NCBI GenBank assembly: GCA_036507075.1
Contig: DASXQR010000059.1
Location: 31,850 to 95,849, forward strand
Direction of reading: 5' to 3'
DNA length: 64,000 bases
Source: Acidobacteriota bacterium
GTDB taxonomy: Bacteria > Acidobacteriota > UBA6911 > JACQSX01
Notes under the pieces: model-generated
Database searches by the model: none
The model's input: only the letters and a program-made list of their open reading frames with translations
Told to the model about the DNA's origin: nothing
Made by a program: the position numbers and the translations under genes
In this document: one piece after another, positions 1-64,000 of the stretch
Position numbering within the stretch: the first letter of the stretch is position 1
Layout: each line of letters starts with the position of its first letter

Positions 1-1513
1 GCGACCCGGATTCGAGAACCTGCATTGGACGCAGGACAAAGATACGCTATCGAAACCTCGTAGGTGCCGGCGTTTACCACTTCGATGTCCCAATAAATCT
101 CCGAGCTGACATCGGTCCAGCCGGTAAGCCAGTCATTAGCAAAACCATTATTTCCAAAAAAGTGTATCGTGCCTGTGAAGTATGCCTGAGGCGCCTGCAG
201 AATGACCGGGTTTTCTTCTGCGTAGCCCGCCCGGATAGGAAAGCGGGAGAAACCCGCGCGCGATGCGTCGCGATACCAGGCTTCGTACGCCTGGCTCAGC
301 TTCTTGACCATTCCGGGTCGCTCCACGGCCAGGTTCCTGGTTTCCCCAGGATCGGAAAGCATCTCGTACAGTTCGTAACCCTTCCCTTCATTGACAAGGC
401 GGTACTGTTGCGTGCGTGCCGCGCCCGGATACATGGCAGGCTGCTGCCCCCCGCGCACGTTATGGGTGAAAAGAATGCGATCGGTCCAGAGGCGGTCACC
501 CCCTTCAAGCAAAGGGCGCAGGCTGCGACCGTCAAGCGGCAAACCTTTTGCAATCTTCACGCCGCACAAATCCAGCAGAGTGGGGTAAAGATCAGTATGC
601 GATGCAATCTGCGAAATCACGCGCGGCTGTTTGAATCGCGCTGGCCAGCGAAGGAAAAGGGGAACGCGGCTTCCACCTTCATGGACACTTCCCTTCCGAC
701 CGCGCATTCCGGCGTTGTAACGATTGGTATTTGCGCCGTTGTCGGTGAGGAACAATACCACCGTGTTCTCGGACAGTTTCAACTCATCGAGTTTGCTTAG
801 AAGGCGACCGAGGTTGTCATCGATGCTTTCGCACATTCCGTAAACAGCGGCGAGCGCATCGTCCAGGCCGCGCGCCTTAAAGCGGTCAAAATATTTGTCA
901 GGAACCTGAAATGGGGCGTGCGGGGCGTTGTAAGCGACATAACAGAAGAACGGGCCGCGACGGTTGGTTTCGATGAATTTCAGCGCTTCATCGGTAAGAA
1001 CATCAGTGATGTATCCCTTCGTCTTCACGAATTCTGCGCCGTGGAGCAACTCGGCATCGAAGTAATTGTTCCAGTGGCCGTTGTGGAATCCCAGAAATTC
1101 ATCGAAACCCTGTCCGGGAGGCGTGTAAGGGTATTGCTCGCCATTGTGCCACTTGCCGAACATGCCCGTCCGATAGCCCGCGCTTTTGAGAGCTTCCGCG
1201 AGCGTGACTTCCTCGGATCGCATTGTCTCCTTGCTCTGTGTCACACCCCAAACGCCGCTCCGCAACCAGTACCGTCCCGTGAGCAGACTGGCGCGGGTGG
1301 GCGCGCACAGCGGGCTGACAAAGAAGCGCTCGAATTGAATGTTCCCGGTGGCCAAACGATCCGCTACCGGCGTTCGCACGTAAGGATTGCCATGCAAGCT
1401 GAAATCGCCGTAGCCCTGGTCATCCGTCATAATCAGCAGGACATTGGGATGGATTGTGTCGCGGTTGGCTGCAGGAGGGTCTGTAAAGAGAAGAAGGAAA
1501 GCAAGCGGCGCAA
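1..1513 (-). CDS. Arylsulfatase/sulfatase family protein, partial (3' end runs off the window start)
   Basis: Manual minus-strand translation gives PNVLLIMTDDQGYGD and the formylglycine motif LCAPTRASLLTGRY (CxPxR). Absent from the ORF track, presumably because no stop lies in the window. TTG start at 1513 is tentative. Confidence 0.85.
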
Positions 1514-1675
1514 TATAAGTCTGGCGTTTCATAATTCAGCCTGGAAACCGCCTTCGATTAAATACCCAAGTACTGCAAACTTCAATGTTTCTTCGCAGCC
1601 CGCGCGGCCTGATTCAGATCACAACCCGAATCGTGTAACATGGATGCTAATTCTCAACTGATCGCCCCGTGCTCA

Positions 1676-3793
1676 ATGAAGGATCGAGCCCAAATACAAT
1701 CGGAACTTCTCAGAGAACTTGAGTCTTTGCGGCAGCAGGTTTCTGAGCTGAAAAATCTGGAACAGCAGCATGCTCTGGCCGAGGCCGCGCTGCGGGAAAG
1801 CGAAGAACGTTATAAAGGCCTGATTGATTCCGCCTTTGACGGCGTGGTTCTTCATCAGGATGGCGTCATCAGGACGGCCAATCGCGCCTATGCGGCGATG
1901 TTTGGTTATGAACTGAATGAGATCGTCGGCAAATCAGTCGTTGATTTCATTGCCCACGAGGAACGCGAGCGCGTCAGCTCGCACATCACCGCCGGCGTGG
2001 AAAGTCCGGTTGAAACCTTCGGCCTGCGCAAGGACGGGTCCCGCATTCATATTGAAGCCTGCGCCAAAAACTGTCTCTACAAGGGCCGCCCGGCCCGGCT
2101 TGCCGCAATCCGGGATATCACAGAACGCAGCCGGCGAGAAGCCGAGAACAAGCGGCTGGTCTACGCGCTGAAGAGCGTAACTGAGTCGGTCATCATCACA
2201 GATATGCAGAACAATATTCTGTTTGTGAATGATGCCTTCCTGAAGACCTACGGCTTTGAAGAGAGCGAATTGCTCGGCAATAACGTCAACATTGTCCGCT
2301 CTGCCAACAATCCGGCGGAACTTGTGAGCCAAATTCTCCCCCGCACGCTCGAGGGAGGCTGGCAGGGCGACTTGCTGAACCGGCGAAAAGACGGCACCGA
2401 TTTTCCCATCCATCTGTCTACTTCCGTGATCCGGGATGAACAAGGTGAGCCGATGGCTCTGATTGGTGTGGCTGTGGATATCACCGAGCGCAGACGCGCC
2501 GAAGAAGCGCTTCAGAAGGCCTATGACGCCATGGAACTCAGAGTGGAAGAGCGCACCGCCGATCTGGCCAGGACGAACGAGCAGCTTAAACAGGAAATCG
2601 CCGAGCGCAAGAAAGCGGAAGAAGAGCGCCGGCAGTTGGAAGCCAAGGTGCAGCAGGCGCAAAAATTGGAGAGCCTCGGTGTGATGGCTGGGGGGATCGC
2701 GCACGACTTCAATAACCTGCTGGTCGGCATTCTGAGCAGCGCCGGGCTGGCTTTGATGAAGCTTCCACCCGACTCGCCTGCGCGACGCAGCATCGAGCGC
2801 GTTGAAAAGGCGGGATTGCGCGCCGCCGAACTGGCGCATCAGATGCTCGCCTATTCGGGAAAAGGAAAGGTCAATGTCCAGGCCGTCGAACTGTCAAGGG
2901 AGGTGGAAGAGATGGCCCATCTGCTGCACACTGCCATCTCCAAGAAAGCGGTCGTTCAGTTTGAATTTGCTCCCAACCTGCCTGCGATTGAGGCGGATGC
3001 CACACAGATTCGGCAGGTGATCATGAACCTGATCACAAACGCTTCTGAAGCACTGGGCCAGAAGCACGGGGTTATTCTGCTTAGCACCGGCGTGGTCGCT
3101 GCCACACCCGAGTACCTGGCTGAATCGTATTTTGCCGATGACCTGCCGGAAGGTCGGTATGTTTATCTCGAGGTCACCGACACAGGATGCGGGATGGATG
3201 TCGAAACGCAGGAGAAGATTTTTGATCCCTTCTTTACCACTAAGTTTACCGGTCGCGGCCTTGGCCTGGCGGTGGTGCTGGGAATCGTGCGCGGCCATCA
3301 CGGCACGGTGATCATCGACTCGCATCCCGGACATGGGACTACTTTCCGCGTCCTCTTTCCCGCAGGCAGCAGAACCGGGCAGGCAAAGCCATTCCGCCAC
3401 GAAGAAAGCGGCGAATGGCAGGGAAGCGGAACTATTCTGGTTGTCGACGATGAAAAGGACGTTCGCGAAACAACGCGCGATATTCTCGACGAGTTCGGCT
3501 TCTCGGTGATGCTCGCGTCGGAAGGAGAGGAAGGAGTCGCCATTCTGCAGGAGCACGCTGAGGAGATCGTGGCCGTGTTACTGGACGTCACCATGCCACA
3601 GATGGATGGCGAAGAGGCTTTGACCGAAATACTTCGACTTCGACCCGATATGCCGGTAATTCTGTTCAGTGGTTACGCCGAAGAGGAAGTCGCCCGGAAA
3701 TTCACAGGCCGCGGGGTGGCAGGCTTTATTCACAAACCCTTCACGCCCACGGCGCTGGTAGAAAAGATACGCCAGGTGCTGGCGAAACACTGA
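1676..3793 (+). CDS. Hybrid sensor histidine kinase (2 PAS, HisKA, HATPase, receiver)
   Basis: Two PAS repeats, H-box [11 protein letters not shown]-box NLITNA, DTGCG, FFTTK, GRGLGL and a C-terminal receiver (LVVDD...LLDVTMP...HKPF). Start could be 1640 or 1676. Confidence 0.93.
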
Positions 3794-3848
3794 TCGATTT
3801 GCCTGCGGCTTGCCACCCATTCTCCGGAAAGGACTTTCTACGTTTTGA

Positions 3849-4068
3849 GAGCGGAGAGACGGCCTGTTGGGAGCGGAGAGACGGCCTGTTGGGAGCGGAG
3901 AGACGGCCTGAGGGCCGTCTCAAGGCCGCTTCCAGCGGCCTTTCCCGAAGGGTTCCAACCCCGGCCTTCCCAGGCCGGGGTCAAAGTGCGCGTAATCATG
4001 ACCCAGGGCCGGTTCACCGGCCTTCCCAATCCCGTGAACATTCCCTGAGACGGCTCTCAGGCCGTCTC
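3849..4068. repeat. REP-like palindrome GAGACGGCC-N4-GGCCGTCTC as an inverted pair, preceded by ~2.8 tandem copies of a 22-bp unit
   Basis: Unit gagcggagagacggcctgttgg at 3849-3910. Palindrome at 3900-3921, inverted copy at 4047-4068. The same pair recurs at 30019-30040 and 30062-30083. Confidence 0.8.
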
Positions 4069-4343
4069 TCCTCCGAAAAATGTAGAAACGTGGCAGGTTT
4101 TTGTCGTTATGGAACAAATTTCAGCAGGTATTGCAGGTTTTCCTGCGCCTGGCGGATTGCTTCCCTAGGCTAAGTTATTGGCAGCCAATGGCTTTGTTTG
4201 CGTGAAACGGGAAATAAAGATTGGCCGTTAGATTGCTAGAGAATAACGCGACTGGAGCGACTGGCAGTTGACAGCCCCGTTTGCCGGCCGCGAAAAGGCG
4301 GTTCTGCGGTGCTGTCGCCAGCGATTTTCTTGGGAGGTGAGAG

Positions 4344-4601
4344 GTGAAGCCGAAAGAAATCGACAAAGCACCTGGAAAAATCAGAACGACGGAAAAGCCC
4401 ATTATTCATCTTACCGACCCGAAAGCCATTGCCGTCATTCGTGGATGGTTCAACGGCCCGCTTGAAACAGAGAACTACAAAATCGTTTATGCAGCAGATC
4501 CCGACAAAATTCAAAAAAACAAACCGCCAAGCACGCAAAGAGCACCAAGGCTCAAAATGGATCCAACCAAGTTACGTCGCGCAAGCGATCCGAACTATTA
4601 G
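4344..4601 (+). CDS. Small hypothetical protein (85 aa)
   Basis: GTG start preceded by GGGAGG. No recognisable domain. Confidence 0.35.
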   Translation: MKPKEIDKAPGKIRTTEKPIIHLTDPKAIAVIRGWFNGPLETENYKIVYAADPDKIQKNKPPSTQRAPRLKMDPTKLRRASDPNY

Positions 4602-4735
4602 ACAAGTGCCACGTCTAGACAAGTGCCACGTCCAGCCGGGCACTGCCAAAGTGATCCTTACATTCTTGGCGTTCTTTGCGTTCTTGGCGGTTCAGTTTCC
4701 TATCCAGTGCCTTCCGTGAAAACCCTGCGAAAAAC

Positions 4736-6517
4736 TCACTCTGAGAGCGTCTGCCATCCTCGACGCGAGAAATTCCAGTAGATTATCACTCCTCCAGCCA
4801 GGCCCGCAGCAAGGAGGACCAAGCCGGGCGCGGTTTCATGCAGCAGTAGTTTTCCCACGCCAAAAAGCGTTCCGTAGATCAGAAGCAGCCCGCATGCCCA
4901 GTCAAGGAGGTTCACCCATCCGTCGGCGGAAACTTTCACGTCAGCGGCCCTGTCGGCGATAGGACGCCACCCGGCTTTCGAGGGGCGCGTGCGGCGGTAA
5001 AAGGCCAGCAAGGTTTCGACAGGTTCAGAGCGGGTCAAAAAGGTCACAGCCAGCCACACGCCGGTGGTAATCGCCACGGTAATGAGCATGATCCACGCAA
5101 AATCCTGCGGCCTGTCGGAACTGAATCCAAAGAAAAGCTGCAGCGACATTGAAACCAGGAACGCCGCCGACATTGCCGAGACTTCGCTCCAGGCATTAAT
5201 CCGCCACCAATACCAGCGTAGCAGGAGAACCCCTCCTGTTCCTGCGCCGGTGACGATCAGTAGGCGCCATGCCGCGGCGATCGAACCCATGTAAAAAGTG
5301 GCCGCCGCCGAAGCGAGCGCGATTATCACCGTGGCCCATTGAGAAACGCGCACATAGTGCTTCTCGGTTTCCGCTTTGCGCACAAAACGCCGGTAAAAGT
5401 CGTTGACCAGATAACTCGCTCCCCAGTTCAGTTGCGTGGCAATGGTGGACATATAGGCCGCGGCGAATGCTGCCACCATCAAACCCCGCAGCGACGGCGG
5501 GAGGTGGTCGATCATCACCAGTATGTAGCCGGTTTCCGGGTCCTGCAGGTCCGGATAGAGAATCAGCGAAACCAGGGCCACCAGAATCCACGGCCAGGGG
5601 CGCACTACGTAATGAACGATGTTGAAGAACAGCGTCGCCAGCAGCGAGTGCTTTTCATCCTTGGCGCAGAAGATGCGCTGCGCCACGAAGCCCCCGCCTC
5701 CCGGCTCGGCGCCCGGATACCAGGTCGCCCACCAGTTCAGAGAAATGTAGACCAGGAAGGTAATCATCGGCATCCAGGCGGAATTCAGATCAGGAATGAA
5801 GCTGAGCACCGAACCGGTCCCGCCAAACTGAAGTCCGCGCGCGCGATCAATCGCCGCCAGTTTGGTTTTCATGGCGTCGATGCCGCCGACCGCATGCACC
5901 GCGGCGACGGCAAGAACGATCACCATCCCCATTTTGATCACGAATTGAAACAAGTCCGTTACCAGCACACCCCACAGGCCTGAGAGCGTGGAGATCAGCG
6001 ATGTGACCGCAATCAAACCCATCACCAGCAGCAGCGCCTGCAGCTTGCTCACCCCCAGAATGAGAATCAGAATCTTGACCATGGCCAGATTCACCCAGCC
6101 CATCACAATACAGTTGATGGGGAAGCCAAAATAGAGGGCGCGGAAACCGCGCAGGAAAGCGGCCGGCTTGCCGGAATATCGGATTTCGGAAAACTCGACG
6201 TCAGTCATCACGCCGGCACGCCGCCACAGGCGCGCGTAGAAAAAGACAGTGAGCATTCCGCTGGCTACGAAATTCCACCAAAGCCAGTTCCCCGCAATCC
6301 CCCCCAGCGCCACCATGCCGGTAACGGCCAGCGGCGTGTCGGCGGCAAACGTTGTCGCCACCATCGAGGTTCCCGCCAGCCACCAGGGCACATCACGGCC
6401 GGACAGAAAAAACTCATTCACACTGCGCCCGGCCCGCCTCTTGTAATAGAAGCCGATGGCCAGGTTGCAAATAAAGTAGGCCGCCACCACCAGCCAGTCG
6501 ATCAGCGTCAGGCGCAT
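4736..6517 (-). CDS. Sodium:solute symporter (SSS) family protein
   Basis: Highly hydrophobic multi-TM protein with EFFLSGR, SMVATTFAADTPL and AAYMST motifs typical of the SSS family. Confidence 0.92.
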   Translation of the reverse strand: MRLTLIDWLVVAAYFICNLAIGFYYKRRAGRSVNEFFLSGRDVPWWLAGTSMVATTFAADTPLAVTGMVALGGIAGNWLWWNFVASGMLTVFFYARLWRRAGVMTDVEFSEIRYSGKPAAFLRGFRALYFGFPINCIVMGWVNLAMVKILILILGVSKLQALLLVMGLIAVTSLISTLSGLWGVLVTDLFQFVIKMGMVIVLAVAAVHAVGGIDAMKTKLAAIDRARGLQFGGTGSVLSFIPDLNSAWMPMITFLVYISLNWWATWYPGAEPGGGGFVAQRIFCAKDEKHSLLATLFFNIVHYVVRPWPWILVALVSLILYPDLQDPETGYILVMIDHLPPSLRGLMVAAFAAAYMSTIATQLNWGASYLVNDFYRRFVRKAETEKHYVRVSQWATVIIALASAAATFYMGSIAAAWRLLIVTGAGTGGVLLLRWYWWRINAWSEVSAMSAAFLVSMSLQLFFGFSSDRPQDFAWIMLITVAITTGVWLAVTFLTRSEPVETLLAFYRRTRPSKAGWRPIADRAADVKVSADGWVNLLDWACGLLLIYGTLFGVGKLLLHETAPGLVLLAAGLAGGVIIYWNFSRRGWQTLSE

Positions 6518-6676
6518 CTTCAATTAGAGAATTGAAAAAATTAAGAGATTCAAAATTGGAACTCGCGAGGCATTCTCGCATATTAAGGCGTGAAATTGCG
6601 CCCGGGATGGGGCGCCGATGGCGTGGCGAAAGCAGCGCTATGGAGTTTGTGCATTTCGCCGGAGTCGGAGCGGCGT

Positions 6677-6941
6677 GGGAGCGCCCGGCCCAGGAATGTT
6701 GGTTACCAGCGGCACGGCCCGGAAGTCGACCTACATGCTTGGGCCGGGCGCTCCCGCGCCTCGGCTCTGAAGTTCCAGGGCCAGGCCCTTACGGCCGGGC
6801 CGGCGCTGCGAAAGCGGCGCTCAGTACCGCGATCCGTAAGGTCGCGGCGCGCCAGTCTTACGAGTCACGGCCGCAACCACTCCAGGCGGCATTTCCACAG
6901 CTGCCATTCTGGTTCGCCGCAACCTGACGGATGCGGTACTG
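6677..6941. repeat. Cluster of inverted repeats / REP-like elements
   Basis: gggagcgcccggcc (~6677) pairs with ggccgggcgctccc (~6742). cagtaccgcgatccgtaaggtcgcggcgcg at 6822-6851 is identical to a copy at ~15065 and has a degenerate inverted partner at ~6911-6941. Confidence 0.7.
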
Positions 6942-7134
6942 CGGGCGAAGCGTCGCCTGCAAAGAAGCGCGCAGCAGCCGCCTATACTATGTAACCCTTC
7001 GGGTTTTGGAGGTTTTGTGGATAATCGTAGTACAGCAGAACAAATCCCGGCGGAGGTTGTTAATCAGAGCGTAACAAGATTCTCGCGGAGCGAGGAGAAA
7101 TTCAGGCTCAGCAGTCCAGGATGCGGATGAGATT

Positions 7135-9765
7135 ATGCGAATGAAGATTCAAATCGCGGCGTGTGGGCTGTTGGCCATTGGCGTGGCCGCCTCGAATCTT
7201 TTTGCGCCCGGCTATCCCCCTTCCATTCCGCAATCCATCGTGCTGACCGTGCGCGAGACCGCCGGTGTTGCGCGGAACCGGGAGGTGCTGCGGTCCGGTA
7301 TTCCCATACCCCGTGCGCTGAATCTCATTACGGTGACAAATCTGACGATCGTCGACAGCGCCGGAACTGCCGTGCCCGCGGAGTTTGAGGTCCTGGCTCG
7401 CTGGAACGCCGGGCGAGACTCCAACGCTCCCGTCCAATGGCTGCTTGTTACCTTTGCTGCCTCCGTCGAGGCGGGAAAAAGCTCCGTCTATCGGCTCGTC
7501 ACCGACGGATCCGCCGGGCCTAACCCCGCTCCGGCCACTCCCATTACGACAAACCGAAGCGGAAACCAGGTGACCGTCAATACCGGCGCCGCCACGTTCG
7601 TTGTCGGAGGAAATCCCGCCGGCCTGGTAGATGAGATTCGATTGCCGAGCGGCACCCGTTTGGCAAGCGCCGGTTCTCTGACCGCCCGGGTCAACAACGT
7701 CGACACACAGCATCCCACTACCAGGCGTGTCTCCATCGAGCACGCTGGTCCTCTGATCAGCATCGTTGTAATCGAAGGAGCCTATGATCTTCCCGCAATC
7801 GGTGGAGGCGGCCTTTCTTCCAGAGTGCGGTACGTTTTCAGCGCCGGTTCTCCCACGGCAATCCTTCGCCACTCGGTCAACTGGGAAGGAGACCGCTGCG
7901 GCAGCGGGGTGATCTTTTGTGACGGTTCGCTGAATGCGCTTCGCGTTCAACGGGTGCGAAACACGGTGAATCTGGATTTTGGCGCTCCGCTTATTGTGAC
8001 GGCTCTCGGAAGCCGCACCGCTTCACCGGTCCAGGGAGCGCTTGCGGCAGGCCAATCCGCCTCGATCCGCCAGCAGTTGCGGGCAAGCCGAAACGCCCCC
8101 CTCGCCTTGGAGATCAATGTCCCCGGCAATTCAATTCAGGGCGGAGCCAAGGCAGACGCCGGCATTCTGTCCGTCAGCGGCGCGACGGGAGCGCTGGCGC
8201 TGGCCCTGAACCAGATGCATCGCTATGAGCCGCAGGCGCTGCGTGTTTTGGACGGCAATCGAATCGCTGTTGACATTGCCGACGATCAAGTCTGGCTGGG
8301 GGCGCGCCAGGGACTTTTTGCCACGATGGCTCTCAGCGCGCTGGGAGCGAATCCGAACCGGACCGATCTGGAGCAATTCACCTGGGCTCCGCTCAATCAC
8401 CCCCTGCGCGCCTGGCCGGAACCGGCCTGGTTTGCCGCCTCGGGGGCCGTCGATGAGTTCCCCGTCGACAAGCTCCCGAGGGACTTGGAATCCTATGACA
8501 CGCTGGTTTCCCGCGTGCTGCAAAAGACATTGGACACCGGCGAACAGGAGGGAGTTTCCGGGTTGATGACCTACGGCCTGTATCCCCGATACTGGGGCAA
8601 CGCGGTTACCGGAAATGAACTGGACTGCGGACCGGACGATCCGACTCCCGGCGAGAGCTGGGACAATCTTTACTGGTGTACGACCTGGACCGATTACCAC
8701 AGCACGGCTGCCACCGTTCCGGTGTGGGCTTTTCGTACCGGCCAAGTCGAGTGGCTCGACGAATTTGCCGCTCCCGCGGCGCTGCGCATGCTGCACACGC
8801 AAATCATGCAGTGCAGTTCGACCGATGCTTACTTTTACTGCGGCCAGGCCCCCGCCGGTTATGGCGGGTACCGCGAAAATTTCAACAGCTCTCACGCCTA
8901 CTTTGACAATCTCATCCTTTACTACTGGCTTACCGGTGATTACTCGGTCATTGAAACGCTGAAAAGGGGCGCCGCTTCGATGCGGAATTACCTCTGCAGC
9001 CGACGCCCCGAAGCCGTGTGCCAGCCGGAGGACCCTCCGGTGGACGAGTTTGCCGGCTTGACGGGGAGAGTTGCTTCGCAGTGGTTGTCGGTATTTCGAG
9101 TGGTGGGGCTCGCCGGCGATGATCCGTCTTATCTGGGCGACTGGCGCTCAGGAATGGCGCGCGCCGTCACACAGTGGTACGTGGAAGCCGAACAGGCCGG
9201 AACACGTTACGGGTTCTGGACGGGAGGCTTGCCGCTGCGGGGGCCTGGGACGTACAGCACCGATCAGCTTTGGATGGCGTGTCTCTACGACATGAACAAT
9301 CTTTATCGACTGCAGCAGGAAACCGAAGATGCTCCGTTCGGCAACCCGGCGGTGAGGCCCAGCCAGGTCATGGCGGCGTGGGCCCGGACGCTCGCCCGGT
9401 TTGGATCACGGGTGAGCGGTGATGGCACCGCAGCGGGAGCCTGGCCGAATGCGCTGTTTTTCACCTGGACCGGCCCGCGAATCGGAGGCACGCTCATATC
9501 TGTGAGCGCGAATACCGCAGGCGGCGATCCCTTCCTTTATGAAACGGGGAAAGCCTGCATCACTGCCGCGATAGTGCGCGCAGGCATTCAGTCCGCTGAT
9601 GCGCAGCTCTTGGCGCTCGGCGCAGATTTGACAAAGTTTGCCCTCAATGCAGCGTCAAGCGATTTTTCACCGCTGGGTAAATTAATGGGCGAGTATTTGA
9701 GCCGGACGCATTCGGCGGTGGCCCGCCTGGCGGCCGCCGCTGCCAGAAACCGCCGCAGACCCTGA
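7135..9765 (+). CDS. Large secreted protein, probably of the exo-rhamnogalacturonan lyase/YetA-like architecture
   Basis: N-terminal signal peptide. VRETAGVARNREVLRSGIPIP...VPAEFEVLARW..VQWLLVTF N-domain, then beta-rich and helical domains. Family recalled by eye. Confidence 0.55.
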   Translation: MRMKIQIAACGLLAIGVAASNLFAPGYPPSIPQSIVLTVRETAGVARNREVLRSGIPIPRALNLITVTNLTIVDSAGTAVPAEFEVLARWNAGRDSNAPVQWLLVTFAASVEAGKSSVYRLVTDGSAGPNPAPATPITTNRSGNQVTVNTGAATFVVGGNPAGLVDEIRLPSGTRLASAGSLTARVNNVDTQHPTTRRVSIEHAGPLISIVVIEGAYDLPAIGGGGLSSRVRYVFSAGSPTAILRHSVNWEGDRCGSGVIFCDGSLNALRVQRVRNTVNLDFGAPLIVTALGSRTASPVQGALAAGQSASIRQQLRASRNAPLALEINVPGNSIQGGAKADAGILSVSGATGALALALNQMHRYEPQALRVLDGNRIAVDIADDQVWLGARQGLFATMALSALGANPNRTDLEQFTWAPLNHPLRAWPEPAWFAASGAVDEFPVDKLPRDLESYDTLVSRVLQKTLDTGEQEGVSGLMTYGLYPRYWGNAVTGNELDCGPDDPTPGESWDNLYWCTTWTDYHSTAATVPVWAFRTGQVEWLDEFAAPAALRMLHTQIMQCSSTDAYFYCGQAPAGYGGYRENFNSSHAYFDNLILYYWLTGDYSVIETLKRGAASMRNYLCSRRPEAVCQPEDPPVDEFAGLTGRVASQWLSVFRVVGLAGDDPSYLGDWRSGMARAVTQWYVEAEQAGTRYGFWTGGLPLRGPGTYSTDQLWMACLYDMNNLYRLQQETEDAPFGNPAVRPSQVMAAWARTLARFGSRVSGDGTAAGAWPNALFFTWTGPRIGGTLISVSANTAGGDPFLYETGKACITAAIVRAGIQSADAQLLALGADLTKFALNAASSDFSPLGKLMGEYLSRTHSAVARLAAAAARNRRRP

Positions 9766-9774
9766 AAATAAGAT

Positions 9775-10263
9775 TTGGAGGCATCCATGATTCCTGTCAG
9801 AAAAAACAAAGGAACAGCGGTTTTTCATTTTGCCTTTGCGTTGTCGATCTTCTTTCACGCTTTCGCACCCTGGGGCGTTTCGCAAAATAACGACCGGACG
9901 GCGAACGAGCTTCGCCGAATCGAAAACGGCCGAATGGAGTCAATGACGCGCGCCGACATCGCAGCACTGGAGAAGCTTCTGGGCGACGATCTCACCTACG
10001 TCCACTCCAGCGGAAGGTTGGAAACTAAGGCGGAATTTCTGCAGTCCCTGAGATCGGGGAAGCTGAGATATAAGTCCATCGACATTAAGGAGCTGCAGGT
10101 TCGTCCCTACGGCAATACCGCCGTTCTAACGGGTCGATGTCAAGTCGAGATCAACTCGAACGGGGAGGATCTCAGCTTTGAGATCCGCTACACCGATATC
10201 TGGGTGAAAAGGCAGTCAACCTGGCAAATGGTAGCCTGGCAAGCCACGCGCCTCCCGGGATAA
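9775..10263 (+). CDS. NTF2-like / DUF4440 family protein with signal peptide
   Basis: DIAALEKLLGDDLTYVHSSG...YGNTAVLTG...RYTDIWVK...WQMVAWQAT pattern. Confidence 0.85.
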   Translation: MEASMIPVRKNKGTAVFHFAFALSIFFHAFAPWGVSQNNDRTANELRRIENGRMESMTRADIAALEKLLGDDLTYVHSSGRLETKAEFLQSLRSGKLRYKSIDIKELQVRPYGNTAVLTGRCQVEINSNGEDLSFEIRYTDIWVKRQSTWQMVAWQATRLPG

Positions 10264-10265
10264 AA

Positions 10266-10477
10266 AGGGACAGGCCCCTAATTTCCGGAAATTAGGGGCC
10301 TGTCCCCCCATTTTAAATTCAGCCGGAGCCGCGAAGTGTAAGCGAGCGGCACTCCAGACTGACGAACCAGATCGGTGGCATTGACAACCGCCACGGATCC
10401 AACGTCGCTGCAGAATTGTAAATTCGCTGACTTGAACTGATCACATCCCCGCCGCTCGCTTACACTTCGCGGCTCCG
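10266..10477. repeat. Palindrome plus REP-like inverted pair
   Basis: gggacaggcccctaatttccggaaattaggggcctgtccc is a perfect palindrome (~10267-10306). ggagccgcgaagtgtaagcgagcgg (~10325) pairs with ccgctcgcttacacttcgcggctcc (~10452). Confidence 0.8.
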
Positions 10478-10573
10478 TTGGTGCATGGACTTTGGCCAGC
10501 GGGGGGCGCAGAAGGTAAGGGAAAATGGGGGAAAGGGAAAATGGGGACAAAATGGGAAAATGCAGACTCCTAA

Positions 10574-10993
10574 TTTTCTCAGATCCTGGTGACCCCCGGC
10601 CGCGTTCCCTGCAATGCTCCTCCCTGGGGAGCTTTGAGTGCAGTCAGTGTGGCTGACGGCGCATTGCGTTGGGAAGTTCCGCTTGGCACTATCCCGTACC
10701 TGTCGGCCGCGCCTCAGTCGTCAAACTGGGGTTCGGTCAATCTTGGGGGCACGATCGTCACTGCGGGCGACCTGGTATTTGTCGCTGCCTGCATGGACGA
10801 ATACCTGCGCGCGTTCGACGTCGAAACAGGGCGCGAGATCTGGAAGGCGGAACTTCCCGCCAGCGCTCAAGCCACACCCATGACCTACCGCTCGCCCAGG
10901 AGCGGAAGACAATTTGTGGTGATCGCCGCCGGCGGCCACGGAAAGCTGGGAACGAAAAAAGGCGACTACGTGGTGGCGTTTCGATTGCCGTAG
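10574..10993 (+). pseudogene. C-terminal fragment of a PQQ-dependent glucose/quinate dehydrogenase
   Basis: PCNAPPWG...GGTIVTAGDLVF...LRAFDVETGREIW...ATPMTY...QFVVIAAGGH...GDYVVAFRLP is the characteristic C-terminus. In-frame TAA at 10571 and no upstream part of the gene. Confidence 0.8.
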
Positions 10994-11027
10994 AGACTGA
11001 ACCGCCAAGAACGCAAGGGCCAACCAA

Positions 11028-11130
11028 ATGCGGAATGCGGAATGTGGAATGCGGAATCCAAGCTAATCCCTGGAAGCCAATACCAAATCATTTCTCAATT
11101 CCGCATTCCGCATTCCGCAATCCGCATTCG
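11028..11130. repeat. Inverted heptamer arrays (TGCGGAA)n ... (TTCCGCA)n
   Basis: Directly visible. The same family occurs at 14010-14185, 41704-41795 and 49195-49410. Confidence 0.8.
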
Positions 11131-11260
11131 AGGCGTACTGAACGGTTCCGTCTTTTGAGTTTTGAGGCCGCATGCTGGTATCCAACCACTCGACTTGCGG
11201 TGTATATTGTAAGGATACGGAACTCAACGCCTTCTGGACATCAGGCCTCAGGAGATTGTC

Positions 11261-12571
11261 ATGAATAAGAAAACATCGGATTTGTCCCCCACGCCGGCGC
11301 CCACGCGGCGTCAATTCCTCAAAACATCAGGAGCGGCTCTGGCTTCCGGCGCTATTGCGGCCAGCCTTCCGCTTGAGATCAGCGCCCATCCGGCCGGAGG
11401 CGATTTGCTTCGTGTCGGACTGATCGGTTGCGGAGGCCGCGGGACAGGAGCAGCCGCCGAAGGGCTGCAGGCGGACAAAAACGTGAAACTCGTTGCCATG
11501 GCCGACGCATTCTCGGACCGCCTCGAGAGCAGCCTGCAGACCCTTCTAAAAATGCAGGAAATCGCCTCCAAGATCGACGTGCCCGCTGAACGGCGCTTCG
11601 TCGGATTCGATGCTTACAGACAGTTGATAGACAGCGGAGTGGACGTGGTACTGCTTGCGGCGCCGCCGCACTTCCGTCCCACGCACCTGAAGGCGGCCGT
11701 CGACGCCGGCAAGCATATTTTCGCGGAGAAGCCGGTGGCCGTGGATGCTCCCGGCGTGCGCTCTGTTCTGGCTACGTGTGAAGAAGCCAAAAAGAAGAAC
11801 CTCTCGCTTGTCTCAGGACTCTGCTTTCGGTACCACGAGGGTTTCCGTGAGATTGTCAAACGCATTCACGACGGAGGAGTAGGTGAAATTCGCGGGCTGC
11901 AGGCAAACGATTATCGCGGCCCGATCTGGGTCAAGCCGCGCCAGCCGGAATGGAGCGACATGGAATGGCAGATGCGCAACTGGTACTACTTCACCTGGCT
12001 GTCGGGAGACTTCAATGTCGAACAGCATGTCCATTTTCTCGACAACTGCAGTTGGGTAATGAGCGACTACCCGGTGCGCGCTCTTGGCGTGGGGGGGCGT
12101 ACAGTACGGACCGGCCCCGAGTATGGAAATATTTACGACCATCATGCCGTCACGTATGAGTATGCCAACGGCGCCAAGCTCTATGCCACCTGCCGCCAAT
12201 ACGCCGGGTGCCATAACGATATCAGCGCGTACGTGCTCGGCAGCAAAGGCACCGCCATAATCGCAGATCGAAAGCTCTCCATCATGACCGACAGTCCGTG
12301 GGAATACACCGGTCCGAACGGAAACATGTACCAAAACGAACAGGACCAGTTCTTCGCCAGCATCCGTAATGGTAAACCGATCAACAATGGCGACTACATG
12401 TCAAAGAGCACGCTGCTCGCCATCATGGGTCGCATGGCCACGTACACGGGCCAGTTGATCACCTGGGAGCAAGCGATGAACTCCAATGAAGACCTGACGC
12501 CCCCGAAGTATGACTGGGGAACGCTGGCTACGCCATCGGTGGCGATCCCCGGCGTGACAAAGTTCGCGTGA
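11261..12571 (+). CDS. Tat-exported Gfo/Idh/MocA family oxidoreductase
   Basis: TRRQFLK twin-arginine signal, GLIGCGGRG, HIFAEKP, EQHVH. Confidence 0.92.
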   Translation: MNKKTSDLSPTPAPTRRQFLKTSGAALASGAIAASLPLEISAHPAGGDLLRVGLIGCGGRGTGAAAEGLQADKNVKLVAMADAFSDRLESSLQTLLKMQEIASKIDVPAERRFVGFDAYRQLIDSGVDVVLLAAPPHFRPTHLKAAVDAGKHIFAEKPVAVDAPGVRSVLATCEEAKKKNLSLVSGLCFRYHEGFREIVKRIHDGGVGEIRGLQANDYRGPIWVKPRQPEWSDMEWQMRNWYYFTWLSGDFNVEQHVHFLDNCSWVMSDYPVRALGVGGRTVRTGPEYGNIYDHHAVTYEYANGAKLYATCRQYAGCHNDISAYVLGSKGTAIIADRKLSIMTDSPWEYTGPNGNMYQNEQDQFFASIRNGKPINNGDYMSKSTLLAIMGRMATYTGQLITWEQAMNSNEDLTPPKYDWGTLATPSVAIPGVTKFA

Positions 12572-12665
12572 AACTGAGTGAAGAAGCGCCAGTCGATCCG
12601 GGTTGACCGGCGCGTACGGTCTCAACCATCGAACGTCCGGCACGATCTTCGACACCGCCTGCCTG

Positions 12666-14009
12666 ATGAAACTGATACGGCCCACCTGCTGCTTCCTGAG
12701 CTTGTTCCTTTTCATAGCGCTGAGCATGAGGGAGAACCTGGCTGCTGCCAAACCTGCAAGCAGACCGGCTCTGCAGTCCGAAACAGCGGTCGATTCAACC
12801 ACACTAAACGGAAAACTGATGATGGGTTACCAGGGATGGTTTCTCTGCCCGGCCGACGGCTCACCCGTGAACAGCTGGTTTCACTGGTTCCGCCGCAACC
12901 AGACCCCGGATGCTTCGACCGTTACCGTGGACTTTTGGCCCGACACGTCGGAACTGGAGCCGGACGAACTGTTCATCACACCTTTCACGCGTCCCGATGG
13001 CAGCTCCGCACCCCTCTACTCCTCGTACAAACAAAAGACTGTTCTGCGACATTTCCAATGGATGCAGCAATACGGACTTGATGGGGTATTCCTGCAGCGA
13101 TTCTCATCGGAACTTCGGGACAGCCGCTACTTCAACGTTCGAAACCAGGTTACCCGGAATGTTCTCGCGGGAGCGGAGGCATTCGGGCGTGTCTTTGCCA
13201 TCATGTACGACATCTCCGGCCAGAGTGAAGCCACACTGGTCCAGGATCTCAAGAATGACTGGTCTTACTTGGTAGACACGCTGAAAATAACCGAGAGCTC
13301 CAGCTATTTGAAACATAAAGGAAAGCCCGTGCTGGCGATCTGGGGATTTGGATTCACTGATCGACCCGGAACGCCCGAGCAGGTGCGCCAGCTGATTTCG
13401 TTCTTCCAGTCTGAAGCGCCTGAAAAATATCGGGTCACACTGGTGGGAGGCGTGCCGTCTTACTGGCGCACTCTGACACGGGATTCCAAAACAGATCCGG
13501 CCTGGGCGCAAGTCTATCGCTCGTTTGACGTGCTCAGCCCATGGGCCGTAGGGCGATTCTCCGATGAGGCAGGCGCGGAACGATTCAGGCGCGATGTCAC
13601 TGTGCCTGATCTGGCGGAAACTGCCGCCGGGAACATAGAATACCTGCCCGTCATTTTCCCCGGCTTCTCCTGGTCAAATCTTAACAAAGGACCCTTTAAC
13701 CAGATCCCTCGGTTGGGAGGACGGTTTTATTGGAAGCAGGTCTACAACGCACTCTCGGCGGGAGCGTCGATGCTTTACGGCGCGATGTTCGATGAGGTCG
13801 ATGAAGGCACCGCTATGTTCAAAATGGCGCCTACCCCGCTTCAGATGCCCGAGCAGGGAAGATTCGTGCCTTTAAGCGTCGATGGCTATGCCCTGCCGAG
13901 TGACTGGTATCTCCGCGTTGCGGGCGCGGCAGGAAAAATGCTGCGGCATGAAATCCCCCTGGAGAACGAAATGCCCCTGCCGCTTCCCACTCGAAGAAGA
14001 AGGCCCTGA
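12666..14009 (+). CDS. Secreted glycoside hydrolase, GH71/GH99-like (xylosidase/arabinosidase-type)
   Basis: Signal peptide, MGYQGWF, HFQWMQQYGLDGVFLQRF, MYDISG, SPWAVGR, PVIFPGFSW, AMFDEVDEGTA. Start approximate. Confidence 0.8.
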   Translation: MKLIRPTCCFLSLFLFIALSMRENLAAAKPASRPALQSETAVDSTTLNGKLMMGYQGWFLCPADGSPVNSWFHWFRRNQTPDASTVTVDFWPDTSELEPDELFITPFTRPDGSSAPLYSSYKQKTVLRHFQWMQQYGLDGVFLQRFSSELRDSRYFNVRNQVTRNVLAGAEAFGRVFAIMYDISGQSEATLVQDLKNDWSYLVDTLKITESSSYLKHKGKPVLAIWGFGFTDRPGTPEQVRQLISFFQSEAPEKYRVTLVGGVPSYWRTLTRDSKTDPAWAQVYRSFDVLSPWAVGRFSDEAGAERFRRDVTVPDLAETAAGNIEYLPVIFPGFSWSNLNKGPFNQIPRLGGRFYWKQVYNALSAGASMLYGAMFDEVDEGTAMFKMAPTPLQMPEQGRFVPLSVDGYALPSDWYLRVAGAAGKMLRHEIPLENEMPLPLPTRRRRP

Positions 14010-14185
14010 TTCGGAATGCGGAATGGGGAATGCGGAATGGGGAATAGGGAATGCGGAATGAGGGATGCGGAATACGACCAGGTTGAAATTCTGATAGATG
14101 CGACGGAATCACCACCCATTCCGCATTCCGAAATCCGCATTCCTCATTCCCCATTCCGCATTTCCCATTCCGAAATCCGCATTCG
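14010..14185. repeat. Inverted TGCGGAA/TTCCGCA-type heptamer arrays between convergent genes
   Basis: Directly visible. The last codons of the minus-strand GATase run into the array. Confidence 0.8.
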
Positions 14186-14917
14186 AGAAAATTCGGCGGC
14201 CGCTTTTACAAATGCCATCACAACCGGATGCGGGTTTTCGGCGGTGGAAGAAAGCTGCGGCTGAAATAGCGTGGCCAGGAAGAACCGGTGGTTCGCAAGC
14301 TCAGCAGCCCGAACTTCTCCCTGCCCCCCGCGCGCGCTGAAACGCAATCCCGCATCCTGGCGTCTACTTTCGTAGGCTGGATTGACTTCGTAATTGCAGA
14401 AAAACTCCTCCTCTACATCGTGGCTCTTGTAAATCAGACGGGCGATGCTTTTCGGCTCGATGTGGACTCGAAGCCCGCCTGAAAGCTTGGGCGCCCCAGC
14501 CGGTCGCTGCTGCACTGCGCAAACAACGGGATAGATAACCAGGTTGTTCGATCCCTGACCGTGTTCTGCGCTGTCGGCGTCGGCGATTCCCAAAACATTG
14601 CGTGCATACTCTAACAGAGTATGTTGAAACCCACCTCAGGTACCAAGCAACGGCCAGTCCCGCACTCTGGCAAATTGAATCGCGCGCAGCACCCCCTCGA
14701 TGCTTCGGTAAGGACTTCCCGGAGAGATCCAGACGCCCTGGCAATTCCTGAGGGTCCTCTCGTAGTTCTGCTCCAGCAGAGAATCGGTGGGAAGCCACTG
14801 CCATTTCAGATTCAGACCCAGAGCCTGCGCTGCGTGATCGAGCGAATGATTAGTGGCATGATGGGAGTGGAAGTCAGGGTTAAAGTCTCCGATGATTGAA
14901 ATCCGGACCGGTGTCAT
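14144..14917 (-). CDS. CTP-synthase C-terminal-like glutamine amidotransferase, probable selenoprotein (UGA at 14636-14638 read as Sec)
   Basis: Track ORFs 14636..14917 and 14144..14593 are in one frame, joined by PLLGT-UGA-GGFQHTLLEYARNVLG. The UGA sits at the nucleophile-elbow Cys of class I GATases. Confidence 0.85.
14605..14623 (-). promoter_or_regulatory. Candidate bacterial SECIS hairpin
   Basis: CAUACUCU-GUU-AGAGUAUG forms a perfect 8-bp stem starting 12 nt after the UGA, with G as the first loop base. Confidence 0.65.
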
Positions 14918-14955
14918 TAGCGTTTAGTGTGAGATTTAGGGAATGGTGGAGCGGC

Positions 14956-15312
14956 AGCACGCGAAGCACAGAGCTACGTCCCGCAAGGGCGTGGTGGGGA
15001 TAATGCTAGTCGGTGAGACGACGGGAGTCGGTGATATCAGGGAGTCGGTGAGACGGCAAGATCACAGTACCGCGATCCGTAAGGTCGCGGCGCGTCGGAG
15101 TAAACCGCCTCGAAGGGATTAGCATCGCTCCTTCCACCAGCCACTCCGCGACATCCACATGATGGCAACTGCCGTCAGGCCGGAGCGATGGTAACGGCTC
15201 GAGACGGCTCAATCTGCGCGCCGCGACCTTACGGATCGCGGTACTGTGATCTCACCTACTCGCCTGATTCCCACCACGCCCTTGCGGGACGTGGCTCTGT
15301 GCTTCGCGTGCT
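14956..15312. repeat. Nested long inverted-repeat element (MITE/BIME-like), ~357 bp
   Basis: Outer 43-bp arms at 14956-14998 and 15270-15312 (one mismatch). Inner 35-bp perfect arms at 15060-15094 and 15217-15251. Confidence 0.8.
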
Positions 15313-15361
15313 CCCCTTCTCCCCCTCTCCCACTCTCCCTCTCTCCCACTCCCAAATACCA

Positions 15362-16066
15362 CTAGCCTTTCACCCTTCTCAACTTGATGTCCCGCAGCGC
15401 GGCCTTGGTTCTCCAGGTGGCGATTCCAAGCGGACGCGAAGGATCAACCTCGATGCGGATTGAAATCCGCCGTCCTTTAGTCACCACGTCAACCATTTTC
15501 TCATCGTCGATCCAGGCCTCAATCTTCGGCTCCGTCACGCGAACGCGAATCCGGTACCATCGATTCCTGGCAAAGCTCCTGGTCTGGCTGGTTTCATTCT
15601 CAGACGCGTCCTCGCCGTCCAGACTGGACAGGCCCACCGTACCGCCTCCCCACCCGCCTACAATAAAGCTGCAGTGAGAGGCCGCCACAGGAAAGGTAAG
15701 CCCGCAAAAGAAGTCATTTCCATCCAGCTTCATCGCTTCCAGGCTGATCTCGTAGTTAAGCTGCGGCAGTGGGCCGCCTGCCCAGGTTATTCCCGTCAAA
15801 TCACCGCCCATGGCAAGAATGATCTGGCCGTTCTCGACCGAAACGGGACCTTCCCCACCAAAATTCGTTGGCTGCCAGTTTTTCAGCGTTTTGCCGTCAA
15901 ACAAAGACTGCCAGGGTTCGTCCTCCGGAACTCCGGCAGGCTCTCCAGCCGGCGCTGAAGATCCGGTCAACACTGCGCTGCGTGCCGCAACGGGAAGCAG
16001 CAACAGTGCCAGAAACAGCATGGTCAGGCAAACGGCGCTCTTTAAATACCCCCAAGTGTGATCCAT
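15362..16066 (-). CDS. DUF1080 (3-keto-disaccharide hydrolase-like) secreted protein
   Basis: Signal peptide, WQSLFDGKTLKNW, NYEISLEA, WYRIRVRV, LRDIKLRR. Confidence 0.85.
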   Translation of the reverse strand: MDHTWGYLKSAVCLTMLFLALLLLPVAARSAVLTGSSAPAGEPAGVPEDEPWQSLFDGKTLKNWQPTNFGGEGPVSVENGQIILAMGGDLTGITWAGGPLPQLNYEISLEAMKLDGNDFFCGLTFPVAASHCSFIVGGWGGGTVGLSSLDGEDASENETSQTRSFARNRWYRIRVRVTEPKIEAWIDDEKMVDVVTKGRRISIRIEVDPSRPLGIATWRTKAALRDIKLRRVKG

Positions 16067-16149
16067 TGCACCAAAGATTTCACCACAAAGACACCAAGAG
16101 CACAAAGAAACTTAATGCAGTCCTACAGTTGTTTCATAATGATCGACGT

Positions 16150-17079
16150 ATGGCGGTACATGAAAACGCACTGGGGATGGTCGGCAACACGCCGTTGGTC
16201 AATTTGAAACGGCTTTATAGCGGTCCGGGCTCCATTCTGGCGAAAGCCGAGTTTGTGCACCCGGGCGGGAGCGTGAAAGATCGTGCCGCGCTTCGCATCA
16301 TCTCCGATGCTTATAAAAACAAGGTGTTGCGCCCTGACCAACCCGTCGTGGAGATGACCAGCGGCAACATGGGTGCAGGGCTTGCTGTGGTTTGTAACGT
16401 AACGGGCAACCCTTTTATCGCAGTCATGTCGGTGGGCAACAGCCCGGAGCGCGCCAAAATGCTTCAGGCCCTTGGAACGGAAGTGGTGCTCACTGCGCAG
16501 GTGGACGGCCGGCCGGGACAGGTAACCGGCGCGGATATCAGCGCAGCCGTGGAGCAAGCCAGGAAGATCGCCCATGAAAGAGGCGCCTTCTACGTGGATC
16601 AATTCAACAACCCGGGAACGGTGCGCGCGCATGAGGACGGAACAGGGCCTGAGATTTGGACTGATCTTGGCAATGGCATCGACGCTTTTGTCGCCTCGAT
16701 CGGAAGCGGCGGTACTTTTGTTGGAACTTCCCGATTCTTGAAGCGCCAAAGGGCTCAGATTCGGTGCGCGGCCGTCGAGCCGGACGGTTGCGAAGTGCTG
16801 GCGGGAAAACCGGTGGGCAAGAGCAGACATCTGCTCCAGGGAACCGGTTACGGCATCGTTCCACCGCAATGGGATGCCTCCCTTGCTGATTTTTTCTTTT
16901 CTGTGTCAGACAGCGAAGCAACCCATTTCCGGGAATTGTTGGCGCTCAAGGAAGGCCTGCACGTCGGTTTTTCCGCCGCCGCGAACGTTTGTGCATCTGT
17001 GAAGTTGATCGAAAGCGGGAAATTGGGAAGAGCTCCGACCGTAGTGACCATCCTCTGTGATACGGGTTTGAAGTATTGA
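16150..17079 (+). CDS. Cysteine synthase family PLP-dependent enzyme
   Basis: GNTPLV, KAEFVHPGGSVKDR, TSGNMG, DQFNNP, IGSGGT, VVTILCDTGLKY. Confidence 0.9.
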   Translation: MAVHENALGMVGNTPLVNLKRLYSGPGSILAKAEFVHPGGSVKDRAALRIISDAYKNKVLRPDQPVVEMTSGNMGAGLAVVCNVTGNPFIAVMSVGNSPERAKMLQALGTEVVLTAQVDGRPGQVTGADISAAVEQARKIAHERGAFYVDQFNNPGTVRAHEDGTGPEIWTDLGNGIDAFVASIGSGGTFVGTSRFLKRQRAQIRCAAVEPDGCEVLAGKPVGKSRHLLQGTGYGIVPPQWDASLADFFFSVSDSEATHFRELLALKEGLHVGFSAAANVCASVKLIESGKLGRAPTVVTILCDTGLKY

Positions 17080-17090
17080 TCTCCAAGCCC

Positions 17091-17312
17091 GACCGAACCG
17101 CGCGCGTAAGCAAGCGGACCCGCCGCGCAGATTTGCCACGAAGGCACGAAGACACGAAGGACAACAATTGAATTAGAAGTTCCACTTCTCCGACAACCTG
17201 GATCGCGTTATGAGAAGTGTCACTTCAAAATGAATACCGATTCTTCGTGCCTTCGTGCCTTCGTGGCAAATCTCCGCCGAGAGTCCGCTTGCTTACGCGC
17301 GGTTCGGTCGGC
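17091..17312. repeat. REP-like inverted pair ccgcgcgcgtaagcaagcgg with nested gccacgaaggcacgaag arms
   Basis: Arms at ~17098-17117 and ~17285-17303. The same element recurs at 26741-26760 and 26864-26884. Confidence 0.8.
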
Positions 17313-17453
17313 TCGCGCGTCCTCCTGCACTGCAGAATCAATTAGCGAACAAGTTGGAAAATTTCCGCTGCCGGTACTATGATGGTTAATGTTTCCACTC
17401 AATTTAAGCCGTTTATTTTTTGCTCGGAAAAATCCGTTGCAGGAGGATTCCTT

Positions 17454-18803
17454 ATGACCAGGCATTCCTTGAATCGCAGGCAGTTCCTACAGAACAGCGC
17501 TCTGGCTGGAGGATTGGGTTTGGTTGCCGGCCGCGAAGCACTCGCTTCGCAGGAGAATAATCGCGTTTCAGCCAATGACCGCATCACGGTCGGCATGATT
17601 GGCGTCGGTGCCCGCGCCCATGAGTTGCTCAGGGCAATTCTGAACATCCAGGGCACGGAAATCGTCGGCGTCTGCGACGCTTACAGGGGCAGGCTGGAGC
17701 GGGCGGTTGAAAGGACCGGCGGACGGGCCAAGGTGTATCCGGATTACCGCCAGATTCTGGCCGACAAGGGAATCGACGCAGTCGTCATCGCCACTCCCGA
17801 TCACCTGCACAAGAGCATGGCGATCGATGCCGTGCGTGCCGGAAAAGACGTTTATATCGAAAAGCCGCTCACCTATGCGGTCGACGAAGGCAATGAAATC
17901 ATTGCCGCCGTGAAAAGCACCGGACGAATTTTTCAGGTCGGAAGCCAGGGAATCAGTACGGCGATTCAGCAAAAAGCGCGCGAAGTCATCAAATCAGGAG
18001 CGCTCGGCCAGATCACGATGATTCGTGCCTTCTACAACCGCAACACCCCCGGAGGCGCGTGGATCTATCCCATTCCGCCCGACGCATCTCCCGAAACGGT
18101 CAACTGGGAAATGTTCCTCGGGCCCGCGCCCAAGCGTCCTTTCAACCTGGAACGATTTTTCCGGTGGCGCTGTTTCTGGGATTATTCCGGAGGTATCGCC
18201 ACTGACCTGTTCGTACACCTGATGACCACGATCCATTATGTAATGGGGGCGAAGATGGCGTCCAAAGCGACGGCGCTATCCGCGCTCTACAAGTGGAAGG
18301 AAACCCGCGACGTGCCCGACACGATTAATGCGGTGCTCGAGTATCCCGAGGGCTTCATGGTGAATTTGAGCGGAACCTTCAACAACCAGATGAGGGATGA
18401 AGGCGGCTTCCATATCCTTGGCACCAACGCAAGCCTGGTTCTGGGTTCCAGCCTGACTCTTATTCCTGAAAATGTCGTCGATGACAACGCCTGGATCGTG
18501 GAAAGCTGGCCAAAGAGACTGCAGGAACAGTACTACAAGGATCCGAAGGTTCAAAAATCAGAGATGCCGCAGACCTGGCCACCCGCGGTTATCACCGGTT
18601 CTCAAAAGTGGGAGGGTGTCGGTCAGGAGTCCACGCTGATCCATTTGTCGAATTTCTTCAACTCGGTGAAGAGCCGGACCGAACCGGTTGAAAGTGCGCT
18701 GGTGGGACATCGGGCCGCCGCTGTGGCCCACATGGTCAACGAAGCGGCCCGCAAGGAGAAAACGGTCTACTGGGATTACCCGCGGGAAACCTTCAAGGCG
18801 TAG
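17454..18803 (+). CDS. Tat-exported Gfo/Idh/MocA family oxidoreductase
   Basis: AGGAGG RBS, NRRQFL, GMIGVGAR, IATPDHLH, DVYIEKP. Confidence 0.92.
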   Translation: MTRHSLNRRQFLQNSALAGGLGLVAGREALASQENNRVSANDRITVGMIGVGARAHELLRAILNIQGTEIVGVCDAYRGRLERAVERTGGRAKVYPDYRQILADKGIDAVVIATPDHLHKSMAIDAVRAGKDVYIEKPLTYAVDEGNEIIAAVKSTGRIFQVGSQGISTAIQQKAREVIKSGALGQITMIRAFYNRNTPGGAWIYPIPPDASPETVNWEMFLGPAPKRPFNLERFFRWRCFWDYSGGIATDLFVHLMTTIHYVMGAKMASKATALSALYKWKETRDVPDTINAVLEYPEGFMVNLSGTFNNQMRDEGGFHILGTNASLVLGSSLTLIPENVVDDNAWIVESWPKRLQEQYYKDPKVQKSEMPQTWPPAVITGSQKWEGVGQESTLIHLSNFFNSVKSRTEPVESALVGHRAAAVAHMVNEAARKEKTVYWDYPRETFKA

Positions 18804-18813
18804 TGGAGGAACC

Positions 18814-20007
18814 ATGAATCGCAGATTTTTCTTAAAAGCTGCCGGAGCAATCTCCGGACTGGGCGCAGGGTTTCGACCGGGAACGGTTTCAGCCCTGTCT
18901 TCGCCGCATATCTATTCAGAATTGGGGATCAAGCCCTTTATCAACGCTGCCGGGACCTATACGACCTTGAGCGGATCGGTAATGGCCGATGAAGTGAGGA
19001 AAGCGATGGAGCAGGCTGGAAGTGCTCATGTCTCCATTCCTGAGCTCCAGGCTGCAGTGGGAAAGCGAATTGCGGAGATGGTGGGCGCCGAGGGGGCGTT
19101 GGTGACCGCGGGCTGCGCGGCTGCTTTGACGCTGGCAACGGCGGCTTGTATTGCAGGCAAGGATCCTGAAAAGATCCGCCGTGTTCCCGACACGTCCGGT
19201 TTGAAGAATGAAGTGATCTGCCAGAAGACGCATCGGGTCGGCTACGATCACGCCATCCGAAACGTGGGAGCAAAGATCATCGAAGTGGAAACTCGAGATC
19301 AACTGATGAACGCCGTTTCGGACAGAACGGCTATGTTTTTCTTCCTCAACTATTCCGATCCGAGGGGAAATATAAAACGCGAAGAATACGCTCAGATCGC
19401 CAACAGGCTGGGGATCCCATGCCTGATCGACGCCGCCGCCGATCTTCCTCCAATCGAGAACCTGCGCGCTTTCACCCGCATCGGCTTTGACCTGGCCGCC
19501 TTCAGCGGCGGCAAGGGCTTGTGCGGGCCGCAGTGCTCGGGCTTGCTCATTGGAAAGAAGCAATTGATAGAGGCTGCCTTTTTGAACGGCTCGCCCCATT
19601 CCGATTCCGTGGGACGGGTGGCCAAGGTGGGCAAGGAAGAGATTGTAGGCCTGTACAAAGCCCTCCAGCTTTATCTGAGGCGCGACCAGAAAGCGCAATG
19701 GGAGGACTGGGAGCGAAGGGTATCAGTGATAGATCGAGAGCTTGGCCGTGTTGCAGGACTGAAAACGGAACGCTTCGTTCCGGTCATCGCCAACGGATCG
19801 CCGCACCTGAGAGTGCAATGGAATCCGCAACAACTTCCTCTCACCGCCAGACAGGTGGTGGAGAGGCTACGGTCGGGAGAACCGCGCATTGAGCTGCGTC
19901 CCGGCAGCGAGGAAGGCAAGAACATGGTGGAAGTTTCCGTATGGATGCTGCATCCGGGCGAGGAAAAGATCGTGGCACGCCGAATTCGCGAAACGTTCAA
20001 AACTTAG
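18814..20007 (+). CDS. SelA-related/DgaE-like PLP-dependent enzyme with Tat signal
   Basis: GGAGG RBS, MNRRFFLK, FINAAGTYTTLSGS, LIDAAA, PLP-lysine motif FSGGKGLCGPQ, KVGKEE. Confidence 0.85.
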   Translation: MNRRFFLKAAGAISGLGAGFRPGTVSALSSPHIYSELGIKPFINAAGTYTTLSGSVMADEVRKAMEQAGSAHVSIPELQAAVGKRIAEMVGAEGALVTAGCAAALTLATAACIAGKDPEKIRRVPDTSGLKNEVICQKTHRVGYDHAIRNVGAKIIEVETRDQLMNAVSDRTAMFFFLNYSDPRGNIKREEYAQIANRLGIPCLIDAAADLPPIENLRAFTRIGFDLAAFSGGKGLCGPQCSGLLIGKKQLIEAAFLNGSPHSDSVGRVAKVGKEEIVGLYKALQLYLRRDQKAQWEDWERRVSVIDRELGRVAGLKTERFVPVIANGSPHLRVQWNPQQLPLTARQVVERLRSGEPRIELRPGSEEGKNMVEVSVWMLHPGEEKIVARRIRETFKT

Positions 20008-20019
20008 TCGACTTTCGAT

Positions 20020-21237
20020 TTAACGTTCCGCAACCACGAACGTAATCTCGACCCGCGCCGTTCCCACCAACCTGGAAACGGCAACGCAGGTGCGGGCCGG
20101 CGGATCTGATTTGAAGTAGCTGCGATAGACGGCATTCATCCTGGCGTAGTCGTCGATGTCGGTCAGATAAACTTTCGCTTCGGTGACATCCCCGTAGTCT
20201 TTGCCGGTACCCTTCAAAACGGCCCCCAATCCATCCATGACTTCTTTCACTTGAGCTTCCAGATCTTCAACGGAACCGGCCTTACCGGCGGGATAGACGC
20301 GACCCGCTGTCTCAACGGCCTGGCTGAAGTTCGGGCTTGGTTTTATTCCTTCCGGCGGAGGAATCACCTTCTTTTGCGCGCGGCTGGCAATGACCGTGAT
20401 TTCCACGGGAGTGCCGCGCGGAAGCGCGGAAACGCCGACAGTGGTCCGCGCCGGAGGATCGGTCTTGAAAAAGCTGCGGTAGACATCATTCATCTTTTGA
20501 AAGTCGTCCATGTTCGAGAGGTAGACGTTCGACGAGACGACCTGAGAGAAGTCCATACCGGCGGCCTTCAGAATAGTCGATACGTTTTCCAAGGTCTGCC
20601 GCACGTGATCCTCAATCGCGCCTTCCGGGGCAACTCCCGTCTTCAAGCTGCGGCTCCCCTGTCCGGACAAATACAGCAGATCACCCGACATCATCGCGGG
20701 GCTGTAGGGAGCATTGGGGCTCGGCTTGTATCCTTCGTACCGAATTATTTTCTTCGGAGCCGTCGACGCGATAAATGTGATTTCCACCTGGGATCCCCCG
20801 GGCAACGCGGGAACGGCCACCGTGGTTCGCGCTGGGGGCTCGCCGGCAAAATAGGTCCGATAAACCTCGTTCATGCGATCAAAGTTGTTGATATCAGTGA
20901 GATACACGTTGGAGCACACCACGTTGGAAAAGTCCATACCGCCTGCCCGGAGCACGGCTCCCAGATTCTCCAGAGACTGCTTGACCTGCGCTTCAAAGCC
21001 CTCCGGGTGCCGGCCGGTTGCGGGATCGCGACTTCCCTGCCCTGCCAGATAAAGTGTGTTCCCCACAAGAATCCCCGGGCTCAAGATAGGCGGAGCTGCG
21101 GGAGTCGCGGCGGCGGCCGGCGCTACCGGACCTGAATCGGCTCGTTGCGGGCGAACCACCTTCCTTCCGGAAGATTGAGCTTTGCTGAGCGTCAGGAGCA
21201 GCACCAGGATGCCGAGAAGTGTGATGGTCGCTTTCAT
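20020..21237 (-). CDS. Secreted protein with three tandem RidA (YjgF/UK114) domains
   Basis: Sec-type signal peptide, then three repeats of VYLxx...MNxVYRxYF...PPART(T/C)V...VEIT. Confidence 0.9.
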   Translation of the reverse strand: MKATITLLGILVLLLTLSKAQSSGRKVVRPQRADSGPVAPAAAATPAAPPILSPGILVGNTLYLAGQGSRDPATGRHPEGFEAQVKQSLENLGAVLRAGGMDFSNVVCSNVYLTDINNFDRMNEVYRTYFAGEPPARTTVAVPALPGGSQVEITFIASTAPKKIIRYEGYKPSPNAPYSPAMMSGDLLYLSGQGSRSLKTGVAPEGAIEDHVRQTLENVSTILKAAGMDFSQVVSSNVYLSNMDDFQKMNDVYRSFFKTDPPARTTVGVSALPRGTPVEITVIASRAQKKVIPPPEGIKPSPNFSQAVETAGRVYPAGKAGSVEDLEAQVKEVMDGLGAVLKGTGKDYGDVTEAKVYLTDIDDYARMNAVYRSYFKSDPPARTCVAVSRLVGTARVEITFVVAER

Positions 21238-21339
21238 TGGTCCTCCCACAGTTCGCATGTGGAGTCTCAACCACAAAGACACGAAGGACACAAAGGTACC
21301 ACGTGAAGCCGGCCGAGGCCAGTCGTCTGGCGGGATCAG

Positions 21340-22746
21340 TTATTTCGTGGTCTTTGCTTTATGGTGAGATTCTTTCGGCAAAGAGACGACAGGGACTTCA
21401 GCAGCCTGAAACAGGTCGGGGTATCGATCGCGGGCACACGACGGACAGAGGCCGTGCGTGAATTCGGCATCGGAGTGCTTTTCAATGTAAGCCTCCAACT
21501 GTTCCCAGTAACCTTGGTCATCGCGAACTTTGCGGCAGGTAGCGCAAATCGGCAGCAGCCCCTTCAGCGCCTTTACGTTCATAACGGCTTCCTGCAGCTC
21601 ATGAACCATCTTCTCGCGTTCCTCTGCCTGCTTTTTCATGGACGTGATGTCACGGGCCGTGGCGTAAATCACTTCTTCGGCAAAATAGGCGATCGCGTTC
21701 CACAGGAACCAGCGATAAGTCCCATCTTTATGGCAGAGGCGGTTTTCGAAGGACATGGAAGCCGCTCCAATGCGCAGCTTCTGAAATTCGGCGCTGGTGG
21801 CATCCCGATCATCATGATGCACTAAGTCGATGAACGAGCGTGTCATCAGTTCTTTGACAGTGTAGCCGAGCTTCCTGGACCAGGCCGGACTTACAAGCTT
21901 TATGAAGCCGTCAAAATTGATAATGCAGAGGATATCCAGCGACAATGTAAAGAAACGATCGCGCTCGTCGGCCACGCGCTTTTGCTGCGTGATGTTGCGG
22001 TCGATGGTAGACGCGCCCGTGATATTGCCGGCTGAATCCTTTATGGGAGAGACGGTGAGAGCCACGTGAATGCGCCGCCCGTTCTTCTTGACGCGCTCGG
22101 TTTCGTAATGTTCCACTCGCTCACCCTGCTTGATTCTCCCAAGAATTTCCGTGAAATCATGCCGGTCGGGCGGCACCAGTATGGATAAGGAACGCCCTTT
22201 CATTTCATCCCCCAGGTACCCGTAGATCCGCTCCGCACCGGGGTTCCAGGAGACAACCGTGCCATCGAGCATAAGGCCGATAATGGCGTCGTCGGACGAC
22301 TCGACAATGGCCGCCAGACGGTTGCGCGCCTCCTCCAACTCCTTGCGCTTTGTCACATCCCGGATGGCGGCAATCCTGGCGGGTCTTCCACTGTAGATCG
22401 CCTGTTTCACGCACAGGTCCAGTGTTATCGGAGACCCGTCCTTTTTCACACCCACGAATTCACAGGGGACAGCAAAGGCTTCTTCCAACTGCAGGTTCAC
22501 CGCGGCGTGGTAATCGGGATGAATAAAATAGGTGAGAGACTTCTGGAACATCTCCTCCACGCTGTGACCGAACATCTCGGCGCAAGTCTGATTGACCGAC
22601 TGGATAACGCCTTCCTGATAGATCATGAATCCGTGAAACGCATTGTCGACGGCGGACCGGTAGCGCTCCTCGCTCTCTTCAAGCGCCAGGCATACATTGC
22701 GCAGTTCACCCAGCATTCCCCGGATCAGTTGTGGGTCTGTTTCCAT
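21340..22746 (-). CDS. Triple-PAS protein with C-terminal Cys-rich module and no kinase domain
   Basis: Three PAS/PAC repeats, then LKGLLPICATCRKVRDDQGYWEQLEAYI...FTHGLCPSC. Confidence 0.88.
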   Translation of the reverse strand: METDPQLIRGMLGELRNVCLALEESEERYRSAVDNAFHGFMIYQEGVIQSVNQTCAEMFGHSVEEMFQKSLTYFIHPDYHAAVNLQLEEAFAVPCEFVGVKKDGSPITLDLCVKQAIYSGRPARIAAIRDVTKRKELEEARNRLAAIVESSDDAIIGLMLDGTVVSWNPGAERIYGYLGDEMKGRSLSILVPPDRHDFTEILGRIKQGERVEHYETERVKKNGRRIHVALTVSPIKDSAGNITGASTIDRNITQQKRVADERDRFFTLSLDILCIINFDGFIKLVSPAWSRKLGYTVKELMTRSFIDLVHHDDRDATSAEFQKLRIGAASMSFENRLCHKDGTYRWFLWNAIAYFAEEVIYATARDITSMKKQAEEREKMVHELQEAVMNVKALKGLLPICATCRKVRDDQGYWEQLEAYIEKHSDAEFTHGLCPSCARDRYPDLFQAAEVPVVSLPKESHHKAKTTK

Positions 22747-22932
22747 TTTTGTTTCAACTCCCCGCTGCTACTTACATTCCAGGAATTCGAATAAGAATTT
22801 GGGGACCACAAAGACACAAAGTCAGGACTAGCTAACAATCGATTCTTGATCATTTTCCACTTTGGTAGAATCGACGCGGCCTGTATCCCCGAAACATTCT
22901 ATATTTCGTGTTTTGTGATCTGACGCCAGCCT

Positions 22933-24546
22933 ATGCTTAGTTACGCGCGTGGTCCTGAGACGCCCCTTCTGGAAATGTCCATCCACGAATGTCTGTCGGT
23001 CACGGCCGAAAAATTCCCGGACCATGAGGCGTTGGTAGTTTCGCACGAGAACAGGCGACTGACCTGGCGGGAGCTGCACGCCGAAGTGGAGCGTACGGCA
23101 CGCGGCCTTGCAGGGTTGCGCCTGAAGCCGGGAGACCGGGTGGGAATCTGGGCCACCAATTGCGCGCCCTGGGTCTTCCTGCAACTGGCCTGCGCCCGGG
23201 CAGGCGTTGTGCTGGTCAACGTGAATCCGGCATACCGCTCTCACGAGCTCGGTTTTGTGCTTAAAAAGTCCGGCATGCAGGCCCTCTTCTTGCGCCGGCG
23301 AGACGAGCGCTCCGACTATTTCCCCATCCTTGAGCAGTCACTGCTGGAAACAAACGCCCCCCTGCAGCATGTCGTATTTCTGGAAGAAGAGTCCTGGGAA
23401 CAGATGCTGGCAGCAGGAAGCGATATCGCGCCGGCCTCGCGATCGGCTGAAGACGTTGCCAACATTCAATACACGTCAGGGACGACGGGGTCTCCCAAGG
23501 GGGTTCTGCTGACGCACCGCAATATCCTTAACAATGCCTGGCTTCTGGGCAGAAACCTCAAAATTAACGAGCGGGACCGCGTTTGTGTTCCCGTGCCGCT
23601 TTACCACTGCTTCGGCTGCGTTATCGGCACGCTGGTCTGTCTGGTCAGCGGCGCCGCGTTAATACTACCCTCGGCCTGCTTTGACCCGCTGGCGACCCTG
23701 CGGGCCGTGGAAGCGGAGAAAGCCACCGCGCTTTATGGTGTGCCAACCATGTTCATCTCGGAAATGGAACATCCCGAGTTTTCGCGGTTCAATTTGAAAT
23801 CTCTCCGCACTGGAATCATGGCCGGCTCGCCGTGCCCGGTGGAAGTGATGAAACGCGTCTGCGATCAGATGCACTGCCGTGAAATAACAATCGCCTACGG
23901 GCAGACCGAAAGTTCTCCGGGAATCACCATGTCCCGAGTGGACGACAGCCTTGAATTGCGAGTTGCGACTGTCGGGTGCGCACTGCCTGACACTGAAGTC
24001 AAAATTGTTTCTCCCACCGGCAAAACAGTGCCCGCAGGCGAGCAGGGAGAGCTGTGCACCCGCGGATACCTGGTGATGAAGGGCTACGATGGCGAGCCGG
24101 AGGCCACGCGCAGCGCGATTGATGGGGAAGGCTGGCTGCACACGGGAGATCTGGCGATCATGCTGTCAAATGGATATTTTCGAATTACCGGCAGGGCAAA
24201 GGACATGATTATTCGCGGTGGTGAGAATATTTACCCGCGCGAGATCGAGGAGTTTTTGTATACCAACCCCAAAGTCGCCGATGCTTACGTGATCGGGCTC
24301 CCGGATGCAAAACTGGGAGAGGTGGTGCTCGCCTGGATCCGGCTGACAGCGGGCGCAAAGGCGACCGAGAAAGAGATTCAGGAATTTTGCCGCGGCAAAA
24401 TTGCGCACTTCAAAATTCCACAGCACGTGCGATTCGTCGATTCATTCCCCATGACTGTCACGGGCAAGGTGCAAAAGTACCGCATTCGCGAGCAGGAAAT
24501 CCGGGAGCGCGCGCTGGAGCACACGGCCCGGATAGAGACGGCCTGA
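22933..24546 (+). CDS. AMP-binding acyl-CoA synthetase
   Basis: YTSGTTGSPKG, YGQTE, WLHTGD, GRAKDMIIRGGENIYPREIE, TGKVQK. Confidence 0.93.
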   Translation: MLSYARGPETPLLEMSIHECLSVTAEKFPDHEALVVSHENRRLTWRELHAEVERTARGLAGLRLKPGDRVGIWATNCAPWVFLQLACARAGVVLVNVNPAYRSHELGFVLKKSGMQALFLRRRDERSDYFPILEQSLLETNAPLQHVVFLEEESWEQMLAAGSDIAPASRSAEDVANIQYTSGTTGSPKGVLLTHRNILNNAWLLGRNLKINERDRVCVPVPLYHCFGCVIGTLVCLVSGAALILPSACFDPLATLRAVEAEKATALYGVPTMFISEMEHPEFSRFNLKSLRTGIMAGSPCPVEVMKRVCDQMHCREITIAYGQTESSPGITMSRVDDSLELRVATVGCALPDTEVKIVSPTGKTVPAGEQGELCTRGYLVMKGYDGEPEATRSAIDGEGWLHTGDLAIMLSNGYFRITGRAKDMIIRGGENIYPREIEEFLYTNPKVADAYVIGLPDAKLGEVVLAWIRLTAGAKATEKEIQEFCRGKIAHFKIPQHVRFVDSFPMTVTGKVQKYRIREQEIRERALEHTARIETA

Positions 24547-24755
24547 TCCGGTTTGCGGATCTGTGAAAGAATCCACCGCGAAGGCGCGAAACAAAAATCG
24601 CTCTACTTCTCCTCAGCGGTCCAGAACCGCAGATATTTCAGTACGGCGTTTCGTTTTGGCAGCCAGGTAATCTCTCTCATTTCGTGCTTTCGCGCTTTCA
24701 CGGTTCCGGCTTTTTTACAACGACCGGGGTCGGCGTACAGTAAACTGGATGGCCG

Positions 24756-26681
24756 ATGAGGATTCCTCGACCACGCCCGGTAGTGCTGCGTTACGCGATC
24801 GCCGCGGGGGCCATCGGCGTGGCGCTGCTGTTTCGGGAAGCGCCTTTTCTGGCGCTGCTCAGCGCGGTAATGGCCGCGGCGTGGTTTGGCGGGGCCGGTC
24901 CCGGCTTGGCCGCATCCGTGCTGGCAGCCATCGCAACATACCTGCTCTATCCTCCGCCACTGGCCGATGTTTCCCCGCTTGCGCACGGATTGAGAGTAGG
25001 CGTGCTCCTTGTCGAAGGACTGCTGATCAGCATGCTCATTCCAGCGCTCCGCACCGCGCGCAGGATCGCCGAAACAAGCCGAAAGGAGGCGCTCCGACAC
25101 CGGGAAACGCTGCGTCAAAGTGAGCAGCGTTATCTGACTGTGGCAGAAACGGCATCCGACGCATTTGTCACATTTGATGCTCAAGGTACAATCCTGTTGG
25201 TGAACCGGGCTGCGGAGAAGATCTTCGGTTATTCAGTGCAGCAGATGACGGGCCAAAACATTTCGCTGCTCATACCCGGTTTCACGCCGCAGCGGCTCGC
25301 ACCTGCTGCGCAAGAAGCTGCTCGCCAGGAACAAAAACCGTCTGAATGGGCCGGCAGGCATCGGACCGGTGACTCGATACCAGTCGAGATATCGTTTGCC
25401 GAGCACGGCACCAGGACATCTCAAACGTTTACCGGGATCATGCGCGATGTCACCGACCGAAAACGGGCTGAAGAAGAGCGCGCGCACCTTTTGATCCGGG
25501 AAAAGCAGGCCCGACAGCAGGCGGAAGCTGCAAATCGCGGCAAGGATCAGTTCCTGGCGGTTCTTTCGCACGAGCTGCGAACGCCGCTGAATGCGATTCT
25601 CGGCTGGGCTCACATGCTGCGAAGCGGAAAGCTGGACCCAAAGTCCGCACTCCGCGGTTTTGACGCCATCGAGCGAAATGCCCGGGTACAGGCGGCGATC
25701 ATCAATGACATTCTCGACGTATCGCGTATCATTGCCGGAAAATTCAGCATCGAAAAAAATCCTGTGGATCTCCCGGCGGTAATTGAGGCAGCGGTAGACG
25801 CTATTCGGCCAGCCGCTGAATCTAAGCGCATCATAGTCGATTGTCGCCTGAACCGGACATCCACAGCCTTCGATGGCGACGCGCAGCGATTGCAGCAGGC
25901 TGTGTCCAATCTGCTGTCAAATGCGGTCAAATTTACGCCGGAAGGAGGACGCGTGACAGTCCTTCATGAGGTGCTGGATTCGGGCGTCCGGATTCGCGTA
26001 TCCGACACCGGAGCGGGAATTCCCGCCGGCTTTCTCCCGCACGTGTTCGACCGGTTCCGCCAGGGCAACATTTCTGTTGAAAACGCCAAGCACGGGCTCG
26101 GCCTTGGTCTTGCTATTGTCGAGCACGTGGTGAAACTCCACGGCGGCTCGGTGAAAGCCGAGAGTCGAGGCGAGGGCCAGGGGGCTTCTTTTACTGTCTC
26201 ACTGCCGCTGATCCGGGAAAGAACGGGTGAGAGACCCGTTGGATCCGCGCGGCAAGCAGAAGAAATTTCTTCGCCGGGGTCAAGCCAGCTTTCCGAAACA
26301 CTCCGTGGTATCCGCGTGTTGGTGGTGGATGATGAAGCGGATGCCCGTGAGCTGCTCAAGACCGTCCTGGAGATGAAGGGCGCCAGCGTGACGGCAGTCG
26401 ATTCGGCTCCCGAGGCGCTAAAGGAGCTGCAACGCTTCCAACCACACGTGCTGCTCAGCGACATCGCCATGCCGGGCGAGGATGGTTATTCGCTGATTCG
26501 CAAGATCAGGGGACTTGTTCCTGAAAAAATCTCCGGCATTCCCGCCGCCGCGGTGACGGCATACGCACGCGACGAAGACCGGCGAAAGTCCTTTAGTGCC
26601 GGTTTTCAGATTCATCTTGCCAAACCAGTGGATCCAGCCGAGATCGTCAGCACGGTGGCGCATCTGGCCGGCAGGCAGTAG
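24756..26681 (+). CDS. Membrane hybrid histidine kinase (DUF4118-like TM, PAS, HisKA, HATPase, receiver)
   Basis: N-terminal TM helices, SHELRTPL, NLLSNAVKFT, DTGAG, GLGLGL and a receiver domain. Confidence 0.93.
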   Translation: MRIPRPRPVVLRYAIAAGAIGVALLFREAPFLALLSAVMAAAWFGGAGPGLAASVLAAIATYLLYPPPLADVSPLAHGLRVGVLLVEGLLISMLIPALRTARRIAETSRKEALRHRETLRQSEQRYLTVAETASDAFVTFDAQGTILLVNRAAEKIFGYSVQQMTGQNISLLIPGFTPQRLAPAAQEAARQEQKPSEWAGRHRTGDSIPVEISFAEHGTRTSQTFTGIMRDVTDRKRAEEERAHLLIREKQARQQAEAANRGKDQFLAVLSHELRTPLNAILGWAHMLRSGKLDPKSALRGFDAIERNARVQAAIINDILDVSRIIAGKFSIEKNPVDLPAVIEAAVDAIRPAAESKRIIVDCRLNRTSTAFDGDAQRLQQAVSNLLSNAVKFTPEGGRVTVLHEVLDSGVRIRVSDTGAGIPAGFLPHVFDRFRQGNISVENAKHGLGLGLAIVEHVVKLHGGSVKAESRGEGQGASFTVSLPLIRERTGERPVGSARQAEEISSPGSSQLSETLRGIRVLVVDDEADARELLKTVLEMKGASVTAVDSAPEALKELQRFQPHVLLSDIAMPGEDGYSLIRKIRGLVPEKISGIPAAAVTAYARDEDRRKSFSAGFQIHLAKPVDPAEIVSTVAHLAGRQ

Positions 26682-26965
26682 GCAGCAGGCAGCAGGCAGT
26701 AGGCAGCAGGCAGCAGGCAGCAGGCTGCACACTAACCGAACCGCGCGCGTAAGCAAGCGGACCCGCGCATCTAGCGACTTCACAAAAATAAACGTTAGTA
26801 ATCTCTCTGATTTCCCTGGCCCATTCTCCTCAGCCGCAAAACCAGAAGGGTTACCTGGGATGGTCCGCTTGCTTACGCGCGCGGTTCTGTTAGTGTGCAG
26901 CCTCCTGCCTGCTGCCTCCTGCCTGCTGCCTCCTGCCTACTGCCTCCTGCCTACTGCCTACTGCT
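26670..26965. repeat. Inverted (GGCAGCA/GGCAGTA)n arrays flanking a REP-like pair
   Basis: Directly visible between the convergent kinase and sppA genes. Confidence 0.8.
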
Positions 26966-26980
26966 TTCCGCTTTCCGGTC

Positions 26981-28717
26981 TCAGTCGATCCGAATATCGG
27001 GCGTGATCATCCACAAACGCGCGTCCTGAAGCGACTTGATCAGCGGAAGGTCCATCACGGAAGAAGGTTTGCTGCGCAATTGAGCCAGAGGGGAATCACC
27101 CGAAAACAGCAGCTCAAAGAGGCTCTTCTTTTTCGGATAGGTAACGAATCGGACTTTCTCGCCGGCGGGAATGTGGGCCAGTTGCTGTGCCTGCCGCAGC
27201 GCTTCATTGAAGCCGCCTATGGCGTCTATCAGCGAGCGGTCCTTCGCCTGCGTGCCCGACCATATGCGGCCGTGGGCGACCGGCTCGATAGTCTCAAACG
27301 GCTTCCTGCGGCCTTCGGCGGCTTTGGCGACAAAATCGTTATAGACGTGGCTCATCCACTCGCGGATTTGCTGCTCCTGTTCCGGGCTCAGGCTTTTGGT
27401 GAACGAAAAAATGTCGGCATTCTTTCCCGTCTTTACTTCATCAAATGTCACTCCCAGCCAATCGAAGAATCCACGAGTATCCATCTTGCCAAAGACGACA
27501 CCGATCGATCCGGTGATTGTCGAAGGTTCGGCCACAATGCGGTCGGCCGCCATCGAAATGTAATAACCGCCCGAACCCGCCACATCTCCCATACTCACCA
27601 CCACCGGTTTGCCCGCGGAGCGTGCTTCCCGCACTTCTCTCCAGATGACATCCGAACCGACAGCGGAGCCGCCGGGACTGTCAACCCTAAGGATAATGGC
27701 TTTGATTGACTTGTCCTTGCGCAGGGTTCGTATATAACCGGCGACCGTATCTCCTCCGATCACCTCGTCCCAGGGGTCGCTTTCTCCCGAAGTGATCACG
27801 CCGCTGGCGAAGACCAGGCCGACTCGGCTCTTTCCGGACTCATCTGTTCCCATCGCCTTGAGGTAACTCCGCACCGATATTGTGCGAAGTTCTTCGGAAT
27901 CGTCCTTCTTGTCGGACTTGCCCCCCTCCTTTTTCAACTGATTCTCAAGCTCATGCCAGTAACCGGTGTCGTCTATCAGTCCGCGCTGTTTAGCTTCAGC
28001 GGCTGTGCTGAGGCCGCTTTCCATGAACGCGCGGATCTCCTGCTCGGACTTATGCCGGGCGCTCGCCGCTGCGCGCACGAAATTGTTCTCGATGTCGCGC
28101 ACCACATATTCAAGAGACTCGCGGAACTGCGGGGACATTTCCCGGCGCATATAGGGTTCGGCCGCCGACTTGTATTCCTTAAACTGGATGAATTGCGGCT
28201 TGATATAAAGCTTATCCAGAGCCTTGCGGAAGAACGCCACCTCGGCATACATGCCGTTGAGCATCAATGCCGTATCCGGATTCAACAGGATGCGTGAGGC
28301 AGGCAGGGCGAGAAAGTAATCTTTTTCACCCAGTGTTTCCACCGCGACCGAAGCGTAGACCGGCTTTCCTGACTTGCGAAACGCCGCCAGCGCGTCGTGA
28401 ATTTCCTGAGCGCTTGCCCATCCGAGATTGTTCGGCCCGAGCTTCAGAATGATGCCGCGAATCCTTTTGTCCTGCGATGCCTGGTCGACGGCGCGGCGCA
28501 AATCGTAGACGTTCGGCCTCCCCTCGTTAAACAAATCCTGAATCGGGTTGCTCACCGGGCCGTCCGTGATTTCGCCCTGCAATTCCACAACCAGGACCGA
28601 ATTGGCTTTCACTTCGGGAGGCTTGGTAAAAGACCGAATCATCCAGAGCACGCCCAACAGAACTGTAATGATGACCACCAACACAATCCCCAGAATCACA
28701 GCAGTGCGCCGTTTCAT
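26981..28717 (-). CDS. sppA: Signal peptide peptidase SppA (protease IV)
   Basis: N-terminal TM, YKSAAE, LRVDSPGGS, SMGDVAGSGGYYIS, TITGSIGV, GRIWSG. Confidence 0.95.
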   Translation of the reverse strand: MKRRTAVILGIVLVVIITVLLGVLWMIRSFTKPPEVKANSVLVVELQGEITDGPVSNPIQDLFNEGRPNVYDLRRAVDQASQDKRIRGIILKLGPNNLGWASAQEIHDALAAFRKSGKPVYASVAVETLGEKDYFLALPASRILLNPDTALMLNGMYAEVAFFRKALDKLYIKPQFIQFKEYKSAAEPYMRREMSPQFRESLEYVVRDIENNFVRAAASARHKSEQEIRAFMESGLSTAAEAKQRGLIDDTGYWHELENQLKKEGGKSDKKDDSEELRTISVRSYLKAMGTDESGKSRVGLVFASGVITSGESDPWDEVIGGDTVAGYIRTLRKDKSIKAIILRVDSPGGSAVGSDVIWREVREARSAGKPVVVSMGDVAGSGGYYISMAADRIVAEPSTITGSIGVVFGKMDTRGFFDWLGVTFDEVKTGKNADIFSFTKSLSPEQEQQIREWMSHVYNDFVAKAAEGRRKPFETIEPVAHGRIWSGTQAKDRSLIDAIGGFNEALRQAQQLAHIPAGEKVRFVTYPKKKSLFELLFSGDSPLAQLRSKPSSVMDLPLIKSLQDARLWMITPDIRID

Positions 28718-28946
28718 ATTCCCCTCCTGTCCCCATTATTGCCTAACATGGGTTCCAATACGAGCATCAAGCAGCTTTAGTTTCAACAAAATAGAGTAAC
28801 GAACATGACCCGGCGGTCCGAGCCGACATTCCCGGGCAAGGGATGGGGTCGGTGGTCATTTTTACTTTTATGATTCTCTATGGTTGCGGGCGGCAGGAAC
28901 TTTGCTATCATCCACTTGACCATTCCAAAATAACCGGGGAGTTTCT

Positions 28947-29909
28947 ATGAGAATCGGGCGTGCATGGCAGGTCGCGGTCGTACTGCTGTTCAGCGTTATC
29001 AGCGTTCTTGCTCAGAAAGAGGAGAAGGTCAGTCCTCAACCGGAGTGGGTAATTTCCGTCGAGGATATGAAGATCAGGATCGAATCGATGCAGCTGATGT
29101 TTCTGGTGAGGGACGGAAACGGGAACCTGATTCAAAATCTCAAGGCCTCCGATTTCCAGCTCACCGAAAACGGGGAGGTAAAGCAAATCTCCGTGGTTCA
29201 GCAGAGGGATATCCCGCTGAATGCCTGCATTATGGTCGATACGAGCTGGAGCATAGGATGGCTGGTGGATAACGTCGTGAAAACGGCTTCGCAGTTTTTC
29301 CAGGGCCTGACCAAGGACAAGACCTCGGTGGTTTATTTTTCCGAGCGGCCCCGGGTGGTGCGCGATTGGAGCACTCAGATTGATGATGTGCCGTTCCGAA
29401 ATGTGAAGCTGGAAGGGCGCACCGCTCTGTATGACTCCCTGCTGTGGGTGATGAATCAGCATTTCAAGGACGTATACGGGAAGAAACTGGTCTTCCTGAT
29501 CACCGACGGAATCGACAATGCCAGCCGCGCCAGCATTCAGGAAGTTTTCAAAACGGCGCGTGAAAAGGGGATTGTGGTTTACGCCATCATGTATACCAAC
29601 CCCGTTATTCAGAATCTGCGACAGCGGCTGCTGGTGGGAAAGAGCATCCGGGGAATCAGCAAGCCTTTGGAGCGAATCATCACGCTGCAGAACGCCTTTA
29701 TTGAATCGACGCTGCGTCACGGAGGGCGAACAATTTTCTCCAACTCCTTTGCCGACATGGAGAATGTTTATCGCGGCGTAGTGGACGAAACAAAGAGCCA
29801 GTATGTTTTGACTTTCCCTATTCCCAAGCAGGAAGTCGACACGCGCGACATCCGCTTTGTGATCAAACCGGAAATTCCGGGCCGGATTCTGGTGCAGGTC
29901 GGGCATTAA
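28947..29909 (+). CDS. Secreted VWA domain protein (acidobacterial type)
   Basis: Signal peptide, VRDGNGNLIQNLKASDFQLTENG, MIDAS DTSWS, TALYD, ITDG. Confidence 0.85.
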   Translation: MRIGRAWQVAVVLLFSVISVLAQKEEKVSPQPEWVISVEDMKIRIESMQLMFLVRDGNGNLIQNLKASDFQLTENGEVKQISVVQQRDIPLNACIMVDTSWSIGWLVDNVVKTASQFFQGLTKDKTSVVYFSERPRVVRDWSTQIDDVPFRNVKLEGRTALYDSLLWVMNQHFKDVYGKKLVFLITDGIDNASRASIQEVFKTAREKGIVVYAIMYTNPVIQNLRQRLLVGKSIRGISKPLERIITLQNAFIESTLRHGGRTIFSNSFADMENVYRGVVDETKSQYVLTFPIPKQEVDTRDIRFVIKPEIPGRILVQVGH

Positions 29910-30188
29910 GAGAACTTTGATTCACCACAGAGGCACAGAGGACACAGGGAACTTTCTGTGACCTCTGTACTACTAACCCGGAGAATTTTCGCGGCCTGCG
30001 CAAATTATTCGGGGCGGAGAGACGGCCTGAGGGCCGTCTCAGCTTGGCAGGGCACCGCAGAGAGACGGCCCTCAGGCCGTCTCTCCTTGACTTTTGGTTG
30101 CGGCTTCGCCGCGCTAAGTCTCTGTGGTGAAAAAGTGGTTCGCCCCCAAGTTAAATTGCCCTCTTTAAACCCCATCCATTTTGGCTGA

Positions 30189-30257
30189 TTGACAGAGCCC
30201 CGCTTACGCGGTACGGTATGCCTGTCAGGTCATCCATTACAGCCAAATGGTCATCCA
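30189..30257 (+). promoter_or_regulatory. Sigma70-like promoter with overlapping candidate MocR/PdxR operator repeats
   Basis: TTGACA(30189)-N17-TACGGT(30212), TGTCAG at 30223, and GGTCATCCA direct repeats at 30228 and 30249. Confidence 0.55.
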
Positions 30258-31743
30258 ATTGATCGCAAACTCAAAACAACCTGTTTACCGCCAGATCGCC
30301 GACGCCATTCAGCAACAAGTACGGCAAGGCCTGCTCAGGACCGGAGAGAAGCTTCCATCGACGCGCCAACTGGCCGATTCGCTGAAGGTAAATCGCACCA
30401 CTGTTTGCCTGGCCTATGACCAGTTAAAGCAGCGTGGGTTCGTAGAATCACACGTAGGGCGCGGGACGCGAATCCTGGGTGGAGGGGAAAACGGCAAGGC
30501 TTCCCGAGGGGGCGACCTGGCTTGGGAGCAGTTGCTCTCTTCCGGCATGAAAACGCTTTTGCGCACGCTGGCGCCGCGCCGTGCCGATGCTGCTGACATT
30601 CAGGCTGATTTTTCCAGGTTGATACCTGATCAAAATCTTTTTCCCGTAGAGGCTTTCGAAGCGATCCTGAAATCGGTAATCCGAAAGCAGGGAGCCGGCC
30701 TGTTTCAGTATGGACCCGCGCTGGGACTTCCCGCTCTTCGATCGCTGATTGCACAACGCATGAAGCGGTGGGGGATCGCCGCCAGCGACTCGGAAATCAT
30801 CATCGTCAACGGCGCGCAGCAGGGAATGGATCTGCTCTTCAAGGCCTTGATCGAGCCGGGCGATGTAGTGGTTGTGGAATCTCCTACATACGCCAACATC
30901 TTGCCGCTGCTCGGATTTTATCGGGCGCAGGTGGTGGGCGTGAACATGACCAGCGGCGGGCTGGACCTGGAGGCTTTTCGCGCCATCGCGGCCCAGCGGG
31001 CGCCCAAGCTGATTTACACCATTCCGAACTTTCAGAATCCCACCGGCATCTGTACGTCGAGTTCTCATCGGCGTCATCTGCTCCGCATTGCCGAAGAGTT
31101 CAACGTTCCGATTCTGGAAGATGGTTACGAAGAGGATTTGCGAACCAGCGGCAGGGGCATACAACCGATCAAGGCGTCCGATCGTGCCGGGCACGTCATT
31201 TACCTGGGCACTTTTTCCAAAGGCTTGTTTCCGGGTTTACGGATCGGCTGGATTGTGGCCAATCGCAGCTTGATTGAAACCCTCGGGGCCGCCAAATTCA
31301 CAACCGACTACCACACCAGCCTGTTGCTTCAGGCGGCACTGGCCGAATTCCTGTCCCGCGGCCACTATGATCGCCACCTGAAGGGGCTTCAGAGAATCCT
31401 GGCTTCACGGCTGCAGGTCGCGATGTCGGCCATGAAGAAGCATTTTCCGCGAGGAGTTCACTGGACCTCCCCTGACGGCGGCTATTCGGTATGGATCACC
31501 GTGCCGGCAGGCGTTTCGGCCCGCCGCATCGCTGAGGAGGCGCAACGCGAAGGTGTGTTAATCACGGCCGGCGATTACTTCTTCAATTCATCGGACGATT
31601 GCTCGTCATTCCGCATGAGTGTTTCCACAGCAGATGAAAATCAGATTCGTGACGGAATCGAGTTGCTGGGAAAAGTAATCGCGCGACAAATACAGGTTAG
31701 CCCGGGAACCGGGAGCATTGGTGGAGATTTACCGCATATCTAA
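30247..31743 (+). CDS. pdxR: MocR/GntR family PLP-dependent regulator, likely PdxR
   Basis: wHTH GEKLPSTRQLADSL.VNRTTV..AY, aminotransferase-like domain (PNFQNPTG, EDGY, GTFSK..PGLRIG). Adjacent to pdxST. Confidence 0.8.
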   Translation: MVIQLIANSKQPVYRQIADAIQQQVRQGLLRTGEKLPSTRQLADSLKVNRTTVCLAYDQLKQRGFVESHVGRGTRILGGGENGKASRGGDLAWEQLLSSGMKTLLRTLAPRRADAADIQADFSRLIPDQNLFPVEAFEAILKSVIRKQGAGLFQYGPALGLPALRSLIAQRMKRWGIAASDSEIIIVNGAQQGMDLLFKALIEPGDVVVVESPTYANILPLLGFYRAQVVGVNMTSGGLDLEAFRAIAAQRAPKLIYTIPNFQNPTGICTSSSHRRHLLRIAEEFNVPILEDGYEEDLRTSGRGIQPIKASDRAGHVIYLGTFSKGLFPGLRIGWIVANRSLIETLGAAKFTTDYHTSLLLQAALAEFLSRGHYDRHLKGLQRILASRLQVAMSAMKKHFPRGVHWTSPDGGYSVWITVPAGVSARRIAEEAQREGVLITAGDYFFNSSDDCSSFRMSVSTADENQIRDGIELLGKVIARQIQVSPGTGSIGGDLPHI

Positions 31744-31779
31744 AATTGGCGAATTGTGTGTTTAAAATTGATTGGTGGT

Positions 31780-31960
31780 TAGGTTACGGGTTTCCGGGTT
31801 ACGGGTTGACGGGTTGACGGGTTACGGGTTGCGGGTTGGAGTAGTTACGGAGTCAAGGTTGAAAATTGGTCGATGCCAATGGCGGTTACTACCGATCCAG
31901 TCCGCTCTAACCGGAACTCTTGCAACTCGTAACTCGTTAACCCGAAACTCGTAATCCGAG
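31780..31960. repeat. Inverted (GGGTTAC/GGGTTGA)n ... (GTAACTC/GTAACCC)n arrays
   Basis: Directly visible. The same family occurs at 51260-51495 and 52675-52992. Confidence 0.75.
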
Positions 31961-32020
31961 AGTCGAACTCAGCAATTTTGAATCTTGAACTTTCTAATTG
32001 ATAGCGCGGAGGAATGAACC

Positions 32021-32902
32021 ATGGAGATCGGAACTTTGAAACTGAAGACCGGACTTGCCGAAATGCTCAAGGGTGGCACCATCATGGATGTCACCAATGC
32101 AGAACAGGCTAAGATCGCCGAGGATGCAGGCGCGGTGGCAGTAATGGCCCTCGAGAGAGTACCGGCCGATATCCGCGCCGAAGGCGGAGTTGCGCGCATG
32201 GCGCCCATCAGCAAGATTCGCGAGATTCAGCAGACCGTCAGCATCCCGGTAATGGCCAAGTGCCGTATTGGACACATTGCCGAAGCGCGCATTCTGGAAG
32301 CCATGAAAGTGGACTTTATCGATGAGAGTGAAGTTCTCACGCCGGCCGATGAGGAAAACCATGTCAACAAAATGGATTTCGTGGTGCCGTTCGTCTGCGG
32401 CGCACGCGATTTGGGAGAAGCTTTGCGCCGCATCGCAGAAGGCGCAGCCCTGATTCGGACCAAGGGAGAAGCAGGATCCGGCAATATCGTCGAGGCGGTT
32501 CGGCACATACGCAAAATTCGCCGCGAACTCCGCACGCTCACCATTGCCGGCGACGAGGAGTTGATGACGGAAGCCAAGCGGCTGGGCGCTCCCTACGAAC
32601 TGGTCAAATGGGTGGCGCGTGAAGGAAAGCTGCCGGTTCCCAATTTCGCCGCCGGCGGCGTCGCCACGCCTGCCGACGCCGCGCTGGTGATGCTGCTGGG
32701 AGCGGAATCGGTCTTCGTGGGCAGCGGTATTTTTAAATCTTCCGATCCGGCCAGCCGCGCGCGCGCCATTGTGCAAGCCGTCACGCACTACAACGACCCG
32801 GAGCGCCTGGCTGCAATATCGGAAGGTCTTGGAGAAGGGATGAAAGGACTCGATATCGCGCAGCTCGATAAAAAGGAGCTGCTTCAAGTGCGGGGCTGGT
32901 AA
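32021..32902 (+). CDS. pdxS: Pyridoxal 5'-phosphate synthase lyase subunit
   Basis: [56 protein letters not shown]. Confidence 0.98.
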
Positions 32903-33004
32903 GTGGAGCACGAATTTAGATCACGAATTACACGAATTACACGAATTTTCACGAAGTAATCTAAAAAGATTCGTGAAATTCGTGATCCACTCCAGGATTT
33001 AGCA

Positions 33005-33583
33005 TTGAGAATAGGTGTGCTCAGTTTCCAAGGCGATTTTGAGGCCCATACGCGGGCCGTTCAGCAGGCAGGCGCGGAACCACTGCAGGTGCGCAATCGA
33101 GATCAACTCGGGCAGTGCGAGGCGCTGATTATTCCCGGTGGTGAGAGCACCACGTTTCTCAAGTTTCTGGAACTGGAAAACTTCACCCAGCCCTTGATCG
33201 ATTTCGGCCGTGAGCGGCCGATCTTCGGCACGTGCGCCGGAGCCATCCTGCTGGCAAGTCAGGTGGAAAATCCGCCGCAGTTCAGTCTCGGCCTGATGGA
33301 CATGACGGTGCGGCGCAATGCCTACGGCCGGCAGGCCGACAGCCACTCGGAGATCTGCAGATCCGAGATGCTGCAGCCTGATTCATTCGAAGCGATTTTC
33401 ATACGGGCTCCGGCAATCACCCGCGTAGGAGATCAAGTCCAGGTACTGGCCAGCAGAGATTCCAATCCGATTTGGGTGCGCCAGGGCTTGCATTGGGCGG
33501 CAACATTTCATCCGGAACTTTCCAGAGACAGAAGGATTCACGAACTCTTTCTGGAGGAGACGAGGAAAAGGGCAAACAGGTAG
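33005..33583 (+). CDS. pdxT: Pyridoxal 5'-phosphate synthase glutaminase subunit
   Basis: QGDF, IIPGGESTT, GTCAGAILL, RRNAYGRQ, FIRAP, FHPEL. Confidence 0.97.
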   Translation: MRIGVLSFQGDFEAHTRAVQQAGAEPLQVRNRDQLGQCEALIIPGGESTTFLKFLELENFTQPLIDFGRERPIFGTCAGAILLASQVENPPQFSLGLMDMTVRRNAYGRQADSHSEICRSEMLQPDSFEAIFIRAPAITRVGDQVQVLASRDSNPIWVRQGLHWAATFHPELSRDRRIHELFLEETRKRANR

Positions 33584-33796
33584 TGGATCAGTTTGAATTC
33601 TGAAGTCTCGGCGAAAACTTAGCGTTCTCTGTGTAACCTGTTGGCAACTTCTTGTGTTTTAGGCAAGATTTCAGAAAACATTCGATCACGTCAACGTCTA
33701 TCGTTGACGTGCACGTGGCCGTCCTCGGTTTTTTCTTTGGTTGCGGCCTTCGGCCGGGCTGCGACTCTGCGGTGAATTCCGACGTATCTTCCATGC

Positions 33797-34813
33797 CTAT
33801 AGCTTCCAGTGTGAGTGGGCGGCTTGTGCTTTGCGGCGGTAGATGTTCCACACCTCTGACCGCTCGATGAGCGGCTCGGTTGCATCGTGCTTTCCCAGCA
33901 TCACTTGCAGTGACTGCCGCACGCACGCTGACAGTGCGGCGAGGTTGTAACCTCCTTCCAGCAGATAAACGATACGGCCGCCGCAAAGCTCCTTTGCCGC
34001 GCGCTGCAGCGACTGGACCACGACTCCGAAACCTCGGGTGCTTATCTGAATCTGCGCCAGCGGATCATCACGATGCGCATCGTATCCGGCGGAAACAAAA
34101 ATCCAGTCCGGCCCGAACCGGCGTAAAATTGCAGGCACCAGGTCCGTGTAGATCGGCAGGAACAAGTCTTCACCCGTCCCCGCGGCAAGCGGAAAATTCA
34201 CCGTAAATCCCTTCCCTTCTCCCCCGCCCGTTTCGTTCCAGTCGCCCGTGCCCGGATAGAACGGGTACTGGTGGCTCGACAGATACAGCACATCGCTGCG
34301 ATCGTAAAAAGAATGCTGCGTTCCATTGCCATGGTGAACATCGAAATCGATGACCGCGACTTTTCGGCTTCCATGCTCGCGTAGAGCCCACTCTGCAGCA
34401 ATGGCGATGTTGTTCAAGAGACAAAAGCCCATCGCCCGCTCCCTTTCGGCGTGATGCCCCGGCGGGCGCACCATCGCAAAACCTGTCGTTCCACTTTTGG
34501 CTGCCTCCCTGGCAACCGCCAGAGCTGTTCCAGCCGCCGCCAGCGCAACCTCAACCGATCGGGCTGATGCGACAGTATCCGGATCCAACCTTGCCCTCCG
34601 GCCGCGAAGTCTCCTCAAACTGTTCAGATAGTCGGCCCCGTGCACCCACTCCGCCTCGGTCCAGGAGGCCGAAGAAACGGGGACAAATTGAAGTTGGGAG
34701 CGCCACGGCAAAGTTTCCAGCATTTGCTGCAGAGCCACAATGCGCTGCGGGCTCTCCGGATGCCCGAAGCCTGGATCGTGTTCGGTAAACAAGGAATCTA
34801 TGGCAACTAGCAT
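33797..34813 (-). CDS. Histone deacetylase-like (HDAC family) amidohydrolase
   Basis: HPESPQR, RPPGHHA, GFCLLNN, DFDVHHGNGTQ, SAGYDAH..DPL, LEGGY. Confidence 0.95.
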   Translation of the reverse strand: MLVAIDSLFTEHDPGFGHPESPQRIVALQQMLETLPWRSQLQFVPVSSASWTEAEWVHGADYLNSLRRLRGRRARLDPDTVASARSVEVALAAAGTALAVAREAAKSGTTGFAMVRPPGHHAERERAMGFCLLNNIAIAAEWALREHGSRKVAVIDFDVHHGNGTQHSFYDRSDVLYLSSHQYPFYPGTGDWNETGGGEGKGFTVNFPLAAGTGEDLFLPIYTDLVPAILRRFGPDWIFVSAGYDAHRDDPLAQIQISTRGFGVVVQSLQRAAKELCGGRIVYLLEGGYNLAALSACVRQSLQVMLGKHDATEPLIERSEVWNIYRRKAQAAHSHWKL

Positions 34814-35021
34814 TGGGCGGTTTGGGCACGAATTACACAAATTACACGACGGTCTTTTTGATTGCAATCTCAGCCCGGGATAACCGGTAAAGCCCGGGAT
34901 CGGCATTCAAGGTGAGCGAGCGCACCCCTACCAGGCTAACTATCATGCAAATGTTGTCCTTCCAGGGTTAATATAGGTGTCACCCCTGAGGGCTTGGGAA
35001 TACAAATACCGTCTGTTTCAC

Positions 35022-36647
35022 ATGGATCTAAGAATCCAATACCACGATTCTGAGGGCAGAGAACACGTTGTCATGATCGACAAGCCGTTGTTTACCATCG
35101 GCCGCAGTCATAACAACGATCTTTGCCTGCCCTTTATGTATGTCTCGCGCGAGCACGCGCAAATCGCGAAACGCGGCAATCAGTTTGTTATTGAGGACCT
35201 GAAGAGCAAACACGGCACTTTCCTGAACGGCACAAAGATCGACTGGGCCACGCTGCAAGACTCCGATCGCATCGCGATCGGGGGCCCAAACGGTATCAAG
35301 ATTACCGTTGGCGGGAAAGACGTTTTCAGCTCCCTGTTGAGCCGCTCGGAAAAGACGCGTGATGGAAAGGGATTCAAGGATATTGCGAATTTACTGGACT
35401 CATTCCAGACGCTGAACGCATCGTTCGAGATTGAAGAACTCCTGAATTTGATCGTAGACGAAGCGATCGAATTGTCGAATGCCGATCGCGGACTGATTAT
35501 GCTGACGCAACCCGACAGCAAGCTGCATTTTGTCTCGGGCCGCGGGCGACAGCGACAGAACGTGGAATTTGCATCATTTTCAGTGAGCAGGCGAGTTCCC
35601 GAAGAATCGATGCGTACCCAGCAGACAGTGGTGATACAGGATTTCACCAATGATTTGTACAGCAAGGGGCATGACACTACGCGCTGGCTGGGATTGAAGT
35701 CGGTTTGCTGTGTTCCGCTGCGCCTCGGCCGAATTGCTCAAACACTGCAACTGACCGCCGATTTCCGTCCCGAATCGCTGGGTGTTCTTTACCTGGACAG
35801 CTGGTCAGCGGTAAATGCCTTCAAGGGCGATGTTCTGAAGGCGCTGGAAACCATCGCCTACGAAGCTTCCATGGCTATCGACAAAGCGAGGAAGTACAAG
35901 GAATCGCTGGAAAAGAAAAAGGCAGAAGGAGAGCAGCACTTCGTGCGTGAGATCCAGCGGCAGCTCATGCCCACCCTGCATCACACCAGGGACTGGGTCG
36001 AGGTCGCGTCGGCGTACGTTCCCTGTCGCGATCTGGGCGGGGACTATACGGATTTGCTGGAATTGCCGGATGATAAGCTGGGACTGGTGATTGCCGAGGT
36101 GTCGGGCAAAGGAACTCCAGCCGCTCTCATCACCTGCCGTTTGCAGGGTCTGCTAGCCGCCAACGCCCTGCTGGATGTCCCGCTGCTGGAGACCATCTCC
36201 AACGTCAACCGCGCCTTGCAGAATCAGCGAAGCGAGCGACGCCTGATCACGCTCTTTTACGGCATCCTGTCCAGAGATGGAAAGCTGACCTATATCAATG
36301 CGGGCCACAATCCTCCCCTGTTGTTACAGCAGGATAAAGTGAAGCGGCTTGAGACGGGCGGACTGATCCTGGGGCTCGCCCGCGACGCACACCGGATCGA
36401 AACGGTGGCGGTCAAACCAGGTGATCTGTTGGTGCTGTTTACCGATGGGCTGACTCAAGCCCAGAATCCTGCGGGTGACGAGTTCGGGGAAGAACGGGTG
36501 ATCGAAAGGATTAGCGCGCATCGAAACGAGTCAAGCGAGGAGCTGGCGCACCTGGTGGTAGATGAACTTCAGCGCTTCTGCAAGGGAACGCCTCTGATGG
36601 ACGATGTCACAATAATGGTGGTCAAGATCAATCCCGCACTGGGCTGA
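35022..36647 (+). CDS. FHA-GAF-SpoIIE/PP2C-type Ser/Thr phosphatase
   Basis: FHA (IGRS, VSREHA, DLKSKHGTFLNG), GAF, and PP2C motifs GGDY, AEVSGKG, NAGH, FTDGL, DDVT. Confidence 0.92.
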   Translation: MDLRIQYHDSEGREHVVMIDKPLFTIGRSHNNDLCLPFMYVSREHAQIAKRGNQFVIEDLKSKHGTFLNGTKIDWATLQDSDRIAIGGPNGIKITVGGKDVFSSLLSRSEKTRDGKGFKDIANLLDSFQTLNASFEIEELLNLIVDEAIELSNADRGLIMLTQPDSKLHFVSGRGRQRQNVEFASFSVSRRVPEESMRTQQTVVIQDFTNDLYSKGHDTTRWLGLKSVCCVPLRLGRIAQTLQLTADFRPESLGVLYLDSWSAVNAFKGDVLKALETIAYEASMAIDKARKYKESLEKKKAEGEQHFVREIQRQLMPTLHHTRDWVEVASAYVPCRDLGGDYTDLLELPDDKLGLVIAEVSGKGTPAALITCRLQGLLAANALLDVPLLETISNVNRALQNQRSERRLITLFYGILSRDGKLTYINAGHNPPLLLQQDKVKRLETGGLILGLARDAHRIETVAVKPGDLLVLFTDGLTQAQNPAGDEFGEERVIERISAHRNESSEELAHLVVDELQRFCKGTPLMDDVTIMVVKINPALG

Positions 36648-36669
36648 TGTGGAAAGTCACATTCCGACG

Positions 36670-37794
36670 TTACAGTTCCGCTGCCGCCTGATAGGATGCG
36701 GCCCCGGCGCTCTTATTGGGAAGCCCGCCCTTAACGGCAAGCCGGTCCGTGTAGTAGCACGACAGCTTGGTGTAGATACAGTGCGCCCGCGGCACCTCCA
36801 GAAAATCGCCTGTTGCCTGAACACACACCGACGGGCAGATCGCGCAGCGATCCAGATAGCGGCATTCGGAGCACTTAAACGGCCCGCTGCGGCGGTGGGA
36901 CTGGTCGACCGTCTGCGGCAAGCCGTCCAGCCGCGCCGCAACATCGGGACCGGGCATGCGTTTGAGGCCGCCGCACAAATCCCCCAGCACGAAGCGCTCA
37001 AATTCCTCCTGCTTGCCGAACGTCCACTTGGGCGTGCGCATCACGCAGTCAAAGATCTTTCCTTCCGGAGTAACCACCCAACTTCCTCTCACACCTTTGC
37101 ACTGGTAGGCCTTCCCGAAGCTGCCCAGAGTAAAGCGCGGGAACGATATCCGCCGGCCTTCGGCGACTTCCTGCGAGCAGAGCTGAAATAAGGATCGAAA
37201 CTGGCGAGCCATTTCACGCAGTTGTTCCTGGCTCCAGGAATGAATTGAATCGATCACAAAATCGCAGTGCCGCACCTTGAGGCTGGAAATGAAGCGCACG
37301 GACTGCTCCAGGTATTGAATATTTCCGGGGTGCACTACCGCGTTCAGGTTCAACTGTATCTGCGGGTATTGCCGGATCTTGTCCAGAACGTTTCGCGTTT
37401 TTTCAAAGGTCTTAGGCCCGCGTCCCGCCTCATGCGACTCCCGGATTCCGTCGAAACTGAGCAGGATTTCCATGGAGATGGAATTCAGGTACTCGAGCTT
37501 TTCGTCGGTCAACAGCAGGCCGTTGCTGGTCATGCTGAAACAGACTTCTTTCACTGCGCGCTTTTGCAGGGTGCGGACCAGGTCGACAGTCTGACGAATC
37601 TTCTCCCATTCCAGCGCGGGCTCTCCTCCATAAAAGTAAATCTTCAGCCGGGGATCGAGGTCCTTGAATGTGAGGCGAACCGCTTTCTCTATCAACTCCC
37701 AGGAAAGCCGTCCCTTGCCGGCGCGGTCCTGATAACAGTAATTGCAAGCGAGATTGCAGCGGTCGGTCAAGTGCAGCGTTAAGGATTTCGTGAT
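36670..37794 (-). CDS. Radical SAM protein with SPASM domain (probable peptide maturase)
   Basis: CNLACNYC, YGGEP, TSNG, SFDG. SPASM-type CKG...PEGKIFDC and CSECRYLDRCAICPSVC...HC. Start uncertain (TTG 37770 or ATC 37794). Confidence 0.9.
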   Translation of the reverse strand: MTKSLTLHLTDRCNLACNYCYQDRAGKGRLSWELIEKAVRLTFKDLDPRLKIYFYGGEPALEWEKIRQTVDLVRTLQKRAVKEVCFSMTSNGLLLTDEKLEYLNSISMEILLSFDGIRESHEAGRGPKTFEKTRNVLDKIRQYPQIQLNLNAVVHPGNIQYLEQSVRFISSLKVRHCDFVIDSIHSWSQEQLREMARQFRSLFQLCSQEVAEGRRISFPRFTLGSFGKAYQCKGVRGSWVVTPEGKIFDCVMRTPKWTFGKQEEFERFVLGDLCGGLKRMPGPDVAARLDGLPQTVDQSHRRSGPFKCSECRYLDRCAICPSVCVQATGDFLEVPRAHCIYTKLSCYYTDRLAVKGGLPNKSAGAASYQAAAEL

Positions 37795-37874
37795 GACACT
37801 CCCCGGACAAAAACTCTTTCTAAGCCGCTTGGCAAGTTCAGCCCGACCGTTTAATTCGTGGAATAGACCAGGAA

Positions 37875-37912
37875 AGGGGCCGATTAGTAGCTTGGGGGGC
37901 TAATCGGCCCCT
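37875..37912 (-). terminator. 13-bp stem hairpin between the peptide gene and the rSAM gene (leaky terminator or mRNA stabiliser)
   Basis: aggggccgattag (37875-37887) pairs with ctaatcggcccct (37900-37912). Only a short U-run follows on the minus strand. Confidence 0.7.
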
Positions 37913-37940
37913 GGAGAACCCAGGAGACTCCAGAGATCCC

Positions 37941-38156
37941 TTACTTCTGCGTCAGCTCTGGAATTCTGGGCCACATAACGCCGCAGCCGAATTCATTCTT
38001 TACGTTGGCGCCGGCGTTGAGCCTGTTTTGGATTGAAGAAAGATGGCCGTAAATCGACTCCAGCGTCGGGTCGGCGCCGGTCCCGGCCAGTTGCCCGAGC
38101 TTAAGATTGATCTGGTTTAGCGAGTCGTTGATCTCAGAAAGGCGAGTGAAATGCAT
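37941..38156 (-). CDS. 71-aa candidate RiPP precursor peptide
   Basis: Strong RBS AAGGAGA before ATG. Helical N-part and C-terminal tail EFGCGVMWPRIPELTQK. Directly upstream of the rSAM/SPASM gene. Confidence 0.75.
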   Translation of the reverse strand: MHFTRLSEINDSLNQINLKLGQLAGTGADPTLESIYGHLSSIQNRLNAGANVKNEFGCGVMWPRIPELTQK

Positions 38157-38271
38157 TGAATCTCCTTAGCGTTGAGGTTGAAGTTGACGGTTGCAGCTCT
38201 TCTTCAGGAGAACCATATTTCCGGCCCCTCGTAACGGGAACATACTCTCCGAGCCACAGGCTGACTGCGTT

Positions 38272-38307
38272 TGTCAATAATTTGACAGCGTATTATGATA
38301 ATGTCAA
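38272..38307. promoter_or_regulatory. Triple TTGACA/TGTCAA operator-like site upstream of the precursor gene
   Basis: TGTCAA(38272)-N4-TTGACA(38282)-N14-TGTCAA(38302) in an AT-rich patch. Confidence 0.5.
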
Positions 38308-38380
38308 GCGAAATTATGCAGGCTGTTTTTTGACGTAAAATTCGCGCGCCTGACGATGAATCTAAAGGACTTTAGACGGT

Positions 38381-38599
38381 TTATGGGGTTGGTTTTTTGT
38401 CGGGCAGGGATTTGTTCTTGACCGTTTCGGACTCGAATTCCGCCTTATGGGCTGCGATTTCGTGCTCGATCCAGCGAAGGTGGGCGGAAATGAACTGAAT
38501 CAGATTTGGGTCGGCACCCGACTCTTGCAGTTCCTGCAGCTTCTTTTTCACTTCCCGCAACGACTTTTTGATCTCTTGATAGGTGCTGCTTCTCTTCAT
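38381..38599 (-). CDS. 72-aa small protein paralogous to the precursor leader
   Basis: 16/42 identities to the 71-aa peptide in a manual alignment (EIxxSL...KLxxLxxxGADPxL...IxxHLxxI). Weak RBS. Confidence 0.7.
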   Translation of the reverse strand: MKRSSTYQEIKKSLREVKKKLQELQESGADPNLIQFISAHLRWIEHEIAAHKAEFESETVKNKSLPDKKPTP

Positions 38600-38691
38600 T
38601 TGTGGAGCACGAATTTTTTGTTGAACACGAATTTTCACGAATTTTCACGAATTTCACGAAGTTATTCTTGAGATCCGTGAAATAGATTCTC

Positions 38692-41397
38692 TCAAGGAGT
38701 GGATACAGCGGACTGGAGGCGTCTCTTTTCCCGCTCAACCGTTCCCGGATCGGCGTCGGCCCATAAATCTTCGAACTGCTTGAGGTGCCTGGCGGCACTC
38801 TCGGGCGTCGTCCTTCTCAATGCCAACGACAGGCCGAGATGGGCGTCCGGCCAGTTGGGACAGATCTCAAGGGCCTTTCCATAAGCCGCGACTGCTTCGC
38901 TCGTTCTTCCCTGAGCGAGCAGCGCGTTACCCCACTCAGTGTCGAAATATGGCGCGTTTCCAATGCGCGCCGATTCCGCCGCTTTTGCAAACAGCGGCAG
39001 CGCCTCGCCTCCCTTTCCCTGCGCGAACATCAATTGGGCCTGGATACGATATGTGTAAGGCGACGATGCAAAACGCGCAGACACGTTGCGGTTGAGGGCT
39101 TCCAACTGGGGATGCTTCTTTTGCCGCAGAAAAACGTCAGCCAGCACGTTGAAAGTTTCAGGAGACTTCTCTTGATCAGGAATTCGCTCCAGTAACTGCC
39201 ACGCACGCTCCAGATCATCCTGCGCCACCGCCACCCGAGCCAAACCCGTGGATGCGAGCGACCAAAACCGAGGCGCAGCCTTTAAGGAGCTCAATTTCTC
39301 GTATACCTCCTGCGCCGTCTTCAACTGGCCGAGAGCCTCATAGACCAACCCTATTTCCAGCCTGGCGATTCCCTCGTCAAACTGTTCCGCTGCGGTGAAG
39401 TCCTGCAGAGCCTTGCTGTAGTCCCCGCGCGTCAAATGATACTCCCCCAAACGAACGAAGGTGACACCACGATAAGGCTCGATCTGGCGCATCTTCTGCA
39501 ACGCGACTTCGACTTCCTTCCACCGGTGTTGCTGGATCAGTGCCTGCATAAGGATGTCGGATGCGTAGTACGAGTACGGGTTCAAAACCTGCAGCAATCT
39601 GCCGGCAGACACGGCGCGGTCCCACAGGCTGTAGGTCATCGAGATTTCACCCGCCAGCGCAAGCGCGCGTTCGTCACCGCTGTAGTTCTTCATTATGGCG
39701 TCAACGGCGGCAATCGAGCCCGCCTTATCATGTTGTAAAACGCCGCTGATCGTTCTGACGAGGAACCGCTCTTTTTCCGGCGCGGAGGGCGCCTCGCGCA
39801 GGGCGCGCGTTCGCGCCTGCTCGATTTCATCCGGAGGACGCGAGGCGGAATATCGAGTTAACGCAAGCCGTCCCCAGGCCATGGAGAAGGCCGGATCTTC
39901 TGCAACTGCCTGCTGCAGATGACCGATCGCCTCGGAGAAGCTCGAATCGGCTTCGGCCTGTTCGGCCAGCAGGAAACTGCGATAAGCCGCCGGGCTCTTT
40001 GTTCCCAGCGCAGTGGGCTGCTTCTGCTCCAGCCTCAGGGCGAACTGCTGTGAGAAGAATGTCTGCGCCAGATCGTCCAGTTTGGACCAGAGCTCGCTGG
40101 TGAGCACTCTTCCGTTGACAACCTTGGCAAAAAGCACATTCCACTGAAGCGGATCGTTGAACGAACATTGGATATCAAAACTTTGCCCCAACTGTTTCAA
40201 CCGCGTCAGCAGCAAAAAGTTCGGTTTGATCCGGCGGCTGACTGCGCGCGCAGTCTCTTCATCGAGCGGGCCGCTCGTATCGCGCTGCAGGATCCTGAGC
40301 ACGTCGTGGATCTGACGCACAGAAATTGGCCGGGCGCTCTGATAAGCCTCCGCTCTCTCGCTTAACGCCTGGCTGACAGTCCAGGCATACTCGCTGTCCG
40401 GCACGGTGGAATCTTTCAACGGTAAAACCAGGATTGTTTTGGAGGCCGACGGTGTTGCGGCCGGCGGTCGCCAGTTCCGCCAGGCCAGAAAGGCGGCTGC
40501 GATTACAAAAATGAGCGCCGCTGCGATTGCGGTGAGGGCTTCCCGGGAGAACCTCTTCCTGGGAAACGCCACCGCGACTTCGCGGCCCTGGATGGCCTCC
40601 TCCAGCGCCTCTTGCAGCAGGCGCGCGCTTGCGGGCCTTTCCAGCGGATTCTTTCGCAACGACCATTGGATGATGTTCTTGACAGACGCCGGAACATCGC
40701 TTGCGGCCACATCGACTTCGTCCCGCGACACGATGCTTGCAATCGTGGCCGATGTCGTTTCTTTGAGGAACGGATTCTTGCCGGTAACCATCTCGTGAAG
40801 CACGGCGCCCAGGGCGAAGATATCGGACTGAATTGTCGCCGGTTTTCCATCCAGTTGCTCGGGAGACATATAGGAAAGCGTGCCGCGAATTCCTTCCGAT
40901 GTTCCCACGTGAGGAATGGTATCGGTGCGCTCATGCTCTGTGGCCTGGACTTCGGCCAATCCAAAATCAAGCAGTTTGACCTGACCCTCGCCGGTGACCA
41001 TGATATTGCCAGGCTTGATGTCGCGATGGACCATACCCTTTGTTTCGGCGGCTGCCAGCGCCGCGGCGACCTGCTGCGCGACCGAAAGCGCCTCGGCAAG
41101 GGGCAACGGTCCCTGTTCGAGTCGCTTGGCAACGGAGACGCCTTCCACCAGCTCCATCACGATGAATTCGATTCCGCTCTGCTGGCCGACTTCGTACACC
41201 GTGGCAACATTGGGGTGAGTCAAGCGCGACGCCGCGCGCGCTTCGCGCAGGATCGATGCTCCTCTTTCATCCGGGTGGATTAATTTGAGCGCGACAGGGC
41301 GTCGCAGCCGCAGGTCTTCCGCTTTGAAAACGGTCCCCATGCCGCCCTCGCCCAGCTTCCCGTCGATCCGGTAATGGCCAATCGTCTGCCCGATCAT
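38692..41397 (-). CDS. Membrane Ser/Thr protein kinase with C-terminal TPR repeats
   Basis: LGEGGMG, VALK, HRDIKPGN, DFGLA, YMSPEQ, DIFALG, then one TM helix and TPR-like repeats. Confidence 0.95.
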   Translation of the reverse strand: MIGQTIGHYRIDGKLGEGGMGTVFKAEDLRLRRPVALKLIHPDERGASILREARAASRLTHPNVATVYEVGQQSGIEFIVMELVEGVSVAKRLEQGPLPLAEALSVAQQVAAALAAAETKGMVHRDIKPGNIMVTGEGQVKLLDFGLAEVQATEHERTDTIPHVGTSEGIRGTLSYMSPEQLDGKPATIQSDIFALGAVLHEMVTGKNPFLKETTSATIASIVSRDEVDVAASDVPASVKNIIQWSLRKNPLERPASARLLQEALEEAIQGREVAVAFPRKRFSREALTAIAAALIFVIAAAFLAWRNWRPPAATPSASKTILVLPLKDSTVPDSEYAWTVSQALSERAEAYQSARPISVRQIHDVLRILQRDTSGPLDEETARAVSRRIKPNFLLLTRLKQLGQSFDIQCSFNDPLQWNVLFAKVVNGRVLTSELWSKLDDLAQTFFSQQFALRLEQKQPTALGTKSPAAYRSFLLAEQAEADSSFSEAIGHLQQAVAEDPAFSMAWGRLALTRYSASRPPDEIEQARTRALREAPSAPEKERFLVRTISGVLQHDKAGSIAAVDAIMKNYSGDERALALAGEISMTYSLWDRAVSAGRLLQVLNPYSYYASDILMQALIQQHRWKEVEVALQKMRQIEPYRGVTFVRLGEYHLTRGDYSKALQDFTAAEQFDEGIARLEIGLVYEALGQLKTAQEVYEKLSSLKAAPRFWSLASTGLARVAVAQDDLERAWQLLERIPDQEKSPETFNVLADVFLRQKKHPQLEALNRNVSARFASSPYTYRIQAQLMFAQGKGGEALPLFAKAAESARIGNAPYFDTEWGNALLAQGRTSEAVAAYGKALEICPNWPDAHLGLSLALRRTTPESAARHLKQFEDLWADADPGTVEREKRRLQSAVSTP

Positions 41398-41802
41398 CGG
41401 CTTGCTGCGCGGAGAAAAGCGGGGGGCATCAAAATGCACAAGTATCTGCCTCTAAATGCGCTTGCCGGAGAAAACAAATGCCGCCCGGAGATCATTGGCC
41501 AAATCTCAGAACCGTCACTACGTTGCATGTCAACGCCGGGCGGCGCGTCCCAGCTATCAATACGAACAACTATAGCAATTGGTTCGCCTTAGCAAGATTT
41601 ATTGTTTATACCAAAACGGCGCCAAATTTTAGACACAATGCGAGACGGGAAAAGTTGATCGAAAGACTCGGGAACCCTGGTTTCGAATCCCACCAGCAAG
41701 CCCGAATGCGGATTTCGGAATGCGGAATGCGGAATAAGAAGCGACTTGGCCTCAGCTTAGAGAACTCCAACCTGGATATATTCCGAAATCCGCATTTAAG
41801 GA

Positions 41803-42552
41803 TCATGGCGCCGGCGGCATTTCGTGGAAATTGGAATAGCGGCGCGATTCCCGTTGTCGCGCCCGGTTAAGGAGACGGCGCGTTCGTATTTCAAAGTGAA
41901 AGGAGTCGGGAAGCCAGTCACCGGTGATCTGTTGTTGACCGTAGAAGATTTCCATTTTGGTCACCCTGGCCAGAAATAGTTTGTAATTTACTGGTCGAAA
42001 AAGCTGCGCGCGCGCTTTCAATAATTGTTTCTGATCAAATAAGACCCACAGGTCACCCTGAAGGCTGGACATCAGCTTCTCCAGATTACTCCTGGCCTGA
42101 GGCTGGTTCTTCTTGGGAGTGAAATGGATTCGAGCGACATCGCGTCCCTGAAACTTCTCGAATGCGGCGATCTTGAAGTCGTATCGTTGAGCGACCTTCT
42201 CAAAATTCCAGTCAGGCACTCCCTCAGGTGCTGGTTCTTTGACAAAGGGCTCGTCAACTAACCTGCCGTCGACTTGCAGGCGACGGCTTTCGCGCAGGTC
42301 GCCTTTCACCCGCCACTCGAATTTCTCATGAGTTGATGCCGCTACGCGGTCATGCGAATCCAGTTTGTCGCTGACTCGATCCTCCTGGTACGCCCAGTTT
42401 CGAAGTTTAACGGGCTTCTGAATTTGGACAAATTTCTGGATAATTCTTTCAGCGTCGCCGGCGTCGAAAGCCGGCTTGTCAGCAGGGAGAGCGGTAACTG
42501 AAAGTACGAGCAGGATCAAAAGGCAGCGCAGCAGGCGTTTTCCCAGCATCAA
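41803..42552 (-). CDS. Secreted hypothetical protein (beta-rich, MucB/LolA-like fold possible)
   Basis: Signal peptide and YDFK...IHFTPK...GDLWV pattern. Confidence 0.65.
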   Translation of the reverse strand: MMLGKRLLRCLLILLVLSVTALPADKPAFDAGDAERIIQKFVQIQKPVKLRNWAYQEDRVSDKLDSHDRVAASTHEKFEWRVKGDLRESRRLQVDGRLVDEPFVKEPAPEGVPDWNFEKVAQRYDFKIAAFEKFQGRDVARIHFTPKKNQPQARSNLEKLMSSLQGDLWVLFDQKQLLKARAQLFRPVNYKLFLARVTKMEIFYGQQQITGDWLPDSFHFEIRTRRLLNRARQRESRRYSNFHEMPPAP

Positions 42553-42581
42553 GCGAACTCAAACTTACCAAATCCTGGAGA

Positions 42582-42815
42582 TCACCACTTGAAATCCGGC
42601 GGGTAATAAAGTTGAGAGCAGACCTGGCACCGCAACAATGCGATGTTTTTTCGGCGTCTGCCGATCTCGCGTTCGATTTCCTTCTGGCGCTTGCGATCTT
42701 CCTCGTTGAAATAGTCTGAAAAAGGGTAGTAGACCTTCAAAGACCCGTCGCAACGCTTCCCTTTGGCGTCCTTCTCCGTGCAGACATGCTGATCGGGTTG
42801 TAGCGGTTTAATCAT
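42582..42815 (-). CDS. Small Cys-containing protein, possible zinc ribbon
   Basis: HVC...RC...CQVC. Co-oriented, 44 bp downstream of the cytochrome b gene. Confidence 0.65.
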   Translation of the reverse strand: MIKPLQPDQHVCTEKDAKGKRCDGSLKVYYPFSDYFNEEDRKRQKEIEREIGRRRKNIALLRCQVCSQLYYPPDFKW

Positions 42816-42859
42816 TCAAGTGGAAAGTTAACAGAGAGAAGTTATCAGGTCCAAGAAGT

Positions 42860-44386
42860 TTACTTGAATCTGAGCAGAAAATCGCTCAGGTCGGAGAGTT
42901 CCTGATCGCTGAGGTAATCGAAGGCCGGCATCTTGGATTTAGGCACCAGTTTCTCCGGGTCCTTAAAGTGCTCGATCATCCATTTTTTGTCCCGCTTCGA
43001 CCCCACACGATCCAGGCTGGGACCGCTGATTCCACCCGCTCCGAGCAGGGTGTGACATCCGCCGCAGGAGTTCAGCACAAACAGGCCCGCACCGTGCAGT
43101 TCTGCGGGACTCAGATCGAGCTTCGGCCGGGCCTGCATATAGGCCGAAAGCGTGCTCGCAACGCGAGCGGAGATTTTCGGGGAGGTCGCCAGTTGCACGT
43201 TCTTATCGCGCGCGTGCTGCTGGATCCAGGCGTCGTCGGGAACTCCTTTGAGCCTATCGAGTTGATGGCAGGAGGCGCACTTCTGGCCGAAAAAGAATGC
43301 TCCGGACGTTTCCGCCACGCCTATGCCGGTCGCCGCAGGAGGGCTGCCGCGGCTCCCGAGAAAAGTCAGCACGACCAGGCAAAGGACGAATACGCCGCCC
43401 GCTGCGGCAAAAGGCTTGCGCGCGCCGATTCGTCTCTCCGGCTTTCGGTCCAGGAACGGCAGCGCAAGCAGCACCAGAAAAACCAGGGCCGGCACTACCA
43501 TCGCGCCCACAATCTCCAGTTTGCCGGGAAAATACTTCAGCAACTGATAGAGCGGAAGAAAATACCAGTCCGGCTTCGGCTCGGCGCCGGAAGCATTCAA
43601 ATCCGCCGGCGCCTCCAGCGGCGCCGAGCGCATCAGCGACAGCGCAAGCAGGACAACAAATGCCACAAAAATCATGGTGGCGTCGCGCGCCGCATGCCGC
43701 GGATAAAACTCCTCCCTTTCGGGGTCCTGCTCATATTTTGGAGGCGCGGTAATTCCGTGGCGTCTCATCAGCGACAGGTGCGCCACGATCAGAGCCACGA
43801 TCAATGCCGGAAGCACCACGACGTGGAGCGTATAAAAACGCGTCAGCGTCATGGCGCCCACCTGGCTTCCGCCGCGCAGAAAAGTGCTTATATAGCTTCC
43901 CAGCACCGGCGCCAGGCCGGCGATGTTGGTGCCGACCACGGTTCCCCAGTAAGCCTTCTGATCCCAGGGAAGCAAATATCCTGTGAATCCAAAGGCGAGC
44001 ACCAGCAGCAGCAGGAACACGCCGCTCATCCATGTCAATTCTCGCGGGGCCTTGTAGGATCCATAGAAAAAGACGCGCCCCATGTGCAGGAACACCACGA
44101 TCACCATAAAGCTGGCGCCCCAATGGTGGAGCGCGCGCACCAAGCCTCCTAGAACCACCTGATACTGGATATAGCGCACGCTGGCATACGCGGACTGCGG
44201 AGTGGGCGCGTAATAAAGCGCCAGAACAATGCCCGTAATGACCTGGACAATGAAGAAGAAGAGCGCGAGGCTTCCCAGCGTATAGAACCAGTTGATGCGC
44301 GACGGAACGTTTTCGCGCATCCAATGATTCCAGAGATGATCCACGCCCGAGCGGGAGCGGAACCAGTCAGCGAGGCGACGCAGCAT
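42860..44386 (-). CDS. Cytochrome b (b6 + subunit IV) fused to two c-type heme motifs
   Basis: HHWGAS, FLHMGR, GYLLPWDQKAYW, RFYTLH, KPDWYFL. CASCH and CGGCH. Confidence 0.93.
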   Translation of the reverse strand: MLRRLADWFRSRSGVDHLWNHWMRENVPSRINWFYTLGSLALFFFIVQVITGIVLALYYAPTPQSAYASVRYIQYQVVLGGLVRALHHWGASFMVIVVFLHMGRVFFYGSYKAPRELTWMSGVFLLLLVLAFGFTGYLLPWDQKAYWGTVVGTNIAGLAPVLGSYISTFLRGGSQVGAMTLTRFYTLHVVVLPALIVALIVAHLSLMRRHGITAPPKYEQDPEREEFYPRHAARDATMIFVAFVVLLALSLMRSAPLEAPADLNASGAEPKPDWYFLPLYQLLKYFPGKLEIVGAMVVPALVFLVLLALPFLDRKPERRIGARKPFAAAGGVFVLCLVVLTFLGSRGSPPAATGIGVAETSGAFFFGQKCASCHQLDRLKGVPDDAWIQQHARDKNVQLATSPKISARVASTLSAYMQARPKLDLSPAELHGAGLFVLNSCGGCHTLLGAGGISGPSLDRVGSKRDKKWMIEHFKDPEKLVPKSKMPAFDYLSDQELSDLSDFLLRFK

Positions 44387-44388
44387 TT

Positions 44389-44853
44389 CTATCCGGATCG
44401 AATAACGAGCTTGTTATCGCGAATTTCAGCGGGTATTTCTTCCAGCGGTCGCGGCGGCGGCCCCGCTACGACGTCGCCGTTCAGATTGTACTGGCCGCCG
44501 TGACAGGGACAGTTGAATTTCTTGTCGCTCTCGTCCCAATCCACCTGGCAGCCAAGATGAGTGCACACCGGAGAAAATACCCTCACCTTGCCGCCACTCT
44601 TAACCACAAAAACTTTTCTCTGAATACGTTGCTGGTTCCAGCCGTCGGAGCGAAGAATCTCGACCATTTTCACCTGGGGCGCGTTGTCAGGAATCTGCCC
44701 GACCTCTCCCAGGTCAACTCCCTGAGGAAGCGAACCCGACTTTTTGAAGACAGGAGAAAACGCCGCGCCCAGTGTGAGGGCGGATAAAATTCCGGCGGGG
44801 ATCGCAGCAAAAAACCAGAACGTCGTCTTGAAAAACTCCCGGCGAGAATCCAT
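44389..44853 (-). CDS. Rieske 2Fe-2S subunit of the bc complex
   Basis: SRREFF Tat signal, CTHLGC, CPCHGG, GPPPRPL. Confidence 0.95.
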   Translation of the reverse strand: MDSRREFFKTTFWFFAAIPAGILSALTLGAAFSPVFKKSGSLPQGVDLGEVGQIPDNAPQVKMVEILRSDGWNQQRIQRKVFVVKSGGKVRVFSPVCTHLGCQVDWDESDKKFNCPCHGGQYNLNGDVVAGPPPRPLEEIPAEIRDNKLVIRSG

Positions 44854-45072
44854 GCAGTTGACCCAGGCAAAAAAACTAAGAGATTACTCAGCTCAAAGCT
44901 GCCAAGGTTAACAAAGCATGAGTGCGAGTGCAATCGCGTTTGAATTTAAGCACGCCGGCGATCGAGCTTCGGGCCATCCTGCCTTTGTGGCAAATCTAGA
45001 ATGCCACGAAGACACGATGACACGAAGACTGGAATGGGCCCTCACTGATCAAGATTGCCGGGGCTTCCTCTG

Positions 45073-45360
45073 TCAGAGAATGAAGCGTCTCAGTCCAGAA
45101 TGCAGAAACTTCGAATTAAAGTTCATCAGAAGCCCGACACGTTTACCCGTGACACGCAAGTAGGTCAGAAGTTGTGCCTCAAACAGAGGGTCGAGCCTTT
45201 CAACACTTTTGACTTCCACGATAACGGAGTCTTCCACCAGAAGGTCGAGTCGGTATTCACCAAGGCGCTGGGATTTGTAGAAGCCGGGACCCGGACTTCA
45301 CGTTCGTAGCGTAGACCGGCTTCTTCGAATTCAATGCACAAGGCAGTCTTCGTGGCATAT
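45073..45360 (-). pseudogene. GxxExxY family protein remnant (frameshifted, N-terminus missing)
   Basis: Manual translation: ALCIEFEEAGLRYEREVRVP, a frameshift near 45280, then YKSQRLGEYRLDLLVEDSVIVEVKSV...AQLLTYLRVTGKRVGLLMNFN...GLRRFIL*. Confidence 0.8.
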
Positions 45361-45380
45361 GGGGATCCGGTTCAGATGCC

Positions 45381-46820
45381 TTAACCGTGAAGTTGGCTTT
45401 CCTGCCAATCGTCTGAAAGGTGCTGGCCGGTGAAAATTCGAACTTGCTCGGCTGCCTGATGAACGAACATTTCCCAGCCCGAAATTGTCTGCAATCCCAT
45501 TTCAGCCGCCTTGCAGAGGAACAGGGTTTTCCGCGGGTTGTAAACAAGATCGTAAGCGATGCGGAAGTTTTGAAGGCAAGACGCCGGAATCGGACTTTTG
45601 TTTTCCAAAGGCGCCATTCCTACCGGTGTGGCATTGACAATCAAGTCTCCCGCAACGCCCGAAGCTTCGTTGAGCAGCCGGGTCTTGACGGAAAAGTCGC
45701 GTTCAAATTGTGCAAGGGCCTCCGCCCGGCGAGCCAGTACAGTTACGCGGGCGCCCTCCGATCGGAGGGCGGCTACCGCGCTGCGAGCCGCGCCGCCTGC
45801 GCCGATTACCGTAACACCGGCATCTTTGAGGGCAAGGCGCGTTCGCAACGGCTGCAGAAAACCGTGCCAATCCGTGTTCCAGCCCAGCAACCGCCTCCCG
45901 TCAGGCATCACCGTGTTGACGGCTCCACTCTCCCGCGAAGCTGCGTCCTGAAGCCGGCAAGCCTGCGCCATTTCGCTTTTCCACGGAATCGTTACGCTCC
46001 AACCGGCGATGTTCAGTTCCGAGGCCAGCCGCAGATAGCAGGACAAGTCATCCACCCGAATCGAAACGTAGACGGCATCCAGTCCGAGCGAACTGTAGGC
46101 GGCGTTGTGAAAGGAGGGGGAAAGGGAATGTCCAATAGGATTTCCGATTACCGCGAAGACCCGGGTCGTCTTGCCGAGCTTGCCAAAGCGGTACTGGCTC
46201 AGGTCCTCCCCGGTAAGCTGCCCGTCGGCTGTCGGCTTGTCCAAAGCGGCATAACTCCATTCAGCGCCCAGTTGCGGCGCCAGAAGCCGCAGCGGTTTGC
46301 CGTCGAGCCCCATTCCAAAGACGACGTGCCTGCGATTCTGCTGCAACAGCCATCGCGCCCCCTGTACCAGAGCAAGCATGTCACGGGTCTGTTGGACGCG
46401 CGTGGCCACTTTGATGATGGCGCGCGGCATCGCCGCCATTTGACGCACTATGGACAGAATATCAACCGGCGTCTTTTCAAAATCATGAAACGAGAGCACA
46501 GTTCTTTCACCTGCGTCCAACTCCTGTGCCAGGCCGGAGCGCCATTCCACGTCCACCAGCGACGCGCCGCGCTGCAAGGCCGACCGGTATTCGGCCAGCC
46601 GCCGGTTCTGCCGCGGATTGTTCTTTCCTCCTTCGGCGGTGTTGCGATGAGTCCATATCAAAGGGCGTTCGGCGGCTCGGAAAATCACGTCCAGATCGGG
46701 CTCTTCGGTAAACGCATCCGCACGGATTTCGAAAAGGTCGCAGTTGGATGCGAGCCGGCGTATCTTTTCACAACACTCTGCTGTGCTGGCGGGAGAAAGC
46801 GGGACACAAACGCGGGTCAT
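45381..46820 (-). CDS. aroDE: Fused type I 3-dehydroquinate dehydratase / shikimate dehydrogenase
   Basis: FEIRAD, VDVE, LSFHDF, IKVA, then GNPIGHSLSP, SVTIPWK, GAVNT, NTDW, GAGGAA, NATPVG, DLVYNP. Confidence 0.92.
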   Translation of the reverse strand: MTRVCVPLSPASTAECCEKIRRLASNCDLFEIRADAFTEEPDLDVIFRAAERPLIWTHRNTAEGGKNNPRQNRRLAEYRSALQRGASLVDVEWRSGLAQELDAGERTVLSFHDFEKTPVDILSIVRQMAAMPRAIIKVATRVQQTRDMLALVQGARWLLQQNRRHVVFGMGLDGKPLRLLAPQLGAEWSYAALDKPTADGQLTGEDLSQYRFGKLGKTTRVFAVIGNPIGHSLSPSFHNAAYSSLGLDAVYVSIRVDDLSCYLRLASELNIAGWSVTIPWKSEMAQACRLQDAASRESGAVNTVMPDGRRLLGWNTDWHGFLQPLRTRLALKDAGVTVIGAGGAARSAVAALRSEGARVTVLARRAEALAQFERDFSVKTRLLNEASGVAGDLIVNATPVGMAPLENKSPIPASCLQNFRIAYDLVYNPRKTLFLCKAAEMGLQTISGWEMFVHQAAEQVRIFTGQHLSDDWQESQLHG

Positions 46821-46826
46821 AGCGCT

Positions 46827-47369
46827 TTAATCCCGAAATACCTGTGCGTTGAACTTCTCCAACCGGGCCCCTCGCGCCCAGGCATCACGCGGCAATCCCG
46901 CCTTGGCACAGGTTTCTTCCAACAGCCGCGTGGCATCCCAGCCAAACCGCAACGCCACCTGAGGCAGGAGAAGGGCTCGATTAGGGCCGCGCGTAATCTG
47001 GACTCCGTCACTACCCACGCGTATTTCAAGTGGGTGGCGAAAATCAGCGAACCCCGACAAGACGGAGATCTCGAAACTCAATCGGGCGAGCTCCGGCAAA
47101 TCAAGCGGCGGAAAGCGCGGATCGCGGAAGGCGGCCGAAAGCGTGGACTCAATTACGTTGCGATAAAGCGGGCGGGTTGCATCCAGCATCCCTACGCATC
47201 CGCGCAGGCGATCGCGGTAATAGAGCGATACAAACACCGCCGATGGAGCAGCCAGCGGTAAACGAAGGGGACGGTATTCGGTGCTCCGCCGGCCGTCGTA
47301 GAAGAGTTCCAGAGTCCTTCGAGCAAGGGCCAGGAGCTCTGACTGCTCTCCCGGTCCCAGTTCAGACAT
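46827..47369 (-). CDS. AMMECR1 domain protein (AmmeMemoRadiSam protein A)
   Basis: FVSL...LRGCVG, DPRF, EISVL, LLLPQVA, CAKAG. Confidence 0.92.
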   Translation of the reverse strand: MSELGPGEQSELLALARRTLELFYDGRRSTEYRPLRLPLAAPSAVFVSLYYRDRLRGCVGMLDATRPLYRNVIESTLSAAFRDPRFPPLDLPELARLSFEISVLSGFADFRHPLEIRVGSDGVQITRGPNRALLLPQVALRFGWDATRLLEETCAKAGLPRDAWARGARLEKFNAQVFRD

Positions 47370-47970
47370 TGGTTTTCTCGCGACGCTTCGCCATCAGATG
47401 AATCCTGCGCTGGCGCTGCCGGTACTTTACCCTCTCATCGATCTGGCTCCAGAAGCGCAGGAAATACTGGATCATTGAAATGATGGAAAATACCACGACC
47501 GCCCACAACAGGCGGTCGCCCATCCATTTCAGAATGGAATCCTCAGACGTGCTGCCGAAGATCAACAGCGTGATGGCCAGCACCTGAAATACCATCTTGA
47601 ATTTGCCCATCGTCGAGGCATCGATCGTGAAACCTTCCGACGAAGCGATATTTCTTAGTCCGCTGACGGCAAACTCACGGCCAATGATCACAACCACCGC
47701 CCACGCGGGCGCAATCTTCATTTCCACCAGCGCAATGAACGCCGAAGAGATCAGTAATTTGTCCGCGATCGGATCGAGCAGGATGCCGAGAGTGGTTACC
47801 TGGTTGCGCTTGCGCGCCAGATAGCCGTCAAACCAATCGGTAAGAGAGGCGGCTACAAAGAGCAAACCACCCCACAACTCACGACGCTCGATGCTGCCTG
47901 TCAGCAGGATTGCCACCAGCAGCGGAATCACGAAAATCCGGGAGATGGTGAGCGAATTGGGAAGATTCAT
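47362..47970 (-). CDS. pgsA: CDP-diacylglycerol--glycerol-3-phosphate 3-phosphatidyltransferase
   Basis: MNLPNSLTISRI, TDWFDGYLARKRNQVTTLGILLDPIADK, REFAVSGLR. Confidence 0.95.
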   Translation of the reverse strand: MNLPNSLTISRIFVIPLLVAILLTGSIERRELWGGLLFVAASLTDWFDGYLARKRNQVTTLGILLDPIADKLLISSAFIALVEMKIAPAWAVVVIIGREFAVSGLRNIASSEGFTIDASTMGKFKMVFQVLAITLLIFGSTSEDSILKWMGDRLLWAVVVFSIISMIQYFLRFWSQIDERVKYRQRQRRIHLMAKRREKTNV

Positions 47971-48576
47971 ATTAACGAAATGAGCTGTCCAGCAGACCTC
48001 GTGATCGCCAGCCAGACGGGACTTCCAGGTCTCAACCGCCCCGAACTCGAGAGGCTCATTCCGCGGCTTGGTCGTTGCCAGGGGTCTAAAGTGCAAACAT
48101 AGAATACCATCAACTCGGTGAATCCACTATATTGTCCGGAGCGTGAAGACGAAAGAATTGGCCGCTGATCTACACGGATTAACGCTGATTAATATCGGCT
48201 AGTCCGAGTAAATCGGCGGATAGTTCTCCCGGCCTCTCTGCACCCGAAGCGGCGAAAGTCTGCCCGGCTCTGATCGGTGATGCTTGTCACACTTGTCCCA
48301 ATTACATTCAGCCAACCCCAACCGCTTGGGGATCAGAGATGAGCGTCCCCAATTCCATGATGTTGTCTAATCTAGCAACTCAGTCGGTTTTTCACAGGCA
48401 CTCCACCGATGACTGCACCAGCTCCCTGGTGCTTGTAAGATATTGAATACAAGTCAATTAATTGACACTTGGCCTAAATTGCGCCCTGTCAGTTATTTAG
48501 CTGGCCGGCGCCCGCCTGTCAACCATAAAATATGGTAGATAAGTATAATGTTTACATATAGTTAATAACATGTTGC

Positions 48577-48605
48577 TTGACTTGATCTCACTTCGGTGCT
48601 AGCAT
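48577..48605 (+). promoter_or_regulatory. Sigma70-like promoter for the 3D-domain gene
   Basis: TTGACT-N17-TAGCAT with TG upstream of the -10. Confidence 0.5.
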
Positions 48606-48691
48606 TTGCCGAGCGTGTGTTATTGACTTAAAAAGCAATCCGGGGAGCGCTTCTGTTAGTGTTCCGCGGGTTGCCAACGTTAGGGGGGTTG

Positions 48692-49192
48692 ATGAGCACT
48701 AACGAAAGAGACCACGTTTGGATTTTCGCGTCCGCTCTGTTTGCGCTGTTTCTGATGGTTTTTTCGGGCCTGACCATACACTATACGTCTGGCCAGCCCC
48801 AGCTCGCCGGCCTTCAGGCCAAGCCGCTTGAAGCCGAAGAAGTTCTGATATCTGATTTACCCGCCGAAATTCCTCGACCGTTGTTCGACCATGAGTTCAT
48901 GGCGACTGCGTACAGCGATTATGGGATCACCGCGTCGGGGGTTTTGGTATCCACTGGGATCATTGCCGCCGATCCGAATGTCCTTCCCATGGGTTCGATT
49001 ATTGAAATCGACGCCGGCAAGTATTCCGGCATCTACACGGTCATGGACACGGGGGCTGCCGTCAAAGGCGAAAAGATTGACATCTTCATTCCCGACTATG
49101 ACGAAGCGCTGCGCTTTGGCTCTCGCAAGGTGGCAGTCAAGATTCTACGCCGCGGCTGGAATCCGAAGGGGAGCTTCGTCAACGCCGGCTAG
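48692..49192 (+). CDS. 3D-domain (MltA-like) cell-wall protein with N-terminal TM
   Basis: ATAY, TASG, IAADP, DTGAAVKG..IDIF, A.RFG.R.V. Confidence 0.9.
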   Translation: MSTNERDHVWIFASALFALFLMVFSGLTIHYTSGQPQLAGLQAKPLEAEEVLISDLPAEIPRPLFDHEFMATAYSDYGITASGVLVSTGIIAADPNVLPMGSIIEIDAGKYSGIYTVMDTGAAVKGEKIDIFIPDYDEALRFGSRKVAVKILRRGWNPKGSFVNAG

Positions 49193-49194
49193 TA

Positions 49195-49410
49195 TTCCAA
49201 ATGGGGATTTCGGAATGATCCAAATTCGGATTTCGGAATGCGGAATAGGGCCTTTGTGTCACGGATAGTATAGGCCCCGCTCCCCATTCCGCATTCCCCA
49301 TTCCGCATTCCCCATTCCCCATTCCGCATTCCCCATTCCACATTCCCCATTCCCCATTCCGCATTCCCCATTCGGCATTTCCCATTCCCCATTCCCCGTT
49401 CCCCGTTCCC
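49195..49410. repeat. TGCGGAA / (TTCCCCA,TTCCGCA)n heptamer arrays
   Basis: A long heptamer run at ~49283-49410. Confidence 0.85.
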
Positions 49411-49463
49411 TTCAAGCGCTTCACAACTTTCCCTGCCGGGTTTGCATCTCCTATAATTGCCGT

Positions 49464-51257
49464 ATGAACCCGGAATTAGCGACCAGGCTTGAGAATTTAC
49501 CTGCCAAGCCCGGGGTGTATCTATTCAAAAACCGGCAGGGCAAGACGATTTATATCGGCAAAGCAAGGAGTTTGAAGGGCCGCGTTCGATCCTATTTTCA
49601 GCAGGGGCGAATCGCCGATGCTAAAACCGACGCGCTCGTTCATGAAGTCGAAGATTTGGAGTACCTGGTCACCGACTCGGAGTTGGAAGCCTTCATGCTC
49701 GAGAGTAATCTGGTCAAACGCAGTGAGCCTAAGTACAACGTTCGTCTTAAGGACGATAAGCGGTTTCTGATGATCAAGCTCACGGTGAACGAGCCTTATC
49801 CCCGCGTGCTTTTGACTCGGCGGGCGGCCAATGACGGATCTCTCTACTTCGGACCGTACATCCCCGCTTCTCTGGCAAGAAACACGATCAAGCTGATCAA
49901 CCGTCACTTCCTTCTGAGGACGTGCGATATCGAAATTGACGGCAAAAGGGACCGGCCCTGCCTGGAATTCCACATCAAGCGCTGCCTCGGACCCTGCGTT
50001 GAAGGATTGTGTACCCCCGAGCAGTACAAGTCAGCCGTAGAGGACGTCGTTTTGCTCCTGCAGGGCAGAAACGAGCAGTTGGCCGACAGTTTGGAGCAGA
50101 AGATGCTCACCGCCGCCCAGGAAGCCCGTTTTGAAGCGGCTGCATTTTATCGAGACCGGCTTACCATGGTGCGGGATCTGGCGCGCACGCAGCGAATGAT
50201 TAACAACAGGCTCGATGATGTGGATGTTTTTGCCTATCACCAGGAGGGTTCCCGGCTGGCGCTTCAGCTTTTTACGCTGCGAGAGGGGAAGATTCTGGGA
50301 AAGAAGGAGTTCTTCTGGGAGGACCTGCTGATCTTCAACGCAGAAAGTTTTTTGGGCGACGTCCTCCAGCAATTCTATGAATCAGGGGTTTTTATCCCCG
50401 CTTCCATTTATGTTCCATTGCCCATCGCCGACCAGAAGTTGACGGAAGACTGGCTTTCGGAAAAGAGCGGCCGCCGGGTGCATATCCACGCTCCCAGCCG
50501 CGGCTCCAAGCGGCAGTTAGTCGATTTTGCGGAGAAAAACGCCAAGATCGCATTTGATGCCCGCTTCCGGATTTCAAGATCCGGAAAAGAACTGGTAATC
50601 CGGCAGGTCCAGGAGATTCTCGACCTTCCCGATGTGCCGGCGCGGATCGAAGCATTCGATATTTCCAATATTCAGGGCAGCGAGACGGTAGCCAGCATGG
50701 TGGCGTGCGTGGACGGAATCATGGACCGGAGCCAGTACCGAAAGTTCAAAGTGCGAACCGTTGAAGGTCCGGATGACTTCAGTTCAATACGCGAGGTCGT
50801 GTACCGCCGCTATAAGAAACTATTGGATGAAAGCCGCCCCCTTCCAGACCTGATCCTGATTGACGGAGGGAAGGGCCAGCTTCACGCGGCGGCCGAAGCG
50901 ATTGACAAGCTGGACCTGGAAATCCCGCTCGCCAGCATAGCCAAGCGCGAGGAGATCATTTTCGTCCGAAGCCTGGATGAGCCGATTGTGCTGGAGAGGA
51001 CGTCGCCTGTGCTGCATCTGATCCAGGAGATCAGGGATGAGGCTCACCGCTTTGCCGTAACCTACCATCGCAAGAGGCGCAGTATTCGCGACGCGCATTC
51101 GGACCTGGATACGATCGCCGGAATCGGAAAAGTTCGGAAAATGACCCTGCTGCGCTACTTCGGCTCTGTCAAACGGGTGCGCGACGCGACGGAAGCCGAA
51201 CTGGCCAAAGTGATCGGCCCAAGAGCAGCCCGGTCAGTTAAGGAAGGGCTCGGGTAG
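49464..51257 (+). CDS. uvrC: Excinuclease ABC subunit C
   Basis: GIY-YIG (PGVY...IYIGKA), FEAAAFYRD, IEAFDISN, PDLILIDGGKGQ, IRDEAHRFA, HhH. Confidence 0.98.
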   Translation: MNPELATRLENLPAKPGVYLFKNRQGKTIYIGKARSLKGRVRSYFQQGRIADAKTDALVHEVEDLEYLVTDSELEAFMLESNLVKRSEPKYNVRLKDDKRFLMIKLTVNEPYPRVLLTRRAANDGSLYFGPYIPASLARNTIKLINRHFLLRTCDIEIDGKRDRPCLEFHIKRCLGPCVEGLCTPEQYKSAVEDVVLLLQGRNEQLADSLEQKMLTAAQEARFEAAAFYRDRLTMVRDLARTQRMINNRLDDVDVFAYHQEGSRLALQLFTLREGKILGKKEFFWEDLLIFNAESFLGDVLQQFYESGVFIPASIYVPLPIADQKLTEDWLSEKSGRRVHIHAPSRGSKRQLVDFAEKNAKIAFDARFRISRSGKELVIRQVQEILDLPDVPARIEAFDISNIQGSETVASMVACVDGIMDRSQYRKFKVRTVEGPDDFSSIREVVYRRYKKLLDESRPLPDLILIDGGKGQLHAAAEAIDKLDLEIPLASIAKREEIIFVRSLDEPIVLERTSPVLHLIQEIRDEAHRFAVTYHRKRRSIRDAHSDLDTIAGIGKVRKMTLLRYFGSVKRVRDATEAELAKVIGPRAARSVKEGLG

Positions 51258-51494
51258 ATTCGGGTTACGGGTTTCCGGGTTTCCGGGTTTCCGGGTTACG
51301 AGTTACGAGTTGGCGAATGGGAGCCTGGCTTGGTGGTTCAATTTTTTTTCCACCAAGCCACCAAGATCTTGAACTTTCATGCTGCATGACCAAAGACCGG
51401 TGACTGGTGACCTCATATGATGAATTTCAATTCTCTATTTTGCAATTCGCAAACCCGTAACCCGTCAACCCGTAACTCGTAACCCGCTAGCCCG

Positions 51495-52076
51495 CTAACC
51501 CGTCAGACCGGAACCCGGAGGCGGCTCAAAGCAGCGGCGACAACGGGCTTCGTAGGCGCCCTCGGCGCCGACGACAATTCGCTCGCTGCTGTCAATCAAG
51601 CGCTGCGTGTAGTTGGCCGGATTCCCGCAGCGTACGCAGATGGCAAGTGTTTTGGTAATATACTCGGCAATAGCCAGCAGTTGGGGCACCGGCTCGAACG
51701 GTCGACCCGTGTAGTCTTTATCCAGGCCGGCGACGATCACGCGCTTGCCCATATTCGCAAGCTTATTGCAGACCTCAACGATTCCTTCGTCCAGAAACTG
51801 TACCTCGTCAACACCAATTACTTCTGTCCGGTCCTCCACTGATTCCCACACCTGCTGGGAAGAAGAAACGACCTGAGATCGAATCTTTAGTTCACTGTGC
51901 GACACGATATGATCGGCGTCGTAACGATTGTCGATCTGAGGCTTGAACACCTGAACCCGCTGCTGGGCAATCTGCGCCCGCCGCAGTCTCCTGATCAGCT
52001 CTTCGCTTTTTCCGCTGAACATGCTTCCACAGATCACCTCCACCCAGCCGACATTGCCCCGAATGACGCTATTCAT
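51495..52076 (-). CDS. tdk: Thymidine kinase
   Basis: [28 protein letters not shown]. Confidence 0.97.
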
Positions 52077-52638
52077 ACACTTTTTTGTTGTAAAACGGGG
52101 CAAACGCCGCGATCAGAGCAATCACGAAGGAATGTTTGCGGGTGAGAATATCACGCGTCAAAACACCCCATGTCCCCTGCTTGCTGCGAATGTCGGTATC
52201 CTTGGCAAATCGGTCAATGGCGATGCCCAGCTCGATTCCACGATCGATAACCGCGTTAGCTATTTTCGAGGGCACCAGAATATTGCCGCTGCTTCCAAAG
52301 TAGCCGCGATGGCCGTCCGTGACGTAAGCCCAGCTTTGCAGGAACGCCGTCCTGCGGCCCCGGTCCTGGATGACGTTAAAGCCCCCTTCCATGCCCACGT
52401 AGAAATCGGCCTCATTCTTTTCCTTTTTTAACTGCAGGATCAGGGACTCGGTCCTTCCCTGGGCGCCGTCCATGAGCTCTTTCATGGACAACGGCATCCT
52501 GGGTGCGCGGCCGCCGGCATCATAGGAAAGGTACTCGATGTTTTCGTCGCCGCTTACGAGTTGAGAACGGAAGACCTCGACGGCCTCCTTAACCGCTTCA
52601 ATTTTGGGTTCTCTCAAGGTACCAATCGCAATTCTCAT
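52069..52638 (-). CDS. Inosine/xanthosine triphosphatase (YjjX-like)
   Basis: [40 protein letters not shown]. Confidence 0.85.
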
Positions 52639-52674
52639 TGGCGGGCATCTTAATTCGACAGATCAACATCTGTC

Positions 52675-52992
52675 GAGCGTCGAGTTGGCGAGCTATCGAG
52701 TTTGCGAGTTGTCGAGTTGTCGAGTTGTCGAGTTGTCGAGTTACGAGTTGTCGAGTCGCCGAGTTACGGGTTGTCGGGTTGCGGGTTGTCGAGTTGTCGA
52801 GTTACGGGTTGTCGAATTGCGAGTTACGGGTTGTCGAATTGTCGAGTTACGGGTTGTCGAGTTGTCGAGTTACGAGTTGTCGAGTTACGAGTTAAGATTG
52901 TAAAATTCAAAATTGAATACGAAAGTGAGAAAGCGGAAACACTGCAATTAGCTCTTAACTCGGCAACTCGCAACCCGGCGACTCGCAACCCG
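52675..52992. repeat. Long (TCGAGTTG/ACGGGTTG)n array with short inverted arm
   Basis: ~220-bp degenerate array at 52675-52893. Inverted caactcg/caacccg units at ~52958-52992. Confidence 0.85.
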
Positions 52993-53106
52993 ACATCGGT
53001 CGTTTACCTCTTCTGGGTTCTGGTAGTGGCCATCCTGTACCCGCTCTGCCGTTGGTATGCGCGACTCAAACGGGAGAAGGCCTATTGGTGGATGAGCTAC
53101 GTGTAG
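52993..53106 (+). pseudogene. Orphan C-terminal fragment of a DUF1624/HGSNAT-like membrane protein
   Basis: VVYLFWVLVVAILYPLCRWYARLKREKAYWWMSYV* resembles the typical C-terminus. Only repeat DNA lies upstream. Confidence 0.65.
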
Positions 53107-53207
53107 TAACTGATTGCATAAATTCGCGTGAGTTTTCTTGGTCGAACTCTTGGAACTAAGTACCAGTACGTCCTTTAGAGTTCAGCGCGCGAAGCGGCAT
53201 GCCGACC

Positions 53208-53654
53208 TTACGTTCCCAGTTTCTCGCGCACGCGCTGGTTCACAGCCTTGCCGTCGACCGAGCGACCTGAAAGTTGTTTCATCACCGCTTTCATCACGTT
53301 ACCCATGTCTCGGGCGGAAGTAGCATTGGTCTCGCGGATGGCCGCTTCGATCGCCGCATCTATTTCTTCGGACGTGGCGCCCTGCGGCATGTATTTTTCG
53401 ATCAGAGAGATTTCTTCCAGCTCTTTGCTCGCCAGCTCAGGTCGCTTTCCCTTCTCATATTGTTCGGCGGCATCACGGCGCTGTTTGACCAGCGTCCCCA
53501 AAACCTTGACCACTTCCTCATCACTGAGATCATGTCCCAGTTCAATCTCTTTGTTTTTCACGGCGGCCTTTACCATTCTGAGCACGCTCATACGAAGCGC
53601 GCTCTTCTCCTTCATGGCGGCCTTTAAATCTTCATTGAACTGGTCCCGAAGCAT
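53208..53654 (-). CDS. GatB/YqeY domain protein
   Basis: DLKAAMK, KQRRDAAEQY..G.RPELA.KE, DMGNVMK, DGKAV. Confidence 0.95.
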   Translation of the reverse strand: MLRDQFNEDLKAAMKEKSALRMSVLRMVKAAVKNKEIELGHDLSDEEVVKVLGTLVKQRRDAAEQYEKGKRPELASKELEEISLIEKYMPQGATSEEIDAAIEAAIRETNATSARDMGNVMKAVMKQLSGRSVDGKAVNQRVREKLGT

Positions 53655-53725
53655 CGGATTCCTCCCAATTAATTTAAAGATCTAAAAATTCAAGATTAAG
53701 AAATTCAATTTGGAATTTTCAATCT

Positions 53726-54514
53726 TCAATCCGCCAGCAGTTGGAGCATTTCGTCATGGACCATGCCGTTACTGGCAACGATTTCCCGTTTATAGATATC
53801 CGGAGCTTGCCCGCCGACATCGCTCACCCGGCCACCCGCCTCCTCAACCATCAATATCCCCGCCGCCATGTCCCAGGGTTGCAGTGTAATTTCCCAGTAG
53901 CCGTCAAATCGTCCCGCGGCAACGTAGGCCAGATCCATCGCCGCCGAACCGACGCGCCGCACCGCGCGCGCGTGTTTGGTAAATCGAACAAAATATTCCA
54001 GATTCGTGTGCGGTGGTTTTCGCACGTCATAGGGGAAACCGGTAACCAGCAACGCCTGGCCTAGCTGTTCGGTCCCGGACACATGCAGTTTCCGGCCATT
54101 CAACTCGGCGCCGCCGCCGCGCACGACAGCAAACAACTCCTTCAAAGGGGGATGATAAATCACTCCGGCGGTCAGCTCGCCGAGGACAGCTACCGCTATT
54201 GACACAGCGTAAAATGGGAATCCATGAGCATAGTTAGTCGTGCCGTCCAGCGGGTCGATGATCCACTTGTATGGACCGCCGCGATTCTCCTCACCGTAGG
54301 TGTTTTCTTCAGCCAGGACTTCATGCTTCGGAAAATGCCGGGTGATGTAGTCAACGATAACCCTCTCGGATTTCAGATCCATTTCCGTCACCAGGTCAAT
54401 GGGACTTGACTTGGTTCGGATTTCCATGGACTGCCCGAACCTGCTCTCCAGCACAGATCCTCCCAGGCGGGCCGCCTCGGCAGCCACTTCAAGCAGATTT
54501 TCAGGACGTTCCAT
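53726..54514 (-). CDS. suhB: Inositol monophosphatase family protein
   Basis: DLVTEMD, AEE, WIIDPLDGTTNY, GSAA, WDMAAG. Confidence 0.92.
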   Translation of the reverse strand: MERPENLLEVAAEAARLGGSVLESRFGQSMEIRTKSSPIDLVTEMDLKSERVIVDYITRHFPKHEVLAEENTYGEENRGGPYKWIIDPLDGTTNYAHGFPFYAVSIAVAVLGELTAGVIYHPPLKELFAVVRGGGAELNGRKLHVSGTEQLGQALLVTGFPYDVRKPPHTNLEYFVRFTKHARAVRRVGSAAMDLAYVAAGRFDGYWEITLQPWDMAAGILMVEEAGGRVSDVGGQAPDIYKREIVASNGMVHDEMLQLLAD

Positions 54515-54639
54515 GAGACACACCCATCAGTACCGTGGCGGCAAGCCGGATCATTCAAAACCTTCACCGCAAAGGCCGCAAAGAGCGCTAAGAAATAGCG
54601 CAAAGGATGCCGTCTTGGCGTTCTTGGCGTTCTTCGCGG

Positions 54640-55146
54640 TCAAGTTTCTTTGGATAATCCAGGCTCGCGGCCGCGGTACGACAGCGTGACGATTGCCTGC
54701 GCTGCGATTCCTTCACCGCGTCCGATGACACCGCAACCTTCCATTGTCGTCGCTTTCACGGCCACTTGAGACGCTTCAATAGTCAAAGCCGCCGCAATCC
54801 GGCGTTTCATCTCCGCCCGGTGAGGTGAAACGCGGGGAGCTTCCATCCAGAGCATTGTATCCACGTTGACTATTGCGTAACCGAGAGAACGAATCTTTTC
54901 GGCTACTTCCTGGACCAGTTTGCTGCTGGAAATGCCCCGAAAGCGGGGTTCTGTGTCGGGGAAATAGTGTCCGATGTCGTCCAGTCCGGCCGCGCCAAGC
55001 AGGGCATCGCAGATCGCATGCAGCAGCACATCGGCATCCGAGTGGCCCTCCAGCCCCTTTTCGGAATTGATCGGAAGGCCGCCCAGAATCAAACGGCGCC
55101 CGGGAACCAGTCGATGAAAATCAAACCCAATACCCGTGCGAATCAT
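54640..55146 (-). CDS. ispF: 2-C-methyl-D-erythritol 2,4-cyclodiphosphate synthase
   Basis: GFDFH, GHSDADVLLHAICDALLGA, DIG..FPD, VKATT.E. Confidence 0.97.
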   Translation of the reverse strand: MIRTGIGFDFHRLVPGRRLILGGLPINSEKGLEGHSDADVLLHAICDALLGAAGLDDIGHYFPDTEPRFRGISSSKLVQEVAEKIRSLGYAIVNVDTMLWMEAPRVSPHRAEMKRRIAAALTIEASQVAVKATTMEGCGVIGRGEGIAAQAIVTLSYRGREPGLSKET

Positions 55147-55835
55147 ACCGGCGAAAGACCTTTCGCAGACTGCTCGTGCAGCAGGAACTCTGCATACTTA
55201 AGATCTTCAGGGTAAGTAATCTTGATATTTCTGTAATCCCCTTCCACGGCAACTACCGAAAGGCCCGCATATTCAAACATTGATGCTTCGTCCGTCCAGG
55301 TCCGCTCGCCTGGGACCGAACTAAAAACCTTCCGCAGCATCTCGCGACGGAATGCCTGCGGGGTCTGAGCCAGAAACAGACCGGAACGTTCGACAGTCTG
55401 CACCACTTGCCCTTCGCTGACCCTTTTTAAACTTTCCGTCACCGGGGCGATCGGAATGGCGGCTCCGTGCCTCCAGGCGCCATCGATCAGCAGCTCTACC
55501 AGTCTGGGGGTGACAAAAGGTCGTGCGGCGTCGTGCACCAGAACCACGTCTGTTTCTTCGCCGACAGCTCCCAGACCCGCCCTGACGGAATCCTGCCGCC
55601 TGAGGCCGCCTTCAACCCATGTGAGATTTTGGGACGCCTGCGCGACCCGGCGGAAATCGTTCATTCTCTGGCCAGGAACCACCATGATAATGCGAGTCAC
55701 CGCAGGCACGCGGCGGAAGGCCCGGACCGACCAGAGGAAAAGAGGGATATTCCCCAGCAAAAGAAGCTGCTTCGGGTCGGAGGATCCGAGTCGCGATCCG
55801 CTCCCCGCAGCAGCTATGATGGCGGCGCAGTTCAT
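55143..55835 (-). CDS. ispD: 2-C-methyl-D-erythritol 4-phosphate cytidylyltransferase
   Basis: AAGSGSRL, PKQ, RQDSV, VHDAARP, QTPQAF, NIKIT.PED. Confidence 0.96.
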   Translation of the reverse strand: MNCAAIIAAAGSGSRLGSSDPKQLLLLGNIPLFLWSVRAFRRVPAVTRIIMVVPGQRMNDFRRVAQASQNLTWVEGGLRRQDSVRAGLGAVGEETDVVLVHDAARPFVTPRLVELLIDGAWRHGAAIPIAPVTESLKRVSEGQVVQTVERSGLFLAQTPQAFRREMLRKVFSSVPGERTWTDEASMFEYAGLSVVAVEGDYRNIKITYPEDLKYAEFLLHEQSAKGLSPV

Positions 55836-56864
55836 TTACATCTGGCTTTGCACACGATCGCGATCGAACTCCACGCGATTATCGTGAAGCTCGGCAAACT
55901 TGCCAAAAATCATTTTACCTGCAGTCGTTTGGAGCACGCTGGTCACCAGGATGTCAATCGTTTTGCCGATCATCTTCCTGGCGTTGTCCACTACTACCAT
56001 AGTGCCATCGTCCAGGTAAGCCACGCCCTGGTTATACTCCTTGCCTTCCTTCAGGATAAAGACGCGCATGCTTTCGCCGGGCAGCACCACGGGTTTGATG
56101 GCATTCGCCAGCTCGTTGATGTTGAGCACCTCAACCCCGCGCAGTTGGGCAACCTTGTTCAGATTAAAATCGTTGGTCACAATCTTGGCCCCGGTCTGGC
56201 GCCCCAGCTCAATGAGCTTCATGTCGACTTCGCGAATGTCCGGGTAATCCGTTTCGACGATCTGGACATTAATGGTCGCCTTTTTCTGGATCTTCTGCAG
56301 AATATCCAGACCCCGCCGGCCGCGATTGCGCTTGATCGAGTCGGCAGAATCGGCCACCAACTGCAGCTCCCTCAGCACAAACTGCGGCACCAGGATCTGC
56401 CCCTCCAGAAAACCGGTCTCAATGATGTCGGCTACCCTCCCGTCAATGATCACGCTGGTATCCAGGATCTTGGCAAACTTCTTATTGCCGCGGTCCCCCA
56501 AAAACTCCTCCAGGCTCAGGAATTCCCCTTTTGCAACTCCCAGAATCAAGCCGACATAGGTCATGAACGCCAGGATCAGGATTTGAAGAAATGTCGCGCT
56601 GGGAGAATCGAAAAACGTCATACGGGACAGCACCAGACTTATCAGGCATGCGCCGAGAATACCGGCAATAGATCCGATGGCAGCCCCGAGAAGGGTTTTG
56701 AAAGAAAGTCGTCTAACCCTCAGCTCAAAAATGACAATGGCAACCGCCAGTAATACCCCCAGGATGACCGAATGGGGTAGGGCGGGCAAAGAAAACGGAC
56801 GAAAGTAGTACGTTGTGGCCGCCAGTATAGCGATAAACAGAGCTCGAATCAGCCACAGGCCCAT
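55836..56864 (-). CDS. PIN/TRAM domain membrane protein (YacL-like)
   Basis: TM N-terminus, [36 protein letters not shown]. radA-yacL-ispD-ispF gene order. Confidence 0.95.
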
Positions 56865-56987
56865 AGATGCTCCTTTCCGGCCCCCCGATCAGATCTTTTT
56901 CAACTCAAAGGTACGCAAGTGTTGAAAAACAAGGTGAAAACAGCAACTGTAGCAATAATAAGGAATTTCGGGCGGTTTTACAAATAA

Positions 56988-58340
56988 TTAGAGAAACAAC
57001 CGCTCCAGGTCCTTCTGCAGAGATTGCAGGCCGATCAGTTCGATTCCCTCAACCTTTTCCTGGAGCGGCAGATTTGCCGAGGGGAGGGCGCAGCGGGAGA
57101 ACCCCAGGGCCCGCCCTTCTCGGGCCCGAAGGGCAGCCAGCGAGACGGCCCGCACTTCCCCGGCGAGACCCAGCTCTCCAAAGACCACCAAGGCCGGATC
57201 GACCGGGCGATTCAACAAACTGGAAACGACCGCCGAGGCCGCCGCAAGGTCAACAGCCGGTTCCTCAAGAAAAAGTCCTCCTGCCACGTTGACGTAAACG
57301 TCACAGGCATGAAGCTCGTAACCGCAGCGGCGCTCAAGCATGGCAAGCAGCAGGGAAAGCCGAGTGGAATCAAGCCCGTTCGCGGTTCGCTTGCCCGTGC
57401 CGTAATGGGCGTCGGAAACAAGCGCCTGGACTTCTACCAGCAACGGCCTGGTCCCTTCCATGGAAGCCAGTACGACCGAGCCCGGAACCCCCGCAGTGCG
57501 CTCGGATAAAAATAACTCGGACGGATTGGATACCGGCAGCAAGCCTCGGCTCGACATTTCAAAGACTCCCAGCTCATGCGAAGCTCCAAATCGATTCTTG
57601 ACCGCCCGGACCAATCGGTAGCTCTGGCTGCGATTGCCTTCAAAATAGAGCACCACGTCGACGATGTGCTCCAGTGTCTTGGGCCCTGCCAGCCAGCCTT
57701 CCTTGGTGATATGCCCGATCAGAAAAATCGTGAGCCCTCGCGCTTTTGCAAGATTCATCAAAGTCGCCGCGACTTCGCGCACCTGACTGACGCTTCCGGG
57801 CGAAGACTCTACTCTTTCGCTGCAGACCGTCTGCACCGAGTCGACCACCACGCAACGGGGCTGCAGCCGGTCGATCTGTTCGAGAATCCTTTCCAGACCG
57901 GTCTCGGAAAGCAAGTACAGTTCGTCGCCCCGGATTCCTAGGCGTGACCCTCGAAGTTTGATCTGCCTGGATGATTCCTCGCCGCTGACGTACAGGACGC
58001 GTACGCCTCGCGTGGCCAGCGTTTCGGCGATCTGGAGCAATAAAGTCGACTTGCCTACGCCCGGTTCCCCGCCCAGCAGGATCAGCGATCCTGGGACAAG
58101 GCCCCCACCCAATACGCGATCGAATTCAGTATTGTTTGTGATCAGGCGAGGCTGATCCTGCTCGACAATCTCAGAATAAGCCACTGGCTCTCTGCCCGGC
58201 CCGGGCGCGGTAACCGGGCTTCGAACCGGCATCTCTTCCAGAAAACTGTTCCAGGCACCGCAATCCGGGCAGCGTCCAAGCCATTTAGGAGACTGATGGC
58301 CGCAAGCTTGACAAGCGAAGATGGCCTTTGCGTTTTTCAT
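56988..58340 (-). CDS. radA: DNA repair protein RadA/Sms
   Basis: CQACG...CPDC zinc finger, GEPGVGKS, KNRFG, GELGLAGE. Confidence 0.98.
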   Translation of the reverse strand: MKNAKAIFACQACGHQSPKWLGRCPDCGAWNSFLEEMPVRSPVTAPGPGREPVAYSEIVEQDQPRLITNNTEFDRVLGGGLVPGSLILLGGEPGVGKSTLLLQIAETLATRGVRVLYVSGEESSRQIKLRGSRLGIRGDELYLLSETGLERILEQIDRLQPRCVVVDSVQTVCSERVESSPGSVSQVREVAATLMNLAKARGLTIFLIGHITKEGWLAGPKTLEHIVDVVLYFEGNRSQSYRLVRAVKNRFGASHELGVFEMSSRGLLPVSNPSELFLSERTAGVPGSVVLASMEGTRPLLVEVQALVSDAHYGTGKRTANGLDSTRLSLLLAMLERRCGYELHACDVYVNVAGGLFLEEPAVDLAAASAVVSSLLNRPVDPALVVFGELGLAGEVRAVSLAALRAREGRALGFSRCALPSANLPLQEKVEGIELIGLQSLQKDLERLFL

Positions 58341-58415
58341 GCATATCAGCTCACCACAAAGACACAAAGAACACAAAGCTCTTGGTGTACTTTGTGTCTT
58401 TGTGGTGAATATTCT

Positions 58416-59501
58416 TTAGATATAAAACCTGGGGACCCGAGGTCCGATGCGGCACAGGATCTCGAGCGAAATAGTCCCGATCTCGCCCGCCAGATGCGCG
58501 GCGGTTCTCTGATCGTTTATCACCGCAAATTCCGTGTCCAGATCGACATCCATGTCCGTTACATCGACCATGATCAGGTCCATTGTTACCCGACCCAGAA
58601 TCCTGCACGATTTTCCATGCGCCACCACAACTCCGAGATTCGAAAAGCGCCTGGAAAATCCATCCGCATAGCCCACCGCCAGCGCTGCGATACGGGTGGG
58701 TCGAACCGTCACAAAGGTCCGGGAATAGGAAATCGGCGTCCCTGCAGGCACTTCCTGGATTTGCAGCGCTTTTGTTTTCCAGGACAGCACGGGCCGGGCG
58801 TCAATGGGAAGAGAATCGGGAACGTGATTGTAACCGTAGAGGATGATGCCCGGGCGAACCAGATTGAAATGCGCTTCACGGAATCTCAATCCGGTGCTAT
58901 TGGCCATGTGCCGCAGCGGGTAAGATCGATTCCTCGTGGCCGCTTCAAACTTTTCCAGTTGCTGTCGTGAGAAAGCTTCGCCGGCTTCGTCCGATGAAGA
59001 AAAATGCGAGAAGGCGCCCGTGATCTCGACGTTGCTCTGGTTCAGGCGCCGGTGCACGGACTCCATTTCCGTTTCAGACAGGCCCAGGCGATTCATTCCA
59101 GAATTGAAATAAAGGTGCGCTCGGTGCGGTCTTTCCGACTGCTTCAGCCGGTCACATTCTTCCAGCGAGTGGATCGTGACGGTCAGATTTTGATCAGAAG
59201 CAAGGCGTTCCTGGGAGCGAGGAATTCCAAACAACACGAGGATTTCCGAATCGATGCCGTTCTGCCGCAGCTCTGTCCCCTCTTCGACTGTGGCAACTCC
59301 GAAGAACCGAACGCCCAGCGTCTGGAGAAATTGCGAGACCGTTATGGCGCCGTGTCCATAAGCGTTGGCTTTGACAATGCAACAGAGGTCGACCCGCGGA
59401 TAACCCACGTGACGGCGGATTGCCTGCACATTGTGCTCCAAACGCGACAGTGACACTTCAGCCCAGCAGGGGCGAAGGCTGGAGGGAAGAGGAAAACTCA
59501 C
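58416..59501 (-). CDS. alr: Alanine racemase
   Basis: VKANAYGHG, SGMNRLG, SHF, RPGI.LYG, GYADG, GRVTMD. Confidence 0.96.
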   Translation of the reverse strand: MSFPLPSSLRPCWAEVSLSRLEHNVQAIRRHVGYPRVDLCCIVKANAYGHGAITVSQFLQTLGVRFFGVATVEEGTELRQNGIDSEILVLFGIPRSQERLASDQNLTVTIHSLEECDRLKQSERPHRAHLYFNSGMNRLGLSETEMESVHRRLNQSNVEITGAFSHFSSSDEAGEAFSRQQLEKFEAATRNRSYPLRHMANSTGLRFREAHFNLVRPGIILYGYNHVPDSLPIDARPVLSWKTKALQIQEVPAGTPISYSRTFVTVRPTRIAALAVGYADGFSRRFSNLGVVVAHGKSCRILGRVTMDLIMVDVTDMDVDLDTEFAVINDQRTAAHLAGEIGTISLEILCRIGPRVPRFYI

Positions 59502-59502
59502 T

Positions 59503-60849
59503 TTATCTTGAGAGATTCTCGAATTTGGTGTACTCGCCGAGAAATACCAGCTCGATGGATCCTGTGGGTCCGTTGCGCTGTTTGCCGATAATCAACTCGA
59601 CGATCCGGTCGTCGCCCGCCCCATCCTCCGGTTCGGCGTGTGTGGACGGCTTGTATAAGAACATCACCAGATCGGCATCCTGCTCGATGGATCCGCTCTC
59701 TCGCAAATCGGAGAGTTGCGGCTTATGGTCCCCCCGCCGCTGTTCCGGCGCGCGGCTGAGTTGAGAAATCGCCATCACGGGAATATTCAGTTCTTTGGCG
59801 AGTCCTTTCAGTGATCTGGAGATCGCCGAGATTTCCTGTTGCCGGTTCTCATAGCGTCCGCGCCCGGACATCAGTTGCAAATAATCGACAACCACCAGGT
59901 CCAGGCCGGCATCAACTTTCAAGCGGCGCGCCTTGGATCGCATTTCCACAATGCCGATGCCTGGGGTATCGTCGATAAAGATTTTGGCTTCCGAAAGTTC
60001 TTCCGCGGCGCGCACCACCTTGGCGATCCCCTCGCGTCCCAGCGTGCCGTTGCGCGCGCGGCTGGAGTTCTGCCTGGCTCTGGAACAAAGGAGGCGGTGC
60101 ACTAACTGGCTTCCCGCCATCTCCAGGCTGAATACTCCCACCACCATGCCCTTGTCGACGGCCACGTGTTCAGCCACGTTCAGACAGAAGCTTGTCTTGC
60201 CCAGCCCGGGGCGCGCCGCGACAATAATCAGGTCCGAAGGCTGGAATCCCGAAGTCAGCGGATCAAGATCGTGGAAGCCCGAAGGTATTCCAGTGATCAT
60301 CTCGGGATGCCCGACGCGCTGCTCGATGCTGGCAAGCGACTGCTTCAGCAACTGATTGATTTCAATGAAGCCGGTCTGGATATTGTCTTCACTGATGTCG
60401 AAGATCGATTTTTCGGCCTGCTCCAGAATATCCAGCGCATCCTCCTCGGTGCTGAAGCTGCGCAGAATGATTTCATTGGCCGAGTAAATCAGCCGGCGCA
60501 GAATCGATTTATCTTTAACGATTCTGGCATAGTGCTCGATGTTGGAAATGCGGGGGACGCCGTCAATCAGCGAAGCGACATAGGCGGCTCCGCCCACCGA
60601 TTCCAGGTCCCCGGCGCGGGTGAGGGAGTCTTTGAGAGTGATTAAATCAATGGGGCGCGAAGAGGACGATAGATCTTCCATGCAGGCATAGATCTTCTTG
60701 TGGCTATCCAGATAAAAATCATCCCTGGTCAGAAATTCCGCAGCATGGTTGTAGAGCCGATCCTCAAGCAGGATTGCTCCCAACACGGAGCGTTCCGCGT
60801 CCAGGTTGTGGGGCAGTGTCTTTTCCAGTGTGATGTCGCGAGTGGCCAT
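59503..60849 (-). CDS. dnaB: Replicative DNA helicase
   Basis: AARPGLGKT, FSLEM, VDYLQL, SQLSR, DLRESGSIEQDAD, KQRNGP. Confidence 0.98.
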   Translation of the reverse strand: MATRDITLEKTLPHNLDAERSVLGAILLEDRLYNHAAEFLTRDDFYLDSHKKIYACMEDLSSSSRPIDLITLKDSLTRAGDLESVGGAAYVASLIDGVPRISNIEHYARIVKDKSILRRLIYSANEIILRSFSTEEDALDILEQAEKSIFDISEDNIQTGFIEINQLLKQSLASIEQRVGHPEMITGIPSGFHDLDPLTSGFQPSDLIIVAARPGLGKTSFCLNVAEHVAVDKGMVVGVFSLEMAGSQLVHRLLCSRARQNSSRARNGTLGREGIAKVVRAAEELSEAKIFIDDTPGIGIVEMRSKARRLKVDAGLDLVVVDYLQLMSGRGRYENRQQEISAISRSLKGLAKELNIPVMAISQLSRAPEQRRGDHKPQLSDLRESGSIEQDADLVMFLYKPSTHAEPEDGAGDDRIVELIIGKQRNGPTGSIELVFLGEYTKFENLSR

Positions 60850-60958
60850 GGCTGGATACTATCTTAAAAAAACTTCAGCCATTTGTGCGGAACTGATTGG
60901 CCGGCGGCCAAAAAAATTTGTGGAAGAAACCGGAGATATCGTGTGGAAAACCTGTGGA

Positions 60959-61579
60959 TTATTCCTTGCCTTCGCTTTTTGCCCTTTCTTCCTTCTTTTT
61001 GCGGCCGGACTTCCTTTCCCTGGTCTCCTTTTGCGCCTCTTTTTCGGTGCCGGCCTCTGCGGCGGCGGCTTCAGGCGGAGCTTCCTCAGGCGGCGGCGCC
61101 GCCTGGCGTTCGCGAATTCCTTCGTTTTCCTTTTGCGTCTCGCTTACCACATACAGTGGGAACTGAATGCGGACGTCACGGTGCAGCCGGATCGGGATAC
61201 GATAGCTTCCCAGTAGTTTGATTGGCTCGCGCAAATATATCTTCCGACGGTCAATGTTGATGCCCCTGGCGGCGAGCAACTCGCAAAGGTTAGCGGCGGT
61301 TACCGATCCGAAAAGGGCGCCGCTCTCACCGGCTTTCCTGCTGATGACCGCTTCCCACTTCTCCAGCTCGGCGGCCACTATTTCGGAATCGCCCTTTTCC
61401 TTTTGTTCGCGGAGCGCCAACGCCTCCTTCTGCAACTCAAAGGTTTTCAGATTACCGGGTGTGGCTTCCATAGCCAGGTTGCGCCGCAGGAGGTAATTGC
61501 GCGCGTAGCCCACAGCAACTCTGACCACCTGTCCCCGTTTTCCAAGATTGTCGACATCTTCGCGTAAGATAACTTGCAT
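60959..61579 (-). CDS. rplI: 50S ribosomal protein L9 with charged C-terminal extension
   Basis: MQVIL...LG..G..V.V..GYARNYL, LFGSVT. Confidence 0.97.
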   Translation of the reverse strand: MQVILREDVDNLGKRGQVVRVAVGYARNYLLRRNLAMEATPGNLKTFELQKEALALREQKEKGDSEIVAAELEKWEAVISRKAGESGALFGSVTAANLCELLAARGINIDRRKIYLREPIKLLGSYRIPIRLHRDVRIQFPLYVVSETQKENEGIRERQAAPPPEEAPPEAAAAEAGTEKEAQKETRERKSGRKKKEERAKSEGKE

Positions 61580-61686
61580 CTAAAGCTCCAGTTGTTCGAA
61601 CCTTACCCAGTTGTCTGGTCCGGCTTGGTGCCTTGGTGGTTGATCTTTTTTTTGAACCAACAAGCCTGCTGACCTTGATGTTCGCC

Positions 61687-61968
61687 TTAATCCGCAGTGA
61701 AGGGGATTAACGCCAGATGGCGGGCTCGCTTGATGGCCTCGGTCAACTTTCGCTGATGCGTGGCGCACACTCCTGAAATACGGCGCGGCAGGATCTTGCC
61801 TCTTTCCGGAATGAACGGACCAAGAAGCCGCTGATCTTTGAAATCAATATAGTCAATTTTCTCGGCGCAAAACTTGCAGAACCGCTTGCGCCGCACCATG
61901 AATCGCTTTGGCCCCGTGGTCTTGCTGTCACCTGAAGCCTGGCGGCCCCGCCTTCTTTGCATCGGCAT
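61687..61968 (-). CDS. rpsR: 30S ribosomal protein S18 (zinc-binding C+ form)
   Basis: CKFC, IDFKD, GKILPRR..G.C..HQ, AIKRAR. Confidence 0.97.
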
Positions 61969-61971
61969 AAA

Positions 61972-62376
61972 TCACTCCATCGGGGCGCTTTCCACTTCCG
62001 GCGCCACTGTCCTTGCGTGTACACGAGTTCTGCCACGCTTTGCCTTCTTGTTCTCACGGCGGGTTTTCATTTTCTGCTGCCGTTTCAGTTCCTTGTCGAC
62101 GCGCACGGAGAGAAAACGAATCACTGAATCTGTGACCCGGAAGCGGCGCTCCAGCTCCGCGACCGCTTCACCGGTGTCTTCGACGGTGAGAACTGTATAG
62201 TATCCCTCTTTGAACTTGTTGATTTGATAGGCCAGAGGTCTTTTGCCCCACGCGTCAACTTTAACGATTCTACCCTTCTTGGATTCTGCGCTTTTTTTCA
62301 TCTGCTCAATCAGCGCCGTCATGTCCTCGTCGCTCAGGGTGGGAGCGGCGAGAAAAACCACTTCATAGGTTCTCAT
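61972..62376 (-). CDS. rpsF: 30S ribosomal protein S6
   Basis: MRTYE, WGKRPLAY.I, GYY, VIRFL. Confidence 0.97.
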   Translation of the reverse strand: MRTYEVVFLAAPTLSDEDMTALIEQMKKSAESKKGRIVKVDAWGKRPLAYQINKFKEGYYTVLTVEDTGEAVAELERRFRVTDSVIRFLSVRVDKELKRQQKMKTRRENKKAKRGRTRVHARTVAPEVESAPME

Positions 62377-62530
62377 AGACACAGCTTCCTTCAGTTTGAA
62401 AAACCCTAACTATACCAAAACCAGCCCAGGCAGGGTAAAGAGCTTTTGCACCACAAAGACACCAAGGCACAAAGTGAGCCTTCCTGGTCGCTTTGTGCCT
62501 TGGTGTCTTTGTGGTGAAAAGGTACCTACC

Positions 62531-63790
62531 CTAGAAGAACACGAAGGTTAGCGCTACAAATATCGGGATCAAAACTCCTATGCTGTAAAGCATGTAGCCG
62601 AAAAAACTGGGCATTTTCAGACCGCTTTCGCTGGCCACCGTCCGAACCATGAAATTAGGAGCGTTTCCGATATAGGTATTGGCTCCCATGAAAACCGACC
62701 CCAGGCTGATGGCGCGCAACACCGCTTCAGTGACACCGGCGACTTCATTGGGCATGTTCAGCCCGCGAGCCACATTGAGAAAAACCAGATAAGTGGGGGT
62801 ATTGTCCAGGAACGATGACAAACTTCCAGCGATCCAGAAAAAATGCCAGGGCTGCGAGATTCCCAAATCGGCGGCCCTGGCGCGAAGAATGTCCAGCGCC
62901 GGAATCATGGTCAGAAAAATCCCAAAGAAAACCACCAATACCTCAACAATGGGATAGTACGTAAACTTGTTGGCCCGGCGAATTTCCGGCGGCGTGGTCC
63001 GGAGGCACAAGCCGGCCGCGGCCAGCATGGCCAATTCCCGGTAAGGAGCATGAAGAAAGGCGACAGACAGAATAACCGCCAGCAGAAAGAGCACGTTATG
63101 AAGGCCCATGAGACGAAGCGGCTTGATCCGAAGCTTGTCGCGCATCAACGCCGCGGTCGGCTCGCGCGAAAACATCACGGAATCCCAGATGAAATACACC
63201 AGCAGCAGCAGAATGGCGGTGCCGAGCCACTCCTCCCACAGGCCGAGCGTCCAGACAAAGGGGACGCCTTCCAGATATCCCACAAACAAAGGAGGATCCC
63301 CTATCGGCGTAAGACAGCCCCCGATGTTGGAAACAAGAAAAATGAAGAAAATAACGGTGTGAACCTTGCGAGTTCTTTCCGCATTGGTCTGCAGCACCGG
63401 TCGAATCATCAGCAACGAAGCGCCCGTAGTTCCGATCAGCGATGCAAGCACCGTTCCTACCGCCAAAAAAGCGGTGTTCGTCTGTGGAGTCGCGCGCAGA
63501 TCCCCAGTAAGCAGGATTCCGCCCGCCACGACATAGAGTGAGGCCAGCAGGATGATAAAGGAAAGGAATTCAAGCAGTGTTTCCAGCAGAGTGTGCGGGC
63601 TCTTTTGCAGGTAAAAAAAGAACACCGGCGCGCCCAGCAACAGCGAAAGAACGAGCTTGTTCCAGTGCACTTCCCACCAGTGACTCAGCACCAGGGGAAA
63701 AACAGCGATGCTGGCCAGCATCAATGCGAACGGGAGAATCCAAAACAAGGATAGCGAACTTCCAAGGGAGGCGGCAGCGGCGTTGGTCAT
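62531..63790 (-). CDS. Ion-transporter superfamily protein (putative Na+/H+ antiporter or citrate transporter)
   Basis: Multi-TM protein with IGTTGAS, SNIGGCLTPIGDPPLF, SSFLDNTPTY, YIGNAPNFMV. Confidence 0.88.
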   Translation of the reverse strand: MTNAAAASLGSSLSLFWILPFALMLASIAVFPLVLSHWWEVHWNKLVLSLLLGAPVFFFYLQKSPHTLLETLLEFLSFIILLASLYVVAGGILLTGDLRATPQTNTAFLAVGTVLASLIGTTGASLLMIRPVLQTNAERTRKVHTVIFFIFLVSNIGGCLTPIGDPPLFVGYLEGVPFVWTLGLWEEWLGTAILLLLVYFIWDSVMFSREPTAALMRDKLRIKPLRLMGLHNVLFLLAVILSVAFLHAPYRELAMLAAAGLCLRTTPPEIRRANKFTYYPIVEVLVVFFGIFLTMIPALDILRARAADLGISQPWHFFWIAGSLSSFLDNTPTYLVFLNVARGLNMPNEVAGVTEAVLRAISLGSVFMGANTYIGNAPNFMVRTVASESGLKMPSFFGYMLYSIGVLIPIFVALTFVFF

Positions 63791-64000
63791 TGGTCAGTTT
63801 TCACCACAAAGGCCCAGCGCAGCCGCAGGCCGCAACCAAAGAAAAAGCCGTCTACGTTTACGTCACTGCTGTCCAAATTAGCCGGCATTCTTGTACTCAC
63901 GTTAATGTTTTCCTCGGTACTGGTTGGATTTTGTCCCCGTGCCGTGTCCAGGCCTATCCAAACATGGTACGGCCGACCTAAAGCCCGCCGCTTTTGGGCG

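Follow-up and report, generated by a model that had tools for sequence, protein, structure and literature searches.

A short cysteine peptide, a radical SAM/SPASM enzyme and a receptor-like Ser/Thr kinase encoded side by side in an Acidobacteriota bacterium: a putative peptide-signalling cassette

The 64,000-nt stretch of DNA analysed here (the window) carries four genes and a hairpin that all lie on the minus strand, in the order given by the initial annotation. The first gene (38692..41397) encodes a 901-aa kinase-TM-TPR protein with a Pfam Pkinase domain (1e-46) and TPRs. It is followed by genes encoding a 72-aa coreless precursor paralog (38381..38599), a 71-aa precursor peptide (37941..38156) and an RRE-less radical SAM/SPASM enzyme (36670..37791). 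An identical gene set is found at the metagenome locus L019 (enzyme, 89%) and at locus G005 (enzyme, 63%); at G005, the gene order is kinase-enzyme-peptide, with one family peptide, the 72-aa paralog being absent. The cassette is a rare TPR-receptor branch (the window and two relatives) of a broad family that has no NCBIfam name. There is an even chance that it represents a three-part peptide module (receptor, precursor and maturase) plus a lineage-specific fourth gene. Affiliation to a known defence system was rejected because PADLOC matches are restricted to the kinase or to the radical SAM core. Our search of the accessible literature found no description of this peptide-enzyme-kinase system.

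The enzyme harbors a CxxxCxxC motif (C12/C16/C19), a GGEP motif and a C-terminal SPASM domain with seven invariant Cys (231, 249, 307, 310, 316, 319 and 338; spacing Cx2Cx5Cx2C), confirming its initial description as a radical SAM protein with a Cys-rich SPASM tail. Its structural model (pLDDT 91.3) begins at the first barrel strand and hence has no N-terminal RRE; most full-length relatives likewise start 7-20 residues before the profile match. Translation (373 aa) probably starts at ACG 37791 rather than at TTG 37770, since an RBS (GGGAG, 37803-37799) is found 7 nt before it, the G005 orthologue has its ATG at the aligned codon, L019 shares the ACG and the first strand of the model would be truncated by a start at TTG. 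A predicted complex of the enzyme with the 71-aa peptide, clusters and SAM, folded without controls, gave a score of 0.02 (mark, 0.32).

The 71-aa peptide is preceded by a strong RBS (AAGGAG), as previously noted, and comprises a helical-hairpin leader, a lone Cys58 within E-F-G-C and then Trp62-Pro63. It shares 73% identity with its L019 counterpart (pN 0.18, pS 0.57), and its (D/E)-x-G-C aligns across L019, G005 and a further peptide, P0160. Comparison supports the proposal that this ORF, in which the conserved Gly-Cys sits, is the likely substrate. The proposal that the 72-aa ORF is a leader-like paralog also holds: its alignment with the 71-aa peptide scores 67 (shuffles, 20.3 +/- 3.6; 0/2000 as high), and it has the same two-helix leader but neither Cys nor Gly-Cys core. 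Its copy in L019 (56% identity; pN 0.28, pS 0.92) is Cys-free too. This paralog would most likely act as a competitor for the maturase and dampen the signal, a reading that we hold a little short of even confidence; a function as trans-acting leader or chaperone is doubtful, and a decaying duplicate more doubtful still. The leader family, which the initial annotation did not recognise, is matched by NCBIfam models in 0/68 precursors, and the ESM Atlas returned nothing at >=0.9 for the precursor. Leader HMMs failed to unite all precursors, as the window group (5) remains apart and cross-matches are weak (E 0.018-0.16); any leader homology between branches is thus tentative.

The 13-bp hairpin previously noticed between precursor and enzyme was confirmed as a perfect stem with a 12-nt loop and a U-poor tail (37875..37912). 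The 6.1-Mb genome has 211 perfect stems of at least 12 bp, which corresponds to an expectation of about 0.005 in 150 nt, and L019 retains a 12-bp stem with one compensated pair. The whole 144-nt region around it folds no better than shuffles (z -0.73), and a terminator scan limited to loops of up to 8 nt did not list it. At the equivalent place, a perfect stem of at least 8 bp was found in only 3/63 testable family loci, which led us to reject a family-wide attenuator. The argument that a precursor-hairpin-maturase layout keeps the peptide in excess therefore stands for the window lineage but not as a family trait, and the hairpin, confined to this lineage, probably serves to stabilise the RNA or as an attenuator. 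A Rfam search of positions 33000-45000 (E up to 1) gave no match. Furthermore, a TTGACA-N14-TGTCAA-N4-TTGACA element (38272..38307), present as a single genomic copy upstream of the precursor gene, hardly differs in L019, where synonymous sites approach saturation. A sigma-70 scan detected there only an opposite-strand site, at chance frequency. This element is a candidate operator or promoter.

The kinase domain of the 901-aa protein (residues 9-263) has all Hanks-type motifs intact (GxGGxGxV, VAxK, HRDxKPxN, DFG and GTxxYMxPE) and thus belongs to the Ser/Thr kinases. A TM helix (about residues 287-305; hydropathy 2.64) predicts a single-pass membrane protein, and is followed by an alpha/beta domain and then by a long TPR superhelix. 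Judging from the basic residues that precede the TM helix, both of these parts would lie outside the cytoplasm. The outer-domain model (pLDDT 85.5) matched only generic TPR superhelices in a fold search and only generic TPR clusters in the ESM Atlas. Among the matches listed in a homologue search, this outer domain retrieved only the protein itself, the G005 orthologue being missed. The kinase shares 46% identity with that of G005 and 65% with an L019 fragment.

The kinase linkage extends far beyond the three TPR loci. Among related radical SAM/SPASM enzymes with enough flanking DNA, 71/76 adjoin a Ser/Thr kinase, in three different arrangements, against 0/11 outgroup enzymes. By comparison, the window's genome has 12 kinase-domain matches, and 1.7% of its sequence is 4.5 kb or less from such a domain. 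The link to a Ser/Thr kinase seen at this locus is therefore conserved family-wide, and close homologues of the enzyme have homologous peptides beside them; a lack of such peptides would have spoken against a peptide maturase. A TM-strength helix lies beside the kinase domain in 65/75 kinases. Three of the five kinase-less loci carry a non-kinase TPR protein upstream instead. One enzyme (L080) adjoins a kinase-STAND-WD40 protein without TM, and no receptor was identified near that of L094.

Cys is the constant residue of the precursors. All adjacent short ORFs with an RBS score of at least 6 (71/71) encode Cys, versus 221/389 and 38/57 control ORFs retained by the same criteria. The same is true of 78/78 candidate precursors picked for their RBS and location, against a mean of 37.9 (maximum 50) in the kinase-window control. 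These counts leave out likely precursors found by eye at several loci, on the same or the opposite strand, and are not independent because cores vary strongly and loci are related. Cys frequency rises from 0.66% in the first 30 residues to 2.9% thereafter. Among 69 non-redundant precursors, Gly-Cys occurs in 29 (9.9 when shuffled) and Cys lies within the last three residues in 13. Family precursors (53-146 aa) often have helices on either side of the Cys region, with very variable cores. No acceptor residue conserved throughout the family was found in them; (D/E)-x-x-C was rejected as a family-wide acceptor motif (16 versus 13.3 shuffled) and holds only in the window branch (4/4 precursors).

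Among solved structures, the best match of the enzyme is CteB of the CteB/CteA pair (SCIFF ranthipeptide; TIGR03974; PDB 5WGG, 5WHY; 9e-45; TM 0.72), and both enzymes have seven SPASM Cys. At catalytic-site positions 1-4, the window enzyme has Y, Y, T, S where CteB has F, F, T, S, according to the accessible text of PMC10288494. However, the two residues after the auxiliary Cys (positions 5-6) are Val-Met instead of the His-Gln of CteB, and CteB has an N-terminal RRE and Cx5Cx3C whereas the window enzyme has no RRE and Cx5Cx2C. Given these residues, a precursor with one core Cys instead of the six of CteA and a score of 82.9 bits (TIGR03974 cut-off, 425), membership of CteB/SCIFF was rejected. 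The highest NCBIfam score is obtained with PapB, the enzyme acting on PapA (freyrasin; NF047865), which all 39 aligned members match at E <=1e-20; membership was also rejected (126.2 bits, cut-off 340; RRE absent). According to the accessible text of PMC12715619, the RRE of PapB spans residues 1-86 and the enzyme acts on Cxxx(D/E). Here, this motif is not enriched (17/69 versus 13.0 shuffled, p 0.125), being absent from the window peptide and lost in P0160. Viperin/pVip, which has no SPASM domain, was likewise rejected (58.6 bits, cut-off 180; the PADLOC match spans core residues 3-173 only).

Clustering with anaerobic sulfatase maturases (anSME; TIGR03942; PDB 4K36-4K39) was initially named as a finding that would contradict a peptide maturase. 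By sequence the best matches of the enzyme are PapB and CteB, not anSME, whereas by fold anSME ties with CteB (TM 0.72). Like the window enzyme, anSME is an RRE-less SPASM enzyme, and it acts on a Cys; the core of 33/69 precursors contains one Cys only, and no acceptor residue is conserved. Cys could thus be oxidised alone, giving formylglycine, a thioaldehyde or a decarboxylated end without cross-link. We consider this quite unlikely, as the anSME model scores 59.9 bits (cut-off 349), any extra Cys at the additional-ligand site is found in only 6/60 family members and is absent from the window enzyme, and Asp is not among the six commonest residues after the auxiliary Cys. Moreover, active-site positions 2 and 3 are Tyr, Thr (Phe, Thr in CteB) and not the Gln, Gln of anSME, and family enzymes adjoin short peptides and receptors, with no recurrent neighbouring enzyme family.

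ChlB, an RRE-less enzyme of similar length (TM 0.67), makes aromatic cyclophanes, whereas the constant residue of the precursors here is Cys. Cyclophane maturases were rejected on their scores (GrrM/OscB 51.1/310, YhhB 56.9/445 and DynA 53.6/450 bits versus cut-offs). The structure of ChlB with a leader (PDB 9GM3, as far as its accessible record goes) indicates that RRE-less enzymes can bind leaders directly. Known ring chemistries include, in the accessible portions of the respective papers, the six-membered thiomorpholine that enteropeptin (KGR) forms from one Cys (PMC12395415) and the joining of Cys to an upstream Asn in NxxC RaS-RiPPs (PMC13361665). The enteropeptin, NxxC and QMP RaS-RiPPs are genetically tied to peptide signalling, as here; however, their operons are controlled by a separate unmodified SHP and a cytoplasmic Rgg, whereas here the modified peptide is paired with a membrane Ser/Thr kinase. 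In a first step that we regard as likely, the radical SAM enzyme would bind the helical-hairpin leader of the 71-aa peptide without an RRE and oxidise the core at Cys58. The product would most likely be a small thioether ring (-2 Da). The likeliest acceptors are N-terminal of Cys58: the acidic residue at -3, or the Gly57 alpha-carbon, which would give a six-membered ring like that of enteropeptin. The constant Cys and the seven-Cys SPASM domain speak only indirectly for a place among the sacti-/ranthipeptides, in which a radical SAM enzyme installs a Cys thioether. The hairpin and the ACG start would hold the enzyme below the peptide.

The kinase itself weakly matches two NCBIfam models of signalling-type proteins whose names refer to peptide-modification loci: TIGR04510 (peptide modification system cyclase; residues 290-544, 2.7e-14; 52.7, cut-off 400) and TIGR03903 (TOMM kinase/cyclase fusion; 122, cut-off 706). 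Unlike these, it lacks a cyclase domain and accompanies a different maturase class; our literature search found no paper naming either model. Such matches, the intact catalytic motifs and the nine Ser/Thr residues of the 71-aa precursor would suit a tailoring kinase that phosphorylates the precursor within a natural product. This is highly improbable, since the kinase domains do not form a single lineage, some loci have a kinase-free TPR protein in their place and Ser/Thr near Cys are not strongly enriched (best, Thr at +4, twofold).

The outer domains were compared in the largest branch, which carries PD40 propellers, the TPR branch having three loci only. Each of the 57 outer domains resembles the others more than any of 12 non-adjacent kinases (42% versus 27% identity), in contrast with the kinase domains (44% versus 41%, 0/57). 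For 16 of these loci, the outer domains fall on one side of a branch (99/99) and the kinase domains do not (p-AU 7e-8). Furthermore, over 51 loci, distances between enzymes correlate better with those between outer domains (rho 0.41) than with those between kinase domains (0.14). Between the window and G005, the kinase domain is the better kept (58% versus 42% for the outer domain). Since the outer domain is one dedicated lineage and the kinase domain is not, the pattern of PD40-branch sequences fits ligand binding, not peptide phosphorylation.

Given the first step, it is somewhat probable that the peptide would bind the outer TPR domain and switch Ser/Thr phosphorylation inside. The intermediate step is the weakest: the modified peptide or a fragment would leave the cytoplasm by means that the locus itself does not encode, such as a general exporter or cell damage. 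As initially noted for the window, the locus has no protease, exporter or separate RRE gene, and the enzyme is RRE-less. Around 92 family loci, no protease or exporter is recurrent (best recurrence, 6 loci), and 0/83 family peptides have a signal-peptide-like stretch. The route to the outer domain is therefore missing, the hallmarks of peptide quorum sensing (a signal peptide, or else an exporter or protease of its own) were not found, and signalling is something that we infer. Hence, bacterial peptide signalling in which the modified peptide is the ligand of a eukaryote-type receptor kinase is for us an evenly balanced proposition. The missing export machinery and signal peptides, precursors that resemble small folded proteins more than cut-out peptides and the conserved Cys-free paralog would also suit an inside-acting module: the receptor would sense another outside cue, and the peptide would be a cytoplasmic partner, inhibitor or substrate downstream of the kinase, switched by modification of its Cys. 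This is rather unlikely, as a protein partnering the kinase domain would be expected to be inherited with it, whereas the PD40 branch co-inherits the outer domain and exchanges kinase domains, and three loci have a TPR protein and no kinase at all. An antimicrobial or self-inhibiting RiPP, with the neighbouring kinase as regulator or immunity factor, would agree with the very variable cores, and the accessible text of PMC13361665 reports that several streptococcal and enterococcal radical-SAM RiPPs inhibit their own producers. However, no transporter, protease or immunity gene recurs near family loci and nearly every locus retains a dedicated receptor domain (about 550 residues), making this very unlikely.

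Plant peptide hormones act on receptor-like kinases, and Acidobacteriota genomes carry many receptor-like Ser/Thr kinases, for which we know of no ligands. In a tentative wider reading of the ligand proposal, a peptide-hormone system would be widespread in uncultured Acidobacteriota, Eisenbacteria and relatives, in which a Cys peptide cyclised by a radical SAM enzyme would bind directly, as ligand, to a receptor Ser/Thr kinase of eukaryote type. Four or more unrelated sensor domains, with exchangeable outputs, would have been joined to the same peptide-enzyme pair, and the duplicated coreless precursor would be a genetically encoded antagonist in the window lineage. The RRE-less enzymes of this family accept cores that differ widely around a single Cys, and their product may be a ring of a type still unassigned, which would be relevant to enzyme chemistry and peptide cyclisation; the coreless 72-aa paralog is a natural control for leader recognition. 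Because receptor, candidate ligand and maturase stand together in each cassette, kinase sensing becomes testable by expression in E. coli. The sensor domains named in the family are a PD40 propeller, two kinds of TPR domain and a Reg_prop propeller.

The four genes and the hairpin of the cassette all lie on the minus strand, where the initial annotation had placed them: a Ser/Thr kinase gene (41397-38692), an ORF of 72 aa (38599-38381), an ORF of 71 aa (38156-37941), the hairpin (37912-37875) and a radical SAM/SPASM enzyme gene (37791-36670, from its probable start). Domain and motif searches indicate that the kinase has intact catalytic motifs, a single transmembrane (TM) helix and a TPR region. 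The short ORFs are paralogous to each other, as had been proposed for the 72-aa one (alignment score of 67, reached by 0/2000 shuffles), and the window's genome harbors no further copy of either. The GC content of the cassette equals that of the genome (0.567 vs 0.561).

Homologue searches found two close loci only: L019, a metagenome locus (enzyme 89% identical), and G005 (63%). In L019, the gene order is retained in full and both peptides are present; its hairpin has one compensated pair, and the TTGACA-N14-TGTCAA-N4-TTGACA block is almost unchanged. The hairpin noticed initially is real, but it is confined to the window's lineage and is not a trait of the family. Between the window and L019, pN is well below pS for both peptides. 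In G005, the order is kinase, enzyme and a single 79-aa peptide that has the same leader as the window peptides. The enzyme gene probably starts at an ACG codon (37791-37789), since GGGAG is found 7 nt ahead, the G005 orthologue has its ATG at the aligned position and the same ACG is present in L019.

In the alignment, the 71-aa peptide and its counterparts in L019 and G005 have in common a (D/E)-x-G-C motif behind the second leader helix, and Cys is absent from the 72-aa peptide and from its L019 copy. Furthermore, P0160, a precursor homologue that came from a profile search and was not part of the query alignment, retains D-P-G-C with changed residues after it. This distribution suggests that the 71-aa ORF is the precursor, in agreement with the substrate assigned initially, and that the 72-aa ORF is a paralog which lacks the core and has been conserved. 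In the other two-peptide loci seen (L068, L081 and L188), both peptides carry Cys (3/3). Judging from its sequence and conservation, the coreless paralog would most likely be a competitor for the maturase.

The window enzyme groups with those of G005 and L019 on one long branch of the tree, and distant family enzymes (25-33% identity) have in common seven invariant SPASM Cys with a Cx2Cx5Cx2C spacing. In CteB, a seven-Cys SPASM domain leaves a site open to the substrate thiol. The predicted structure of the enzyme (pLDDT 91.3) contains no RRE, and no separate RRE gene had been noticed initially. NCBIfam comparison did not place the enzyme in any named enzyme family. A grouping with anSME had been named initially as a point against the peptide-maturase reading: the fold of the model matches anSME and CteB equally, then ChlB, but the profile match is far closer to CteB (9e-45) than to anSME (2e-29). 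At the six catalytic-site positions defined in PMC10288494, the enzyme has Y, Y, T, S, V and M, whereas CteB has F, F, T, S, H and Q, and anSME has F, Q, Q, S, D and F. The enzyme would appear to work most like a thioether-forming maturase.

Among the short ORFs chosen by RBS and position across the family, 78/78 contain Cys (two of them were later judged spurious and dropped), as do 71/71 of those with an RBS score of at least 6; by the same rule, Cys was found in 221/389 ORFs of the window's genome and in 38/57 ORFs from other parts of the loci. Few Cys occur within the first 30 residues, and enrichment is seen beyond. A non-redundant set of 69 precursors is enriched in Gly-Cys (29 vs 9.9 in shuffled sequences) and in Cys-Pro (28 vs 13.3), but not in the Cxxx(D/E) motif of PapB. 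In 13 of these 69, Cys lies within the last three residues, so that any acceptor would be upstream. Helical peptides with a single Cys are encoded in the divergent Reg_prop-kinase loci too, on the same strand as the kinase. The leader family, not recognised initially, has no NCBIfam match either (0/68 precursors), and leader profiles do not join all branches. We propose that the 71-aa peptide would be modified at Cys58 by the neighbouring radical SAM enzyme, a step that we consider likely. The monoisotopic mass of this peptide before modification is 7804.97 Da. The Gly-Cys bias suggests, as a guess, a six-membered ring like that of enteropeptin (PMC12395415). Oxidation of the Cys alone seems improbable.

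The synteny with kinase genes, first seen in the window, is conserved in the family. We examined the best 80 of 526 GTDB loci and 40 of 43 further matches (120 loci, 116 distinct), the GTDB matches including Acidobacteriota (among them Vicinamibacteria, Thermoanaerobaculia and Holophagae), Eisenbacteria, Krumholzibacteriota and others. A Ser/Thr kinase is adjacent in 71 of the 78 loci that have the enzyme motif and an upstream flank of 3.2 kb or more (upstream in the same orientation in 58, convergent in 7 and divergent in 6), or in 71/76 after removal of two low-scoring enzymes, against a chance baseline of 1.7%. In L074, one of the divergent cases, the outer domain (the receptor part beyond the TM helix) is generic, and the kinase may be a chance neighbour. 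No adjacent kinase was found for 11 outgroup enzymes with a Cx5Cx3C spacing (0/11), most of them from other phyla, nor in four more loci that lie outside the family but come from the same class as the window. Among the five exceptions, one lies on a contig ending 711 bases downstream, one has neither a kinase nor an identifiable receptor, and three have a kinase-free TPR protein upstream of peptide and enzyme, where the receptor would otherwise be (L171:4316-6124, L182:3697-5541 and L179:3504-4871). These three proteins share 29-42% identity and are unrelated to the window outer domain; by eye, the N-termini of two of them look like small DNA-binding helices, with no family match. In L080, a kinase-nSTAND1-WD40 protein devoid of TM helix (1041-5462) precedes a family precursor and enzyme.

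A helix of TM strength flanks the kinase domain in 65/75 kinases of the loci. No exporter or protease recurs near the family (92 loci) or was seen beside the window cassette, an S49 peptidase being 8 kb off, and a signal-peptide-like stretch was found in 0/83 peptides. We regard a module acting inside the cell as unlikely, and an antimicrobial role of the product as very doubtful.

Receptors of the largest branch have a PD40 propeller of some 550 residues as their outer part. In 57/57 of these outer domains, the weakest score to other adjacent kinases exceeds the best score to 12 non-adjacent kinases (L080 excluded, and L105 excluded from the minimum); kinase domains of this branch show no such separation (0/57). 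Moreover, in 16 proteins hand-chosen across an earlier tree after it was seen, a branch with 99/99 support separates the outer domains from the rest of the tree, and monophyly of the kinase domains is rejected (p-AU 7e-8). Over 51 loci, enzyme distance correlates with outer-domain distance (rho 0.41) more than with kinase-domain distance (0.14), the outer domain being less noisy since it is twice as long. These statistics, which come from the PD40 branch, point to the outer domain as the receptor part tied to the peptide. That the kinase is a tailoring enzyme is very improbable. The modified product would be the ligand of the adjoining receptor kinase, to which we give an even chance overall; the stronger reading, a radical-SAM peptide as ligand of a eukaryote-type receptor kinase, is put forward tentatively. 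The window outer domain (residues 307-901), an alpha/beta domain followed by TPRs, is 42% identical to that of G005 and scores at most 44 bits with all others tested, which makes it a separate sensor type. Our literature search, most subscription journals being outside its reach, found no description of such a cassette system. The locus contributes this TPR sensor type, selection acting on a coreless paralog, an enzyme gene that probably starts at ACG, and a test by which outer and kinase domains can be told apart.

Several other features were observed. An FHA-GAF-SpoIIE (PP2C-type) phosphatase gene (34977-36647, plus strand), an obvious partner of Ser/Thr kinases, lies tail to tail with the radical SAM gene, 22 bases between their ends; the corresponding site of G005 is taken by a LytTR response regulator and a histidine kinase, with no such phosphatase, and L019 stops short of this site. 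Short tandem TTCGTGAAAA-type repeats occupy the gap between the kinase gene and the 72-aa ORF (about 38610-38670) and are a general intergenic repeat, since a 16-base unit is present 35 times in the genome. A 14-base near-palindrome (38362-38375), mostly retained in L019, lies right behind the stop of the 72-aa ORF. In the assemblies, the kinase genes of L053, L090 and L128 and the precursor gene of L067 appear interrupted. The outgroup enzymes of L051, L052, L076, L083 and L185 (Cx5Cx3C where the motif was read) are without kinases, and those of L051, L052 and L185 come after a protein with a common C-terminal motif of another family. Precursors of L062, L077, L088 and L110 have a Cys region flanked on both sides by leader-like helices, partly internal repeats, and those of L063, L078 and L100 have repeated cores. 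Two plus-strand ORFs of the window (7135-9765, 876 aa, and 12603-14009, 468 aa) match no Pfam family at an E-value of 1e-6. Ordinary neighbours include a histone-deacetylase-like gene detected by domain search (33797-34906, minus strand) and, within 30247-33583 (plus strand), a GntR-aminotransferase regulator gene followed by two genes that we take to be pdxS and pdxT.
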